Of a stretch of 38,318 nt of DNA, positions 1-38,318 are shown one piece after another. How positions within the stretch are numbered: position 1 is the first letter of the stretch; each line of letters begins with the position of its first letter. This DNA comes from Actinomycetota bacterium (GTDB lineage: Bacteria; Actinomycetota; Humimicrobiia; Humimicrobiales; Humimicrobiaceae). The stretch covers positions 1-38,318 of the forward strand of contig PWSB01000237.1 of NCBI GenBank assembly GCA_003563375.1, read 5' to 3'. Under the pieces are notes generated by a model, which saw nothing but the letters and a program-made list of their open reading frames with translations, made no database searches and was not told the origin of the DNA. Both the position numbers and the translations under genes were made by a program.

Positions 1-380
1 ACAATAGAATCGATCGCCCCTACTTCATGGAAATGGATTTTTTCAACCGGGCAGCCATGTACTGTAGCTTCTGCTTTTGCCAGTATATCAAACATCTCCA
101 GGCAATCCTTTTTTACATGGCTTTTAAGCCTGCTTTTTAAAAAAAGAGACTTGATACCGGAATAGTCCCTGAAAGGCTGGTCAAAATATTTTACTTCAAA
201 CCTCTTGGCTTTTAAGGAGCCTGCTATTACATTATCTACATCGAGCCGGTATCCCTTTATATCTATTTTTTTTAGCTCTTTTTCTAGCACCCTCAGGTCA
301 AGGCCCAGGTCCAACAGGGCCCCTACCATCATATTTCCGCTTATTCCTGAAAAACAATCAATATATAATGAATTTCCCAT
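1..380 (-). CDS. larC: LarC-type nickel insertion protein (DUF111 family), N-terminal ~126 codons; gene runs off the left edge
   Basis: My translation of the reverse strand from the ATG at 380..378 gives MGNSLYIDCFSGISGNMMVGALLDLGLD...EKIHFHEVGAIDSI, which matches the LarC/DUF111 N-terminal signature. An AGGAAAG Shine-Dalgarno lies just upstream. The ORF is absent from the track because it has no stop codon in the window. Confidence 0.8.
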   Translation of the reverse strand, partial: MGNSLYIDCFSGISGNMMVGALLDLGLDLRVLEKELKKIDIKGYRLDVDNVIAGSLKAKRFEVKYFDQPFRDYSGIKSLFLKSRLKSHVKKDCLEMFDILAKAEATVHGCPVEKIHFHEVGAIDSI

Positions 381-465
381 AATTCTTTCCTGAAATATTT
401 AAATAATAACATTTTAAATAAAAATCAATTTTAATAAAACACCCTTGCTGTTAATATATTATTTT

Positions 466-1257
466 ATGGATGCAAGAATAGAAAAGTTGCTGTTATATGT
501 AAAAAAACTAGGTTCTGCCGTGGTAGCATATTCAGGAGGGTCCGACAGCAGTCTGCTAGCCCTGCTAACTTACAAGGCTTTGGGCAAAGATGCGGTCCTG
601 GCCACAGTAGAAAGCCCTTTGACCACCGCTGAAGAGATCGAAGAATCCAAAGAGATTGCCAGGTCCATAGGAATCGAACAGTATATCTTATATTCAGACA
701 TACTTTCCTTGCCAGAGTTTAGGGAAAATCCTAAACATAGGTGCTATATCTGCAAAAAGGAGATGTTTTCCAGTATTTGCCGCCTTAAGAAAGAACTGGG
801 GTTCTCTTCGGTGATCGAAGGCTCCAACGCGGATGACATATTAACCTTTAGGCCCGGCCTTGATACATTAAAAAAATTAGATATTAAAAGTCCTTTTTTA
901 GAGGCTGGCCTAAATAAACAAATGATAAGGGCATATGCCAAAGCCCTGGGGCTTTCCAACCATGACCTTCCTTCATCTGCCTGCCTTGCCTCCAGGATAC
1001 CCTATGGGCAGAAGATCACCTCAAAAAAACTTGCCAAAATCAAAGATGCAGAATATTTTTTAAAAAAACTTGGTTATAAGGTGGTAAGGGTCAGGTATCA
1101 CTATCCTGTCGCAAGAATTGAGGTTAAAAAGGATAAAATAGAAAAAACCTTGGGGGACAGCAATGAAATAATAAGTTATTTCAAGAGATTAGGGTTTTCA
1201 TATATAACAATCGATCTTGAAGGTTTTAGATCCGGAAGTTTAGATGAAGAGGTTTAA
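466..1257 (+). CDS. larE: LarE-like PP-loop ATP-dependent sulfur transferase
   Basis: The track ORF is 445..1257. I prefer the ATG at 466 (MDARIEKLL...). It has a PP-loop motif (AYSGGSDSS) and SSACLASRIPYG, which resembles the sacrificial-Cys region of LarE. It is divergent from larC. Confidence 0.75.
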   Translation: MDARIEKLLLYVKKLGSAVVAYSGGSDSSLLALLTYKALGKDAVLATVESPLTTAEEIEESKEIARSIGIEQYILYSDILSLPEFRENPKHRCYICKKEMFSSICRLKKELGFSSVIEGSNADDILTFRPGLDTLKKLDIKSPFLEAGLNKQMIRAYAKALGLSNHDLPSSACLASRIPYGQKITSKKLAKIKDAEYFLKKLGYKVVRVRYHYPVARIEVKKDKIEKTLGDSNEIISYFKRLGFSYITIDLEGFRSGSLDEEV

Positions 1258-2431
1258 TATTTTTAACCTGATATTCCTGGCCTTTGGAATATCTTCGATA
1301 GCCATAGATCCGCTTATCCCCTACATTTCTGAAACCCTGCAGATAGGCTATGACAAAATTGGAGTGGTGCTTTTAATAGGTTCTGTTTTTTCCCTTGTGT
1401 CCACCCTCCTTTCAGGTATCTTTTCCGACCATCTGGATATTAAAAAAGTCATATTAACCGGCCTGATACTTCTTTTTTTCGGTTTCCTTATTTTTGGCAT
1501 CCATATAAACTTAATTATCTTTTTAATCGTGCTTATATTGCTAAGGTCCGGTTATGGCACTATTGATTCGTCAATACACGCATATATATCACATATACAC
1601 AAAAAAGACCGCAGCTTCCTCTTTTTAAGGCTGGACCTTTTCTGGTTTTTGGGAGCAGTACTTGGTCCTCTGGCTATAGGAGGTGCCCTCATCTTGGGTA
1701 TCGGCCCTCAATTTGTTTTTCTTTTGTTTACGGTTGTGTTTTTTGCGTTGATAATCTCTTTTTCTGTTTCCAGAAAAAAACTGAATGGGGCGGGGCCCAA
1801 AAGATTTGATAAGGTCTTTAATTTTTTTGAATTTGGAAGGGCTATCAAAAATTCAGTAGTGGTCCTTACAAGCCTTTTACTTTTTTTCATGATGGGGGCA
1901 CAAATAGGGCTCTCAACATGGTTTACCGCTTATTTTACCGCTTTCGGTTTAGATATTTCCTATGGCTCCCTCATCCTTTCACTATATTGGGCTTTTTCTG
2001 CACTAGGCCTCTATTTTGGGATGAAGCTCCTGCCAAGGTCTAATGAGATCACCTTAATTATCATATCTTGTGCGGCGGGAACAATTTTTTTGGCAGCATC
2101 ATCATTCCTGGAACCTACCTGGATCAAGGTGTTGTTCCTTATGGCCCAGGGCTTGTCTATTTCAGTTATCTTCGCTCTAAGTATTTCGGTGAGCGCACAA
2201 GAAAATAATAGGATGAAAGGCACCATAATGGGTTTAAATATTTCTTCTGCTCTTCTGGGAGGGGTGGTTTTTCAGCCTATACTGGGTTTTGTGGCAGAAT
2301 ATGCTGGAAGCCAATACACCATTTTTGCCATCTTGGCAGGCTCCATCCTGGGGACAGGCTGTGCAGCAGCCCTTTTTTACATACTTTTTAAAAAATACCG
2401 CATTAGGCTAAAAATGGGCAGAATCAAATAA
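1244..2431 (+). CDS. MFS-type transporter
   Basis: The 395-aa protein is strongly hydrophobic with a roughly 12-helix pattern. Its start overlaps the larE end by 14 nt. Confidence 0.7.
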   Translation: MKRFNIFNLIFLAFGISSIAIDPLIPYISETLQIGYDKIGVVLLIGSVFSLVSTLLSGIFSDHLDIKKVILTGLILLFFGFLIFGIHINLIIFLIVLILLRSGYGTIDSSIHAYISHIHKKDRSFLFLRLDLFWFLGAVLGPLAIGGALILGIGPQFVFLLFTVVFFALIISFSVSRKKLNGAGPKRFDKVFNFFEFGRAIKNSVVVLTSLLLFFMMGAQIGLSTWFTAYFTAFGLDISYGSLILSLYWAFSALGLYFGMKLLPRSNEITLIIISCAAGTIFLAASSFLEPTWIKVLFLMAQGLSISVIFALSISVSAQENNRMKGTIMGLNISSALLGGVVFQPILGFVAEYAGSQYTIFAILAGSILGTGCAAALFYILFKKYRIRLKMGRIK

Positions 2432-2447
2432 GCTGGGGTATTAACAC

Positions 2448-2475
2448 GCGCATGGGCAGCCAGCCGCCCATGCGC
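2448..2475. terminator. GC-rich hairpin between convergent genes (possible bidirectional terminator)
   Basis: GCGCATGGGC (2448-2457) and GCCCATGCGC (2466-2475) form a perfect 10-bp stem with an 8-nt loop. It lies between the MFS stop (2431) and the TIM-barrel gene stop (2486). No tight U-tract follows on either strand. Confidence 0.5.
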
Positions 2476-2485
2476 AATAAGGATT

Positions 2486-3601
2486 TTATTTTTCCATGGT
2501 CTTGGCCAGTATCATCTCTATCTCGCCACGGTTACTTTCGGGATCATAGTATGCATCGATTAATTTTTCGAATGGCAGGGAGTCAATTCTTTCATTCATA
2601 GTGTTAAGGACAAGAGAATTAATCTCTATGGCTTTTTCAACAGGCATCCTTTCAGGGTTTATGTCTATACCGAAATATTCTCTATAGCCTGCCATCTTCA
2701 GTACAAATAGCATGGCTTCTGCCTGCTGCCATTCTATAACCCCGGCATTTAGGTCCTGGTCGTAGTTACCCAGTGGCTGGCTGTTCCAATGGGTATTAAA
2801 AAGCCTTCCTTGCCTCAAGCATCTGGCTATAGCATAAGGAGTATCCTCAAAGCCCATCCTGATATGGCCGATTTCCGGCTGCATGCCCAGCAAGGGTATA
2901 CCTTTAGAGAGCAGATCCAGGTTTGTCTTGTTTTTCATCCTTTCCTCGATATCCTTGCAGGCAATAAGGCCGTCGGCTGTGGTCCTGTATATATTATTTG
3001 GAGCTGGTTCATAAGGTTTGGGTTCAATGGCGCAAAGCACGCCCGGGACTTCATCCATTGCTTCTGCTACACTGCCCTCAAATCTATCCCACATATCGAA
3101 AAACATGGTCCCCAGTGAATAGGTGTATCCATCTATGCCCGGCCAGATCCCGGCATGATGGAGGTTTTTTTCTTTGGCAAACCTAAGGCAATCCACCAGT
3201 GTCTGCATAGCTTTTTTCCTGTATTTGTCTATAGGGTTTGAAAGTGATCCGAATTCATATTCTTTTGGATAAAATATTGCAGGATAAGCAGATTGGAGAA
3301 CAATACCGGTCTCTTTTTCTAGCTGCTGGTAAAGATGCCAATTTTCCTCATTAACTTCTATAGGGTAATGGGCTTCAATCGCCTTTACTCCAAACTTTGC
3401 CATATCTGCTGCCATCTCAATGCGTTCAGGTATGGATTTGTCCGGCACATAGGCTTCATGAAACCTTCCTCCTCCTGGCGCAAAATACCAAATCCCAACC
3501 GACAGCTTCAGATCCAATGAAAAGCTTTCCATATGTTTTAGCAGTTCATCTTTTGAAAACCTTTTTTTCTGATAACTCGTGTCTGTTATGTGTTCACTCA
3601 T
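2486..3601 (-). CDS. Divergent xylose isomerase (XylA)-like TIM-barrel sugar isomerase
   Basis: The 371-aa protein carries IEPKPYEP, QPEIGHIRMG and NYDQDLNAG blocks. These mirror the XylA EPKPNEP / PEVGHEQMAG / YDQDL blocks. In a by-eye alignment the XylA WGGREG block reads IWPGIDGY and the HIDLN Asp position reads THWN. An AAGGAG SD precedes the ATG. Confidence 0.7.
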   Translation of the reverse strand: MSEHITDTSYQKKRFSKDELLKHMESFSLDLKLSVGIWYFAPGGGRFHEAYVPDKSIPERIEMAADMAKFGVKAIEAHYPIEVNEENWHLYQQLEKETGIVLQSAYPAIFYPKEYEFGSLSNPIDKYRKKAMQTLVDCLRFAKEKNLHHAGIWPGIDGYTYSLGTMFFDMWDRFEGSVAEAMDEVPGVLCAIEPKPYEPAPNNIYRTTADGLIACKDIEERMKNKTNLDLLSKGIPLLGMQPEIGHIRMGFEDTPYAIARCLRQGRLFNTHWNSQPLGNYDQDLNAGVIEWQQAEAMLFVLKMAGYREYFGIDINPERMPVEKAIEINSLVLNTMNERIDSLPFEKLIDAYYDPESNRGEIEMILAKTMEK

Positions 3602-3724
3602 TTTATAACTCCTTATCTTTTTGACCTTCTATTTTATTATACATTAATATTATAAATAATATATACTTATGTTATTCAGATAGAAAGCTTTGGCCTGCTA
3701 AAAATGGAATGGCACTTAAAAAAG

Positions 3725-3758
3725 AAGGCAATGCCCAGGCTGTGCCCAGGCTTGCCTT
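3725..3758 (-). terminator. Intrinsic terminator downstream of the 3785..4627 gene
   Basis: AAGGCAA (3725-3731) pairs with TTGCCTT (3752-3758), and further inner GCC/GGC pairs are possible. On the minus strand the hairpin is followed by CTTCTTTTTT. It forms a GC-rich island in an AT-rich spacer. Confidence 0.55.
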
Positions 3759-3784
3759 TTGGTTGTTCTGGTCCTCTGAGAAAG

Positions 3785-4627
3785 CTACATCCCGCATGAT
3801 CTTAGGAAATCTACACTTTTTTTGAGAAGTTGTTCATCCCCTACAATTTCAAGTGTAGAATTTTCAATACCCTGGTCCTTTAGTATCTCACAGACTCCCT
3901 TGATATCTATGACACCATCGCCCATGGCAATTGTAGAAAAACCAGCTCCGTATTGTTTTCCTCTTTTAGGGATCCAGTCTTCTCCCAGATCCTTCCAGTG
4001 AATGTGGTGTATCTTGTCTTTGAATTTTTTTGCTACTTCGACAGGGTCCGTGCCTCCCAGCCAGGTATTTCCGGTATCAAAATTTATACCCAGCGCAGGT
4101 GCGTCATCGAGAAGTTCGAATACTTTTGAAAGGCCTTCTACTGTATCCGTTATAGGGCCGTGGTTTTCAAGCAATATCCTTACCCCGTAGTCCTCCGCCA
4201 TTTTCAGGGGCTCATAAAGTTTTTCAGCTATTATAAAGGTCTTCTGCTCAAAACTTAGATTCTTTCCCCATTCCGTGGCAGGTTCATTGTCTGTAGTGAT
4301 GACATCCTTGACCCCTATTGCTGCCGCCATCCTTATGGCTTTCATCACTTCGGCGGTCCCGTAACGGCTGGGTTTAGAAGGATCCAGAAGGTTTGCATGA
4401 GCACAAACTGTGGATATGCACAGGCCGTGTTTTTCAAAAAGCCTTTTTACATCAAAAGGATTATCATCAAGGCTTACCGTGGGGCTGAAACCCGCGGTGC
4501 CCAGCATGCTTCCCCCTGAATTGGTGTCAGTGATATCGGCGCAGGTAAACCCCATGCCTTTTGCGGCCTCTAGCTGTTCTCCGACACCCTGGAACGGTTT
4601 GATCAAAAGAAATAATCCAATGTTCAT
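3785..4627 (-). CDS. Sugar phosphate isomerase/epimerase (xylose isomerase-like TIM barrel, AP endonuclease 2 fold)
   Basis: The 280-aa protein has LLENHGP...NFDTGNTWLGGTDP...HHIHWKD, the typical metal-ligand blocks of this family. A GGAG SD lies 6 nt upstream. Confidence 0.8.
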   Translation of the reverse strand: MNIGLFLLIKPFQGVGEQLEAAKGMGFTCADITDTNSGGSMLGTAGFSPTVSLDDNPFDVKRLFEKHGLCISTVCAHANLLDPSKPSRYGTAEVMKAIRMAAAIGVKDVITTDNEPATEWGKNLSFEQKTFIIAEKLYEPLKMAEDYGVRILLENHGPITDTVEGLSKVFELLDDAPALGINFDTGNTWLGGTDPVEVAKKFKDKIHHIHWKDLGEDWIPKRGKQYGAGFSTIAMGDGVIDIKGVCEILKDQGIENSTLEIVGDEQLLKKSVDFLRSCGM

Positions 4628-4735
4628 ATTTTTCTCCTTTTTTTAATAATATAGGCAATTCTATTATATTGAGAGATTTTTTCAAACAACAGAACTGTTT
4701 TCGCCTATTTTCCAGTGTTACTTATTTAAGCCAGC

Positions 4736-5575
4736 TTAAATAATCTTTCTCAGAAAATCTACACTGTAGGCTATTTTATCCTCCAGCCCTGAGCATTCAA
4801 TTGAGACATCGCCATCCCAATTTGTCTCGTTTAAGAATTGCATACATTTTTTAATATTGTCTGCGTTTACGCCTTCTCCGATGGCCACTTCGCTGCATGC
4901 TATTCCTGTCTCTTCTCCCCGGAGCATAGCCGCCAATTCTTTGCTTACGTCTTTGATATGCACATGGGTTACATATTTTCTCATTGCTTTTAAGAATTCC
5001 AGAGGATCATTGCCCTGGATAAAGGTATTGCCGGTATCCATGTTAAACCTTAGATATTCTGATTCAAAATGTGAAAAAAGCTTGTGCATAAAATCCAGGT
5101 CCCCGGTATATGGCCCATGAGGTTCTACGTTTAAGATGATCTTAAAATCTTCGGCCCATTTCAAGCATTCTTCATAGTTACGTATGGTCTGTTTTAAAAC
5201 CTCTTCTTTGGGCATATCATACACTTTACCGCTATCCGTACTGTCTACTTTTGGACAACCAAGGTCGCTGGCAAACCTTATGGACTGCTGCACATATTGC
5301 ACACCAAAGACAGCTCCGTCAAAACCCATCATCGGATAAGAGCCATCGATCTGAGAGATCTTTAGATTGTTTGATTCACATATCCTCCTGATGGCGAGAG
5401 GATTTTCTTTTAAGGAAACCCCTGGCTCATAACCCATGGCCTGGATAAAATATTGCCCATCGATCACTCCGAATTCCACATGGTCCAGTTTGTGTTTTAC
5501 AGCAGAATCGATTGCGGCCATAAAACCACCGCTTAAGGTCCGCCAGTTATCCGTGTGCATACCGAGACTTATCAT
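4736..5575 (-). CDS. Sugar phosphate isomerase/epimerase (xylose isomerase-like TIM barrel), paralog of 3785..4627
   Basis: The track ORF extends to 5605. An internal ATG at 5575 (MISLGMHTDNW...) is preceded by GGAGGA with a 5-nt spacer, so I prefer it. The blocks NVEPHGP...NMDTGNTFIQGNDP...THVHIKD align with the neighbouring gene. Confidence 0.8.
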   Translation of the reverse strand: MISLGMHTDNWRTLSGGFMAAIDSAVKHKLDHVEFGVIDGQYFIQAMGYEPGVSLKENPLAIRRICESNNLKISQIDGSYPMMGFDGAVFGVQYVQQSIRFASDLGCPKVDSTDSGKVYDMPKEEVLKQTIRNYEECLKWAEDFKIILNVEPHGPYTGDLDFMHKLFSHFESEYLRFNMDTGNTFIQGNDPLEFLKAMRKYVTHVHIKDVSKELAAMLRGEETGIACSEVAIGEGVNADNIKKCMQFLNETNWDGDVSIECSGLEDKIAYSVDFLRKII

Positions 5576-5729
5576 TTTAGTCCTCCTTTTTAGAGATTTT
5601 GGCATTACATGCTGGAAAAAGATAATAATAAGTAAACAAAGGCTGTCTTTCTTGTAATTTTTTAGAATATATCATTTTTACCTACAGGTATCAATAATCT
5701 TTGAGAAAATAGGTCCCTTTTGGGAAAGT

Positions 5730-5764
5730 AAGGGGAGAAAATTATAGAAATAGAGACTCCCCTT
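5730..5764 (-). terminator. Hairpin 8 nt downstream of the 5772..6758 stop codon (possible terminator or stabiliser)
   Basis: AAGGGGAG (5730-5737) and CTCCCCTT (5757-5764) form an 8-bp stem with a 19-nt loop. There is no clear U-tract on the minus strand. Confidence 0.35.
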
Positions 5765-5771
5765 ATTTTAC

Positions 5772-6758
5772 CTATTTCTTCAAGGCATCATCAAAAGCAC
5801 CTGTAGCAGGGTTGATGTTTATATGCTTTACAAAATCACAAGCCTCTTTTGCCCCCCTCAACCTATCCATGCCGGAATCTTCCCACTCTACAGAAAGAGG
5901 GCCCTCATATTCAATTTCATTCAAATCACGTATTATTGAAGAAAAGTCCACTTCTCCTCTGCCTGGTGAACGGAAGTTCCATCCTCTTCTGGATTTGCCA
6001 AATTCCAGATGGGAGCCCAGTATCCCGTTTAGGCCGTCAAGGGTGACACTGGCATCCTTTATATGCACATGGTAAATCCTGTCCGGAAGCTCACGGATTA
6101 CAAGATGCGGCTTTATGCCCTGCCAGAGAAGATGGCTTGGGTCAAAATTCATCCCCAGTGTTTTCCTATGGTCAAAGGCTTCTAGCAGCCTTACAAAGGT
6201 ATAATAATCATAGGCTATCTCGGTGGGGTGTACTTCAAGGGCAAAGACAATGCCCCTCTGGTCCATTTCATCAAACAAAGGACTCCATCTTTCAACTATG
6301 GTGTCATATCCTTCCTTTATCATCTCCTCTGTAGTCTGGGGAAATGAATACCAATAATTCCAAATGGGTGAGCCGGTAAAACCGGTTATTATCTTGATCC
6401 CCAGCTTTTCAGCAGCTGTGATAGTATATTTGACTTCCTGTGTGGCCCATTCCCTCATCGCTTTGGGATCATCTGCAACAGAAGATGGAGCAAAACCATT
6501 ATGCCTTTTGTCAAAAACATCCCCCACCAACTGGCCAGAGAGATGCACGCTTATAGCCCAGGCTCCAAGATTGTATTTTTCTAAGGTGTCTTTTATCTCT
6601 TTTACATAAGAATCATCTTCGGCTGCTTTTTTAGGGTCTATATGGTTTCCCCAGGTTGCAAGCTCTAAGCCTTCATAGCCAAATTCCGAAGAAACCTTGC
6701 ACATTTCTTCAAACGAAAGGTCTGCCCACTGGCCGGTAAAGATTGTGATTGGTCTCAT
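5772..6758 (-). CDS. Sugar phosphate isomerase/epimerase (xylose isomerase-like TIM barrel), long form
   Basis: The 328-aa protein has LEVHPTE...NFDPSHLLWQG...YHVHIKD...WEDS blocks. An AAGGGG SD lies upstream. Confidence 0.8.
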   Translation of the reverse strand: MRPITIFTGQWADLSFEEMCKVSSEFGYEGLELATWGNHIDPKKAAEDDSYVKEIKDTLEKYNLGAWAISVHLSGQLVGDVFDKRHNGFAPSSVADDPKAMREWATQEVKYTITAAEKLGIKIITGFTGSPIWNYWYSFPQTTEEMIKEGYDTIVERWSPLFDEMDQRGIVFALEVHPTEIAYDYYTFVRLLEAFDHRKTLGMNFDPSHLLWQGIKPHLVIRELPDRIYHVHIKDASVTLDGLNGILGSHLEFGKSRRGWNFRSPGRGEVDFSSIIRDLNEIEYEGPLSVEWEDSGMDRLRGAKEACDFVKHININPATGAFDDALKK

Positions 6759-6907
6759 TTTTTACCCCTTAATATGTCTCAATGATAAATCTTATACTTA
6801 TTTTAAAATCCTATAAAGATTCTATTATGCTTATTAAATAGTAATATCGTTCTCAGCTATTTGCAAGCACGCACAAGCTTTTCTTTTTTAGCTTTTATGC
6901 AAAGATT

Positions 6908-7570
6908 TCAGTTTTTTTTTGCTTTTTCTATTACCATTCTTGTATTTATCTCTAAGATCTCCTTGATCTCATCGGGGTTTAGGCCGGCTCCCTTGCCGAC
7001 TACCTCCTGAAAGTTTCCTTGAAAAAGGTCATATGGCCCGTGTGCGTCTGTATTCAGTAAAAATCTTGCTCCAGCCTTCCTCCCCAGGACAACCGTCCTC
7101 CCGTTTCCAAGGCTGTGGCCCTTACGCGCTGTGACCTCTAAGAATATACCGTTTTTTGCGGCAGCCTCAGCCTCTTTTTCAGAGATTATCCCTGGATGGG
7201 CAAGTATGTCCACATGTTTGGAATTGACGGCTTCCCAGTTTGTGCCTTCTTCTACCCTTTCCACAACAGACTGGCCGTGGGCTATCACCAGCTTGGCTCC
7301 CCTCTCCTTAGCATAGCCCGCCATTTTGTCGATATCTTTTGCGGGGACATTGGATATTTCTACACCAGGGATAGCCGTAATATCCCAGTATTTCTCAGCA
7401 AGCTGGCAATCTTTTTTAATATTATCTACTAAAAAGTCAAGATTGGAGTAGCTTGCATGATCGGTTATTGCGATAGCCTTATATCCATAGGATACCGCAA
7501 ACCTGGTTAGCTCAATAGGGCTGGCTATGCCGTCTGAAAAAAAGCTATGGGTATGAAAATCAAATATCAT
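6908..7570 (-). CDS. PHP-domain metal-dependent phosphoesterase
   Basis: MIFDFHTHSFFSDG...AITDHA...AHP...NTDAHG is the classic PHP His/Asp motif series. Confidence 0.8.
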   Translation of the reverse strand: MIFDFHTHSFFSDGIASPIELTRFAVSYGYKAIAITDHASYSNLDFLVDNIKKDCQLAEKYWDITAIPGVEISNVPAKDIDKMAGYAKERGAKLVIAHGQSVVERVEEGTNWEAVNSKHVDILAHPGIISEKEAEAAAKNGIFLEVTARKGHSLGNGRTVVLGRKAGARFLLNTDAHGPYDLFQGNFQEVVGKGAGLNPDEIKEILEINTRMVIEKAKKN

Positions 7571-7673
7571 GTTTATGGCCTTTCCGGAACTTTAAAAAAT
7601 CAGGTCTATTTTACCAAGTTAGAATTAATAAAACTATAATTTTGGACCAAGTTATAGTAAACTTTGTAAAGTC

Positions 7674-8615
7674 ATGGATGAAAAAAATATAATAGAACTG
7701 TCCAATAAGATCAGGGAAACAGTCCTTCCCTATTTTGGAAAACCTGAAGCAAAAAAAATCTCAGGTAAATCCATAGGGGGAGACTCTACTTTTCTCGTAG
7801 ACGATATTTCTGAACATTTTTTGTCAAACTACCTCAAAAATGAGGCTGGCAATATTGCTTATTATTCTGAAGACCGCGGATTGGTGAAGGTGGGCAACCC
7901 CAGGCACCTGCTTATAATAGATCCCATTGACGGAACAAGAGCTGCAGCCTGCGGCCTGGAATCCGGATGCATATCCATCGCTGTCTCCCCTTACGTAGAA
8001 CAGCCCACAATGGCCAATATTGAAACTGCAGTTGTCCAAGAAATAAAATCTGGAAGGATTTATTTTGCCCAAAAGTCCAAAGGCGCCAAAATTATAGAAG
8101 GGGCAAGGTCTTTTGAGCCTAAACCTTCAGAAAATACTGAGATCGATTCGCTTTTCTGGTCTATTGGCCTCAGGGGCAGGCCCATAGTCCCCCTCATAAA
8201 TGTAATGGAAGAGCTTATCGATATATCTAATTTCAATGGGACAGTTTTTGGCCTTGGGAGTGCTTCCTTTTCCTTGACCAGGGTAGCGGGAGGCCAACTT
8301 GATTCCTATATTGATATAGGGCATAGGCTGGTAACAGATTTCCCGGTACTTGAAAAACATTATCTGCAGGTCGGGCAAGGGAGCATTATAAATAATTATC
8401 CTTATGACATAGCTGCAGGCTACCTGATATTAAAAGAGGCCGGAGGCGTTGTTACTGACGCATATGGAAAGGACCTGCACGAACACCCGCTTATGGGTAT
8501 TGGGAAAAAATACCAGCTTTCAATTATTGCCTCTTCAAATCCGTCTATCCATAGGATACTGGTGATGCTGATAGACAGGGGTTTTACCAGGCTTGAAGGC
8601 AATATGAAGAGTTAG
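7674..8615 (+). CDS. Inositol monophosphatase / FBPase-family phosphatase
   Basis: The IIDPIDGT motif and the SED...GL upstream block are typical of the IMPase superfamily. The gene is divergent from the PHP gene. Confidence 0.75.
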   Translation: MDEKNIIELSNKIRETVLPYFGKPEAKKISGKSIGGDSTFLVDDISEHFLSNYLKNEAGNIAYYSEDRGLVKVGNPRHLLIIDPIDGTRAAACGLESGCISIAVSPYVEQPTMANIETAVVQEIKSGRIYFAQKSKGAKIIEGARSFEPKPSENTEIDSLFWSIGLRGRPIVPLINVMEELIDISNFNGTVFGLGSASFSLTRVAGGQLDSYIDIGHRLVTDFPVLEKHYLQVGQGSIINNYPYDIAAGYLILKEAGGVVTDAYGKDLHEHPLMGIGKKYQLSIIASSNPSIHRILVMLIDRGFTRLEGNMKS

Positions 8616-8620
8616 CTTAT

Positions 8621-9307
8621 ATGGTACTGGAACATATAATCGAAAGAATCGGCTTCTCAGTCTGCCACCAGATATCAGATAGGAGCTTAGCCCTTGGAGA
8701 GACCGTCATCCCCCTATGCGCCCGCTGCCATGGCTTGTATATGGGGTTTTTTGTGGCTACAGCCCTTCTCTTTATATTATATAGGAAAAGGGAGGCGGCA
8801 CTGCCTTCTGTGTGGGTCATAGTGATATTTTTAGTTTTCATCTCATCCACATTGTTAGATGGGTCCCTGTCTTATCTTGGTATAACGTCTACAAATAATA
8901 ATATAAGGTTTGTAACCGGATTTTTGTGTATGGCCTCTATTGCGGCCATACTTTATCCCGTATTCATCTTTCAATATTTCAAAAGGACCCTAGGCCAGCG
9001 GATACTTTCAAAGGGAAGCCATTTCTTATTATTTATGGGCATCTTATCCGTGATTGTTATCCTGCACCTGGCAAGATTTGGATTCTTGAGCAGCACGATG
9101 TACTATCTAAGCGCTTTTTCATTGATTTTTACTTTCTTTTTTATAAACCTTACCGTCGTTCTGCTTCTTCCGCCTTTTTCTAAAAAAGCAAGCAGGCTTT
9201 TCTCAAGGTACCTTTTGCTTCCTTCCATCCTGGCCATTATGATGACCGGCTTTGAGCTATACATATTTTATCTGGTAAGGCTTGCCGCTGAAAGGGCTTT
9301 TTACTAG
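8621..9307 (+). CDS. DUF2085-like integral membrane protein
   Basis: It has an N-terminal CHQ...R...CARCHGLY motif followed by multiple TM helices. It starts 5 nt after the IMPase-family gene. Confidence 0.6.
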   Translation: MVLEHIIERIGFSVCHQISDRSLALGETVIPLCARCHGLYMGFFVATALLFILYRKREAALPSVWVIVIFLVFISSTLLDGSLSYLGITSTNNNIRFVTGFLCMASIAAILYPVFIFQYFKRTLGQRILSKGSHFLLFMGILSVIVILHLARFGFLSSTMYYLSAFSLIFTFFFINLTVVLLLPPFSKKASRLFSRYLLLPSILAIMMTGFELYIFYLVRLAAERAFY

Positions 9308-9312
9308 GCCGG

Positions 9313-9909
9313 TTAAAAAAAACCGTAACTTGAATAGATAAACAATGAGCTTATGGCCGAGATAATCGAACCAAGTATTACCTGCGGGATGGTATGCCTT
9401 TTTATCCTTACCCGGGCCCATCCTATAAAAGGGATCAAAACAAGCAGGAGCAGCATCCAGCCCCCGAATAATATAAAAAAAGTTATAGATACAACAGTAA
9501 TCCAGCTGGTATGGAAGCTTATTTTCCAAAAATAGGTGATGGTGGTAAGTATTAACATGGTAACTATGCTTACTGCAAAAATGGACCTGAGGAAAACGGG
9601 AGCATCCAGTACATAGAGTATAAAAAATCCCATAACATAGCTTATTATGGTCACTACCAGGGGTTTGATCCTGTTTTCACGGTTTGGGAGATGAAGGTCA
9701 TAGATCTTTTTTTTATGGTACAGCAAAAATATATACATGAACGGTATTATGCTTACAAATAATAAACAGAGCACTGCCCAGCCTATGGCCAAGCCAAGGT
9801 TGTCCACTACCTGCAGGCATATAATTATGAATACCGGTATGGATATGTAGGAACCATCAAAAATATAGGATACTGCTGTGGCAATCTTTTTCATTTTACT
9901 GACCCACAT
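9313..9909 (-). CDS. Small polytopic membrane protein, PAP2-phosphatase-like
   Basis: The 198-aa protein has about 6 TM segments. SFHTS and RVRIKRHTIPQ resemble the PAP2 SGH and RX5HX3D motifs, with the last Asp replaced by Gln. Confidence 0.45.
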   Translation of the reverse strand: MWVSKMKKIATAVSYIFDGSYISIPVFIIICLQVVDNLGLAIGWAVLCLLFVSIIPFMYIFLLYHKKKIYDLHLPNRENRIKPLVVTIISYVMGFFILYVLDAPVFLRSIFAVSIVTMLILTTITYFWKISFHTSWITVVSITFFILFGGWMLLLLVLIPFIGWARVRIKRHTIPQVILGSIISAISSLFIYSSYGFF

Positions 9910-10015
9910 TATACATATAAACCAGACTATTTTAAACTAAATCCTCAAATATTTGTTGACACCCTGTAGAAAGGGTGGTAGGTTTTAAATCGATTTATCA
10001 TTGCTTTTTGTGCTA

Positions 10016-11173
10016 ATGGACAGTTTACCTGATTATATATATTTTGACCATGCAGCTACAACCCCTGTACTGCCTGATGTTGTCCAGGAGATGTCGACTT
10101 GTCTAAATAAATTTTATGGCAACCCTTCTGAACCTCACCTCCCCGGAAGAGAAGCAAATAAAATATTGCAGAACTCAAAACAGACTATCGGCAAAGCTAT
10201 GAATTGCTCGCCGGAACAGATAATCTTTACAAGCGGGGCAACCGAGAGCAATAACCTGGCCATTTTCGGAGCGGCAGAGGCATACCAAAAAAAAGGAAAC
10301 CATATCATAACCTCCAGCATAGAGCATCCTTCTGCAATAATGCCTCTAAGACGATTACAGAGAAAGGGCTTTGAGGTCACCTATATCCCGGTAGATGCCA
10401 ACGGTATAATAGATCCAGAAGAGGTTAGAAGGGCAATAAGGCCAGAGACTGTTATGGCTTCCATTATGCATGCTAATAATATATTCGGAACCATTGAACC
10501 TATTGCTCAGATAGGGAATATCCTAAAAGAGAGGGGAATAGTGTTCCATAGCGATGCCGCACAAACCTTTTGCAATATAGACATAGATGCAGAAAAGCTA
10601 AATGTAGACCTTCTTTCAATCTCGGGCCACAAGTTTTACGGGCCAAAAGGCATAGGGGCCCTATATATTAGGAAAGGCACCAGAATAATGCCGCAGCTCT
10701 TCGGTGGAGGACAGCAGAGAGGGGTGCGGCCGGGTACAGAAAATATTCCTGCTGTCGCAGGCCTGGCAAAAGCCTGCCAGATAGGGCAGAGAAACCTTGT
10801 CGCAAACATTATTAAAGTCACGGTCCTCCGGGAATATCTTATAGAAAAGGCGCTCAATAGTATAGAGGATATAAGGCTTTGCGGCCACCCCGTAAAAAGG
10901 CTTCCCGGAAACTGCTGTTTTATCCTTAAAAATATCAGCGGTAAAGCAATGGTGGCCGAACTAGACAAGGCAAGCATCGCTGTCTCTGGAAGCTCTGCAT
11001 GTGCAGCGTCTTCCATTAAACCTGCTTCAGCGATCACTTCACTGGGGATAAGCTGTGATGAAGCAGTGGGATCTGTAAGAATATCTTTGGGTTTTGAAAA
11101 TACCTTAAAGGAAATAGATTACTTCCTCAAAGTTTTTCCCCCCATTGTTAACAAACTTCGGTCTGGCCTTTAG
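10016..11173 (+). CDS. Cysteine desulfurase (class V aminotransferase, NifS/IscS type)
   Basis: It has YFDHAATTP, the PLP-Lys block SISGHKFYGPKGIGALYIR and the active-site loop SGSSACAAS. The track start at 10001 is TTG, and in-frame GTG (10010) and ATG (10016) follow. The start is uncertain. Confidence 0.85.
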   Translation: MDSLPDYIYFDHAATTPVLPDVVQEMSTCLNKFYGNPSEPHLPGREANKILQNSKQTIGKAMNCSPEQIIFTSGATESNNLAIFGAAEAYQKKGNHIITSSIEHPSAIMPLRRLQRKGFEVTYIPVDANGIIDPEEVRRAIRPETVMASIMHANNIFGTIEPIAQIGNILKERGIVFHSDAAQTFCNIDIDAEKLNVDLLSISGHKFYGPKGIGALYIRKGTRIMPQLFGGGQQRGVRPGTENIPAVAGLAKACQIGQRNLVANIIKVTVLREYLIEKALNSIEDIRLCGHPVKRLPGNCCFILKNISGKAMVAELDKASIAVSGSSACAASSIKPASAITSLGISCDEAVGSVRISLGFENTLKEIDYFLKVFPPIVNKLRSGL

Positions 11174-11310
11174 CATATTCCTGTTTTATTTCAATTTAAT
11201 ATGGTATTTTATTAACATAAATATTAGAAATGGAACGAAAGCATATTAAGATGTTTTAGGGCCGCAGTTATCAAGCTGCCTATTACCGGCAAAGTAAAGT
11301 AGGGGGAAAA

Positions 11311-13050
11311 ATAACAACTTTAAGGCTATACGGTGGACAAATAAACCCCACTGTAGGGGATATAAAAGGCAATTTTAATTTAATTGCCCGTCATATCAAA
11401 AATGCAAAAGAGATGGAGGCAGATATTGCGATATTCCCTGAGCTGAGCCTTACCGGCTATCCCCCAGAGGACCTTCTATTAAAGCCTTCCTTTATTGAGG
11501 AAAACCAAAAATTTATTCATAAGCTTGCTGATTATACTGACAATATAATAGCTATTGTCGGTTTTGCATTCAAAGGAGAGGGGCTTTATAATTCTGCTGC
11601 AGTGCTGTGCAATAGAAAAATAATCCATGTTTGCCATAAACAGTTCCTTCCCAATTACTCGGTGTTTGATGAAGAAAGATATTTTCAGAAAGGAAGCAGC
11701 AATACTGTTCTAGAAATAGATGATGTAACGGTGGGGATCAATATTTGTGAGGACATATACTATTCTGCAGGTCCTGCAGCCGTACAGTCATTAGCAGGAG
11801 GGGCATCCCTGATTATAAATATTTCAGCCTCTCCTTATTATATTGGCAGGATACAGCAAAGGGAAAAACTTTTTTTTGCCAGGGCAGTAGATAACAGGAC
11901 AAATATATTTTATCTTAACTTGGCCGGGGGCCAGGATGAACTAGTTTTTGACGGAAGCAGCATGGCAATAAATGAAAATGGTGATATCCTGGGCAGGGCA
12001 AAGCCTTTTTGCCAGGACAGACTGGTTCTAGACCTGGACCTTTCGGGGGTTAAGTTTGCACGGCTTGAAGACAATAAATATAAAAATCAGAGGCTTTCAC
12101 ACAAGGACAGCAAGGTTGATATTGTTAATACAGAATTCAGGGTTAAGGATAAAAAAAGGAAATTGGCAGACCGGGCGGATTATTACGAAAAAATGATTGC
12201 CTGTCCAGAAGAAGAAGCCTTCAACGCTCTGGTAGCCGGTACTAGGGATTATGTATTAAAAAATGGTTTCAGTAAAGCCGTTCTTGGATTAAGCGGAGGT
12301 ATTGATTCCGCCCTTACTGCTGTAATAGCTTCTTTTGCGCTTGGAAATGAAAATGTAAACGCCTTGATTATGCCTTCAATTTATTCATCTGAGGACAGCA
12401 TGGGGGATTCAGAAAAGCTATCTGCAAATTTGGGGATAAACCATATAATGGTTCCTATAACCGATATATATGAGATATACCTTGCCAGCCTCAATCATCT
12501 GCTTAAAACCAGCGAGATCAATATTACCAAGGAAAACATCCAGGCAAGGATAAGGGGCAATATACTTATGGCCATGGCCAATGAATTCCAATGGGTGGTC
12601 CTGGCTACGGGTAACAAGAGCGAGACCAGTGTGGGTTATACCACTCTCTATGGCGACATGGCGGGTGGTTTTTCTCCCATCAAGGATGTATACAAGACTA
12701 TGGTCTATAAAATATGCAGGTTTTTAAATAAAAAATATGCTAACTTGATTCCTTACAATATTCTGGAAAGGCCGCCGTCTGCGGAACTTAAGCCCGACCA
12801 GAAAGACGAGGATAAGCTTCCCAGGTATGAGATATTGGATTTAATATTAAAATCCTATATAGAAGAGGAAAAAGATTATGCTTCAATTGTTAAAATGGGC
12901 ATTGACCCCCAAGTTGTAAAAGAAGTAATAAATATGGTCGATTCTAGCGAATATAAAAGAAGGCAGGGAGCTCCAGGTATAAAAATAACTCCCCGTGCTT
13001 TCGGCAAGGACAGAAGGTATCCCATAACCAACGCTTTCAGGCTTGAGTGA
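11311..13050 (+). CDS. nadE: Glutamine-dependent NAD+ synthetase
   Basis: It combines a nitrilase-type domain (FPELSLTGYPPEDL, NICED) with an NAD synthetase PP-loop (GLSGGIDSA). The track start (ATG 11413) removes the conserved N-terminal strand. In-frame upstream sequence ...TTLRLYGGQINPTVGDIKGN... is clearly NadE-like. No ATG, GTG or TTG lies between the in-frame stop (11257) and 11413. The ATA at 11311 follows a GGGGG tract (11302-11306). Confidence 0.8.
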   Translation: MTTLRLYGGQINPTVGDIKGNFNLIARHIKNAKEMEADIAIFPELSLTGYPPEDLLLKPSFIEENQKFIHKLADYTDNIIAIVGFAFKGEGLYNSAAVLCNRKIIHVCHKQFLPNYSVFDEERYFQKGSSNTVLEIDDVTVGINICEDIYYSAGPAAVQSLAGGASLIINISASPYYIGRIQQREKLFFARAVDNRTNIFYLNLAGGQDELVFDGSSMAINENGDILGRAKPFCQDRLVLDLDLSGVKFARLEDNKYKNQRLSHKDSKVDIVNTEFRVKDKKRKLADRADYYEKMIACPEEEAFNALVAGTRDYVLKNGFSKAVLGLSGGIDSALTAVIASFALGNENVNALIMPSIYSSEDSMGDSEKLSANLGINHIMVPITDIYEIYLASLNHLLKTSEINITKENIQARIRGNILMAMANEFQWVVLATGNKSETSVGYTTLYGDMAGGFSPIKDVYKTMVYKICRFLNKKYANLIPYNILERPPSAELKPDQKDEDKLPRYEILDLILKSYIEEEKDYASIVKMGIDPQVVKEVINMVDSSEYKRRQGAPGIKITPRAFGKDRRYPITNAFRLE

Positions 13051-13736
13051 AACCTGTTATTTTAAAAATGAACGTTATCATTTATTCAAATAATGCAAAA
13101 CTTATACAGCACATAATCCGTTTGCTCTCTGGCCAGGGTTTTTTGGTAAAGAGCCAGCAACTTTATCAAGTTACAACTGATTTAAAAAAATCCAGACTGG
13201 TAGTAGTAGATATAACCAGCTTGAAAACCAGGTTAGCCCTGCCTGAGGCATTTTGTGAAAAAATAAATAGGCAAAATATACCAATATTGCTGGTTTTAAG
13301 CTACAGCCAGGCTTATTTTTTAAATACTGACCAACTGCAGTATAGTGATTTTATATTTTTGGAACATATTGACCATGAGCTCGGGCCCAGGATAAGAAGA
13401 ATATTGCCAAACCAAGCTATTGGTTCTCCAAGAGAAGTGATAACTATTGGGGGCCTGTCACTAAATAAAGATAAATACGAGCTTAGCATAGAAAACGCTC
13501 CCATAGAGCTTACCTATAAAGAATACCAGCTACTAAAGCTTCTGGTTGAAAACAAGAATAAGGTTTTCTCCCGATCCAAACTTCTTTCGGTAATTTGGGA
13601 ATATGATTACTTTGGCGGAAGCAGGACTGTGGATGTGCATATAAGGAGGCTTAGGGCTAAACTCCCGCCCCCATACAACCTAATGCTTAAAACGGTCAGG
13701 AATGTAGGCTATATGTTTTCTCCAGATTTAACTTAG
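13047..13736 (+). CDS. OmpR/PhoB-family winged-helix regulator with a degenerate (pseudo-)receiver domain
   Basis: The C-terminus (LTYKEYQLLKLLVENKNKVFSRSKLL...RTVDVHIRRLRAKL...VRNVGYMF) is Trans_reg_C-like. In the N-terminal domain SNN replaces the acidic DD pair and no K-P-F Lys is evident. The GTG start overlaps the nadE stop (GTGA). An alternative ATG lies at 13068. Confidence 0.75.
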   Translation: MKPVILKMNVIIYSNNAKLIQHIIRLLSGQGFLVKSQQLYQVTTDLKKSRLVVVDITSLKTRLALPEAFCEKINRQNIPILLVLSYSQAYFLNTDQLQYSDFIFLEHIDHELGPRIRRILPNQAIGSPREVITIGGLSLNKDKYELSIENAPIELTYKEYQLLKLLVENKNKVFSRSKLLSVIWEYDYFGGSRTVDVHIRRLRAKLPPPYNLMLKTVRNVGYMFSPDLT

Positions 13737-13813
13737 TTTCAAACCTCCATTTAACTCACTTGCAATAATAGCCAGCTAAAATATTCCCGTTATCATCGAA
13801 TTGAGGGGCTTGT

Positions 13814-13939
13814 ATGGATACTATTTGGATTTTGATTGCAGCTTTCCTTGTATTTTTTATGCAGGCAGGTTTTGCTATGGTGGAAGCTGGTTTTCCCCGG
13901 CCAAAAAATACTGTAAACATATTAATGAAAAACGGTTAA
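13814..13939 (+). pseudogene. amt: Ammonium transporter (Amt) N-terminal remnant, 41 codons
   Basis: My translation is [41 protein letters not shown]. This matches the Amt/AmtB first helix and the AGF..EAG..R.KN..NILMKN signature. A GAGGGG SD is retained. The reading frame stops where the family continues for about 400 more residues. Confidence 0.75.
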
Positions 13940-14017
13940 GAATTTACATACATTTAACATAACAGTCATAATATATGTTGTATAATACCAAACATCATAA
14001 ACTATGAGGAGAATAAA

Positions 14018-15355
14018 ATGAAAAACAATGACCAGATGAAGGAATATGTTTTAAAAAAAGCAGTAGAAAATGATATTAAATTTATTAGATTGTGGTTCAC
14101 CGATGTACAGGGCTTTTTAAAAAGCTTTGCCATAACCGTAGAGGAACTGGAAAATGCAATGTCTGAAGGAATGGGTTTTGATGGATCTTCTATTGAGGGT
14201 TTTTCGAGGATAGAGGAAAGCGATGTTATCGCCATGCCTGATCCCAGTACCTTCCAAATACTTCCATGGAGTCCCAAACAGCATGGGGTAGCCAGGATGT
14301 TCTGCGATATACTGGAACCAGACGGCAGCCATTTTGGGGGAGATCCCAGATGGGTCTTAAAAAGGACCCTGAAAAAGGCCAAAGAAATGGGATATACATT
14401 TTATGTCGGCCCGGAACTAGAGTTTTTCTATTTCAGATCAAATGAAGGTGCGCCTGAAATACTTGATAAAGGCGGTTATTTTGATCTCACTACCCTGGAT
14501 GTAGCTAGTGGTTTAAGAAGAGATACAGTCCTTTACCTTGAAGCAATGGGCATAGGTGTTGAATATTCCCACCATGAGGTTGCTCCTTCACAGCATGAAA
14601 TAGACTTAAGGTATACAGACGCACTCAGCATGGCAGACAACGCTATGACCTACAGGCTGATTGTAAAAGAGGTAGCTACAAGACATGGGGTCTATGCTAC
14701 TTTTATGCCCAAACCCTTGTTCGGAGTAAATGGAAGCGGAATGCATACCCATCAATCCCTATTTAAAGATGACCGTAATATATTTTATAACCCTGATGAT
14801 AAATATCAGCTGTCCAATGAGGGCAAGGCTTATATATCAGGGATGCTGGAACATTCAAAGGAAATAGTTGCCATAACCAACCAGTGGGTCAATTCTTACA
14901 AGAGGCTGGTACCAGGATATGAGGCACCTGTTTATATATCCTGGGCACGGAGGAACCGGTCCACTCTGGTTAGGGTGCCGATGTATAAACCTGGAAAAGA
15001 AAATTCTACAAGGATAGAGTTTAGATGCCCCGACCCTGCATGCAATCCCTATCTTGCTTTTAGTGTAATGCTTGCTGCAGGACTTAAGGGAATTAACGAA
15101 AGCTATCCTTTAAAAGATCCTATTGAAGAAAATATATTTGAAATGGATGAGAAAAAAAGGGAACAGGCAGGAATAGAGACATTGCCCAATAATCTTTTTG
15201 AGGCAGTCAAGATAATGGAAAAAAGCGAACTTGTCAAAGAGACCCTTGGAAACCATATATTTGAGAAATTCATTGAAAATAAAAAGATCGAGTGGGAAAG
15301 ATACAGGACCCATATTTCCCTTTATGAACTAGAAAATTATTTTTCTGTCCTTTAA
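14018..15355 (+). CDS. glnA: Glutamine synthetase, type I
   Basis: The 445-aa protein has FTDVQG, GPELEFF, KPLFGVNGSGMHTHQSL and NPYLAF blocks. A GAGGAG SD lies upstream. Confidence 0.95.
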   Translation: MKNNDQMKEYVLKKAVENDIKFIRLWFTDVQGFLKSFAITVEELENAMSEGMGFDGSSIEGFSRIEESDVIAMPDPSTFQILPWSPKQHGVARMFCDILEPDGSHFGGDPRWVLKRTLKKAKEMGYTFYVGPELEFFYFRSNEGAPEILDKGGYFDLTTLDVASGLRRDTVLYLEAMGIGVEYSHHEVAPSQHEIDLRYTDALSMADNAMTYRLIVKEVATRHGVYATFMPKPLFGVNGSGMHTHQSLFKDDRNIFYNPDDKYQLSNEGKAYISGMLEHSKEIVAITNQWVNSYKRLVPGYEAPVYISWARRNRSTLVRVPMYKPGKENSTRIEFRCPDPACNPYLAFSVMLAAGLKGINESYPLKDPIEENIFEMDEKKREQAGIETLPNNLFEAVKIMEKSELVKETLGNHIFEKFIENKKIEWERYRTHISLYELENYFSVL

Positions 15356-15373
15356 AGCGAAGGTGAAAATAAA

Positions 15374-15610
15374 TTAAAGTACATCCAAAACGATACAGGT
15401 CATGGTGTCTTTGACCATACTAAAGTTCTGGATTTTTGATACTACAGTTTTTTTAAGTGACTCAAGATCACTTTCTTCTACAAAAACTATAATATCGTAT
15501 GGTCCGGTCACCGTATGGGCCTGGTTCACCCCTTTGGTTTTCCTGATTTTGGCAAGTGCATCGTTTTGCATGCCAGGCTCGACCTTTATGAGCACATAAG
15601 CGTAAAACAT
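15374..15610 (-). CDS. Stand-alone Lrp/AsnC-type ligand-binding (RAM) domain protein
   Basis: The 78-aa protein (MFYAYVLIKVEPG...V..AHTVTGPYDIIVFVE...) fits the AsnC_trans_reg domain pattern and has no HTH. Confidence 0.7.
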   Translation of the reverse strand: MFYAYVLIKVEPGMQNDALAKIRKTKGVNQAHTVTGPYDIIVFVEESDLESLKKTVVSKIQNFSMVKDTMTCIVLDVL

Positions 15611-15694
15611 CTTTCCTCCGTTTATCCGGTTTTTACGGAATATAGCATTTATTATCCCTTTTTTCTATACCTGTTTTTTAGCTATAAAGCTTGC

Positions 15695-15723
15695 TTGATT
15701 TATGGGTTGTCTGTTTATATAAT
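15695..15723 (+). promoter_or_regulatory. Sigma-70-type promoter for the aldolase gene
   Basis: TTGATT (15695-15700), a 17-nt spacer and TATAAT (15718-15723) lie about 40 nt upstream of the ATG. Confidence 0.5.
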
Positions 15724-15764
15724 CTAATAAAATATTTAGAAACACAATACAAAAGGATAAGTTA

Positions 15765-16778
15765 ATGGCTCTTATTAATCTGAAGGACCTTCTTTTGCAT
15801 GCTAAAGAGAACAAATATGCCGTTGGTTCTTTTAATGTCACCAACCTCGACCTAATCGACACTTTTATAGACGCATCTGTCGAAGAAAATTCTCCTATTA
15901 TTATGCAGGTCGCTGAAGTCCATTTTAAATACCTGAAACTTGAAGAAATAGGACCCACGCTGACCAATGCTGCAAATAAGGTCAACATACCTATCTGTAT
16001 ACACCTTGATCACGGCCAGAGCCTCAAATCCGTGCTTAGAGCCATAAGGGCAGGTTTTACGTCTGTAATGTATGATGGGAGCAAATATCCCCTTGAAGAA
16101 AATATTGCCCGGACCAAAGAAGTTGTAAAGATAGCCCACAGCGTAGGGGTTAGCGTTGAAGGTGAGATCGGAGCCGTTGGAGGAGAGGCAGTTGGGGAAG
16201 AGGCAGCAACTGCACATGCAGCCCAAAAGGATCTCTTCACTAAAATAGATGAAGCTGTAAGATTCCAACAGGAGACTGGTGTTGATGCTATGGCAATAGC
16301 TATAGGCAATGTGCATGGTCTGTATAAAGGTGAACCCGAACTTGATTTTGACAGGTTAAAAAGCATCAGTGATGCAGCCGGCATCCCATTGGTCCTGCAT
16401 GGTGGATCAGGGATATCTGATAATGATTTTAAAAAAGCTATCAGCCTGGGCATATGCAAGATCAATTTTTATACCGGAATAACCCAGAATGCAGTAAACA
16501 ATGTAAGGCAGTATCTTGAAGCTAACCCAGGAGCAATAAGCTATCCTGATATGGCTAAAAAAGCCATGGATGCTGCAAAAGAAACTGTCAAAGAGGTCAT
16601 GAGGGTATTTGGAAGCTCAAAGATGTGCGTTGCAGACAAATCATTATGCATCTCTTGTGACGAGGAAAGTTGTGAGGCTCTGGACCCAAGATTTCAACCA
16701 GAAGCAAAAACAGTCCTCTACTCAGAGCTAGTTGAAAAGATCTCCAAGGAAGTGTTGTCTCAACTGGGTAAAAAATAA
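15765..16778 (+). CDS. fba: Class II ketose-bisphosphate aldolase (FBA/tagatose-BP aldolase family) with a Cys-rich C-terminal extension
   Basis: YAVGSFNV, IHLDHG and LVLHGGSG are class II aldolase zinc and phosphate motifs. The core ends near FGSS (residue ~285). A further 52 aa carry CVADKSLCISCDEESC. Confidence 0.85.
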   Translation: MALINLKDLLLHAKENKYAVGSFNVTNLDLIDTFIDASVEENSPIIMQVAEVHFKYLKLEEIGPTLTNAANKVNIPICIHLDHGQSLKSVLRAIRAGFTSVMYDGSKYPLEENIARTKEVVKIAHSVGVSVEGEIGAVGGEAVGEEAATAHAAQKDLFTKIDEAVRFQQETGVDAMAIAIGNVHGLYKGEPELDFDRLKSISDAAGIPLVLHGGSGISDNDFKKAISLGICKINFYTGITQNAVNNVRQYLEANPGAISYPDMAKKAMDAAKETVKEVMRVFGSSKMCVADKSLCISCDEESCEALDPRFQPEAKTVLYSELVEKISKEVLSQLGKK

Positions 16779-16781
16779 TCT

Positions 16782-16802
16782 CTAAATTCCATTTGAATTT
16801 AG
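16782..16802. terminator. AT-rich hairpin between convergent aldolase and Rrf2 genes
   Basis: CTAAATTC (16782-16789) and GAATTTAG (16795-16802) form an 8-bp stem with a 5-nt loop. Predicted stability is weak. Confidence 0.3.
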
Positions 16803-16812
16803 GTTATAATTA

Positions 16813-17232
16813 TTAACTGGTGAGGTCTGGGCTTCTCTGTAACATATCTTTCAGTGTGACCCCATCAAGTTTTTCGTAGATCTCAGTATTTACTTCTGCC
16901 CAAATCTCCCTGGTCACACATTCCTCTTTGCGCTGGCAAAATCCTGAGTCATCTATGCATTCAACCAATTTTATGGGCCCTTCGACAGCTTCTATGATTT
17001 CCCTCAAATTGATCTTTCCCGGAGGCCTGGCAAGCATGTACCCGCCATGGGCACCCCTGGTTGATTTAAGCAGCCCGGCTATTTTAAGAGGCATGATCAG
17101 CTGGGAGAGGTACTTAAGAGAGATTTCCTGTGCCTTACTTATGTCCTTTAAAAAAATAGGCCCTTCTTTATGTCTTTTTGCAAGCTCCAGCATAAGCCTG
17201 GTGCTGTATCTTCCTCTGGTTGATAGTCTCAT
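16813..17232 (-). CDS. Rrf2-family transcriptional regulator (IscR/CymR-like) with three Cys
   Basis: MRLSTRGRYSTRLMLELA... is an Rrf2 wHTH. The C-terminal part has CIDDSGFCQRKEEC, a potential Fe-S ligand set. Confidence 0.85.
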   Translation of the reverse strand: MRLSTRGRYSTRLMLELAKRHKEGPIFLKDISKAQEISLKYLSQLIMPLKIAGLLKSTRGAHGGYMLARPPGKINLREIIEAVEGPIKLVECIDDSGFCQRKEECVTREIWAEVNTEIYEKLDGVTLKDMLQRSPDLTS

Positions 17233-17287
17233 TTTTTATATTATTACTATTTTAATGGAAAAAGTATTATATTATAAATAAGGGCAA

Positions 17288-17316
17288 TTGACAAATAAAT
17301 AGCTATAAATTAATAT
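17288..17316 (+). promoter_or_regulatory. Sigma-70-type promoter for metX-metW
   Basis: TTGACA (17288-17293), a 17-nt spacer and TAATAT (17311-17316). The ACTATA-N5-TATAGT palindrome at 17319-17335 follows directly. Confidence 0.5.
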
Positions 17317-17355
17317 ACACTATAAAATCTATAGTATTAATAGTGAATTACAATT

Positions 17356-18483
17356 ATGAAAGCATTAGCCAAAACGGAAAAAATATTATTATATGACCGT
17401 TCAGACCCTTTAGAGCTGGATTGTGGTGCTGAGCTGCCCAATGTGGAAGTTGCCTTTGAGACCTACGGCAAGCTTAACAGCAGGGCAACTAATGCTATTC
17501 TCATCTTTCATGCTCTTTCAGGAGATGCCCATGCAGCTTTTTACCATACAAAGGATGATAAAAAACCAGGCTGGGGGGATTTTATGATCGGCCAGGGGAA
17601 ACCCTTCGATACCGAGAAATATTTTATAATTTGCGCCAATGTGCTTGGCGGCTGCAAAGGCAGCACTGGCCCGTCTTCAACCAATCCTGATACCGGCAAA
17701 CCTTACGGCACGTCATTTCCTCCAATAACTATTTCTGATATGTTAAAGCCCCAAAAAAAATTAATAGAGTATTTGGGAATCAAGAGACTATTGTGCACCG
17801 CAGGGGGTTCGATGGGAGGGATGCAGGCCCTGCAATGGGCTGTAAATTATCCTTCAAGTCTAGAGGGTGCCATAATCATAGCCACCTCCCCCACCCATAC
17901 TGCCCAGGCTATAGCTTTTAACAGCGTAGGAAGGTATGCAATACTATCAGACCCCAATTGGAAAACTGGGGATTATTACCATAATGGATCAAGGCCACTT
18001 ATTGGCCTAAAGACTGCAAGGATGATAGGACATATTACTTATCTTGGCCAGTTATCTATGGAAGAAAAGTTTGGAAGGAAAATACAGGAAGGAAAAGGCT
18101 GCAGCAAAATCGATTTTTCCAAGGAATTTGAAGTGGAAAGCTATTTACAATACCAGGGAGATTCTTTTGTTAAAAGATTTGACCCTAATTCCTATCTCTA
18201 TATTACAAAAGCCATTGATGCCTTTGATATTTACAATGGCAAAAAAAACCTTGCCCAGGCATTAAAGAATGTTCAGGCCAAAACAATGGTGATCTCTTTT
18301 ACTTCTGATTGGCTGTATCCAAAGGAAGAATCCTTAAAAATAGTAAAGGCCCTAAAGATAAATAGCATAGACACTGCTTACTGTAATATAGACTCGCCTT
18401 ACGGCCATGATTCCTTCCTTGTCGATTTGCCTAAATTCAAGGATGCGGTAAAGGGTTTCCTAAAAGCCTTGGGGGATAGATGA
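17356..18483 (+). CDS. metX: Homoserine O-acetyltransferase
   Basis: It is an alpha/beta hydrolase with the nucleophile elbow GGSMGGMQALQW and a C-terminal GHDSFL block. Confidence 0.9.
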   Translation: MKALAKTEKILLYDRSDPLELDCGAELPNVEVAFETYGKLNSRATNAILIFHALSGDAHAAFYHTKDDKKPGWGDFMIGQGKPFDTEKYFIICANVLGGCKGSTGPSSTNPDTGKPYGTSFPPITISDMLKPQKKLIEYLGIKRLLCTAGGSMGGMQALQWAVNYPSSLEGAIIIATSPTHTAQAIAFNSVGRYAILSDPNWKTGDYYHNGSRPLIGLKTARMIGHITYLGQLSMEEKFGRKIQEGKGCSKIDFSKEFEVESYLQYQGDSFVKRFDPNSYLYITKAIDAFDIYNGKKNLAQALKNVQAKTMVISFTSDWLYPKEESLKIVKALKINSIDTAYCNIDSPYGHDSFLVDLPKFKDAVKGFLKALGDR

Positions 18484-19058
18484 CACATCCTATTTTCTTA
18501 GAATGGATAGAAAATAATTCAAAGGTCTTGGTTCTTGGCTGCGGCTCGGGTGAAATACAGCAAGAGCTTATCTCACATAGAAAGGCAAGTTGTTTTGGGC
18601 TGGACATCTCTGAAACAAAAGTACTGGCATCCATCTCAAAAGGCTTATCAGTTATCCAGGGTGACATAAATAAGGATTTGGATGATTACCCCCCCGCTTT
18701 TTTTGATTATGTCCTGGCTGATGATATCCTCCAGCTGACCCATGAACCAAAAAAAGTAATAAGGGATATTTTGACCATTGGGAAAAAGGCAATAGTAAGT
18801 TTTCCCAATTTTGCATATATAAAGATACGATTATCCATACTGTTTACTGGAAAGATGCCAAAGACTGAAATATTGCCTTATGACTGGTATGAGACCCCTA
18901 ATATTCATCTTTTTACAGTAAAAGACTTTCTTCAATTCTGCAGGGATGAAAAAATCCATGTTTTAGATTATATTTATACGGTCAGCCAAGGAAAAAGGAC
19001 AGTAAATTTTGCACCTAATCTGACTTCAGAATTTGCATACTTCCTTTTGGAAAAATAA
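18480..19058 (+). CDS. metW: Methionine biosynthesis protein MetW
   Basis: It has the SAM-MTase-like VLVLGCGSGE motif and ...LSVIQGD..., and shows MetW family architecture. Its start overlaps the metX stop (ATGA). Confidence 0.85.
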   Translation: MTHPIFLEWIENNSKVLVLGCGSGEIQQELISHRKASCFGLDISETKVLASISKGLSVIQGDINKDLDDYPPAFFDYVLADDILQLTHEPKKVIRDILTIGKKAIVSFPNFAYIKIRLSILFTGKMPKTEILPYDWYETPNIHLFTVKDFLQFCRDEKIHVLDYIYTVSQGKRTVNFAPNLTSEFAYFLLEK

Positions 19059-19484
19059 TCATGCCCAGCCTTTAGGGGTGCTTATCCTAAAGCTTTTTTT
19101 AGCCAATAATTCAAATAAATCATGCATTTTATCTTTGTTAAAATAAAAAAGATGGCTGCTGCATCCACAGTCTGAGGAACCGAACCCAGGACAACCATGA
19201 AATCTTTGAGCCACTAGCTTGGCTGTTGGGCATTCAATTTTTATTGTAGATTCTTTATATAAGATATAATCCAGTCTGATACTGCCGCTGTTGAGCAAAT
19301 AATCTATATGCCAGTATAATTTTTTCTTATCAGCCAAATGCCTTGTTAGCCTGCTCTTTAAACCTTTCATCGCCGAACCGATATAAGCATACCCTCCTGG
19401 ATCAAATTGTATTAGTCGCAGTTTTCCAATAACGGTTGAGAATTTTTCCGTACAGGATAGAACCAGGCAGTAAGTGCCCTTCAT
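19059..19484 (-). CDS. DUF123 / GIY-YIG (Uri) superfamily nuclease-like protein
   Basis: It has GTYCLVL...GGYAYIGSA...LKSRLTRH...KKLYWHIDYLL. The ATG at 19484 forms an ATGA overlap with the upstream ORF's stop, so I prefer it over the track start at 19526. Confidence 0.65.
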   Translation of the reverse strand: MKGTYCLVLSCTEKFSTVIGKLRLIQFDPGGYAYIGSAMKGLKSRLTRHLADKKKLYWHIDYLLNSGSIRLDYILYKESTIKIECPTAKLVAQRFHGCPGFGSSDCGCSSHLFYFNKDKMHDLFELLAKKSFRISTPKGWA

Positions 19485-19909
19485 TTCTTGAGGATCCTGG
19501 TAAGGGTCACTAATGTTTTCATGCATGCGGTTTTGCCTGTCTTAGCATAATTTATAATGGGTATTATCTTATCATTGTTTAAAGAAATATAGTGCAGACT
19601 GCATATCCATTTACCCTCAATGAATTCCAGTGACATTTTTTTAAGATTAGGAGTGATTTCCATTATAGAAGATAATACTTGGGTCAGGTTAGGCACCCAT
19701 ATAAGATCTTTTTTTTCTAGTTCAAAACTTGAATCAAAATTGGGCACCCAGACCCTGCATTTCTCTTCTTTGCCCCAGCCTGAGATCTTTTCTAAAAAAA
19801 CAAAAAGATCCTGTGAGAGAGCCAGAAAACGGTCGCCGGCATTCCACTTGCATAAAACCTGTATTTCTTTATTTTTGCAAAGGTTGATATATTTTTGAGA
19901 GATCTCCAT
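19481..19909 (-). CDS. Hypothetical protein (142 aa), no family recognised
   Basis: The ORF is bracketed by translational-coupling overlaps: TAATG with the lipA stop, and ATGA with the DUF123 gene. Confidence 0.5.
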   Translation of the reverse strand: MEISQKYINLCKNKEIQVLCKWNAGDRFLALSQDLFVFLEKISGWGKEEKCRVWVPNFDSSFELEKKDLIWVPNLTQVLSSIMEITPNLKKMSLEFIEGKWICSLHYISLNNDKIIPIINYAKTGKTACMKTLVTLTRILKK

Positions 19910-20778
19910 TATTTTCCTTCAGCTGCTTTTTTTAATAGGAGGGATGCCTTATAAGAAGAACGGACAAATGCCCCGCTTATCACATTTTTTATTCCCGCCA
20001 TTTCTGCTAACTCTCTCAATTCTTCATATTCTTCGTTTGAATAATATTTTGTTACATTAATATTATTTCTGGTAGGGCTAAGATATTGGCCTATAGTCAC
20101 CATATCACAGTCAACCTCGTGGAGATCTTTTAGGAGTAAGCCAACCTCGTCCATGGTCTCCCCAAGGCCTACCATAAAACCCGATTTGGTATAAAGTCCT
20201 TTTTTGATTTTTTTAGCTTCTTTCAATATTTCGAGGGAAGCCCTGTAGTCTGCTCCCGGCCTTATTTTGCTATAATTCCTCTCTATAGTCTCAATATTAT
20301 GGTTTAAAACAGAGATAGGTTGAGAGACTATCGTCCTTAAGCTTTCTTTGTTTCCTCCAAAATCTGGTATCAGGCATTCGATCAGGCAGCCTGGTATCCT
20401 TTTTTTTATCTCTTTTACGGTTAGAGAAAAATGTTGTGCGCCACCATCTGCTATATCATCCCTTGTGACTGAAGTAAGGACCACATATCTTAAACCCATT
20501 TTGCTTGCTGTAATACCAATATTTACAGGCTCATTTTCGTCCAAAGGTAAGGTTTTTTTGGAATCGATACTGCAAAAGGCACAATTTCTTGAACACCTAT
20601 CCCCCATAAGGAGAAAAGTGGCGCTCCTTTTGCTAAAACACTCAAAGATATTAGGGCAATTTGCGCTCTGGCAAACAGTATGCAGGTTTGATTCCTCTAT
20701 CAGGCTTTTTACTTCCTTGATAACATTATTGTCCAGGCTTAATCTTTTTTTAAGCCAATCAGGTCTGTGGTCCGACAA
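19909..20778 (-). CDS. lipA: Lipoyl synthase (radical SAM)
   Basis: It has the auxiliary cluster CQSANCPNIFEC and the radical-SAM CSRNCAFC motif. Confidence 0.9.
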   Translation of the reverse strand: MSDHRPDWLKKRLSLDNNVIKEVKSLIEESNLHTVCQSANCPNIFECFSKRSATFLLMGDRCSRNCAFCSIDSKKTLPLDENEPVNIGITASKMGLRYVVLTSVTRDDIADGGAQHFSLTVKEIKKRIPGCLIECLIPDFGGNKESLRTIVSQPISVLNHNIETIERNYSKIRPGADYRASLEILKEAKKIKKGLYTKSGFMVGLGETMDEVGLLLKDLHEVDCDMVTIGQYLSPTRNNINVTKYYSNEEYEELRELAEMAGIKNVISGAFVRSSYKASLLLKKAAEGK

Positions 20779-21637
20779 TTTTACCGATAATCCTATCCAG
20801 GTCCTTTATGGTGCCAAAACCGACCTCTATCCTGCCTTTTTTCTTATTTATCTTTATTTTTACTGGTGCATCCAGGTAGGAAGAAAGCCTGTTTGAAAGT
20901 TCTGGAAGTTTTGAAGGCTGGATAACCCTATTATCATTATCCTGGGTACCCTTATTTTTTTGTGCATCTACAAGCTTTTCCACATCTCTGACGCTTAGGC
21001 TCTTTTTGGTGATGGTCTCCGCGAGCCTCAGCTGGTCTTTTTTGTCTTCTAGTGCAATAAGGCACCTGGCATGGCCAGCGCTCATTTTTTGCTCATCCAC
21101 TAGCTTTTGGACTTCTACGGGGAGAGACAGAAGCCTTATAAAATTAGTTATGGTTGCCCTGCTTTTTCCTACCTTCTGTGAAAGCTGGTCATGGGTGATG
21201 TCAAACTCATCTATAAGCTGCTTGAAAGTAAAAGCCAATTCTATGGGGCTTAAATCATCGCGGTGAATATTTTCAATCAAGGCCATCTCAACCGATGCAG
21301 TATCGTCTACATCTTTTGCGATCATGCATGGAATATTATCCATCCCTGCCAGCTTGGAGGCCCTATATCTTCTCTCCCCTGCAATGATCTCATATTTTTC
21401 TTCATAGCCATCAAGGCTTCTGACCAATATAGGCTGCATCACCCCGAATTCTTTTATGGAATCAGAAAGTTCAGCCAAAGAATCATCCTTAAAACTTTGT
21501 CTTGGCTGGTTTTTATTAGGGACTATATTAGATAAAGGAATTTCTATTACCCTGAACCTATCAGTGTTTTGTTTTTGTTTAGAGCTTGGAATCAGTGCCT
21601 CAAGTCCCCTGCCTAATCCTCTTCTTGCCATTTTCAA
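20759..21637 (-). CDS. parB: Chromosome partitioning protein ParB/Spo0J
   Basis: It has GLGRGLEALI, the GERRYRA arginine patch and a central HTH. Confidence 0.9.
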   Translation of the reverse strand: MKMARRGLGRGLEALIPSSKQKQNTDRFRVIEIPLSNIVPNKNQPRQSFKDDSLAELSDSIKEFGVMQPILVRSLDGYEEKYEIIAGERRYRASKLAGMDNIPCMIAKDVDDTASVEMALIENIHRDDLSPIELAFTFKQLIDEFDITHDQLSQKVGKSRATITNFIRLLSLPVEVQKLVDEQKMSAGHARCLIALEDKKDQLRLAETITKKSLSVRDVEKLVDAQKNKGTQDNDNRVIQPSKLPELSNRLSSYLDAPVKIKINKKKGRIEVGFGTIKDLDRIIGKIVGPQT

Positions 21638-22469
21638 TCACTTCCTTTGTCAAATTTTTATATGCCTGTGCTCCCTTGCATCCAGAGTCATAGATCATAA
21701 TTGGCTGCCCATAGCTTGGTGCTTCGCTTAATCTAACATTTCTTGGAATAATTGTTTCGAAGACTTTTTCCTTAAAATATTTCTTGACTTCATCCAACAC
21801 CTGTTCGGCAAGCTTTATCCTGGCATCGTACATGGTCATCACTGCGCCCGTGATCTTCAGATCTTCATTTAGGTTGCCTTTTACCAGGTTAATAGTATTT
21901 ATCAGCTGTCCCAGACCCTCCAGGGCATAATATTCACACTGGATAGGTATTAAAACCTCCTTTGAGGCAGTCAAAGCATTTATAGTCAAAAGGCCTAAAG
22001 CAGGAGGACAGTCTATAATTACGAAGTTGAACCTATCTTTTACTTTATCTAAACCTTTTTTTAGCTTGTATTCCCTTTTCATTCCAGAGACCATCTCCAC
22101 CTCAGCACCTGCTAGCTCTATGGAGGAAGGAAGTAGTTTTAGATTCTCATATTCGGTATCTAGGATTAAATTAGAAGGATCTTCATCTTCAATAAGTATT
22201 TCATAAACGGACCCTGTTATTTTTTCTGTTTTTACTCCTATGCCACTGGTAGAATTGCTTTGAGGGTCCAGATCTATCAACAGGGTTTTATAGCCTTCAG
22301 CTGCAAGATACGCCGCTAAATTGACCGCAGTGGTGCTTTTGCCAACTCCTCCTTTTTGGTTAGCAATGGCTATGATTCTGCATTCTTGTTCATTGCCCGG
22401 ATCATTTCTGATAATTTTTTTCCTCCCAAACAGCTTTTTAAGCAGTTGCATAAACATACAATTATTCAA
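21600..22469 (-). CDS. parA: Chromosome partitioning ATPase ParA/Soj
   Basis: It has the deviant Walker A NQKGGVGKSTT. The track start at 22469 is a TTG overlapping the rsmG stop. In-frame ATGs at 22457 and 22451 are alternatives. Confidence 0.9.
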   Translation of the reverse strand: MNNCMFMQLLKKLFGRKKIIRNDPGNEQECRIIAIANQKGGVGKSTTAVNLAAYLAAEGYKTLLIDLDPQSNSTSGIGVKTEKITGSVYEILIEDEDPSNLILDTEYENLKLLPSSIELAGAEVEMVSGMKREYKLKKGLDKVKDRFNFVIIDCPPALGLLTINALTASKEVLIPIQCEYYALEGLGQLINTINLVKGNLNEDLKITGAVMTMYDARIKLAEQVLDEVKKYFKEKVFETIIPRNVRLSEAPSYGQPIMIYDSGCKGAQAYKNLTKEVIENGKKRIRQGT

Positions 22470-23197
22470 ATGGGTTTGCCGGGTTCCCTTTTGATCTTAG
22501 CAAATTTTCGAGGGTATCCTGGTGAGGTAAGAAATTTTTTCCTTATCTCTAGAAAAACCCTGAACTCGGTAAAATCCGGTATGTTTGCTTCATGCAAACC
22601 TACAATTTCTCCTCCCAGCAGTTTAATAAAATCTTTATTCTTATCTATTTCCTCAAAAACCCTAAGGCTTTTATAAAATATTATTTTACCATTTATTTTA
22701 GAAAATGGAATTACTAATTCCAGCAATATGCTAAAATCAGTGACGGCTCTTGCCAATACAATGTCATAGGCCTCCCTGTGTTTTTTATCTTTTGCCAGCT
22801 GTTCTGCCCGGCCTCTAAGGGCTACAACATTTTCCAAGCAAAGGGTGTCTATTGCTCTATTTAAGAAATCTATTTTTTTTGATGATTTATCCATAAGGCA
22901 GACCTTCTTATCCGGAAGGAACAAGGAAAGGAGAAGGCCTGGAAGTCCTCCCCCGCTGCCTATGTCTATGAGCCGGTAACTGCCTAAAAAGAACCTTTCT
23001 TTGTGGGCCAATATCGATAATGAATCCAAAAAATGCCTTAAAAATATTTGATCCTTTTCCTTGGTCCCTATTAAATTGGTTCTTTTATTGGCTTCAAACA
23101 ATATGTCCAAGTATAACAATGTTTTTAAAACCGCCTTGGGTGGCGGTTTTATCTCCATTTCATTTAAAAAATTATTGATCTTTTTTCTGTAATCCAA
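22466..23197 (-). CDS. rsmG: 16S rRNA m7G527 methyltransferase RsmG (GidB)
   Basis: It has the NLIGT...HFLDSL and IDIGSGGGLPGL SAM motifs, and sits in the conserved position after mnmG. Confidence 0.9.
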   Translation of the reverse strand: MDYRKKINNFLNEMEIKPPPKAVLKTLLYLDILFEANKRTNLIGTKEKDQIFLRHFLDSLSILAHKERFFLGSYRLIDIGSGGGLPGLLLSLFLPDKKVCLMDKSSKKIDFLNRAIDTLCLENVVALRGRAEQLAKDKKHREAYDIVLARAVTDFSILLELVIPFSKINGKIIFYKSLRVFEEIDKNKDFIKLLGGEIVGLHEANIPDFTEFRVFLEIRKKFLTSPGYPRKFAKIKREPGKPI

Positions 23198-23200
23198 TGC

Positions 23201-25051
23201 TTACTTCCTTCTTAGGTTAAGCAATAAAATGGATATATCCGAAGGAGATACACCTGCTATCCTGGAAGCCTGCCCAAGGGTGTTTGGCCTTTTTCTCGAC
23301 AATTTTTCTTGAGCCCCATAGGTCAACCCCTTAAATCTAAAATAATCTATATTGGAGGGAATGGCAAATTTTTCAAGCTTTTTAGTTTTTTTTATTTCCT
23401 CAAACTGGCGGTTAATATACCCTTCATATTTTATGATTATCTCTGCTTGTTTCCATACCCCGTCGCCATAACCATTGCTGGCATGATCCAGCCAGTATTT
23501 GATATCCCCTATGTTAACCTGTGGCCTTTTAAAGAGGTCGTATAGCCTGATGGGTTCTTTTAGCTTAAGGTTTGGTCTGTATCTATTTGCTTTTTGGGGT
23601 TTAATCGTTATATTTTTTAGAAGTTTTATCAGGGAATCTATAGCCTGCTGCTTCTTTAATGTCTTCTGATGGGCTTCTTTTTCAAGAAAGCCTGCTTCAA
23701 ACCCCAGGGTTGCTAGCCTGAGGTCTGCATTATCAGATCTCAAAAACAACCTATACTCTGCCCTTGAGGTATACATCCTGTAGGGCTCACTGAGGTCTTT
23801 TGTGATAAGATCATCTATTAAGACTCCTATATAGCTTGTATCCCTTGTCAATATCAGGGGTTTTTTGCCCAAGATTTTCAAGGATGCATTAGCTCCGGCT
23901 ACAAAACCCTGCACAGCGGCTTCTTCATATCCCGAGGTTCCATTGATCTGGCCAGCAAAATAAAGATTCTCTATCAGCTTGGATTCCAGGGTATAGTTTA
24001 ACTGGCAGGGTATTAGGTAGTCATATTCTACTGCATAGCCCGGCCTTATGATGCTTGCTTTCTCCAGTCCTTCTACTGTATTTACTATTTTTTCCTGCAG
24101 GTAGAAAGGCATGCTGGTGGTAAGTCCCTGTAGGTACATCTCGTTTGTGTGAACCCCTTCAGGTTCAATAAATACAGGATGTTTATGTTTTTGGGGAAAA
24201 TTTAGGACTTTTCTGTCAATTGAGGGGCAATGCCTTGGCCCATGGGTATTAATTATGCCTGATCTTATAGGAGAATACTTTATATTTTGGGCTATTAAAT
24301 CATGTGTTTTACTATTGGTATATGTTAGAAAGCTTGGAATATTTGCTCTTTCTCCCCTTTTGGGACAAGCCCAAAAAGAAAAACTACCAGCTTCCTCATC
24401 ACCTGAGCTGATAATAGTCTTTGAAAAATCTATGCTTCTTTTATCCACTCTGGGCGGTGTGGCGGTTTGAAACCTGTCCATCTCAAAACCAAGGCTGGTG
24501 AGGCTTTTGGTCAGGTTCATGGCAGGGTTCTCTCCCATTCTTCCTGCATAATAGTCCTTATCCCCTATTATTATCCTTCCCCTCAAAAAGGTCCCGCTAG
24601 TGATTATCACAGCTTTAGCCAAAAATTGCATTCCGTCTTCGGTTAGTACTCCTTTTACCTTTATACCGTCGACTAAAAGCTTAGCAACCGTTCCCTGTTT
24701 TAATAAAATGTTATCTGTAGTTTCTAAAAGATGCTTCATCAAGGTCTCATATTCTTTTTTATCTATCTGGGTTCTCAAAGCCTGGACTGCCGGCCCTTTT
24801 TTTTGATTTAATAATTTGAACTGTATACCTGCTAGGTCAGCAATTTTGCCCATCTGCCCCCCCATTGCATCCAATTCTTTTATAAGCTGGCTTTTGCCCA
24901 TCCCTCCTATTGCGGGATTGCAGGGCATAAGGGCTACTTTGTCTAGATTTATGGTAAGAAGAAGAGTATTTAATTTTAATCGGGCACAAGCAAAGGCTGC
25001 TTCACATCCTGCATGGCCTGCTCCTATAACTATTACATCATACATGGTCAT
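23201..25051 (-). CDS. mnmG: tRNA uridine-5-carboxymethylaminomethyl synthesis enzyme MnmG (GidA), copy A (616 aa)
   Basis: It has YDVIVIGAGHAGCEAA, MPCNPAIGG, HGPRHCPSID and GQINGTSGYEEAAVQG. Its start overlaps the copy B stop (ATGA). Confidence 0.9.
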   Translation of the reverse strand: MTMYDVIVIGAGHAGCEAAFACARLKLNTLLLTINLDKVALMPCNPAIGGMGKSQLIKELDAMGGQMGKIADLAGIQFKLLNQKKGPAVQALRTQIDKKEYETLMKHLLETTDNILLKQGTVAKLLVDGIKVKGVLTEDGMQFLAKAVIITSGTFLRGRIIIGDKDYYAGRMGENPAMNLTKSLTSLGFEMDRFQTATPPRVDKRSIDFSKTIISSGDEEAGSFSFWACPKRGERANIPSFLTYTNSKTHDLIAQNIKYSPIRSGIINTHGPRHCPSIDRKVLNFPQKHKHPVFIEPEGVHTNEMYLQGLTTSMPFYLQEKIVNTVEGLEKASIIRPGYAVEYDYLIPCQLNYTLESKLIENLYFAGQINGTSGYEEAAVQGFVAGANASLKILGKKPLILTRDTSYIGVLIDDLITKDLSEPYRMYTSRAEYRLFLRSDNADLRLATLGFEAGFLEKEAHQKTLKKQQAIDSLIKLLKNITIKPQKANRYRPNLKLKEPIRLYDLFKRPQVNIGDIKYWLDHASNGYGDGVWKQAEIIIKYEGYINRQFEEIKKTKKLEKFAIPSNIDYFRFKGLTYGAQEKLSRKRPNTLGQASRIAGVSPSDISILLLNLRRK

Positions 25052-26826
25052 TTTTTCCTATGTTTCACGTGAAACATCTTCAAATAACACAAAAGAGATA
25101 AAAAATCAGAAGGGCTCACACCCTGTAACCGGCGGGCCTGCCTCAAAGAATCCGGTTTACTTTCTTCAAGGGCGAGAATAGCCTCGTTAGAAATATTTTT
25201 TATATTTTTATAATTGATTTTTTGTGGTATTTCAAAATCTAAGCTGTTCTTTATCTTCTCGATTTCTTTTACCTGTCTTTCTATATATTCTCTATATTTT
25301 AAGTTAATGTATACGCTATCTATGTCTTTGGTGCATAATTTATATTTACCCTTCAAAATATCCTTGTATTTATTGTAAAAAGACTCTTTGGTTGGTTGTC
25401 CGAAATTATTGTTTTCTAATATTTCCTTCCCAGCAAGATGGATTTTTTCATATTTTTCCTCTATTATCTGCGCTTTTTCATTAAAGCCTATTATTTTTAA
25501 GAATTTTAGCATCCTATAATCGGCGTTATCATGCCTGTGGTAGAGCCTAAATTCATTTCTAGAAGTGAGCATTCGATATGGTTCAGTTATTTTTCTGCTA
25601 ACTAGATCATCGATCAGTACCCCTATATAACCATCTTCCCTGTTGATCTGGATCCCATTTTTATCCTGGGACATCCTCCCTGCATTGATGCCTGCAATTA
25701 TACCCTGGGCAGCGGCTTCTTCATATCCTGTGGTTCCATTTATCTGCCCAGCAAAAAACAGGCCTTTGAGTTTTTTACATTCAAGTCTGTTGTTTATCTG
25801 GAATGGCAGGATATAATCATATTCTACCCCATATCCCGGCCTGGTAATAACCGCCTTTTTTAGTCCTTTTATTTTTTTTAACATGCCCGCCTGGATTTCT
25901 TCACTGAGAGTTGTCATCAACCCATGTATATACATTTCAGATGTCCTCCTGCCTTCAGGCTGGATAAACAAGAGATGGCTTTTTTTATCAGGATATCTGG
26001 TTACCTTTTCTTCGATGGATGGGCAGTATTTAGGGCCTTCTGACTCTAACTTGGCAAAAAAAGAGCCATTCAGGTTTTTTTTGATATAATCTATACCATC
26101 TTCTCCAATATGAGTCATATGATTGTTGAATTGGCTCCTGCCGTCATATTTATCCTCAAAAGAAAACATTTCAGGATGATCGTCATAATATTGGAGTTTT
26201 AATCCTCTAAAATCTATTGCCTTGGAATCCACCCTGGGAGGTGTGTTTGTATTTAATCGTCCAAACCTGATGCCCAATTTCTCAAGATTCCTGGATAATT
26301 TATTAGAAGGAACCTCCCCTTGCCTTCCTGCCTCAATTTTATTTGCCCCCCAAAAAACCTTGCCCCTCAAAAAGGTGCCGGTGCATAAGATTACACATTT
26401 TGCAAAATATTTGTAGCAGTCACTGGTTTCTAAAAAATATAACCCCTTATCCTTCCCTATATTTACCACCATTGCCTGCCTTAGGGTTAAATTCTCTTGA
26501 TTTTCAACAATTTTCTTCATAGCCAGAAAATACTCTCTCTTGTCTATTCCCGCCCTAAGCGTTCTCACCGCTGGACCTCTTGATGTGTTTAACATCCTCA
26601 TATGAAGGAAGGTCCTATCGGTATTTTTGGCCATCTCGCCGCCCAATGCATCGATCTCTCTAACCATCTGCCCTCTTCCCGGGCCTCCAATAGAACTATT
26701 GCAGGGCATGGCGGCAATAGAATCCATATTTATGGAAAGAAGCAGTGTATTTGCTTTTAGGCGGGCAGCGGCTAATGCTGCTTCACATCCAGCATGTCCT
26801 GCCCCTATCACTATTACCTCATACAT
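25048..26826 (-). CDS. mnmG: MnmG (GidA) paralog, copy B (592 aa)
   Basis: It has YEVIVIGAGHAGCEAA, MPCNSSIGG, EGPKYCPSIE and GQINGTTGYEEAAAQG. It is full length, not the short TrmFO type. Confidence 0.85.
   Translation of the reverse strand: MYEVIVIGAGHAGCEAALAAARLKANTLLLSINMDSIAAMPCNSSIGGPGRGQMVREIDALGGEMAKNTDRTFLHMRMLNTSRGPAVRTLRAGIDKREYFLAMKKIVENQENLTLRQAMVVNIGKDKGLYFLETSDCYKYFAKCVILCTGTFLRGKVFWGANKIEAGRQGEVPSNKLSRNLEKLGIRFGRLNTNTPPRVDSKAIDFRGLKLQYYDDHPEMFSFEDKYDGRSQFNNHMTHIGEDGIDYIKKNLNGSFFAKLESEGPKYCPSIEEKVTRYPDKKSHLLFIQPEGRRTSEMYIHGLMTTLSEEIQAGMLKKIKGLKKAVITRPGYGVEYDYILPFQINNRLECKKLKGLFFAGQINGTTGYEEAAAQGIIAGINAGRMSQDKNGIQINREDGYIGVLIDDLVSRKITEPYRMLTSRNEFRLYHRHDNADYRMLKFLKIIGFNEKAQIIEEKYEKIHLAGKEILENNNFGQPTKESFYNKYKDILKGKYKLCTKDIDSVYINLKYREYIERQVKEIEKIKNSLDFEIPQKINYKNIKNISNEAILALEESKPDSLRQARRLQGVSPSDFLSLLCYLKMFHVKHRKK
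25061..25076. promoter_or_regulatory. parS: parS (ParB-binding centromere-like site), perfect palindrome
   Basis: TGTTTCACGTGAAACA fits the canonical TGTTNCACGTGAAACA parS consensus exactly. It extends to the 18-bp palindrome ATGTTTCACGTGAAACAT at 25060-25077. It lies inside the last codons of mnmG copy B (KMFHVKHRKK*), 8 nt upstream of the copy A ATG. Confidence 0.8.
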
Positions 26827-26840
26827 TTACAATCACCAGA

Positions 26841-26856
26841 TGTTTCACGTGAAACA
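26841..26856. promoter_or_regulatory. parS: parS (ParB-binding centromere-like site), perfect palindrome
   Basis: The identical 18-mer ATGTTTCACGTGAAACAT at 26840-26857 lies in the 66-nt mnmE/mnmG-B spacer, 13 nt upstream of the copy B ATG. Confidence 0.8.
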
Positions 26857-26892
26857 TTTCGCCAATTTTTCTTATAATATTATTTTTTGTCA

Positions 26893-28317
26893 TTATTTTC
26901 CTATACAAAACCTGGAAAAAATATTTTCGAGTACCTCTTCCCTTGCTGTGTCCCCGGTTATTTCACCTAAAAGTCCTGAAGCAATTTTAAGGTCTGCTGA
27001 CGCGAACTCTTCTGACAGTTTATTTGCCATAGCTGTTTCGGCATCTTGCAACACCTCCCTTACATCCTGCATTATTTTTTTATGCCTCTGGTTTATAATT
27101 ATTTTATCTTCCAGGTTTAATTCTCCGTTTCCCAGTACTTTCTTTTTTATTGAATGTTCCAAATCTTCTATTCCGGTCTTTTTCAATGCAGACACCCTTA
27201 TCGTTTGCTCGGGCCCAAAAGGCAGTCCCAGCTTTTTAATATCCTCTTTTTGACCTAGATCCACCTTATTTATAACCAAGATAGAGTTTTTGTTTTCTAT
27301 TTTCCCAATTATATTAAAATCTCGGCCATCAAGTTTCCTGCTTCCATCTACCACCATTAATACAATATCTGCTTCATCTATGTGGCCTAGGCTTCTTTCC
27401 ACGCCAATCTTCTCAACGCTGGAGGCGGTTTTTCTAATTCCCGCAGTATCAATGATTATCAGAGGTATCCCGCCTACATATATAATTTCTTCAACCGCAT
27501 CCCTTGTAGTTCCCGGAATAGAGGTCACTATGGCTTTATCTTTTTTAACCAAAAGGTTTAGAAGGCTGGATTTTCCGACATTAGGTTTGCCGACTATGGC
27601 AACCTTGACCCCATTTTTTATTATTTCACCCTTTGATTCATCTTTTATAAGCTGCTCAACCCTTTCTAAGAGCACTCCGGTCTTTTTTCTCAACTCCTCA
27701 TAAGGTGTAGTCTCTAGATCTTCTTCTATAAAATCTATACTGGCTTCCAGCTGGACCAATATCTCTACTATCCCATCCCTTATGCTGGCTATCTCTTTTT
27801 TTATATTCCCTTTTATATTATTTGCGGCTATTTTAAGACTCTCTTCTGTTTTTGAGTTTATTAAGTCGATTACCGCTTCAGCTTGTGATAGGTCTATTCT
27901 TCCATTTAAAAAAGCGCGCTTTGTAAATTCTCCTGGTTCAGCCAGCCTGGCCCCCCTATCCATGCATAGGCTTAATACCTTGGTGGTAGGGGTTATCCCT
28001 CCGTGGGTGTTTATCTCTACTACATCCTCCCTGGTATATGAATAGGGATTTCTCATCAACCCCACGATAACCTCATCCACGACCTCTCCCCTTCCATCTA
28101 TGATCTCGCCATATAAAAGAGAATATGATTTTAATTCATTTATTGTTTTTCCATTTTTTGAGCGGAAAATGCTGTCTGCCACCCTTATGGCTTCTTTTCC
28201 GCTTATTTTTACTATACCTATAGCCGCTTCACCTGGTTTGGTGCCTATTGCAGCGATAGTGTCTTCTTCTATATAAAACATATTATTAATCTTTTTTTTA
28301 TTCATTTTGCCATCCAA
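26893..28317 (-). CDS. mnmE: tRNA modification GTPase MnmE (TrmE)
   Basis: It has DTIAAIGT, the G-domain motifs GKPNVGKSSLLN, DTAGIR and NKVD, and a C-terminal CIGK. The true start may be an internal Met (28305 or 28281). Confidence 0.9.
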   Translation of the reverse strand: MDGKMNKKKINNMFYIEEDTIAAIGTKPGEAAIGIVKISGKEAIRVADSIFRSKNGKTINELKSYSLLYGEIIDGRGEVVDEVIVGLMRNPYSYTREDVVEINTHGGITPTTKVLSLCMDRGARLAEPGEFTKRAFLNGRIDLSQAEAVIDLINSKTEESLKIAANNIKGNIKKEIASIRDGIVEILVQLEASIDFIEEDLETTPYEELRKKTGVLLERVEQLIKDESKGEIIKNGVKVAIVGKPNVGKSSLLNLLVKKDKAIVTSIPGTTRDAVEEIIYVGGIPLIIIDTAGIRKTASSVEKIGVERSLGHIDEADIVLMVVDGSRKLDGRDFNIIGKIENKNSILVINKVDLGQKEDIKKLGLPFGPEQTIRVSALKKTGIEDLEHSIKKKVLGNGELNLEDKIIINQRHKKIMQDVREVLQDAETAMANKLSEEFASADLKIASGLLGEITGDTAREEVLENIFSRFCIGK

Positions 28318-28487
28318 AACATAAAAATATTAATCTAATTATTAAAAAAAGACAATTTTAGCACAAAGTACTACTGCCTATATTATAACAAAACAATAAG
28401 GATGATTTCTAAAGGATAATGCAATACAGCGTGTGGTTTGATTAAAATTTATATCCTGAGAGCCTTAAGGGTTATGGGCTTTGTCCC

Positions 28488-29066
28488 TTAATTGTTTTCC
28501 TGGACCGGATATATGATTATCCTTCTGAATGGCTCTTCATTTTTGCTTTTAGTCCGAATTTTGGCAAAACCAGAAAGAGTATCGTGGATGATCTTTCTGT
28601 CAAATGCAGACATCGGCTGCATTTTTATTTTTCTGCCTTCTTTAATTGCTTTTTTTGCTAGCTTTATGGCTGTCTTCTTTATCTTTTCAGCCTTTTTTTG
28701 CCTGTAGTCCTTGATATCTATTAAAATATTTTTATTTACCAACTTTTTCTTCGCTGATATAAGGTTTATTAGATATTCAATAGCTTCAATATTTTTTCCA
28801 TTTTTTCCAATAGCCATGCTTAAATCATCCCCATATACAGCAAATTTTAAATTGTTTTCATCCACCTCTACCCTTAAATCTTCACCGATGCAAATGGCTT
28901 CCAGGGTGTTTTTTATCAAATCGACTATTCTATCCAGGCCAGAGCATTTCTGCTCGACTTGCTCCCCTTTTATCTTTTTGTTTTCAATCAGGGAACCGCT
29001 CTTTTGTTCCTCTTCTAAGGATTTTACAAATGAATCCAAGGCATCATCCATTTTTTTATCTTTCAT
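28488..29066 (-). CDS. jag: Jag/KhpB-type RNA-binding protein (KH + R3H)
   Basis: It has a KH-like GKNGKNIEAIEYL block and an R3H block (DRKIIHDTL). It sits in the conserved position between yidC and mnmE. Confidence 0.8.
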   Translation of the reverse strand: MKDKKMDDALDSFVKSLEEEQKSGSLIENKKIKGEQVEQKCSGLDRIVDLIKNTLEAICIGEDLRVEVDENNLKFAVYGDDLSMAIGKNGKNIEAIEYLINLISAKKKLVNKNILIDIKDYRQKKAEKIKKTAIKLAKKAIKEGRKIKMQPMSAFDRKIIHDTLSGFAKIRTKSKNEEPFRRIIIYPVQENN

Positions 29067-29089
29067 CTATAAACACCTCACAATCAATA

Positions 29090-29881
29090 TTATTTCTTTC
29101 TTCTTTTTTTTCTTTTTTTTCCTGAGATAACTTTTTTTTCATCAGAAGTCAATTGTTTTTCTGTTTGCTTCTGTTCCGGTTCCTTTTTTTCTTCTGTCTC
29201 TTTTCCTTCTGTCCGCTTGACCCATTTATTTACAAGGCCTTGCTGCCCAATGGACCAAATATTGGTAGTAACCCAGTATATAAGTATCCCTGAAGGAAGA
29301 TTGATCGATATAAAACCAAATACTACAGGCATAGCATAAGATATTACAGATTGCTTTGGGTCTGTAGTAGTCATCTTTGTAGTCAAAAACATGGTAGCCA
29401 CCATCAATATCACCAGGATATAATATTGGTCCGGCTGGTTCAGGTTAAGCCATAAAAAATTATAATTCGGGTTAGGTACATTATTTAACATAAAGGGTCC
29501 CAGCACATTTCTCACAATATCAGAAGGTTCCCTCAATGCCTGGAACAAGGCAAAAAATATGGGCATCTGCAAAAGAAGGGGGAGGCACCCCGCCAGGGGA
29601 TTGACATTGTTCTGCCTGTAAAACTCCATAGTCTTTTCCTGGACCTTTTGTTTATCGTCCTTGTATTTTTTCTGGATTTCCTTGAGTTTGGGCTGCATCT
29701 TCTGCATCTTGGCCATTGATTTTGTCTGGCTTATAGTAAGGGGGGTAAGGACCACCCTTACGATCAGAGTCAATAGTATTATGACTAAACCATAGCTGGG
29801 TACTACATTCTGATACAAAAATATGACTATTTGTTCAATAACAGTCTGAACAGGTCTTAACAATTCCAATATTTGAGCCAA
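29090..29881 (-). CDS. yidC: Membrane protein insertase YidC (short form)
   Basis: It has a KMQKMQPKLKEIQKKYKDD amphipathic hairpin, NPLAGCLPLLLQMPIFFALF and a Lys/Arg-rich tail. The TTG start lies 9 nt after a GGGAGG SD. Confidence 0.9.
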   Translation of the reverse strand: MAQILELLRPVQTVIEQIVIFLYQNVVPSYGLVIILLTLIVRVVLTPLTISQTKSMAKMQKMQPKLKEIQKKYKDDKQKVQEKTMEFYRQNNVNPLAGCLPLLLQMPIFFALFQALREPSDIVRNVLGPFMLNNVPNPNYNFLWLNLNQPDQYYILVILMVATMFLTTKMTTTDPKQSVISYAMPVVFGFISINLPSGILIYWVTTNIWSIGQQGLVNKWVKRTEGKETEEKKEPEQKQTEKQLTSDEKKVISGKKRKKRRKK

Positions 29882-29902
29882 ACCAACAAACCTCCCTTAT
29901 CT

Positions 29903-30112
29903 TTACTTAACAGGATCATAGCCGCCTTTGTTAAATGGATTACATCTTAAAATCCTATATATTGCTTTAATACTTCCTTTTAGTACGCCATATTTATTCA
30001 AAGCATCTATGGCATACTGGGAGCAGGTCGGTAAAAACCTGCAGCTGCTGGGCAATACAGGCGAAATAATTTTTTTATATAATTTTAATAAATATATAAA
30101 TACTTTACTCAT
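29903..30112 (-). CDS. yidD: Membrane protein insertion efficiency factor YidD
   Basis: The 69-aa protein has [19 protein letters not shown] and [11 protein letters not shown]. Confidence 0.9.
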
Positions 30113-30132
30113 GATTGATTTAAAAAGACCGG

Positions 30133-30456
30133 TTAATCAAAAGCAGAGAGTAGCGAGTTTTCAATCACTTGTTTTAGCTGGTGATAGCCAGCACCTGCGG
30201 ATGCTTTCCTGACCACTATTAGCAGGTCCAAGCCTTTATCGTTGATTTCGATCTTCCTTAAAACTTCCTTGATAATCCTTTTAATCCTATTGCGGGTCAC
30301 AGCATTTCCCACATTCTTTCCTACGCTTATACCCACCCTCATCATCCCAAGGTCGTTTTCCTGGATGTAAAACTTTGCAAACTTGCTGCTGGCGGTCCTG
30401 CCTTCTGAATAAATCCTATTGAACTCGCTCTTTCTCTTCAGGGTCTCGAGCTGCAT
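30133..30456 (-). CDS. rnpA: RNase P protein component
   Basis: It has the RNR-type block [14 protein letters not shown]. The ATG at 30456 shares one base with the rpmH TGA (TGATG). The track start at 30459 is a TTG one codon upstream. Confidence 0.9.
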
Positions 30457-30590
30457 CAAGCACTTAATTTCTTTCTGCCTTTTTTTCTTCTATTTGATAT
30501 AATCCTTCTTCCGGCCTTTGTTTTCATCCTGGCCCTAAAGCCATGATTCTTTTTTCTCTTCCTTTCATTGGGCTGGTACGTTCTTTTCAT
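30456..30590 (-). CDS. rpmH: 50S ribosomal protein L34
   Basis: My translation is [44 protein letters not shown] (44 aa). It is too short for the ORF track. Confidence 0.95.
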
Positions 30591-30791
30591 CTTTATCCTT
30601 CAAATCATTAAAATTTTAATTAAGGTTTAAATTATACATACTAATTCTACTAATATCAAGATATGTGCAGTGCATCCGAGAGATATTTTATTCAAACACT
30701 TGTTCACTATTATTAGTTTTTGAAAAGTATTTTAAACAACCCTGAACAGTATAGTGGAGTTTTCCCAAAATACAATCTTTTTCTCTGCGGG

Positions 30792-30943
30792 TTTTCAACA
30801 GCTGTGGAAAATATTGTTGATAAATTAGAAAAGTGCCACTGTGTAGGCATTCAAATACCTTTTAATTATTAACTTTTTAAAGAATAGATATCACGTTTTC
30901 CGCATATTATCGTTTAGCGTATTGATTTTTTATTTGTTGATAA
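30792..30943. other. oriC: oriC part 1: DnaA-box cluster upstream of the dnaA operon
   Basis: Near-consensus boxes (consensus TTATCCACA): TTTTCAACA at 30792-30800; TGTGGAAAA at 30803-30811 (reverse complement TTTTCCACA); TGTTGATAA at 30815-30823 and 30935-30943 (reverse complement TTATCAACA); TTTTCCGCA at 30896-30904. Confidence 0.7.
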
Positions 30944-30975
30944 CTTGCATTGTGAAAAGATAGTGAAAAGATCCA

Positions 30976-31004
30976 TTGATATTAAAATGGTTAATTATTA
31001 TAAT
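30976..31004 (+). promoter_or_regulatory. Strong sigma-70-type promoter for the ATPase-wHTH gene and probably dnaA
   Basis: TTGATA (30976-30981), a 17-nt spacer and TATAAT (30999-31004). A DnaA box ends 32 nt upstream of the -35. Confidence 0.6.
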
Positions 31005-31036
31005 TTTTCTATTATTATCGATAGACTTCATGTTTT

Positions 31037-31825
31037 ATGTTGGAAAACCAGGCCGGTCCAAATAAAAAATCGAATGTAAAAATCCCGGTAAGGATCGCCG
31101 TCTATGATAACCTGAAGAGCATACCCCGGGTAGTAGAGATGGACTTTGATAATGTATCAGCCTTTATAGATGAATCCTCTCAAAGGACCTATACCCTTTC
31201 TCACCAGGCCGGAGGCCAGATCCCATATACCATAATAAGGGAGATAATTGAAAATCTTATACATGCAGAATTTTGTGAGATTATCATCACCGTCCTGGAC
31301 GGGGGAAACCATATCATCATCTCAGACCAGGGGCCCGGTATAGAAAATAAAGACAAGGCTTTCCTGCCCGGGTTTACCTCAGCCACCAGAAAGATGAAGG
31401 AATATATAAGGGGGGTTGGGTCAGGCCTGCCTATCGTAAAGGAGACCATAACTTTTTCAGGAGGGTCGATAGATATAACTGATAATATAAAGAGGGGGAC
31501 AGTGGTCTCTTTGAAAATAGATTCACCAAAGGAAGGCCAAAAAAAAGAACCTGTACCTTCAGATGAGACAAAAAAGAAACCGGAAACAGATTTCGGTGAT
31601 CTGAAACTAACCATTAGGCAGAAAAAATTGCTCTCCCTTATTTTGGAAATGGAGGAAGCAGGGCCTTCAAAGATTTCAAATGAACTAAACTTCAGCCTTT
31701 CTACTTCTTATAGGGAACTGATATTTTTAGAGAATAAAAAGCTGGTTGCCTCAAGCAGCTCGGGGAAAAGAAGATTAACCGAAAAAGGCATTAAATATCT
31801 TGAATATTATTCAAATAATTTTTAA
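31037..31825 (+). CDS. GHKL (histidine-kinase-like) ATPase domain protein with C-terminal winged-helix domain
   Basis: It has an N-box-like EIIENLIHAE, G1 DQGPGI and G2 GVGSGLP. After a Lys/Glu-rich linker comes LTIRQKKLLSLILEMEEAGPSKISNELNFSLSTSYRELIFLENKKLV, which looks like a MarR/wHTH. It ends 12 nt before the dnaA ATG. Confidence 0.65.
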   Translation: MLENQAGPNKKSNVKIPVRIAVYDNLKSIPRVVEMDFDNVSAFIDESSQRTYTLSHQAGGQIPYTIIREIIENLIHAEFCEIIITVLDGGNHIIISDQGPGIENKDKAFLPGFTSATRKMKEYIRGVGSGLPIVKETITFSGGSIDITDNIKRGTVVSLKIDSPKEGQKKEPVPSDETKKKPETDFGDLKLTIRQKKLLSLILEMEEAGPSKISNELNFSLSTSYRELIFLENKKLVASSSSGKRRLTEKGIKYLEYYSNNF

Positions 31826-31837
31826 TATGATTCTATC

Positions 31838-33193
31838 ATGAATAACTTGGCTGATTCCTGGAAATCAATATTAGAAGATATTAAAGATAGCATAAATACT
31901 CCCACTTATAAGACGTGGTTTGAGCATGTCTATCCGATATCATATGAGGAAAACTGCCTTACCCTCTCTGTAAACAGCCAGTTTGCCAAAGAATGGCTGG
32001 AGACAAGGTACAATAAAATAATAAATGATTCCATAAGGAAAAATATAGATAAAAATTGTAAGCTTAAAATCATAGTAAATCCAAAAAAAGGCCATCATTT
32101 AAATGAAAGCGACCTTATTCCTGAAATAAATACAGAACCTCGAGAACAGGTTGAGAAGACGGCAAGCTCGATGTTTAACACCAAGTACAGTTTTGAGACC
32201 TTTGTAATAGGAAGCGGAAACAGGTTTTCACATGCGGCAGCACTTGCAGTCAGTGAAAACCCAGGAAAAGCCTATAATCCTCTATTTATATACGGCGGGG
32301 TAGGGCTTGGCAAAACCCATCTGCTGCATGCTATAGGGCAATACCTTACCCAGATATATCCAGACCTGACAGTAAAATATGTCTCTGCAGAAAAGTTTTT
32401 AAATGATTTTATCAATGCTCTAAGAGACAAGACAGTCCTGACTTTCAAGGATTACTATAGAAACAACGATGTTCTTTTAGTGGATGACATACAGTTTTTG
32501 GAGGAAAAGGAGGCAAGCCAGGAAGAATTTTTCCATACCTTTAATGCCTTGCATGATACCAACAGGCAAATAGTGCTTTCAAGTGACAGGAAACCCAAAG
32601 ACATCTCTTCTTTGGAGGAGAGGCTGAGATCCCGTTTTGAGTGGGGCTTGGTGACTGATATACAGCCTCCTGATTTTGAGACGAGGTTTGCAATCCTTAA
32701 GAAATACTCTGAAAGAGAGAAAATAATTGTATCGGATGATATCCTGTCCCTTATTGCCAGCAGAATAACTTCCAATATAAGAGAGCTTGAGGGGGCTCTT
32801 ACCAGGGTAGTGGCTTTTTCGTCTCTTACAAGGTCAAAACCTGATGTAGAGATTGCCAAAAATGTGTTAAGGGATATTCTTCCAGACAACAGCGAGCAAA
32901 AGATAAATATACCAAGAATCATAAAAGAAGTTTCCAAATATTTTTCTATACCCATAAACACCCTTACCGGCAGCAAGAGAAATAAGTTCGTCTCCCATGC
33001 AAGGCAGCTTGCCATGTACCTTTCCAGAGAGCTTACCAGCAATTCGCTGCCAAAGATCGGGACAGCTTTTGGGAACCGGGACCATGCCACGGTCATATAT
33101 GCTATATCAAAGATATCAGAGCTTATAAACCAGGATCAGGAAGTCTATAAGCAGATCCAGCAGATAACCAATAATATAAAAAGAAACCCTTAA
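31838..33193 (+). CDS. dnaA: Chromosomal replication initiator protein DnaA
   Basis: It has NPLFIYGGVGLGKTHLLHAIG (Walker A), LLVDDIQFL and a domain IV block (ARQLAMYLSRELT...IG..FG.RDHATV). Confidence 0.97.
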   Translation: MNNLADSWKSILEDIKDSINTPTYKTWFEHVYPISYEENCLTLSVNSQFAKEWLETRYNKIINDSIRKNIDKNCKLKIIVNPKKGHHLNESDLIPEINTEPREQVEKTASSMFNTKYSFETFVIGSGNRFSHAAALAVSENPGKAYNPLFIYGGVGLGKTHLLHAIGQYLTQIYPDLTVKYVSAEKFLNDFINALRDKTVLTFKDYYRNNDVLLVDDIQFLEEKEASQEEFFHTFNALHDTNRQIVLSSDRKPKDISSLEERLRSRFEWGLVTDIQPPDFETRFAILKKYSEREKIIVSDDILSLIASRITSNIRELEGALTRVVAFSSLTRSKPDVEIAKNVLRDILPDNSEQKINIPRIIKEVSKYFSIPINTLTGSKRNKFVSHARQLAMYLSRELTSNSLPKIGTAFGNRDHATVIYAISKISELINQDQEVYKQIQQITNNIKRNP

Positions 33194-33234
33194 AAACTTT
33201 GATTGTTGAATGTATTGTTTATAACCCCCAGTTT

Positions 33235-33444
33235 TTGTCAACATTTCTATATTTTACGGTAAATAAAAAAGGATTGTTTTTTAGTAGTGTATAAATGCCT
33301 TTTTTATCAACACAGTTTTTGGCCTTTATCAACACACTGTTCTTGGCCACATCGAGGGTTTATAATGCTTCTTAACAGTTTAAACACCTTCTATATATTT
33401 ATTACTAAAGTTATTTAAATAAATAAATATATATAATAGAATGG
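33235..33444. other. oriC: oriC part 2: DnaA boxes plus AT-rich putative unwinding element between dnaA and dnaN
   Basis: Boxes are TTGTCAACA (33235-33243) and TTATCAACA at 33304-33312 and 33326-33334. The last two share an 11-mer TTATCAACACA, 22 bp apart. A nearly pure A/T run spans 33391-33444. Confidence 0.65.
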
Positions 33445-33477
33445 TTGATAATTAAGCAATTTAAAAAGAGGTTGGAA

Positions 33478-34587
33478 ATGAAAATAGAGACCACCAGGGG
33501 CAATCTGTTAGATGCAGTACTTTTTACTAGCCGGATAATTTCTTCTAAACCCACAAATTACATCCTAAACGGGATAATGCTTGATGCTGATAAAGCACTT
33601 AAGATCCACAGTACAGACCTTGAGACAAATATTGAAAAAAATATTAAGGTAAATGTCCTTGAAAAAGGCAAAATTGTTGTCCCATCCAAGATATTTATAA
33701 ATATCTTAAAAAATTTCCCGGAAGCAAAGGTGGTACTTGAACTGAATAAGGAAACAAACCAACTTAGAATCACCTGCCAAAAAGCAGTATTTACCTTAAA
33801 CCTGTTTCCTTTGCAAGAATTTCCAAATTTTCCAGAGATTAAAAAGGATAATGTCTTTGAGATACCTATAAATAAATTTAAAAGCCTGATAGATAAAATC
33901 CAGAGGTCAATTTCTGCAGACGAAGGAAGAATAATACTTACCGGGGTTTTATGCAGCATAGGCAAAAATAAAATAACCATGATATCTACCGACAGCTACA
34001 GGCTTTCTTACATCCAAGAGGAAATAGAATTTGAAAACGGAAGCCATTCGGTAGTAATCCCCGGCAAAACACTTGACAATATCTTAAAGCTTGGAACAGA
34101 AAACCAACCGCTGGAGATAAACATAGAGCCAAACCAGGTAAGTTTTGGAATAAAAGACGAAGACGGCCAAGAAACACTGATAACCTCCAGGCTGCTTTCA
34201 GGCAAATTCCCGGAATACAGCCAGCTGCTTCCCAAAAACATACAGCATAATATTGTATTAGAAAAAGAAAAAATACTAGAGGTGGTGAAGAGAATCTCTT
34301 CTATTTCCCATGAAAATCTGCCAATAAAAATGAAGGCCGGTTCAGGGAAGATAGTTGTTTCCATGGATATAAAAGAGGTGGGAAGCGCAAGTGAAGAATT
34401 TGAAGTAGCCTATGGGGAAGAGGAAATAGACATAGCTTTCAATCCCCATTTTCTTGTGGATGGAATAAACACTATAGAAGGAAAAAACCTGATACTGAGC
34501 ATAGAGGAGACCTTAAAACCGGTCCTTTTAAAACCCGACGGGAGAGAAAACTTTTTTTACCTTCTCATGCCCATAAGGATATCTTAA
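33478..34587 (+). CDS. dnaN: DNA polymerase III beta sliding clamp
   Basis: MKIETTRGNLLDAV...ITMISTDSYRLS...LLMPIRI is typical of DnaN. The ATG at 33478 with an AAGAGG SD is preferred over the track TTG at 33445. Confidence 0.93.
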   Translation: MKIETTRGNLLDAVLFTSRIISSKPTNYILNGIMLDADKALKIHSTDLETNIEKNIKVNVLEKGKIVVPSKIFINILKNFPEAKVVLELNKETNQLRITCQKAVFTLNLFPLQEFPNFPEIKKDNVFEIPINKFKSLIDKIQRSISADEGRIILTGVLCSIGKNKITMISTDSYRLSYIQEEIEFENGSHSVVIPGKTLDNILKLGTENQPLEINIEPNQVSFGIKDEDGQETLITSRLLSGKFPEYSQLLPKNIQHNIVLEKEKILEVVKRISSISHENLPIKMKAGSGKIVVSMDIKEVGSASEEFEVAYGEEEIDIAFNPHFLVDGINTIEGKNLILSIEETLKPVLLKPDGRENFFYLLMPIRIS

Positions 34588-34595
34588 GGAATAAA

Positions 34596-35501
34596 ATGGA
34601 ACCTATTAATGTATCAATCATAGGAGCCGGCAGGGTTGGTTCGACCATTGCCTATGTATTAAAAAAGTCAAAAAATGAAAATATAATTCTAGGGTGTATC
34701 GGCAGCAGGACAAAAGATTCCCTTGATAGTGCAAAAAGGCTCCTCGGCCCGGAAAGCAATGATATTATATTTACCACAGACCTAATCGAATGTGCCGGGG
34801 CAGCTGACTGTCTGCTTTTGGCTACACCAGATGATTCTATTGAAAAAGTAACAGTTGGTATTTTTAGTAAAATCAAAAAATATCATCAAAAATATGTTAT
34901 CCATTTCAGCGGATCAAAATCATTGAAAGTTCTGCAAAAAGCTAAGGAGGCAGGAGCTTTGACAGGCTGTATGCATCCGGTAAAATCTTTTGCTTCCGTC
35001 AAGGAAGCTGTTAAGACCATAAAGGGCACTGTATTTGGAATAACCTACAACGACAGCAAAGTAAAGGAATTGATGAGTGCATTCATTGAAATAATGGAGG
35101 GCAGTTCCATAGAGGTGGCTGACCAAAAAAAACCCATCTATCATGCAGCCTGCTGCGTGGCTTCAAATTATTTGGTGGCCTTGATGGATTATGCAGCAGA
35201 CCTTAACAGGGCAATCGGGATAAAGCCCCAAGATTCGGTCAGAGCCTTGATGGGCCTAGTGGGAGGGACTGTTGATAACATAAAGAAAATGGGTACAAAA
35301 AAATCTTTGACCGGCCCTATTGCAAGAGGTGATGTGGGCACCATAGAAGAACATTTAGAAAACTTTGAAGAAAATGATATAGACCAGAAGATTTATAGGA
35401 CCATGGGAATAAAGACTTCGCAGATTGCCTACCAGAATGGCTGGATAGAGAAAAAAGTTTATCAAAACCTAATTAAAATATTGGAGGCCGACAATAAATG
35501 A
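34596..35501 (+). CDS. Rossmann-fold + DUF2520-type oxidoreductase (candidate ketopantoate reductase)
   Basis: It has IIGAGRVGS dinucleotide-binding motif and the C-terminal blocks [15 protein letters not shown] and LTGPIARGD, typical of DUF2520. It shares an ATGA overlap with panB. Confidence 0.65.
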
Positions 35502-36301
35502 AACCAAAAAAAATTACCGTAAACACATTGATGGAAATGAAAAAAAATGGTGAAAAGATAACCATGCTTACTGCATATGACTATTTGATGGCCTCCCTTT
35601 TGGATCAAAGCGGTATCGAGGTAATATTAGTCGGGGATTCTCTGGGAAATGTAGTTTTAGGGTATGAAAACACATTACCGGTCACCATGGATGACATGGT
35701 ACACCATTGCAGCTCGGTAACCCGAGGCGCCAAGAATGCAATGGTAGTAGGAGATATGCCTTTTATGTCCTATCAGGTAAGCCCCGAACAGGCAGTCGAA
35801 AATGCAGGATGGCTCTTAAAAGAAAGCGGGGTACAGGCCATCAAGCTTGAAGGAGGGGACGAGGTTTTAGAGAGCATAAAAAAAATTGTAAAAGCAGGGA
35901 TCCCGGTTATGGGACATCTGGGACTGACACCGCAATCCATAAACAAGTTTGGGGGATACGGGGTTAGGGGAGAAGCTGAAGAAGAAGCAAAAGCTATGAT
36001 CACCGATGCAAAACGCCTTGAGGCCGCTGGAGCGTTTTCTATTGTCCTTGAAAAAGTTCCTGCAGGGCTGGCAAAAGAGATAACCCAGAACTTGGCCATT
36101 CCGACCATAGGCATAGGCGCAGGCGCCGATTGCGATGGTCAGGTATTGGTGACCCATGACATGCTGGGGATGTTTGAAAAGTTTAAGCCAAAGTTCTCTA
36201 AAAGATATGCAGAAATGGCAAAGGACATGAAAAAATGCTACAAACAATACATAAACGAGGTAAAGGATAAGAAATTCCCCACAGAAGACTATTCTTTTTG
36301 A
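35498..36301 (+). CDS. panB: 3-methyl-2-oxobutanoate hydroxymethyltransferase
   Basis: It has [27 protein letters not shown] and VKLEGG, the PanB signature blocks. Confidence 0.95.
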
Positions 36302-36302
36302 C

Positions 36303-37157
36303 ATGAAAGTAATTACCGGTATAGACCAAACCAAAAAAATTGTAAGCCTTATCAAGGAAAAAAAACTAACCATAGCATTGGTCCCCACCATGGGCTACCT
36401 CCACCAGGGCCATCTTAGCCTGATGAGGGAGGCTAAAAAAAAGGCAGATTTACTTTTTATAAGTATATTTGTCAACCCTGCCCAGTTCGGTCCATCAGAG
36501 GATTTTGAAAAATATCCCAGGGATTTTAACAGGGACCGCAGACTTGCTGAACAGGAAGGGGTTAGCTATATATTCCATCCTGACGCCCAGGAGATGTACG
36601 GCGGGGATTTTAAGACTTTTGTCCAGGTAGAAGAACTGGATTCTATAATGTGCGGCCAGAGAAGGCCAGGCCACTTTAGGGGAGTATGTACGGTAGTATT
36701 GAAGCTTTTTAATATTATTAAGCCCGATATTGCAGTTTTTGGCCAAAAAGATTATCAACAGCTGGCTATATTGAAAAAAATGAGCAAGGATTTGAACCTG
36801 GATGTTAAAATATCAGCTATAGAGACAGTTCGGGAAAATGATGGACTGGCAGTAAGTTCCAGGAACAAGTATCTGGACCCTAGACAAAGAGAGAATGCTC
36901 CAGTGCTTTATAAAAGCCTCAAAGCTGCAGAAGAAGCACTGAGGAAGGGCTTTGGGATCCAGAGGGCCGAAAAGGAGGCATGCAGGTTGCTGGAGGCCAA
37001 TGATTTTGTAAAGGGGATTGACTATCTTGATATCAGGGATGCCCGGACCCTGGGCCCTGTCTTAGATAAAAAAAACAAAAGTGATATACTTATTGCTGGA
37101 GCCATACAGATAGGGGATACCCGATTGATAGATAATATAATATACAGGAGAAGTTAA
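36303..37157 (+). CDS. panC: Pantoate--beta-alanine ligase
   Basis: It has VPTMGYLHQGHLSLM (HIGH-like), FVNPAQF, FGQKDYQQ and SSRN. Confidence 0.95.
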   Translation: MKVITGIDQTKKIVSLIKEKKLTIALVPTMGYLHQGHLSLMREAKKKADLLFISIFVNPAQFGPSEDFEKYPRDFNRDRRLAEQEGVSYIFHPDAQEMYGGDFKTFVQVEELDSIMCGQRRPGHFRGVCTVVLKLFNIIKPDIAVFGQKDYQQLAILKKMSKDLNLDVKISAIETVRENDGLAVSSRNKYLDPRQRENAPVLYKSLKAAEEALRKGFGIQRAEKEACRLLEANDFVKGIDYLDIRDARTLGPVLDKKNKSDILIAGAIQIGDTRLIDNIIYRRS

Positions 37158-37160
37158 GAT

Positions 37161-37544
37161 TTGAATATAACCATATTAAAAAGCAAGATCCACAGAGCCA
37201 AGGTAACAGGTGCGCACATCCATTATATGGGGAGCATAACCATTGACCCCAAGATAATGAAACGTGCTGATATCCTGCCTTATGAGCAGGTCATGGTAGT
37301 GAGCCTAGACAGCGGTGAGAGGCTTGTCACCTATGCCATAGAAGGAGAGAGGGGCAGCAGGCAGATCTGTTTAAACGGCGCTGCAGCCAGAAAGATAATG
37401 GAAGGGGACAGGATAATAATCATGTCCTTTGCTTCAATAGAAGAAGACAAGGCAGCAGGACATAAGCCTAAAATAATAATCTTGGACGAAGAAAACCAGA
37501 TCATAGACCAAGAATACCATCTTGATGACAATGACCAGTGTTAA
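37161..37544 (+). CDS. panD: Aspartate 1-decarboxylase (pyruvoyl-dependent)
   Basis: KSKIHRAKVT and YMGSITID include the Gly-Ser self-cleavage site. The start codon is TTG. Confidence 0.93.
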   Translation: MNITILKSKIHRAKVTGAHIHYMGSITIDPKIMKRADILPYEQVMVVSLDSGERLVTYAIEGERGSRQICLNGAAARKIMEGDRIIIMSFASIEEDKAAGHKPKIIILDEENQIIDQEYHLDDNDQC

Positions 37545-38318
37545 AATCATTTCCCTAATTTTTTTTATAATCTGTTCAGCCTTCATTTTTTCATGCACAA
37601 ATGAAGCTGACACACAAAATGTAGATAAAGTACCGGAGAGGCAGCACGAACCCCTTTATTATTTTGACCATACAGTCATAGATATAGAAAAGACTGATGG
37701 TCTGGATTTGAGGTTTAAAAATCTAAACCTTGTCCTTGATATGTACGGCAACCTTATATTGATGGGAGAGATCGAAAACAAATCCCCTATAGCCAAACAG
37801 GACATAACACTCACCTTTGATTTTTTTGGCAGCCACGGCCAAAATATTTTTTCCATGGAAAAACGCAGCAAAATAAGGTATTTGTTAAGCGGCCAAACTA
37901 AACCCTTCCGCCAGATAGTTGACGAAAAAGACAGGTATATAGACATAGATGCTGTAAAAGTAGGGGTAAACTTCAAAAATTACAATGACCGCCCCAGGGG
38001 GAATGCGGTAGTAGAACAGGAGAGATTTTATTATAACGGAAGGTATCTTGTAATCGAGGGCCAGGTGGCAAATCTTGGTATGCGAAAGATAGAAGACATT
38101 GTATTGCTGGCTACGTTTTATGATTACCAGAACAGGGTGGTATTTATAAGGGAGTGTTACCTGCCCCTAAATGAACTAGGTCCCCAGGAAAGGCAGCCAT
38201 ATGAATTAAAAATATTATTAGATCCATATCTTCCTGATTTTACTAGCTACAGTTTTTCTGTGTTCTTCAAGGATACGATAAGTATTGAGCCCGAGCTTGA
38301 CTTGGATGATGAAATAGG
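37531..38318 (+). CDS. Putative secreted protein or lipoprotein, partial (runs off the right edge)
   Basis: My translation is open for 262 codons to the window end. It begins MTSVKIISLIFFIICSAFIFSCTNEAD..., a signal peptide with Cys at position 22. The start overlaps the panD end, and in-frame ATGs lie at 37525 and 37531. It is missing from the track because it has no stop. Confidence 0.6.
   Translation, partial: MTSVKIISLIFFIICSAFIFSCTNEADTQNVDKVPERQHEPLYYFDHTVIDIEKTDGLDLRFKNLNLVLDMYGNLILMGEIENKSPIAKQDITLTFDFFGSHGQNIFSMEKRSKIRYLLSGQTKPFRQIVDEKDRYIDIDAVKVGVNFKNYNDRPRGNAVVEQERFYYNGRYLVIEGQVANLGMRKIEDIVLLATFYDYQNRVVFIRECYLPLNELGPQERQPYELKILLDPYLPDFTSYSFSVFFKDTISIEPELDLDDEI

What the first reader, a model, noticed from the sequence alone, without database searches (positions are those of the whole stretch)
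23201..26826. Two divergent, full-length mnmG (gidA) paralogs in tandem within the ori-proximal operon
The usual arrangement mnmE-mnmG-rsmG is replaced by mnmE-mnmG(B, 592 aa)-mnmG(A, 616 aa)-rsmG. Both copies keep the FAD motif (GAGHAGCEAA), both conserved Cys contexts (MPCN..IGG; GP.(H/Y)CPSI) and GQINGT.GYEEAA. Neither copy looks like a decayed gene or a short TrmFO. By eye they share about 60% identity over the first ~95 residues and much less in the C-terminal third. The C-terminal region is the part of MnmG that contacts MnmE. The copy B stop and copy A start overlap (ATGA), which suggests coupled translation. Possible explanations are a heterodimeric MnmG, two MnmE-partner specificities, or a paralog recruited to a different tRNA or substrate.
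Basis: partly seen in the sequence, partly recalled or inferred. Interest (0 to 1): 0.7.

Follow-up and report, generated by a model that had tools for sequence, protein, structure and literature searches.

The report
Conserved tandem MnmG paralogs flanked by parS
An uncultured group of Actinomycetota carries two diverged copies of the tRNA-modification gene mnmG side by side, each preceded by a chromosome-partition (parS) site; the extra copy is intact and strongly conserved here but has become a truncated protein without its catalytic cysteines in sister lineages, which suggests it is a partner subunit rather than a spare enzyme.

Summary
Two full-length mnmG genes lie between mnmE and rsmG: B (25048-26826, 592 aa) and A (23201-25051, 616 aa). 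They are 42% identical, and both score above NCBIfam's MnmG cut-off.

This is not an assembly artefact. Two independent assemblies of the same organism carry the pair. In 54 related metagenome loci, A follows B in 36 of 36 cases with room to see it, and mnmE precedes B in 47 of 47. None of 80 mnmG loci from other phyla has a second copy.

NJ trees place A and B as sisters (bootstrap 66-84), so the duplication arose within the lineage. Long B is as constrained as A and MnmE (dN/dS about 0.1) and keeps the essential catalytic residues.

New findings:
1. In sister lineages (Ca. Humimicrobiia) B is a protein of about 370-540 aa. It lacks the MnmE-binding helical domain and both catalytic cysteines, but keeps the FAD motifs and is still under purifying selection.
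2. Perfect parS palindromes bracket B in nearly all loci, so the duplicated unit was parS plus mnmG.

Most likely (inferred) A and B form one MnmE-dependent enzyme as a heterodimer. Two separate homodimers remain possible. This is a new variant of a known kind.

The parts
26893..28317 (-). mnmE (tRNA U34 modification GTPase). It is the only copy in the operon and ends in the FCIGK motif.
   Evidence: TIGR00450 scores 400 bits against a cut-off of 252.6. Pfam finds TrmE_N, MnmE_helical and MMR_HSR1. mnmE lies upstream of B in 47 of 47 related loci.
26841..26856 (.). parS site 1: a perfect 16-bp palindrome TGTTTCACGTGAAACA in the mnmE-B spacer, 14 nt before the B start codon.
   Evidence: only 2 sites with <=2 mismatches in 38 kb, against 0.01 expected. 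The consensus TGTTNCACGTGAAACA is given in PMC7022226. The site is conserved upstream of B in related loci.
25048..26826 (-). mnmG copy B (592 aa). It has a full MnmG fold, an intact catalytic core and canonical motif 1. The middle of its helical domain is shortened.
   Evidence: The AF2 model has pLDDT 91.8 and TM 0.89-0.91 to MnmG structures. dN/dS is about 0.10-0.11 in related long-B pairs.
25061..25076 (.). parS site 2: the same perfect palindrome inside the last codons of B (translated MFHVKH), 9 nt before the first ATG of A.
   Evidence: In 17 of the 19 long-B genes examined the same DNA is read in another frame as NVSRET (NVSRGT in L110), so the DNA element is what is conserved.
23201..25051 (-). 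mnmG copy A (616 aa, or 614 aa from the ATG at 25045). It has all three Pfam MnmG domains. The A clade carries fixed changes in motif 1 (Y276H, E281D, D282R, R286N).
   Evidence: A lies downstream of B in 36 of 36 related loci.
22466..23197 (-). rsmG (gidB), 16S rRNA m7G527 methyltransferase.
   Evidence: TIGR00138 scores 151 bits against a cut-off of 99.5.
21600..22469 (-). parA (Walker-type partition ATPase).
   Evidence: Pfam AAA_31, CbiA, ParA and MipZ.
20759..21637 (-). parB, the protein expected to bind the two parS sites.
   Evidence: Pfam ParB_N, HTH_ParB and ParB_C.

Best explanation
Shown. An ancestor of a deep-branching, uncultured Actinomycetota group tandemly duplicated a unit made of a parS site plus mnmG. 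The group includes Ca. Humimicrobiia and relatives. The result is mnmE - parS - mnmG(B) - parS - mnmG(A) - rsmG - parA - parB next to the replication origin. Both copies have since been kept under purifying selection. In this window both are full-length, and by every residue tested both are catalytically competent.

Inferred. A and B do not work as two redundant enzymes. They work as two subunits of one MnmE-dependent machine, most likely an A:B heterodimer that replaces the usual MnmG homodimer. The E. coli MnmE2-MnmG2 complex is already asymmetric: only one MnmG protomer binds MnmE and holds FAD, and the MnmE and tRNA sites on a protomer overlap. A heterodimer would fix that division of labour in the genes. 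A keeps the canonical helical domain. B keeps the canonical motif 1. In sister lineages B has gone further and become a non-catalytic protein that keeps the FAD-binding motifs.

The tight packing (ATGA overlap or 2-nt gap) would favour production in equal amounts. The parS sites make this locus the local ParB-loading centre. They are a second, DNA-level function of the same segment.
For: Real and conserved. Independent assemblies are 99.83% identical and show the same tandem. The tandem is present in L001-L004, L092 and L152. Among 54 metagenome loci, A is downstream in 36 of 36 and mnmE upstream in 47 of 47. No second copy occurs in 80 loci from other phyla.

In-lineage duplication. The A clade and the B clade each get 100% bootstrap. 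A+B together against 92-104 outgroups get 66-84%. Both copies have a parS about 65-71 nt before their GxGxxG motif (median), while 0 of 74 outgroup loci have one within 300 nt upstream.

Both copies functional. TIGR00136 scores are above the cut-off. Window A has a residue within the outgroup repertoire at 29 of 33 experimentally important positions, and window B at 28 of 33 (list from PMC12397908 Table S3). B's model has pLDDT 91.8 and TM 0.91 to the MnmE-bound protomer 9hip_C. dN/dS is 0.10-0.11 for B, 0.07-0.13 for A and 0.12-0.14 for MnmE.

Partner-subunit inference. B is never found without A. The short-B family (about 50 clusters) has lost C47 in 50 of 52 sequences (F or Y in 45), lost C277 in 44 of 52, and lost motif 1 and the whole helical domain. 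It keeps G13, G15, H16, G18, E20, N372, G373, Y377, E378 and Q383 almost invariant. Its dN/dS is mostly 0.16-0.30. Its model matches the MnmG core at TM 0.79-0.83.

Each clade has its own fixed changes. A: E69Q, Y276H, E281D, R286N. B: P49S, K56R, H252I, E298Q, L439H, L448M, G452L, plus the shortened sub-domain at 461-546.

The asymmetry of the E. coli complex is described in PMC12397908.
Against: No physical evidence for an A:B contact. No multimer prediction and no dimer-interface residue list were available.

In this window both copies keep full catalytic sets and the MnmE-contact residues. That fits two separate homodimeric enzymes equally well.

In short-B lineages A carries the same derived motif 1 and must be catalytically sufficient. 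So B is not needed for chemistry as such.

The sister relationship of A and B rests on NJ bootstraps of 66-84% only. No likelihood tree was made, no other Actinomycetota were identified among the outgroups, and two long branches may attract each other.

The metagenome loci are not all independent organisms.
Confidence: 0.45

Rival explanations
1. Two separate enzymes. A2 and B2 homodimers each work with the single MnmE but have diverged in specificity. They could differ in tRNA subsets, in the glycine (cmnm5U) versus ammonium (nm5U) route, or in reductant use. The short forms in sister lineages would then be a later, separate change of function.
For: Both long copies keep C47, N48, C277, K283, R427, R436, Y551, R554 and the last helix that contacts MnmE. 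Both are under equally strong purifying selection. MnmEG is known to run two reactions with different amine donors (PMC2790889). The clade-specific fixed changes lie around the active-site pocket: motif 1 and positions 198/200 in A; positions 49, 56 and 298 in B.
Against: It does not explain why B is never found without A (36 of 36). It also does not explain why B, once it has lost both cysteines and the MnmE-binding domain, is still kept at the same position under purifying selection. No tRNA or substrate data exist.
Confidence: 0.3
2. The duplication was selected mainly at the DNA level. It doubled the parS site and so gave a stronger or better-spaced ParB-loading centre. The mnmG(B) ORF came along as the spacer, and its protein is redundant or only a dosage back-up.
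For: Perfect parS sites bracket B in 49 of 53 loci with a complete B gene, 1331-1864 bp apart. The sites are conserved even where the reading frame across them differs. They are the only parS-like sites in the 38-kb window. B's coding capacity shrinks in sister lineages while the two sites stay.
Against: dN/dS of about 0.1 for long B and about 0.2-0.3 for short B shows selection on the protein, which a spacer role cannot produce. The short family has 47 invariant and about 60 nearly invariant columns. A spacer would not need an intact ORF across about 50 diverged clusters.
Confidence: 0.1
3. B was acquired horizontally and inserted between mnmE and mnmG. It did not arise by local duplication.
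For: A and B are no more similar to each other (42%) than to Bacilli MnmG (A 47-51%, B 44-47%). Support for the A+B grouping is only moderate.
Against: A+B group together in every NJ analysis, with two distance corrections and added outgroups. Both copies share the clade-specific feature of a parS directly upstream, which is absent from 74 outgroup loci. No mobile-element genes are nearby.
Confidence: 0.1
4. An assembly artefact, or one copy is a decaying pseudogene.
For: None found.
Against: The same tandem is present in ENA, Logan and JGI assemblies of the same organism. Both ORFs are intact and strongly constrained.
Confidence: 0.01

Closest known systems
MnmG (GidA) of the MnmE-MnmG complex (E. 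coli, Aquifex aeolicus, Chlorobaculum tepidum; PDB 3ces, 2zxi, 3cp8, 9hip)
   Same: Both window proteins have the same domain plan, the same catalytic cysteines and FAD motifs, an adjacent mnmE and the same ori-proximal operon. B's model superposes at TM 0.89-0.91.
   Different: The known enzyme comes from one gene and forms a homodimer. Here two paralogs only 42% identical are always encoded together. A has fixed substitutions in the near-invariant motif 1. B has a shortened middle helical sub-domain. In sister lineages B is non-catalytic.
TrmFO / RlmFO (folate- and FAD-dependent m5U methyltransferases, the recognised 'GidA paralogues')
   Same: They belong to the same superfamily. The short B forms resemble them in size (about 370-540 aa) and in lacking the C-terminal helical domain.
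   Different: Window A and B score 58-82 bits against TrmFO models whose cut-offs are 262 and 429. TM to TrmFO is only 0.37-0.45, against 0.8-0.9 to MnmG. The short B forms have lost the cysteines that this enzyme class needs, so they are not convergent TrmFO-type enzymes.
Thermus thermophilus GidA-related protein (PDB 2cul, 232 aa, function unknown)
   Same: It is another truncated member of the family that consists of little more than the FAD-binding part.
   Different: It is much smaller, only weakly related (E = 4e-5 to 9e-12), and not known to be linked to mnmE or mnmG.
Heteromeric tRNA/RNA-modification enzymes that evolved from duplicated homomers and have one inactive subunit (ADAT2/ADAT3 from TadA, Trm61/Trm6 from TrmI, METTL3/METTL14). 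This comparison rests on my own knowledge, not on a tool result.
   Same: The evolutionary pattern is the same. A homo-oligomeric enzyme gene duplicates. One paralog keeps catalysis. The other loses catalytic residues but is retained as an obligatory partner.
   Different: Those cases are eukaryotic and have been shown biochemically. Here the heteromer is only inferred. In this particular window the second subunit still looks catalytically competent.
Chromosomal parS / ParABS centromere
   Same: Both sites match the consensus TGTTNCACGTGAAACA perfectly (PMC7022226). They lie a few kb from dnaA and next to parAB.
   Different: The sites bracket one gene with strict conservation. One of them is embedded in that gene's last codons. 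A parS directly upstream of mnmG was not seen in 74 other loci.

Membership tests
MnmG/GidA (TIGR00136 equivalog) | Whole-protein score above the curated equivalog cut-off (524.85 bits) | tested here: met
   A scores 787.8 and B 657.7. B matches in two stretches because of its divergent middle helical region.
MnmG/GidA (TIGR00136 equivalog) | N-terminal FAD-binding GxGxxG motif and the second FAD motif GQINGTxGYEE | tested here: met
   Both copies have GAGHAGCEAA and GQINGT(S/T)GYEEAA. These are invariant in the A clade (31 sequences) and the B clade (75 sequences).
MnmG/GidA (TIGR00136 equivalog) | Two catalytic cysteines (E. coli C47 and C277) | tested here: met
   Present in window A and B, and invariant in both clades. 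Lost in the short-B family of sister lineages: C47 kept in 2 of 52, C277 in 8 of 52.
MnmG/GidA (TIGR00136 equivalog) | MnmG-specific motif 1 (E. coli 273-287, GPRYCPSIEDKVxRF) | tested here: inconclusive
   B is canonical (GPKYCPSIEEKVTRY). A reads GPRHCPSIDRKVLNF. Y276H and E281D fall at positions invariant in 92 outgroups, and R286N at a position that is R or K in 89 of 92. These changes are fixed in all 31 A-clade sequences. The cysteine and K283 are kept. The functional effect is unknown.
MnmG/GidA (TIGR00136 equivalog) | C-terminal helical domain carrying the MnmE-contact residues | tested here: met
   A matches both Pfam helical models. B matches SAM_GIDA_C only, but keeps R427-S431, R436, Y548, Y551, R554 and the last helix. 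Its model aligns over the full length with the MnmE-bound protomer 9hip_C. B's segment 461-546 is 27-33 residues shorter.
MnmG/GidA (TIGR00136 equivalog) | Overall fold: FAD domain, two insertion domains and a helical domain | tested here: met
   B only: pLDDT 91.8, TM 0.89-0.91 to 2zxi, 3cp8 and 9hip. A was not modelled, but aligns end to end with 3cp8 at E = 2.7e-170.
MnmG/GidA (TIGR00136 equivalog) | Formation of (c)mnm5U34 together with MnmE, GTP, CH2-THF, FAD and NADH | not testable with these tools
   Needs enzymology or tRNA mass spectrometry.
TrmFO (TIGR00137 / NF003739) | Score above the curated cut-off; architecture of about 440 aa without a helical domain | tested here: not met
   Scores are 57.6-81.7 bits against cut-offs of 262 and 428.65. 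TM to TrmFO is 0.37.
Chromosomal parS site | 16-bp palindrome matching TGTTNCACGTGAAACA | tested here: met
   Two perfect matches at 25061-25076 and 26841-26856, with 0.01 expected by chance. The consensus is from PMC7022226.
Chromosomal parS site | Origin-proximal location with parAB encoded nearby | tested here: met
   dnaA is at 31838-33190 and dnaN at 33445-34584. The cumulative GC-skew minimum is near 31 kb. parA and parB are at 20759-22469.
Chromosomal parS site | Specific binding and loading of ParB | not testable with these tools
   Needs ChIP-seq or in vitro binding.
Heteromeric enzyme with a paralogous partner subunit | Strict co-occurrence and adjacency of the two paralogs | tested here: met
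   A is downstream of B in 36 of 36 loci. No B-type gene was found without A.
Heteromeric enzyme with a paralogous partner subunit | Physical A:B complex | not testable with these tools
   No multimer prediction is available and no interface residue list could be retrieved.

The most novel reading that the evidence does not exclude
MnmG in this actinobacterial group has become an obligate heterodimer. One protomer (A) docks MnmE and carries out catalysis. The other (B) began as a second active protomer, which is the state seen in this window, and evolved into a non-catalytic scaffold that keeps the FAD-binding motifs. If so, it would be a natural, genetically fixed version of the asymmetric MnmE2-MnmG2 complex seen by cryo-EM. 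It would also be a bacterial counterpart of ADAT2/ADAT3-type evolution. The whole cassette in addition serves as the chromosome's paired parS centromere.
Probability: 0.35. Interest if true: 0.75.

Novelty: new variant of a known kind. Interest (0 to 1): 0.6.

Why it matters
MnmEG is a universally conserved, mechanistically unresolved tRNA-modification machine, and its human homologues (GTPBP3/MTO1) cause mitochondrial disease. A central open question is why the complex is asymmetric, and whether the two MnmG protomers have different jobs (binding MnmE versus binding tRNA).

This lineage provides a natural series in which the two protomers are encoded separately. The series runs from two competent copies to one competent copy plus a Cys-less, helical-domain-less partner. 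That makes the division-of-labour hypothesis directly testable by co-expression and mutagenesis, without engineering heterodimers.

It also shows that databases currently label the truncated partner either 'MnmG' or 'FAD-dependent oxidoreductase'; the first is wrong for a protein without the catalytic cysteines and the second uninformative.

The strictly conserved pair of parS sites around one gene, one of them inside its coding sequence, is a neat case of overlapping DNA-level and protein-level constraint.

Tried and rejected
1. The single genome-contig scan used peptide patterns too specific to this B. It returned only generic MnmG genes at 40-46% identity. It was useless for taxonomy, but I reused the loci as 80 outgroup and control loci.

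2. P0037 (a '476-aa B' at 67% identity) looked like a close short form. Its contig L091 is full of frameshifts (yidC and mnmE are also split), so I discarded it as an assembly artefact.

3. P0082 is equidistant from A and B, and I suspected a pre-duplication lineage. It is the only mnmG in an unrelated diderm locus (LpxC, LpxD and OmpH neighbours). Its only use is to show that a short middle helical region is compatible with a stand-alone MnmG.

4. I could not obtain the MnmG homodimer-interface residues from the held literature. So I could not test whether short B conserves that interface.

5. Promoter and terminator scans of 22400-29200 gave fewer hits than shuffled sequence and no usable signal.

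6. Literature searches for two gidA/mnmG genes, MnmG paralogs or duplication, and Humimicrobiia found no description of this arrangement.

7. My first DNA pattern had the wrong spacing (12 N instead of 13) and found nothing. I corrected it after a local test.

8. I considered that the short B forms might be TrmFO-like enzymes that evolved convergently. I rejected this because the cysteines are lost and the fold matches MnmG, not TrmFO.


Full report
OBSERVATION

On the minus strand the window encodes, in order:
- yidC (29090-29881)
- a jag/KhpB-like protein (28488-29066)
- mnmE (26893-28317)
- a 592-aa GIDA protein, copy B (25048-26826)
- a 616-aa GIDA protein, copy A (23201-25051)
- rsmG (22466-23197)
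- parA (21600-22469)
- parB (20759-21637)
- a LipA-like radical-SAM protein (19909-20778)

dnaA and dnaN lie on the other strand at 31838-34584. The cumulative GC skew has its minimum near 31 kb, so this is the origin region.

A and B are 42% identical by BLASTP over their full length. Both exceed NCBIfam's MnmG equivalog cut-off of 524.85 bits (A 787.8, B 657.7), and both are far below the TrmFO cut-offs.

B's stop overlaps A's first ATG as ATGA. A second ATG six bases downstream would give a start parallel to B's (MYDVIV... against MYEVIV...) and a 2-nt gap instead.

NOT AN ARTEFACT, AND NOT A ONE-OFF

Two other assemblies of the same organism (ENA ERZ27301261, Logan SRR490155) are 99.83% identical over 9-12 kb and carry the same pair. 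A JGI contig also carries both proteins.

B has its own clade of about 80 protein clusters at 51-69% identity. After that, scores drop to ordinary Bacilli MnmG at 45-47%. A has a better-conserved clade at 64-76%. Source names for members of these clades are Actinomycetota, Ca. Humimicrobiaceae and Ca. Hydromicrobium, the last two in class Ca. Humimicrobiia.

Contigs encoding B relatives that are only 51-61% identical show the same order, mnmE-B-A-rsmG-parA-parB-radical SAM.

I designed a DNA pattern for a B-specific peptide (WG-x4-EAGR[Q/M]GE[I/V]). On the loci in hand it hit every B gene, no A gene and none of the 80 generic loci. I then scanned the metagenome collection with it and obtained 57 hits, of which 54 are B-type loci. 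A lies directly downstream on the same strand in 36 of 36 loci with at least 600 nt of room. mnmE lies upstream in 47 of 47. Some of these contigs are the same organism from different samples, so the counts overstate independence.

As a control, none of 80 mnmG loci from other phyla (+/- 4 kb) has a second GIDA ORF.

ORIGIN

NJ trees with 100 bootstraps give these groupings:
- A clade: 100
- B clade (long plus short forms): 100
- short forms as one group nested inside B: 98-100
- A+B together against 92-104 outgroups: 84 (core columns), 66 (all columns), and 76-78 after adding the twelve closest non-A, non-B proteins, under Kimura or gamma distances

This favours a local tandem duplication followed by divergence. 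The support is moderate, no likelihood tree could be made, and no other Actinomycetota were identified among the outgroups.

BOTH COPIES LOOK FUNCTIONAL HERE

Against the list of experimentally important MnmG residues (PMC12397908 Table S3), window A has a residue within the outgroup repertoire at 29 of 33 positions and window B at 28 of 33. The shared positions include G13, G15, C47, N48, G52, G53, R96, T199, T201, C277, K283, Y308, Y377, R427, R432, R436 and Y551.

Between related genomes with unsaturated dS, dN/dS is 0.10-0.11 for long B, 0.07-0.13 for A and 0.12-0.14 for MnmE. An AlphaFold2 model of B built on a B-clade alignment has pLDDT 91.8. It superposes on Aquifex, Chlorobaculum and E. 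coli MnmG at TM 0.89-0.91, including the MnmE-bound protomer 9hip_C. TM to TrmFO is 0.37.

HOW THE COPIES DIFFER

B is shorter because the middle of the helical domain (E. coli 461-546) is 27-33 residues shorter and only 11-17% identical to A or to E. coli. The first helical segment and the last bundle are kept at 38-49% identity. The MnmE-contact residues mapped by cryo-EM are kept too: R427-S431, E434-L437, Y548-Q555 and the last helix (for the map; for the residues). A similarly short MnmG (P0082) stands alone in its locus in an unrelated diderm, so this feature alone does not imply loss of function.

Each clade has fixed its own departures from residues that are at least 95% conserved in outgroups:
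- A: E69Q, Y276H, E281D. In addition D282R, R286N, K198Q and G200A. Most of these fall in or beside MnmG-specific motif 1, which becomes ordered against the MnmE swivel helix.
- B: P49S, K56R, H252I, E298Q, L439H, L448M, G452L.

So the copy that looks more 'standard' overall (A) is the one with a non-standard motif 1.

THE INFORMATIVE SISTER LINEAGES

In Ca. Humimicrobiia-type relatives the slot between mnmE and A holds a GIDA-only protein of about 370-540 aa. The gap before A is only 25-190 nt, so nothing is hidden by a frameshift.

This short-B family has about 50 clusters that are 39-65% identical. NCBI names the members either 'FAD-dependent oxidoreductase' or 'MnmG'. The proteins end at E. 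coli positions about 394-479. C47 is F or Y in 45 of 52 and is kept in only 2. N48 is G in 45 of 52. C277 is kept in only 8 of 52. Motif 1 and TPPR are degraded.

The FAD motifs and R174 stay almost invariant: G13, G15, H16, G18, C19, E20, A21, G369, N372, G373, Y377, E378, E379 and Q383. The family alignment has 47 invariant columns. dN/dS is mostly 0.16-0.30, against mostly 0.08-0.21 for A in the same genome pairs. So it is a constrained protein, not a pseudogene. Its model (pLDDT 84.2) matches the MnmG core at TM 0.79-0.83 and TrmFO at 0.45.

A protein without both cysteines and without the MnmE-binding domain cannot be a stand-alone MnmE-dependent enzyme. Yet it is kept, always next to A.

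THE parS SITES (UNEXPECTED)

The perfect palindrome TGTTTCACGTGAAACA occurs at 26841-26856, 14 nt before B's ATG. It occurs again at 25061-25076, inside B's last codons and 9 nt before A's first ATG. These are the only sites with up to 2 mismatches in the 38-kb window, against 0.01 expected. The sequence matches the chromosomal parS consensus TGTTNCACGTGAAACA (PMC7022226). parAB lie 2.6 kb away.

Of 53 loci with a complete B gene, 49 have both perfect sites, 1331-1864 bp apart. The most divergent lineage (L152) has two sites with one mismatch each at the same places.

In 17 of the 19 long-B genes examined the second site is translated as NVSRET (NVSRGT in L110). In this window the same DNA is read in another frame as MFHVKH. 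The DNA element is therefore what is conserved.

Both A and B have a parS about 65-71 nt before their GxGxxG motif (median), and 0 of 74 outgroup loci have one within 300 nt. The duplicated unit was therefore parS plus mnmG.

INTERPRETATION

Shown:
- a lineage-wide, ancient tandem duplication of parS plus mnmG
- two constrained proteins
- full catalytic equipment in both copies in this window
- progressive loss of catalysis and of the MnmE-binding domain in B elsewhere

Inferred, at about 45% confidence: A and B act together with the single MnmE, most simply as an A:B heterodimer in place of the MnmG homodimer. The E. coli alpha2-beta2 complex is intrinsically asymmetric. One protomer binds MnmE and FAD while the other is disordered and empty, and the MnmE and tRNA sites overlap. 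A heterodimer would fix that asymmetry genetically. From my own knowledge, the same route led from homomeric TadA and TrmI to ADAT2/ADAT3 and Trm61/Trm6.

The main rival, at about 30%, is two homodimeric enzymes with different tRNA or substrate specificity, for example the glycine versus ammonium routes (PMC2790889). That rival fits this window equally well. It does not explain the strict co-occurrence or the retained Cys-less forms.

A purely DNA-level 'parS spacer' role is contradicted by the dN/dS values. Horizontal acquisition is disfavoured by the trees and by the shared upstream parS. Artefact and pseudogene are excluded.

NOVELTY

Searches of the held literature found no description of tandem mnmG paralogs, of a truncated MnmG-like partner, or of parS sites bracketing mnmG. 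The proteins are clear members of a known family and the chemistry is presumably the known one. I therefore rate this as a new variant of a known kind, with moderate to high interest for the tRNA-modification field.

Noticed in passing
window 25061-25076 and 26841-26856: Two perfect parS palindromes (TGTTTCACGTGAAACA) bracket mnmG(B). One lies inside B's last codons. They are the only parS-like sites in the 38-kb window and are conserved at both positions across the clade. Different genomes read the second site in different frames (NVSRET versus MFHVKH).
   Followed up: yes
L087 4561-5913, L089 4511-5860, L092 6001-7455, and about 50 protein clusters (P0241-P0287, P0079, P0081): A conserved family of truncated MnmG-derived proteins. 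They lack both catalytic cysteines and the helical domain, keep the FAD motifs and have dN/dS of about 0.2-0.3. They always lie between mnmE and mnmG. Public annotation calls them either 'MnmG' or 'FAD-dependent oxidoreductase'.
   Followed up: yes
window 31037-31822 (+): A 262-aa protein with only a HATPase_c domain lies immediately upstream of dnaA on the same strand. The same neighbour of dnaA is present in the related loci where that region is in view (L001-L004, L085, L087, L092). It may be a conserved origin-region partner of dnaA in this group.
   Followed up: no
window 2486-6758 (-): Four consecutive genes each encode a xylose-isomerase-like TIM-barrel (AP_endonuc_2) protein (371, 280, 289 and 328 aa). 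A PHP-domain protein and an inositol-monophosphatase-family protein follow. This is a paralog array of unknown pathway.
   Followed up: no
window 23201-25051, residue aligned to E. coli E585: Window copy A has Gly at the position of E585, a residue reported as functionally important in the MnmE/GidA complex. It is E in 29 of 31 A-clade sequences and in 92 of 92 outgroups. Window copy B keeps E585 but has Ala at K589. This may be complementary or just local alignment noise.
   Followed up: partly
window 25045-25051: Copy A has two candidate start codons, ATG at 25051 (MTMYDV...) and ATG at 25045 (MYDV...). Gene callers disagree (616 aa versus 614 aa, P0121 versus P0123). Only the first gives the ATGA overlap.
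   Followed up: partly
window 17356-19526 and related loci (L001, L085): A DUF123 protein, a MetW-like methyltransferase and an alpha/beta hydrolase (probably MetX-like) follow the radical-SAM gene in the same order in related genomes. Synteny of the origin region is therefore conserved well beyond the mnmG pair.
   Followed up: no
L091 (GCA_034520345.1, JAXHNQ010000012.1): This MAG contig has many apparent frameshifts (yidC, jag, mnmE and both mnmG genes are split). Proteins called from it, such as the 476-aa P0037, are artefactually short.
   Followed up: yes
L151 4437-6224: A 595-aa MnmG without a Pfam GIDA_C_1st hit stands alone in a diderm bacterium's locus (next to OmpH, LpxD and LpxC, with no adjacent mnmE). 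So a shortened middle helical sub-domain has arisen independently elsewhere.
   Followed up: partly

What the first reader, a model, noticed from the sequence alone, without database searches (positions are those of the whole stretch)
25060..26857. Identical perfect parS palindromes placed just upstream of each mnmG copy, one embedded in coding sequence
ATGTTTCACGTGAAACAT occurs twice, at 25060-25077 and 26840-26857. Its 16-bp core matches the canonical ParB site TGTTNCACGTGAAACA. I found no other CACGTG-containing copy in the window. Each site lies 8-13 nt upstream of an mnmG start codon, next to the Shine-Dalgarno. The first site encodes the last residues of copy B (KMFHVKHRKK*), an extension beyond the point where copy A ends (…LLNLRRK*). 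The flanking genes have diverged strongly but the 18-mers are identical. This suggests a parS-mnmG unit was duplicated and the sites were then held by selection. ParB loading and spreading would start directly on the ribosome-binding regions of both mnmG genes. That raises the question of whether ParB occupancy affects their expression.
Basis: partly seen in the sequence, partly recalled or inferred. Interest (0 to 1): 0.6.

Follow-up and report, generated by a model that had tools for sequence, protein, structure and literature searches.

The report
Two conserved parS centromere sites flanking mnmG
The two identical palindromes are almost certainly the genuine, and probably the only, chromosome-partition (ParB-binding parS) sites of this small actinobacterial genome; they sit next to the replication origin and the parAB genes as in many bacteria, so the finding is real but mostly ordinary.

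Summary
ATGTTTCACGTGAAACAT lies at 25060-25077 and 26840-26857, and its core matches the ParB site consensus TGTTNCACGTGAAACA perfectly. These are the only sites with two mismatches or fewer in the 1.5-Mb assembly (85% complete).

The sites lie in the origin-proximal string rnpA-yidC-jag-mnmE-[parS]-mnmG'B'-[parS]-mnmG'A'-rsmG-parA-parB. They are 3.2-5.2 kb from the single, canonical parB gene and 4-6 kb from the nearer DnaA-box cluster (30803-30943).

The same arrangement, with about two sites, occurs in all 24 genomes examined from the same family (17 genera, deep-branching Actinomycetota). The 16-mer is essentially invariant while its flanks are scrambled. The site inside the mnmG-B tail is read in two different frames in different genomes. 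Selection therefore acts on the DNA.

The "duplicated parS-mnmG unit" idea is neither proven nor excluded. The paralogue is ancient. Another family with a full-length copy B has no parS in front of it. However, copy B running straight into parS is the geometry a tandem-duplication junction would give.

Closeness to the ribosome-binding sites is mostly a by-product of very short intergenic gaps (66 and 0 nt).

One lead is new. A conserved promoter-like module abuts the upstream parS, so ParB might regulate the operon that encodes it. This is untested.

This is a new member of a known kind, of modest interest.

The parts
25060..25077 (.). parS-1: perfect 16-bp ParB site (core 25061-25076) inside the last codons of mnmG-B, 8 nt (or 14 nt) upstream of the mnmG-A start
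   Evidence: The syntenic site is conserved in 24/24 family genomes. It is read as NVSRET* in most genera and as MFHVKH in this genome.
26840..26857 (.). parS-2: perfect 16-bp ParB site (core 26841-26856) in the 66-nt mnmE|mnmG-B spacer, 13 nt upstream of the mnmG-B start
   Evidence: The syntenic site is present in family f1 and sister family f2 only.
26858..26893 (-). Conserved promoter-like module between the mnmE stop and parS-2. It has a -35-like ATGACA (26893-26888), a 17-nt spacer, a -10-like AAAAAT (26870-26865), then TGGCGAA abutting parS.
   Evidence: One search lists it at 9/12, which is not above chance on its own. It aligns without gaps in 20/22 family genomes and ends 6-7 nt before parS in 18 of them. 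Its function is inferred, not shown.
25048..26826 (-). mnmG copy B: divergent upstream paralogue of 592 aa. It keeps the FAD motif and both catalytic Cys motifs.
   Evidence: TIGR00136 657.7 bits in two stretches; Pfam GIDA + SAM_GIDA_C, no GIDA_C_1st hit; 42% identity to A; motifs.
23201..25051 (-). mnmG copy A: orthodox MnmG of 616 aa, with an alternative start at 25045
   Evidence: TIGR00136 787.8 bits, full length. It falls in the clade of all Actinomycetota A copies, support 99/99.
26893..28317 (-). mnmE
   Evidence: TIGR00450 400 bits
22466..23197 (-). rsmG (gidB)
   Evidence: TIGR00138 151 bits
21600..22469 (-). parA (Walker-type partition ATPase)
20759..21637 (-). parB: ParB_N (GERRYRA CTP-binding box) + HTH_ParB + ParB_C. 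It is the only ParB_N gene found in the assembly.
30803..30943 (.). DnaA-box cluster upstream of the dnaA operon (putative oriC part 1). A second cluster lies at 33304-33334 between dnaA and dnaN.
31838..33193 (+). dnaA
   Evidence: TIGR00362 558 bits

Best explanation
The two palindromes are the chromosomal centromere of this organism. They are a two-site parS set for the single canonical ParB encoded about 3-5 kb downstream in the same gene string.

Inferred mechanism, taken from the established ParABS model:
- ParB dimers recognise each 16-bp parS through the HTH domain.
- They bind CTP at the N-terminal GERRxRA domain, close into clamps and slide outwards.
- This builds a partition complex of roughly 10-20 kb. 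It would cover mnmE, both mnmG genes, rsmG, parAB and probably the DnaA-box clusters 4-8 kb away.
- ParA-ATP on the nucleoid then pulls the duplicated origin regions apart.
- ParB probably also loads the lineage's unusually short SMC.

The positions right next to the mnmG start codons are best explained by lack of room. In this compact operon the only non-coding DNA is the 66-nt mnmE|B gap and the B|A junction, so any tolerated site ends up beside an SD or in a gene tail.

Shown here: sequence identity to the consensus, uniqueness in the genome, origin and parAB proximity, the presence of ParA and ParB, and deep DNA-level conservation. Inferred: binding, spreading, segregation and SMC loading.
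For: - Perfect match to TGTTNCACGTGAAACA at both sites, with 0.04 hits expected by chance.
- Only these two sites with two mismatches or fewer in the 1.5-Mb assembly. The reversed-pattern control gives 0 hits, and three-mismatch hits equal the control.
- The context is rnpA-yidC-jag-mnmE-mnmG-mnmG-rsmG-parA-parB, with dnaA-dnaN divergent and DnaA-box clusters at 30.8 and 33.3 kb.
- ParB has ParB_N, HTH_ParB and ParB_C domains, the GERRYRA box and the N-terminal LGRGLEAL ParA-interaction motif. Its best solved relatives are the ParB/Spo0J proteins of M. xanthus, T. thermophilus, H. pylori (a ParB-parS complex), C. crescentus and B. subtilis, E 1e-47 to 1e-52. It is the only ParB_N gene found.
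- 24/24 genomes of the same family (17 genera, many 96-99% complete) carry about two perfect sites at the same two syntenic positions.
- Information content is 1.97 bits per column in the core against 0.3-0.8 in the flanks.
- The only variation in relatives is at the degenerate positions 5 and 12, and it is not compensatory.
- The B tail crosses the site in two different frames (NVSRET* versus MFHVKH), so the DNA rather than the peptide is conserved.
- Literature: the consensus, origin-proximal clustering, and known chromosomes with 2-3 sites, namely Hyphomonas neptunium 2/2, Burkholderia cenocepacia chrI 2/2 and M. smegmatis 3/3 (PMC7022226).
Against: - There is no experimental evidence.
- The assembly is 85% complete, so further sites could exist. 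Against this, near-complete relatives also have only two.
- The SMC of this lineage is truncated and apparently lacks a hinge. The SMC-loading step of the canonical model may therefore not apply unchanged.
Confidence: 0.88

Rival explanations
1. The sites are a centromere and also an operator. parS-2 sits at about +1 of a conserved promoter that drives mnmG-B, mnmG-A, rsmG, parA and parB. ParB occupancy would then feed back on transcription of its own operon, much as in type Ib plasmid partition cassettes or KorB. This adds to the best explanation rather than replacing it.
For: - A promoter-like module, TGaCAAAAA / 17 nt / (A/G)AnAtT / TGGCGAA, aligns without gaps in 20/22 family genomes and ends 6-7 nt before parS in 18. 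Its information content is about twice the flank background.
- From mnmG-B to beyond lipA the genes overlap or are 3 nt or less apart, so the 66-nt gap is the last intergenic space before parAB.
- In families f5, f35 and f20 a strong TTGCnT-17-TGnTATAGT promoter lies 20-33 nt upstream of the parS in front of mnmG-A.
- gidAB-parAB co-transcription from a promoter upstream of gidA is documented in P. aeruginosa and V. cholerae (PMC13438810, PMC4010829).
- ParB-family clamps can repress promoters (KorB, PMC11790492).
Against: - The window's own match is only 9/12, and such matches occur at chance frequency in this AT-rich region (31 found, 32.5 expected).
- In two genera the module lies 16-21 nt further from parS, so tight overlap is not obligatory.
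- Promoter and parS may share the spacer simply because it is the only non-coding DNA.
- Chromosomal ParB spreading silences few genes, and parAB is not autoregulated in V. cholerae or B. subtilis (PMC4010829).
- No transcript data are available.
Confidence: 0.2
2. The two sites are identical and positioned alike because a segment [parS ... mnmG minus its last codons] was tandemly duplicated. Possibly gene conversion later homogenised the copies. On this view history explains the layout, not independent selection on each position.
For: - B's homology to A ends at B583/A614 of 616 and continues directly into parS in all full-length B copies of the family. This is the junction expected for such a duplication.
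- Both sites lie 8-14 nt from a start codon.
- All positional B copies fall on one side of a branch, which is compatible with one ancient duplication.
- In G003 both copies share the unusual TTG-RAT-TTT-GA start and a similar spacer.
Against: - The duplication predates at least families f1, f2 and f27, and remnants occur in f5, f8, f20, f33 and f35. Over that time unselected 16-mers would have decayed as the flanks did.
- f27, with a full-length B, has no parS upstream of B. The jag|mnmE position is used instead in f5, f8, f20, f27 and f35.
- Family f3 lost mnmE and mnmG yet keeps two parS 480 bp apart.
- Nothing beyond the 18-mer is shared upstream of the two sites.
- The alignment test for gene conversion was uninformative.
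Confidence: 0.35
3. The palindrome acts at the RNA level, as a hairpin in the mRNA next to the SD that tunes mnmG translation or mRNA stability. Alternatively it is the operator of an unrelated CACGTG-binding regulator, not a ParB site.
For: The 18-mer can form a 7-bp hairpin of -5 kcal/mol, z = -3.3 against shuffles. It lies 8-13 nt from start codons.
Against: - The hairpin is weak and leaves both SDs unpaired in the folded context. The z-scores of the contexts are -0.7 and -2.0.
- Changes in relatives (TGTTCCACGTGAAACA, TGTTTCACGTGGAACA) break the pairing without compensation. They fall exactly at the degenerate position of the ParB consensus.
- The same 16-mer is the ParB site across phyla (PMC7022226).
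- In families f33 and f24 the same site sits deep inside mnmG-A, far from any SD.
- In f3 the sites lie in non-coding DNA without mnmG.
Confidence: 0.04

Closest known systems
Chromosomal parS / Spo0J(ParB) centromeres of Bacillus subtilis and most bacteria (consensus TGTTNCACGTGAAACA)
   Same: The 16-bp palindrome is identical. The sites are origin-proximal, close to parAB, and one lies inside a coding sequence, as does the B. subtilis site inside spo0J (from my own knowledge). The cognate ParB has CTPase, HTH and dimerisation domains.
   Different: There are only two sites, against 10 in B. subtilis. Both lie within 1.8 kb, and they bracket an extra mnmG paralogue.
Two- or three-site chromosomes: Hyphomonas neptunium (2/2, TGTTTCACGTGAAACA), Burkholderia cenocepacia chrI (2/2), Mycobacterium smegmatis (3/3) (Table 1 of PMC7022226)
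   Same: A minimal set of perfect sites next to oriC and parAB. M. smegmatis belongs to the same phylum and has the related string jag-gidB-parA-parB.
   Different: Classical Actinomycetes lack mnmE and mnmG. Here the deep-branching lineage keeps them, plus a paralogue, and the sites lie among them.
gidA-gidB-parA-parB operons of Pseudomonas aeruginosa and Vibrio cholerae (PMC13438810, PMC4010829)
   Same: parAB lie downstream of mnmG(gidA)-rsmG(gidB) and can be transcribed from a promoter upstream of gidA.
   Different: In those species the parS sites lie 10-65 kb away, not at the gidA promoter. P. aeruginosa control is by DnaA, and V. cholerae parAB1 is not autorepressed.
Plasmid partition cassettes with the centromere at the promoter (type Ib) and KorB/OB of RK2 (PMC11790492)
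   Same: A ParB-family binding site is placed at or just downstream of the promoter of the operon that encodes the partition proteins.
   Different: Repression there is demonstrated and often needs a partner (KorA, TrbA). Here a promoter is only predicted, no partner is known, and ParB is of the chromosomal type.

Membership tests
Chromosomal parS (ParB-binding centromere site) | 16-bp palindrome matching TGTTNCACGTGAAACA | tested here: met
   0 mismatches at both sites
Chromosomal parS (ParB-binding centromere site) | Cognate chromosomal-type ParB (ParB_N CTPase box, HTH_ParB, C-terminal dimerisation domain) and ParA encoded in the genome | tested here: met
   single ParB_N gene
Chromosomal parS (ParB-binding centromere site) | Few copies, clustered in the origin-proximal region rather than spread over the genome | tested here: met
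   Two sites in 1.5 Mb, none elsewhere with two mismatches or fewer. They lie 4-6 kb from the upstream DnaA-box cluster and 5-7 kb from dnaA. The assembly is only 85% complete, but near-complete relatives also have two.
Chromosomal parS (ParB-binding centromere site) | Conservation of the DNA sequence in relatives beyond that of the surrounding sequence | tested here: met
   24/24 family genomes; 1.97 versus 0.3-0.8 bits per column; independent of reading frame
Chromosomal parS (ParB-binding centromere site) | Specific ParB binding, spreading and a role in segregation | not testable with these tools
   Needs EMSA, BLI, ChIP-seq or plasmid-stabilisation assays.
Autoregulated partition operon (centromere/operator overlapping the par promoter, as in type Ib plasmids or KorB) | Promoter of the par operon overlaps or abuts the ParB site | tested here: inconclusive
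   A conserved -35/-10-like module ends 6-7 nt before parS-2 in 18/22 genomes. The match is weak (9/12) and no transcription start data exist.
Autoregulated partition operon (centromere/operator overlapping the par promoter, as in type Ib plasmids or KorB) | ParB-dependent repression of that promoter | not testable with these tools
   Requires a reporter assay with and without ParB and parS.
MnmG (GidA) tRNA-modification enzyme, for both flanking genes | Scores above the TIGR00136 equivalog cut-off; FAD motif and two catalytic Cys motifs present | tested here: met
   A 787.8 bits and B 657.7 bits against a cut-off of 524.85. B has GAGHAG, MPCNSSIGG and GPKYCPS. B lacks a GIDA_C_1st hit.

The most novel reading that the evidence does not exclude
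In this family, and in a looser form in several other deep-branching Actinomycetota families, a parS site is kept at +1 to +35 of the promoter of the mnmG-rsmG-parA-parB operon. ParB loading at its own centromere would then throttle transcription of parAB. That would be a chromosomal ParB autoregulatory loop, which has not been found in the model species examined so far.
Probability: 0.18. Interest if true: 0.55.

Novelty: new member of a known kind. Interest (0 to 1): 0.3.

Why it matters
The finding fixes the centromere, and with the DnaA boxes the origin region, of an uncultured, deep-branching actinobacterial lineage. It shows a strict two-site parS set kept unchanged across 17 genera.

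It also gives a clean natural demonstration that a parS site embedded in a gene is selected as DNA, because the same 16-mer is read in two frames in different genomes.

The only part with wider reach is the recurrent placement of parS at the predicted promoter of the operon that contains parAB. How chromosomal ParA and ParB levels are set is still described as unresolved (PMC13371061). This layout would make ParB autoregulation directly testable with a simple reporter.

Tried and rejected
- **RNA-hairpin or translational element.** The fold is weak (-5 kcal/mol), the SDs are not sequestered, and variation in relatives is non-compensatory. Rejected.
- **Chance occurrence.** Rejected by shuffles, the genome-wide count and the reversed-pattern control.
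- **Recent tandem duplication.** Rejected. A and B are 42% identical, B is not nested among A copies, and B or its remnants occur in at least 8 families. An ancient unit duplication could be neither confirmed nor excluded.
- **Gene conversion between the two 5' regions.** Short end-free alignments were uninformative.
- **Promoter scan of the window alone.** Promoter-like and terminator-like hits are at chance level. Only the cross-genus alignment gives the module any weight.
- **Livny et al. 2007 (PMC2168934).** Not held. The review PMC7022226 was used instead.
- **B remnant in the mnmE-mnmG gap of G033.** I looked for one and saw no clear ORF.
Full report
**Observation**

The 18-mer ATGTTTCACGTGAAACAT occurs at 25060-25077 and 26840-26857. 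Its 16-bp core matches the ParB-site consensus TGTTNCACGTGAAACA without mismatch. No other site with two mismatches or fewer exists in the window, against 0.04 expected from shuffles. CACGTG itself occurs nowhere else in the window.

The genes are all on the minus strand. In transcription order they are:
- rnpA (30133-30459)
- yidC (29090-29881)
- jag (28488-29066)
- mnmE (26893-28317)
- parS-2
- mnmG copy B (25048-26826, 592 aa)
- parS-1
- mnmG copy A (23201-25051, 616 aa)
- rsmG (22466-23197)
- parA (21600-22469)
- parB (20759-21637)
- lipA

dnaA (31838-33193) and dnaN are divergent on the plus strand.

- The gaps to the start codons are 13 nt (B) and 8 nt (A). The gap for A is 14 nt if A starts at the ATG at 25045, which aligns with the starts in relatives.
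- SD-like GGTGAT and AGGA follow the sites.
- parS-1 encodes the B tail K-MFHVKH-RKK*.
- The B stop overlaps the A start (ATGA).
- A and B are 42% identical.

**Is it a real parS?**

In the whole assembly (1.50 Mb, 240 contigs, 84.8% complete) these two are the only sites with two mismatches or fewer. Three-mismatch hits are as frequent as those of the reversed control pattern.

The cognate protein is present and orthodox:
- It has ParB_N, HTH_ParB and ParB_C domains.
- It carries an N-terminal LGRGLEAL motif and the GERRYRA CTP-binding box.
- Its best solved relatives are the ParB/Spo0J proteins of Myxococcus xanthus, Thermus thermophilus, Helicobacter pylori, Caulobacter crescentus and Bacillus subtilis (E 1e-47 to 1e-52).
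- It is the only ParB_N-containing gene found in the assembly.

A Walker-type ParA precedes it. The sites are therefore 4-6 kb from the upstream DnaA-box cluster (6.4-8.3 kb from the dnaA-dnaN one) and 3.2-5.2 kb from parB.

The consensus, the origin-proximal clustering and the existence of chromosomes with only 2-3 sites are documented in the review PMC7022226. Its examples are Hyphomonas neptunium 2/2, Burkholderia cenocepacia chrI 2/2 and Mycobacterium smegmatis 3/3.

**Comparative evidence**

Source names of the closest proteins place the genome among uncultured Actinomycetota.

A pattern scan of 40 relatives found the motif (one mismatch or fewer) in all 24 genomes of the same family, which span 17 genera. 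Nearly all have exactly two sites. Where both sites are assembled on one contig (22 of the 24 genomes) they lie 1.15-4.5 kb apart. I fetched these regions and mapped the window's proteins on them.

Every family member has mnmE-[parS]-mnmG B-[parS]-mnmG A-rsmG-parA-parB-lipA. The sister family f2 has the same layout, with three sites before A.

Anchored on the sites, the 16-mer carries 1.97 bits per column. The flanks carry 0.3-0.8 bits.

The only variants in relatives are TGTTCCACGTGAAACA and TGTTTCACGTGGAACA. These are changes at the degenerate position of the consensus, and they are not compensated on the other arm. That pattern fits a protein-binding site and not an RNA stem.

Most tellingly, the B open reading frame runs through parS-1 in different frames:
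- Most genera read ...K-NVSRET*, with the stop codon formed by the last T of the 18-mer.
- This genome and one other genus read ...K-MFHVKH....

The DNA is conserved while the encoded peptide is not. Selection on the sites as DNA is therefore very well supported.

**The mnmG paralogue and the "duplicated unit" idea**

Copy B is an old, fast-evolving paralogue:
- In half of the family it is full length. It keeps the FAD motif and the first catalytic Cys motif, and the second Cys motif was also detected in this genus and several other genera, but not in all full-length copies.
- In the other half it is cut to 380-470 aa and has lost both Cys motifs.
- Full-length or remnant upstream copies also occur in families f27, f35, f20, f33 and f8 of the phylum.

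In a maximum-likelihood tree all A copies of the phylum form one clade (99/99). All positional B copies (f1, f2, f27) fall on the other side of a weakly supported branch (75/41). The Bacilli outgroup joins at the same node. This is compatible with one ancient duplication. B is certainly not a recent copy of its neighbour.

The site directly in front of A is the widely shared one. It is found in f1, f2, f5, f20, f35, one f27 genome, and as a two-mismatch site in f40.

The site in front of B is restricted to f1 and f2. Elsewhere the second site lies between jag and mnmE. Other layouts also occur:
- f27, with a full-length B, has no parS before B.
- f33 and f24 carry a perfect parS inside mnmG-A at codons about 122-128, read as VSRET.
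- f3 has lost mnmE, mnmG and rsmG but keeps two sites 480 bp apart in non-coding DNA before parA.

Having about two origin-proximal sites therefore appears to be the selected state, independent of mnmG.

On the other hand, B's similarity to A ends 2-3 codons before A's stop and then runs straight into parS. That is what a tandem duplication of [parS ... mnmG minus its end] would produce. Duplication followed by differential loss of one of three sites is about as parsimonious as relocation. I leave this open, at roughly 35% for the unit duplication.

**Why next to the ribosome-binding sites?**

From mnmG-B through lipA and two further ORFs the genes overlap or are separated by 3 nt or less. The only non-coding DNA is the 66-nt mnmE|B gap and, further up, the 170-nt jag|mnmE gap. 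A 16-bp site that must lie here can sit only in those gaps or in a dispensable gene end, and this is where all lineages put it. Closeness to an SD is thus largely a by-product.

ParB binds DNA, so any influence would be on transcription rather than on ribosome binding. As RNA the 18-mer forms only a -5 kcal/mol hairpin, and both SDs stay unpaired.

Published work shows that chromosomal ParB spreading silences few genes. It also shows that parAB is not autoregulated in V. cholerae or B. subtilis (PMC4010829).

**A lead worth testing**

The 35 nt between the mnmE stop and parS-2 are conserved beyond the site. The motif TGaCAAAAA, a 17-nt spacer, (A/G)AnAtT and TGGCGAA align without gaps in 20 of 22 family genomes. 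The module ends 6-7 nt before the 18-mer in 18 of them. In two genera the intact module lies 16-21 nt further away.

Read as a sigma-70-type promoter (ATGACA-17-AAAAAT in the window, 9/12), it would start transcription at the edge of parS. The window match alone is no better than chance. The weight comes only from the cross-genus register.

In f5, f35 and f20 a much better promoter (TTGCnT-17-TGnTATAGT) lies 20-33 nt upstream of the parS in front of mnmG-A.

gidAB-parAB co-transcription from a promoter upstream of gidA is known in P. aeruginosa and V. cholerae (PMC13438810, PMC4010829). ParB-family clamps such as KorB can repress promoters (PMC11790492). How chromosomal ParA and ParB levels are set is described as unresolved (PMC13371061).

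ParB autoregulation through parS-2 is therefore possible. I put it at about 0.2. The alternative is that promoter and centromere simply share the only free DNA.

**Verdict**

The parS interpretation and "held by selection" are strongly supported. The duplicated-unit history is undecided, and the expression effect is untested.

This is a new member of a well-known kind: an origin-proximal chromosomal parS set. It has tidy comparative features and one testable regulatory lead.

An earlier first-stage note (e1-3380777) had already flagged the tandem mnmG paralogues on this same stretch.

Noticed in passing
G000 contig C70:3883-6087 (L056:1384-3588), outside the window: The SMC gene, next to rnc, encodes only 734 aa. 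TIGR02168 matches only model positions 1-394 and 881-1180, and there is no Pfam hinge hit. All 15 family genomes searched have 668-816-aa frames, class relatives have 852-900 aa, and a more distant phylum member has 968 aa. This looks like a lineage-wide shortened, apparently hinge-less SMC and not an assembly artefact.
   Followed up: partly
L046:9259, L048:9477, L049:10278, L052:569, L053:409: In two other families of the phylum (f24, f33) a perfect TGTTTCACGTGAAACA lies deep inside the orthodox mnmG gene, at codons about 122-128. It is always read as VSRET, the same frame as the usual mnmG-B tail NVSRET.
   Followed up: partly
window 25048-26826 and relatives L010, L012, L015, L016, L019, L021, L023, L024, L036, L038: The upstream mnmG paralogue is decaying in about half of the family. 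It is truncated to 380-470 aa and has lost both catalytic Cys motifs while keeping an open frame. In the window's genus it is full length with both motifs. Remnants also occur in families f5/f8/f20/f33/f35.
   Followed up: partly
window 26858-26893 (minus strand): The mnmE|parS spacer is conserved and looks like a promoter with a GC-rich TGGCGAA stretch between the -10-like box and parS. It is far more conserved than other flanks across 17 genera.
   Followed up: partly
L007 (G003), both parS sites: In this same-genus relative both mnmG copies begin with the unusual TTG-RAT-TTT-GA and have similar 14-nt spacers after parS (AGGAGGAATATTAA and AGGAGGATTGCTAA). This may be a trace of gene conversion between the 5' ends of the paralogues.
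   Followed up: partly
L028:8623-9738, L030, L031 (family f3): Relatives with 1.0-1.6-Mb genomes have lost mnmE, mnmG and rsmG. They keep a roughly 1.1-kb ORF-free stretch with two parS 480 bp apart between jag and parA.
   Followed up: no
window 31037-31825 (+): A gene encoding HATPase_c plus a winged helix lies directly upstream of dnaA.
   Followed up: no

What the first reader, a model, noticed from the sequence alone, without database searches (positions are those of the whole stretch)
30976..31837. GHKL-ATPase/winged-helix gene inserted between the DnaA-box cluster and dnaA, apparently leading the dnaA operon
In most bacteria rpmH and dnaA are divergent neighbours, separated only by DnaA boxes and the dnaA promoter. 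Here a 262-aa ORF occupies that position. The near-consensus promoter (TTGATA-17-TATAAT, 30976-31004) lies immediately downstream of a DnaA box and upstream of this ORF. The ORF ends only 12 nt before the dnaA ATG. The protein combines a minimal Bergerat-fold ATPase (EIIENLIHAE, DQGPGI, GVGSGLP), reminiscent of SpoIIAB/RsbW-type kinases or anti-sigma factors, with a C-terminal wHTH. I know of no described replication-initiation regulator with this architecture. Candidate roles include an ATP-dependent, DNA-binding modulator of DnaA or oriC, or a regulator of the dnaA promoter.
Basis: partly seen in the sequence, partly recalled or inferred. Interest (0 to 1): 0.72.

Follow-up and report, generated by a model that had tools for sequence, protein, structure and literature searches.

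The report
ATPase/DNA-binding gene always preceding dnaA
A real, strongly conserved gene for an ATP-binding, DNA-binding protein sits directly in front of the replication initiator gene dnaA in every relative examined across two bacterial phyla, making it a strong candidate for an undescribed partner or regulator of chromosome replication initiation.

Summary
ORF 31037-31825 (262 aa) lies between rpmH and dnaA. It follows a TTGATA-17-TATAAT promoter (30976-31004) and ends 12 nt before the dnaA ATG. It encodes a histidine-kinase-type Bergerat ATPase module (Pfam HATPase_c, E=9e-13) with N, G1, G2 and G3 motifs invariant across the family. A disordered linker joins this to a C-terminal winged helix (TrmB/IclR-type in 48 of 62 relatives). 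The family is discrete, with about 340 clusters at 50% identity. Databases name it only "ATP-binding protein", and I found no paper on it. In 78 of 78 testable species-representative loci, and in every other locus checked, the homolog lies directly upstream of dnaA on the same strand. These loci cover Humimicrobiia, Coriobacteriia (including cultured Gordonibacter, Raoultibacter, Arabiibacter), Ca. Hakubella, Geothermincolia-like MAGs and Bacillota MAGs. The gaps to dnaA run from -4 to 12 nt in many lineages. The pairing survives a rearrangement in Raoultibacter timonensis. The protein is about as conserved as DnaA and more conserved than DnaN. The promoter is invariant in relatives, and neither this gene nor dnaA has a Shine-Dalgarno sequence. 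Best reading: an ATP-dependent, DNA-tethered partner or regulator co-produced with DnaA. The mechanism is inferred, not shown.

The parts
30591..31036 (.). rpmH-ORF intergenic region (446 bp) with a DnaA-box cluster and divergent promoters
   Evidence: Boxes found. Conserved blocks in alignment A3. All 71 related spacers carry 1-9 exact DnaA boxes. The cumulative GC-skew minimum lies at about 30-32 kb.
30792..30811 (.). Head-to-head pair of DnaA boxes forming a near-palindrome, TTTTCAACAGCTGTGGAAAA
   Evidence: Invariant in 6 relatives. The same convergent arrangement with a 2-bp spacer occurs in most Humimicrobiia spacers and in Hakubella.
30815..30823 (-). DnaA box TTATCAACA
   Evidence: Conserved as TGTT(G/A)ATAA.
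30935..30943 (-). DnaA box TTATCAACA, 32 nt upstream of the -35
30953..30970 (+). Direct repeat TGAAAAG-N4-TGAAAAG (11-bp period) abutting the -35; probably degenerate, helically phased DnaA boxes
   Evidence: Conserved in A3. Present in 35 of 45 distinct Humimicrobiia-group spacers. Coriobacteriia carry direct TGTGGAxA boxes with an 11-12-bp period in similar promoter-proximal positions.
30976..31004 (+). Sigma-70-type promoter TTGATA-17-TATAAT of the ORF-dnaA operon
   Evidence: Matches 11 of 12 positions. Both hexamers are invariant in 6 sequences at 66-79% protein identity.
31037..31825 (+). CDS of the 262-aa GHKL-ATPase/wHTH protein
   Evidence: 1231 homologs and 341 clusters at 50% identity with E<=1e-30. 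The exact protein is called on 8 public contigs.
31079..31525 (+). Bergerat-fold ATP-binding module (residues ~15-163): N-terminal beta-hairpin and helix, N box E69/N73/H76, G1 D97-G99-G101, G2 G126-G128-G130, G3 G154
   Evidence: HATPase_c residues 64-163. Invariant columns. AF2 block-mean pLDDT is mostly 82-94 across this module, dropping to about 75 over residues 121-130. The best fold matches are histidine-kinase CA domains.
31526..31606 (+). Disordered K/E/P-rich linker (residues ~164-190), variable in length across the family
   Evidence: pLDDT <50 for residues 165-183. Unaligned variable block. Family members run from 246 to 491 aa with no extra domains.
31607..31822 (+). C-terminal winged helix-turn-helix (residues ~191-262)
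   Evidence: HTH_45 and TrmB hits. TrmB in 48 of 62 and HTH_IclR in 44 of 62 members. Csa3/CasR-type wHTH matches. AF2 elements H193-205, H210-217, H221-233, beta237-247, H249-261.
31826..31837 (+). 12-nt junction between the ORF stop codon and the dnaA ATG, with no Shine-Dalgarno sequence
   Evidence: The gap is 9-12 nt in Humimicrobiia and -4, -1 or +2 in several other lineages. Junction alignment.
31838..33193 (+). dnaA
   Evidence: DnaA_N, Bac_DnaA and Bac_DnaA_C.
33194..33477 (.). dnaA-dnaN spacer: second DnaA-box cluster plus an AT-rich stretch (33385-33440), the likely unwinding part of a bipartite oriC
   Evidence: Boxes at 33216, 33235, 33304, 33326 and 33443. Sequence. TAGTAGTAG trio-like k-mers occur in the relatives' equivalent spacer.

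Best explanation
The ORF encodes the founding, uncharacterised member of a discrete protein family. Each member has a histidine-kinase-type ATP-binding (Bergerat) module, a flexible linker and a winged helix. The gene is the first gene of the dnaA operon. Transcription starts at a DnaA-box-flanked sigma-70 promoter. dnaA, which lacks its own ribosome-binding site and starts 12 nt after the stop codon, is translated by coupling, so the two proteins are made together. I propose that the winged helix tethers the protein to DNA in the origin/dnaA-promoter region. The ATP-bound module would then modulate DnaA there, through its assembly on the box arrays and/or transcription of the operon. This would link initiation to nucleotide or energy status. 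Shown: the gene, its domains, intact ATP-binding motifs, family-wide linkage to dnaA, and the conserved promoter. Inferred: co-transcription, translational coupling, DNA binding at the origin region, ATP dependence, and any action on DnaA.
For: - Adjacency to dnaA on the same strand holds in 78 of 78 testable GTDB species loci across Actinomycetota classes and Bacillota. It also holds in all other loci examined.
- The pairing is retained in Raoultibacter timonensis, where an inverted dnaN-recF-gyrB block, rather than rpmH, lies upstream.
- Gaps are 9-12 nt in Humimicrobiia, with overlaps of -4 or -1 elsewhere.
- No + strand terminator is predicted.
- The ORF and dnaA lack a Shine-Dalgarno sequence, while jag, yidC, rpmH, dnaN and panB have one.
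- Promoter hexamers are invariant in relatives.
- Median identity is 63% and 45% in the near and distant groups. DnaA scores 68% and 51%, and DnaN 53% and 34%.
- The ATP-binding residues are all invariant across 62 sequences (E69, N73, H76, D97, G99, G101, G126, G128, G130, G154). So are wHTH positions R194, G209, L228, E232, R245 and G251.
- The recognition helix (LSTAYR-L) is nearly unchanged across phyla. DnaA boxes are the only sequence elements I found shared by the upstream spacers of all lineages.
Against: - There are no transcript, binding or ATPase data.
- The linker is disordered and varies roughly from 20 to 200 residues. This argues against rigid allosteric control of the wHTH by the ATPase module.
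- In some Bacillota and Actinomycetota loci the gap to dnaA is 60-400 nt, so dnaA may have its own promoter there.
- No DNA motif specific to this protein was found. The conserved repeats near the promoter are most simply DnaA boxes.
- Weak promoter-like matches exist inside the ORF (31258-31287, 31810-31839) and cannot be excluded.
- No protein-protein prediction with DnaA could be run.
Confidence: 0.5

Rival explanations
1. The protein is an ordinary autoregulatory transcription factor. It would be a nucleotide-sensing one-component wHTH regulator that represses or activates its own promoter, and hence dnaA expression. It would have no direct action on DnaA protein or on origin unwinding.
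For: - Regulator-first operons are common.
- The wHTH is of the TrmB/IclR/MarR/Csa3 type used by ligand-sensing regulators.
- Conserved repeats abut the -35.
Against: - Those repeats are positioned like plain DnaA boxes in other lineages.
- Conservation close to that of DnaA, and a recognition helix that is nearly invariant across phyla, are unusual for a local regulator.
- Tight or overlapping junctions imply co-production at matched amounts, which a repressor does not need.
Confidence: 0.2
2. The protein is a DNA-tethered protein kinase or partner-switching factor, working like SpoIIAB/RsbW or a histidine-kinase catalytic domain acting in trans. The GHKL module would bind and phosphorylate DnaA or a sigma or other factor, and the wHTH would localise it at the origin.
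For: - The N box ENLIHA resembles the N..H(A/G) form of SpoIIAB-type kinases (sequence; my own knowledge of SpoIIAB).
- There are weak hits to anti-sigma F factor (TIGR01925 E=4.8e-4; 1l0o E=0.035).
- The best fold matches are kinase CA domains.
- A flexible tether fits an enzyme acting on a neighbouring DNA-bound substrate.
Against: - There is no HATPase_c_2 match at E<=1.
- The TIGR01925 score is 20 bits against a cut-off of 135.
- There is no HisKA/DHp domain and no conserved acceptor histidine. H56 is replaced by R, Q or K in other lineages.
- No STAS or anti-anti-sigma gene lies nearby.
- DnaA phosphorylation by such a kinase has no precedent that I know of.
Confidence: 0.15
3. The function is unrelated to replication. 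The gene would keep its place only because the rpmH-dnaA spacer provides a strong, growth-coupled promoter and the arrangement is hard to break.
For: - No functional data tie it to replication.
- Gene order in the origin region (parAB, rsmG, mnmGE, jag, yidC, rnpA, rpmH, dnaA, dnaN) is conserved in general.
Against: - Other origin-region neighbours do change between lineages, while the ORF-dnaA pair does not. Examples are pan genes versus recF/S4/DciA downstream, and rpmH replaced by inverted dnaN in R. timonensis.
- No copy was found away from dnaA in about 95 loci.
- The junction is tight or overlapping in several independent lineages.
Confidence: 0.1

Closest known systems
Catalytic (CA, HATPase_c) domain of sensor histidine kinases (e.g. 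HK853, CpxA, KinB, WalK)
   Same: Same Bergerat fold and N, G1, F-like, G2 and G3 motifs. These are the best sequence and fold matches (Pfam E=9e-13; KinB E=3.8e-7; Foldseek E=8e-7, probability 1.0).
   Different: There is no DHp/HisKA domain, no phospho-acceptor histidine, and no sensor or transmembrane part. It is fused by a disordered linker to a wHTH. TM-scores are only 0.3-0.5 and identity is 15-27%.
SpoIIAB/RsbW anti-sigma factor serine kinases
   Same: Small stand-alone GHKL module with N-terminal strand and helix elements ahead of the N box. The N box has a histidine after the Mg-binding Asn. Such proteins act by binding a partner in an ATP-dependent way.
   Different: There is no match to HATPase_c_2, and TIGR01925 scores far below its cut-off. 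It carries a wHTH. No STAS partner gene is adjacent.
oriC-binding response regulators (CtrA, MtrA, Spo0A, HP1021)
   Same: These are (w)HTH proteins that bind in or beside DnaA-box clusters and tune initiation or dnaA transcription in response to a histidine-kinase ATPase signal (established knowledge).
   Different: They use a receiver domain phosphorylated in trans. Here the kinase-type ATP-binding domain is itself fused to the wHTH, and the gene is part of the dnaA operon. No homology exists beyond the generic wHTH.
Initiators built as ATPase plus C-terminal (winged) helix: DnaA and archaeal Orc1/Cdc6
   Same: Same logic of a nucleotide-binding module followed by a C-terminal DNA-binding helix-turn-helix, encoded at the origin.
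   Different: Those are AAA+ ATPases; this is a GHKL ATPase. DnaA is present and intact next door, so this protein is an addition, not a replacement.
Csa3/CasR-type and TrmB-type one-component regulators (ligand sensor plus C-terminal wHTH)
   Same: The wHTH matches these models (PADLOC CARF3/CasR E=1.8e-6 to 1e-4; TIGR01884 E=2e-4; TrmB in 48 of 62 members).
   Different: The sensor domain is a GHKL ATPase rather than a CARF or sugar-binding domain. The genomic context is dnaA, not CRISPR or sugar operons.
Known protein regulators of DnaA (Hda, DiaA/HobA, YabA, SirA, Soj/ParA, DnaD, CcrZ)
   Same: Same candidate functional class: accessory factors that modulate DnaA at the origin. Soj and Hda are also nucleotide switches.
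   Different: None has a GHKL fold or this architecture, and to my knowledge none is encoded upstream of dnaA in its operon. No sequence similarity was detected.

Membership tests
GHKL / Bergerat-fold ATPases (Pfam HATPase_c) | N box (E-x3-N), G1 (D-x-G-x-G), G2 (G-x-G-x-G) and G3 motifs, and a profile match above the curated cut-off | tested here: met
   PF02518 scores 49.1 bits against a cut-off of 26.4. It matches 62 of 62 family members. The motif residues are invariant.
Sensor histidine kinases | DHp/HisKA dimerisation domain with a conserved phospho-acceptor histidine N-terminal to the CA domain | tested here: not met
   No HisKA-type hit at E<=1. The only helix before the N box (residues 40-58) has H56, which is R, Q or K in other lineages.
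SpoIIAB/RsbW anti-sigma serine kinases | Match to HATPase_c_2 / TIGR01925 above cut-off, and an adjacent STAS anti-anti-sigma and sigma gene | tested here: not met
   No HATPase_c_2 hit. TIGR01925 scores 20.1 bits against a cut-off of 135. The neighbours are rpmH and dnaA in all loci.
GHL ATPases (GyrB, MutL, Hsp90, Topo VI-B, MORC) | Transducer domain following the ATPase domain, and ATP-driven N-terminal dimerisation | tested here: not met
   MutL matches cover only the N box to G1 (residues 62-122). After residue 163 come a disordered linker and the wHTH. Dimerisation could not be tested.
Winged helix-turn-helix DNA-binding domains (TrmB/IclR/MarR/ArsR clan) | Three-helix bundle plus beta-hairpin wing, and profile matches | tested here: met
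   TrmB matches 48 of 62 members (best E=3.9e-9) and HTH_IclR 44 of 62. AF2 gives H193-205, H210-217, H221-233, beta237-239/245-247 with pLDDT about 90. The window protein alone is sub-threshold (22.1 bits against 25.5). DNA binding itself was not tested.
dnaA operon member (co-transcribed with dnaA) | Same strand, no terminator or promoter between, conserved adjacency; a transcript spanning both genes | tested here: inconclusive
   Sequence criteria are met: 12-nt gap, no + strand terminator, 78 of 78 adjacency, conserved upstream promoter. A spanning transcript cannot be tested with these tools.
Known DnaA regulators (Hda, DiaA, HobA, YabA, SirA, Soj, DnaD, CcrZ) | Sequence or fold homology to one of these families | tested here: not met
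   None appears among the Pfam, NCBIfam or PDB sequence hits or the listed top 50 PDB fold hits.
Anti-phage defence or phage-derived GHKL proteins | Full-length match to a PADLOC or PHROG family | tested here: not met
   Only domain-level hits were found: the wHTH to CARF/CasR models, and the ATPase to kinase-like phrogs.

The most novel reading that the evidence does not exclude
This family is a previously unrecognised, probably essential, GHKL-ATPase component of the bacterial replication-initiation machinery. On this reading it is a DNA-tethered ATP switch that works directly with DnaA at a bipartite origin in Coriobacteriia (including human-gut Eggerthellaceae), Humimicrobiia, related deep actinobacterial classes and some Bacillota. 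It would be a class of initiation factor with no counterpart in E. coli or B. subtilis.
Probability: 0.35. Interest if true: 0.85.

Novelty: new variant of a known kind. Interest (0 to 1): 0.72.

Why it matters
Regulation of DnaA is understood mainly from E. coli, B. subtilis and Caulobacter, and the known regulators are not conserved across bacteria. How most phyla control initiation is open. Here a single uncharacterised family is tied to dnaA more tightly than any known regulator is. It leads the operon, is probably translationally coupled, is conserved about as well as DnaA, and spans two phyla. It has intact ATP-binding and DNA-binding modules. Cultured, medically relevant gut bacteria (Gordonibacter, Raoultibacter, Arabiibacter, Rubneribacter) carry it, so the hypothesis can be tested directly. 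If it acts on DnaA or oriC, it adds a new fold (GHKL) to the proteins that control replication initiation. It would also improve the annotation of thousands of "ATP-binding protein" entries.

Tried and rejected
- Operator idea. I considered the conserved TGAAAAG-N4-TGAAAAG repeat next to the -35 as the operator of the wHTH. I downgraded this. In Coriobacteriia and others, promoter-proximal positions carry plain direct DnaA boxes (TGTGGAxA) with the same 11-12-bp period. Degenerate, phased DnaA boxes are therefore the simpler reading.
- Palindrome idea. I considered the head-to-head DnaA-box palindrome as a family-wide binding site. It is conserved in Humimicrobiia and Hakubella but absent in Coriobacteriia and most Bacillota loci.
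- First structure prediction. With 16 close sequences it was poor (pLDDT 60.6) and was not used. A 62-sequence alignment gave pLDDT 82.6.
- Longer family members (up to 491 aa) were checked for extra domains or DnaA fusions. None was found; they only have longer tails or linkers, or mis-called starts in high-GC genomes.
- Histidine kinase, SpoIIAB/RsbW, GHL ATPase and defence-system membership were all rejected (see membership tests).
- Rfam found no RNA family in the window, so no riboswitch or leader RNA explains the region.
- Seven literature searches found no paper describing the family or the arrangement.
- A separate dnaA promoter in 31700-31837 was considered. The only candidate (31810-31839, 9 of 12 positions) has its -10 overlapping the dnaA ATG and scores at chance level.
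Full report
**1. What is in the sequence**

The window carries a canonical origin-region gene order. On the minus strand lie parB, parA, rsmG, two mnmG copies, mnmE, jag, yidC, yidD, rnpA and rpmH. On the plus strand lie the ORF in question (31037-31825), dnaA (31838-33193), dnaN, a DUF2520 gene and panBCD. Cumulative GC skew reaches its minimum at about 30-32 kb.

The ORF is 262 aa, starts with ATG and ends 12 nt before the dnaA ATG. Promoter-like matches are no more frequent here than in shuffled sequence, so the match alone means little. Conservation is what matters: both hexamers are invariant in five relatives whose ORF proteins are 66-79% identical, while the spacer and flanks vary. No + strand terminator-like site lies between the promoter and dnaN.

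**2. The cis elements**

This lineage uses TT[AT]TC[AC]ACA as its DnaA box. Of 11 exact matches in 38.3 kb, four lie in the 446-bp rpmH-ORF spacer and two in the dnaA-dnaN spacer.

- The upstream cluster includes a head-to-head pair, TTTTCAACAGCTGTGGAAAA (30792-30811). It also has two TGTTGATAA boxes (30815, 30935) and an 11-bp-period repeat, TGAAAAG-N4-TGAAAAG (30953-30970), abutting the -35. All of these are conserved in relatives.
- The dnaA-dnaN spacer has further boxes and an AT-rich stretch (33385-33440).

The ORF and dnaA are therefore enclosed by the two halves of what looks like a bipartite origin. Every related upstream spacer examined (71) carries DnaA boxes.

**3. The protein**

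- Pfam HATPase_c matches residues 64-163 (E=9.2e-13).
- In a 62-sequence alignment at 37-79% identity, the nucleotide-binding residues are invariant: E69, E72, N73, H76, A77 (N box); D97, G99, P100, G101 (G1); G126-V-G-S-G130 (G2); and G154 (G3). Wing and helix residues of the C-terminal domain are also invariant (R194, G209, L228, E232, R245, G251).
- The C-terminal domain is below Pfam's threshold in this protein alone (HTH_45 E=1.5e-4). It matches TrmB in 48 and HTH_IclR in 44 of 62 family members, and Csa3/CasR-type winged helices.
- AlphaFold2 with the deep alignment gives mean pLDDT 82.6. The model has a Bergerat-type alpha/beta module (residues ~15-163, including an N-terminal hairpin and helix), a disordered linker (165-183, pLDDT<50) and a winged helix (H-H-H-beta-beta-H).
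- The closest solved structures are histidine-kinase catalytic domains. These matches are distant (Foldseek E about 1e-6, TM 0.3-0.5, 15-27% identity; KinB E=3.8e-7 by profile).
- There is no HisKA/DHp domain, no conserved acceptor histidine, no transducer domain and no HATPase_c_2 match.
- Longer family members differ only in tail or linker length.

**4. The family and where it lives**

The family is discrete. There are 341 clusters at 50% identity with E<=1e-30, and only 1352 with E<=1e-3 among 1.84 billion representatives. Sources name it "ATP-binding protein", "helix-turn-helix domain-containing protein" or "predicted HTH transcriptional regulator". No NCBIfam or Pfam family covers it as a whole.

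Members occur in:

- Humimicrobiia (Ca. Hydromicrobium; the window's own lineage);
- Coriobacteriia, including cultured Gordonibacter pamelaeae, G. urolithinfaciens, Raoultibacter timonensis, Arabiibacter massiliensis and Rubneribacter badeniensis;
- Ca. Hakubella, Ca. Geothermocultor and Calidifonticultor;
- many Bacillota/Clostridia MAGs.

**5. Synteny, the key test**

A scan of one genome per GTDB species returned 80 loci. In all 78 where the contig continues, dnaA follows on the same strand. The other two contigs end at the ORF.

- rpmH is divergent upstream wherever the flank exists.
- The stop-to-start distance is 9-12 nt throughout Humimicrobiia. It is +2, -1 or -4 in several Humimicrobiia-related, Coriobacteriia and Geothermincolia-like lineages, and 13-137 nt (rarely 330-400) elsewhere.
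- Thirteen further places found by exact-protein look-up show the same order. These include members only about 40% identical to the window protein and one labelled Betaproteobacteria.
- In the complete genome of R. timonensis the gene is the last one before the record's end. It is preceded by an inverted dnaN-recF-gyrB-gyrA block rather than rpmH. A second contig with the identical protein shows dnaA downstream. The pair therefore stayed together through a rearrangement of its surroundings.
- One caveat: the genome scan used two peptide motifs. Divergent paralogues elsewhere in genomes would have been missed.

**6. Strength of constraint**

| Protein | Median identity, Humimicrobiia-group loci | Median identity, distant loci |
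|---|---|---|
| ORF protein | 63% | 45% |
| DnaA | 68% | 51% |
| YidC | 65% | 39% |
| DnaN | 53% | 34% |
| Jag | 53% | 29% |
| RnpA | 39% | 30% |

Identities are relative to the window's proteins. The ORF protein evolves about as slowly as DnaA and more slowly than the sliding clamp.

**7. Expression logic**

jag, yidC, rpmH, dnaN and panB have recognisable Shine-Dalgarno sequences. The ORF and dnaA do not. Together with the conserved 9-12-nt or overlapping junction, this suggests that dnaA translation depends on ribosomes terminating at the ORF, so the two proteins would be produced together. This is an inference.

**8. Interpretation**

Shown:
- a real, widely conserved gene;
- GHKL plus wHTH architecture with intact ATP-binding motifs;
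- invariable linkage to dnaA;
- a conserved promoter flanked by DnaA boxes.

Inferred:
- operon status and translational coupling;
- DNA binding in the origin region;
- ATP-dependent modulation of DnaA and/or of operon transcription.

The variable disordered linker fits a tethering role for the wHTH better than rigid allostery. The near-invariance of the recognition helix across phyla implies a conserved target, and DnaA boxes are the only element I found shared by all upstream spacers.

Rivals are a plain autoregulator, a DNA-tethered kinase or partner-switch factor, and a function unrelated to replication. Their evidence is listed in the rival-explanations section.

**9. Comparison with what is known**

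The protein works most like a one-component version of the histidine-kinase/response-regulator pairs that act on origins (CtrA, MtrA, Spo0A, HP1021). In outline it also resembles ATPase-plus-winged-helix initiators (DnaA, Orc1/Cdc6). It is a member of none of these families. It belongs only to the GHKL and wHTH superfamilies at domain level. Seven literature searches found nothing on it.

**10. Verdict**

I classify it as a new variant of a known functional kind (origin-encoded accessory factor of DnaA) built on an unprecedented architecture. I put the chance at about one in three that it is a new class of initiation factor. Interest: 0.72.

Noticed in passing
window 23201-25051 (-) and 25048-26826 (-): There are two tandem full-length mnmG/gidA paralogues (616 and 592 aa, 4-nt overlap) upstream of mnmE. 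The second lacks the GIDA_C_1st hit. The duplication is also present in relatives.
   Followed up: partly
window 31007-31036 and 31808-31837: Neither the ORF nor dnaA has a Shine-Dalgarno sequence, whereas jag, yidC, rpmH, dnaN and panB do. This suggests low or coupled translation of the initiator operon.
   Followed up: partly
window 30953-30970: The 11-bp-period direct repeat TGAAAAG-N4-TGAAAAG abuts the -35 and is present in 35 of 45 distinct Humimicrobiia-group spacers. It is most likely a phased array of degenerate DnaA boxes, since Coriobacteriia have plain boxes in similar promoter-proximal positions.
   Followed up: yes
window 30792-30811: A head-to-head DnaA-box pair forms a 20-bp near-palindrome with a 2-bp spacer. 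It is conserved at about -240 to -280 from the ORF start in Humimicrobiia and Hakubella, but not in Coriobacteriia.
   Followed up: partly
window 33194-33477: The dnaA-dnaN spacer holds five DnaA-box-like sites and a 55-bp AT-rich tract (33385-33440). Relatives' equivalent spacers carry TAGTAGTAG-type (DnaA-trio-like) k-mers. This is the likely unwinding half of a bipartite oriC.
   Followed up: partly
L091 (Raoultibacter timonensis AP025577.1, 4009729-4016621): dnaN-recF-gyrB-gyrA are inverted and lie upstream of the ORF homolog, which is the last gene of the record. The ORF-dnaA pair is retained.
   Followed up: partly
window 30631-30659 (-): A second 11-of-12 promoter, TTGATA-17-TATAAT, lies on the minus strand in front of rpmH. 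Its k-mers CTTGATATTA and ATGTATAAT occur in 34 and 41 of 45 related spacers.
   Followed up: partly
L094 8728-8783; L097 7761-8252: Some distant carriers of the family encode DciA (PF05258), the ancestral helicase-loader-type protein, a few genes downstream of dnaA. Co-occurrence with the ORF family was not analysed.
   Followed up: no
window 19909-20778 (-): A radical-SAM gene lies directly next to parB at the edge of the origin-region gene block.
   Followed up: no
L066, L070, L071 (Slackia / Coriobacteriaceae MAGs): In high-GC Coriobacteriia the mechanical ORF extends 130-350 codons upstream of the conserved core, in one case across rpmH. These are almost certainly mis-extended starts, which explains some "long" database entries.
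   Followed up: partly
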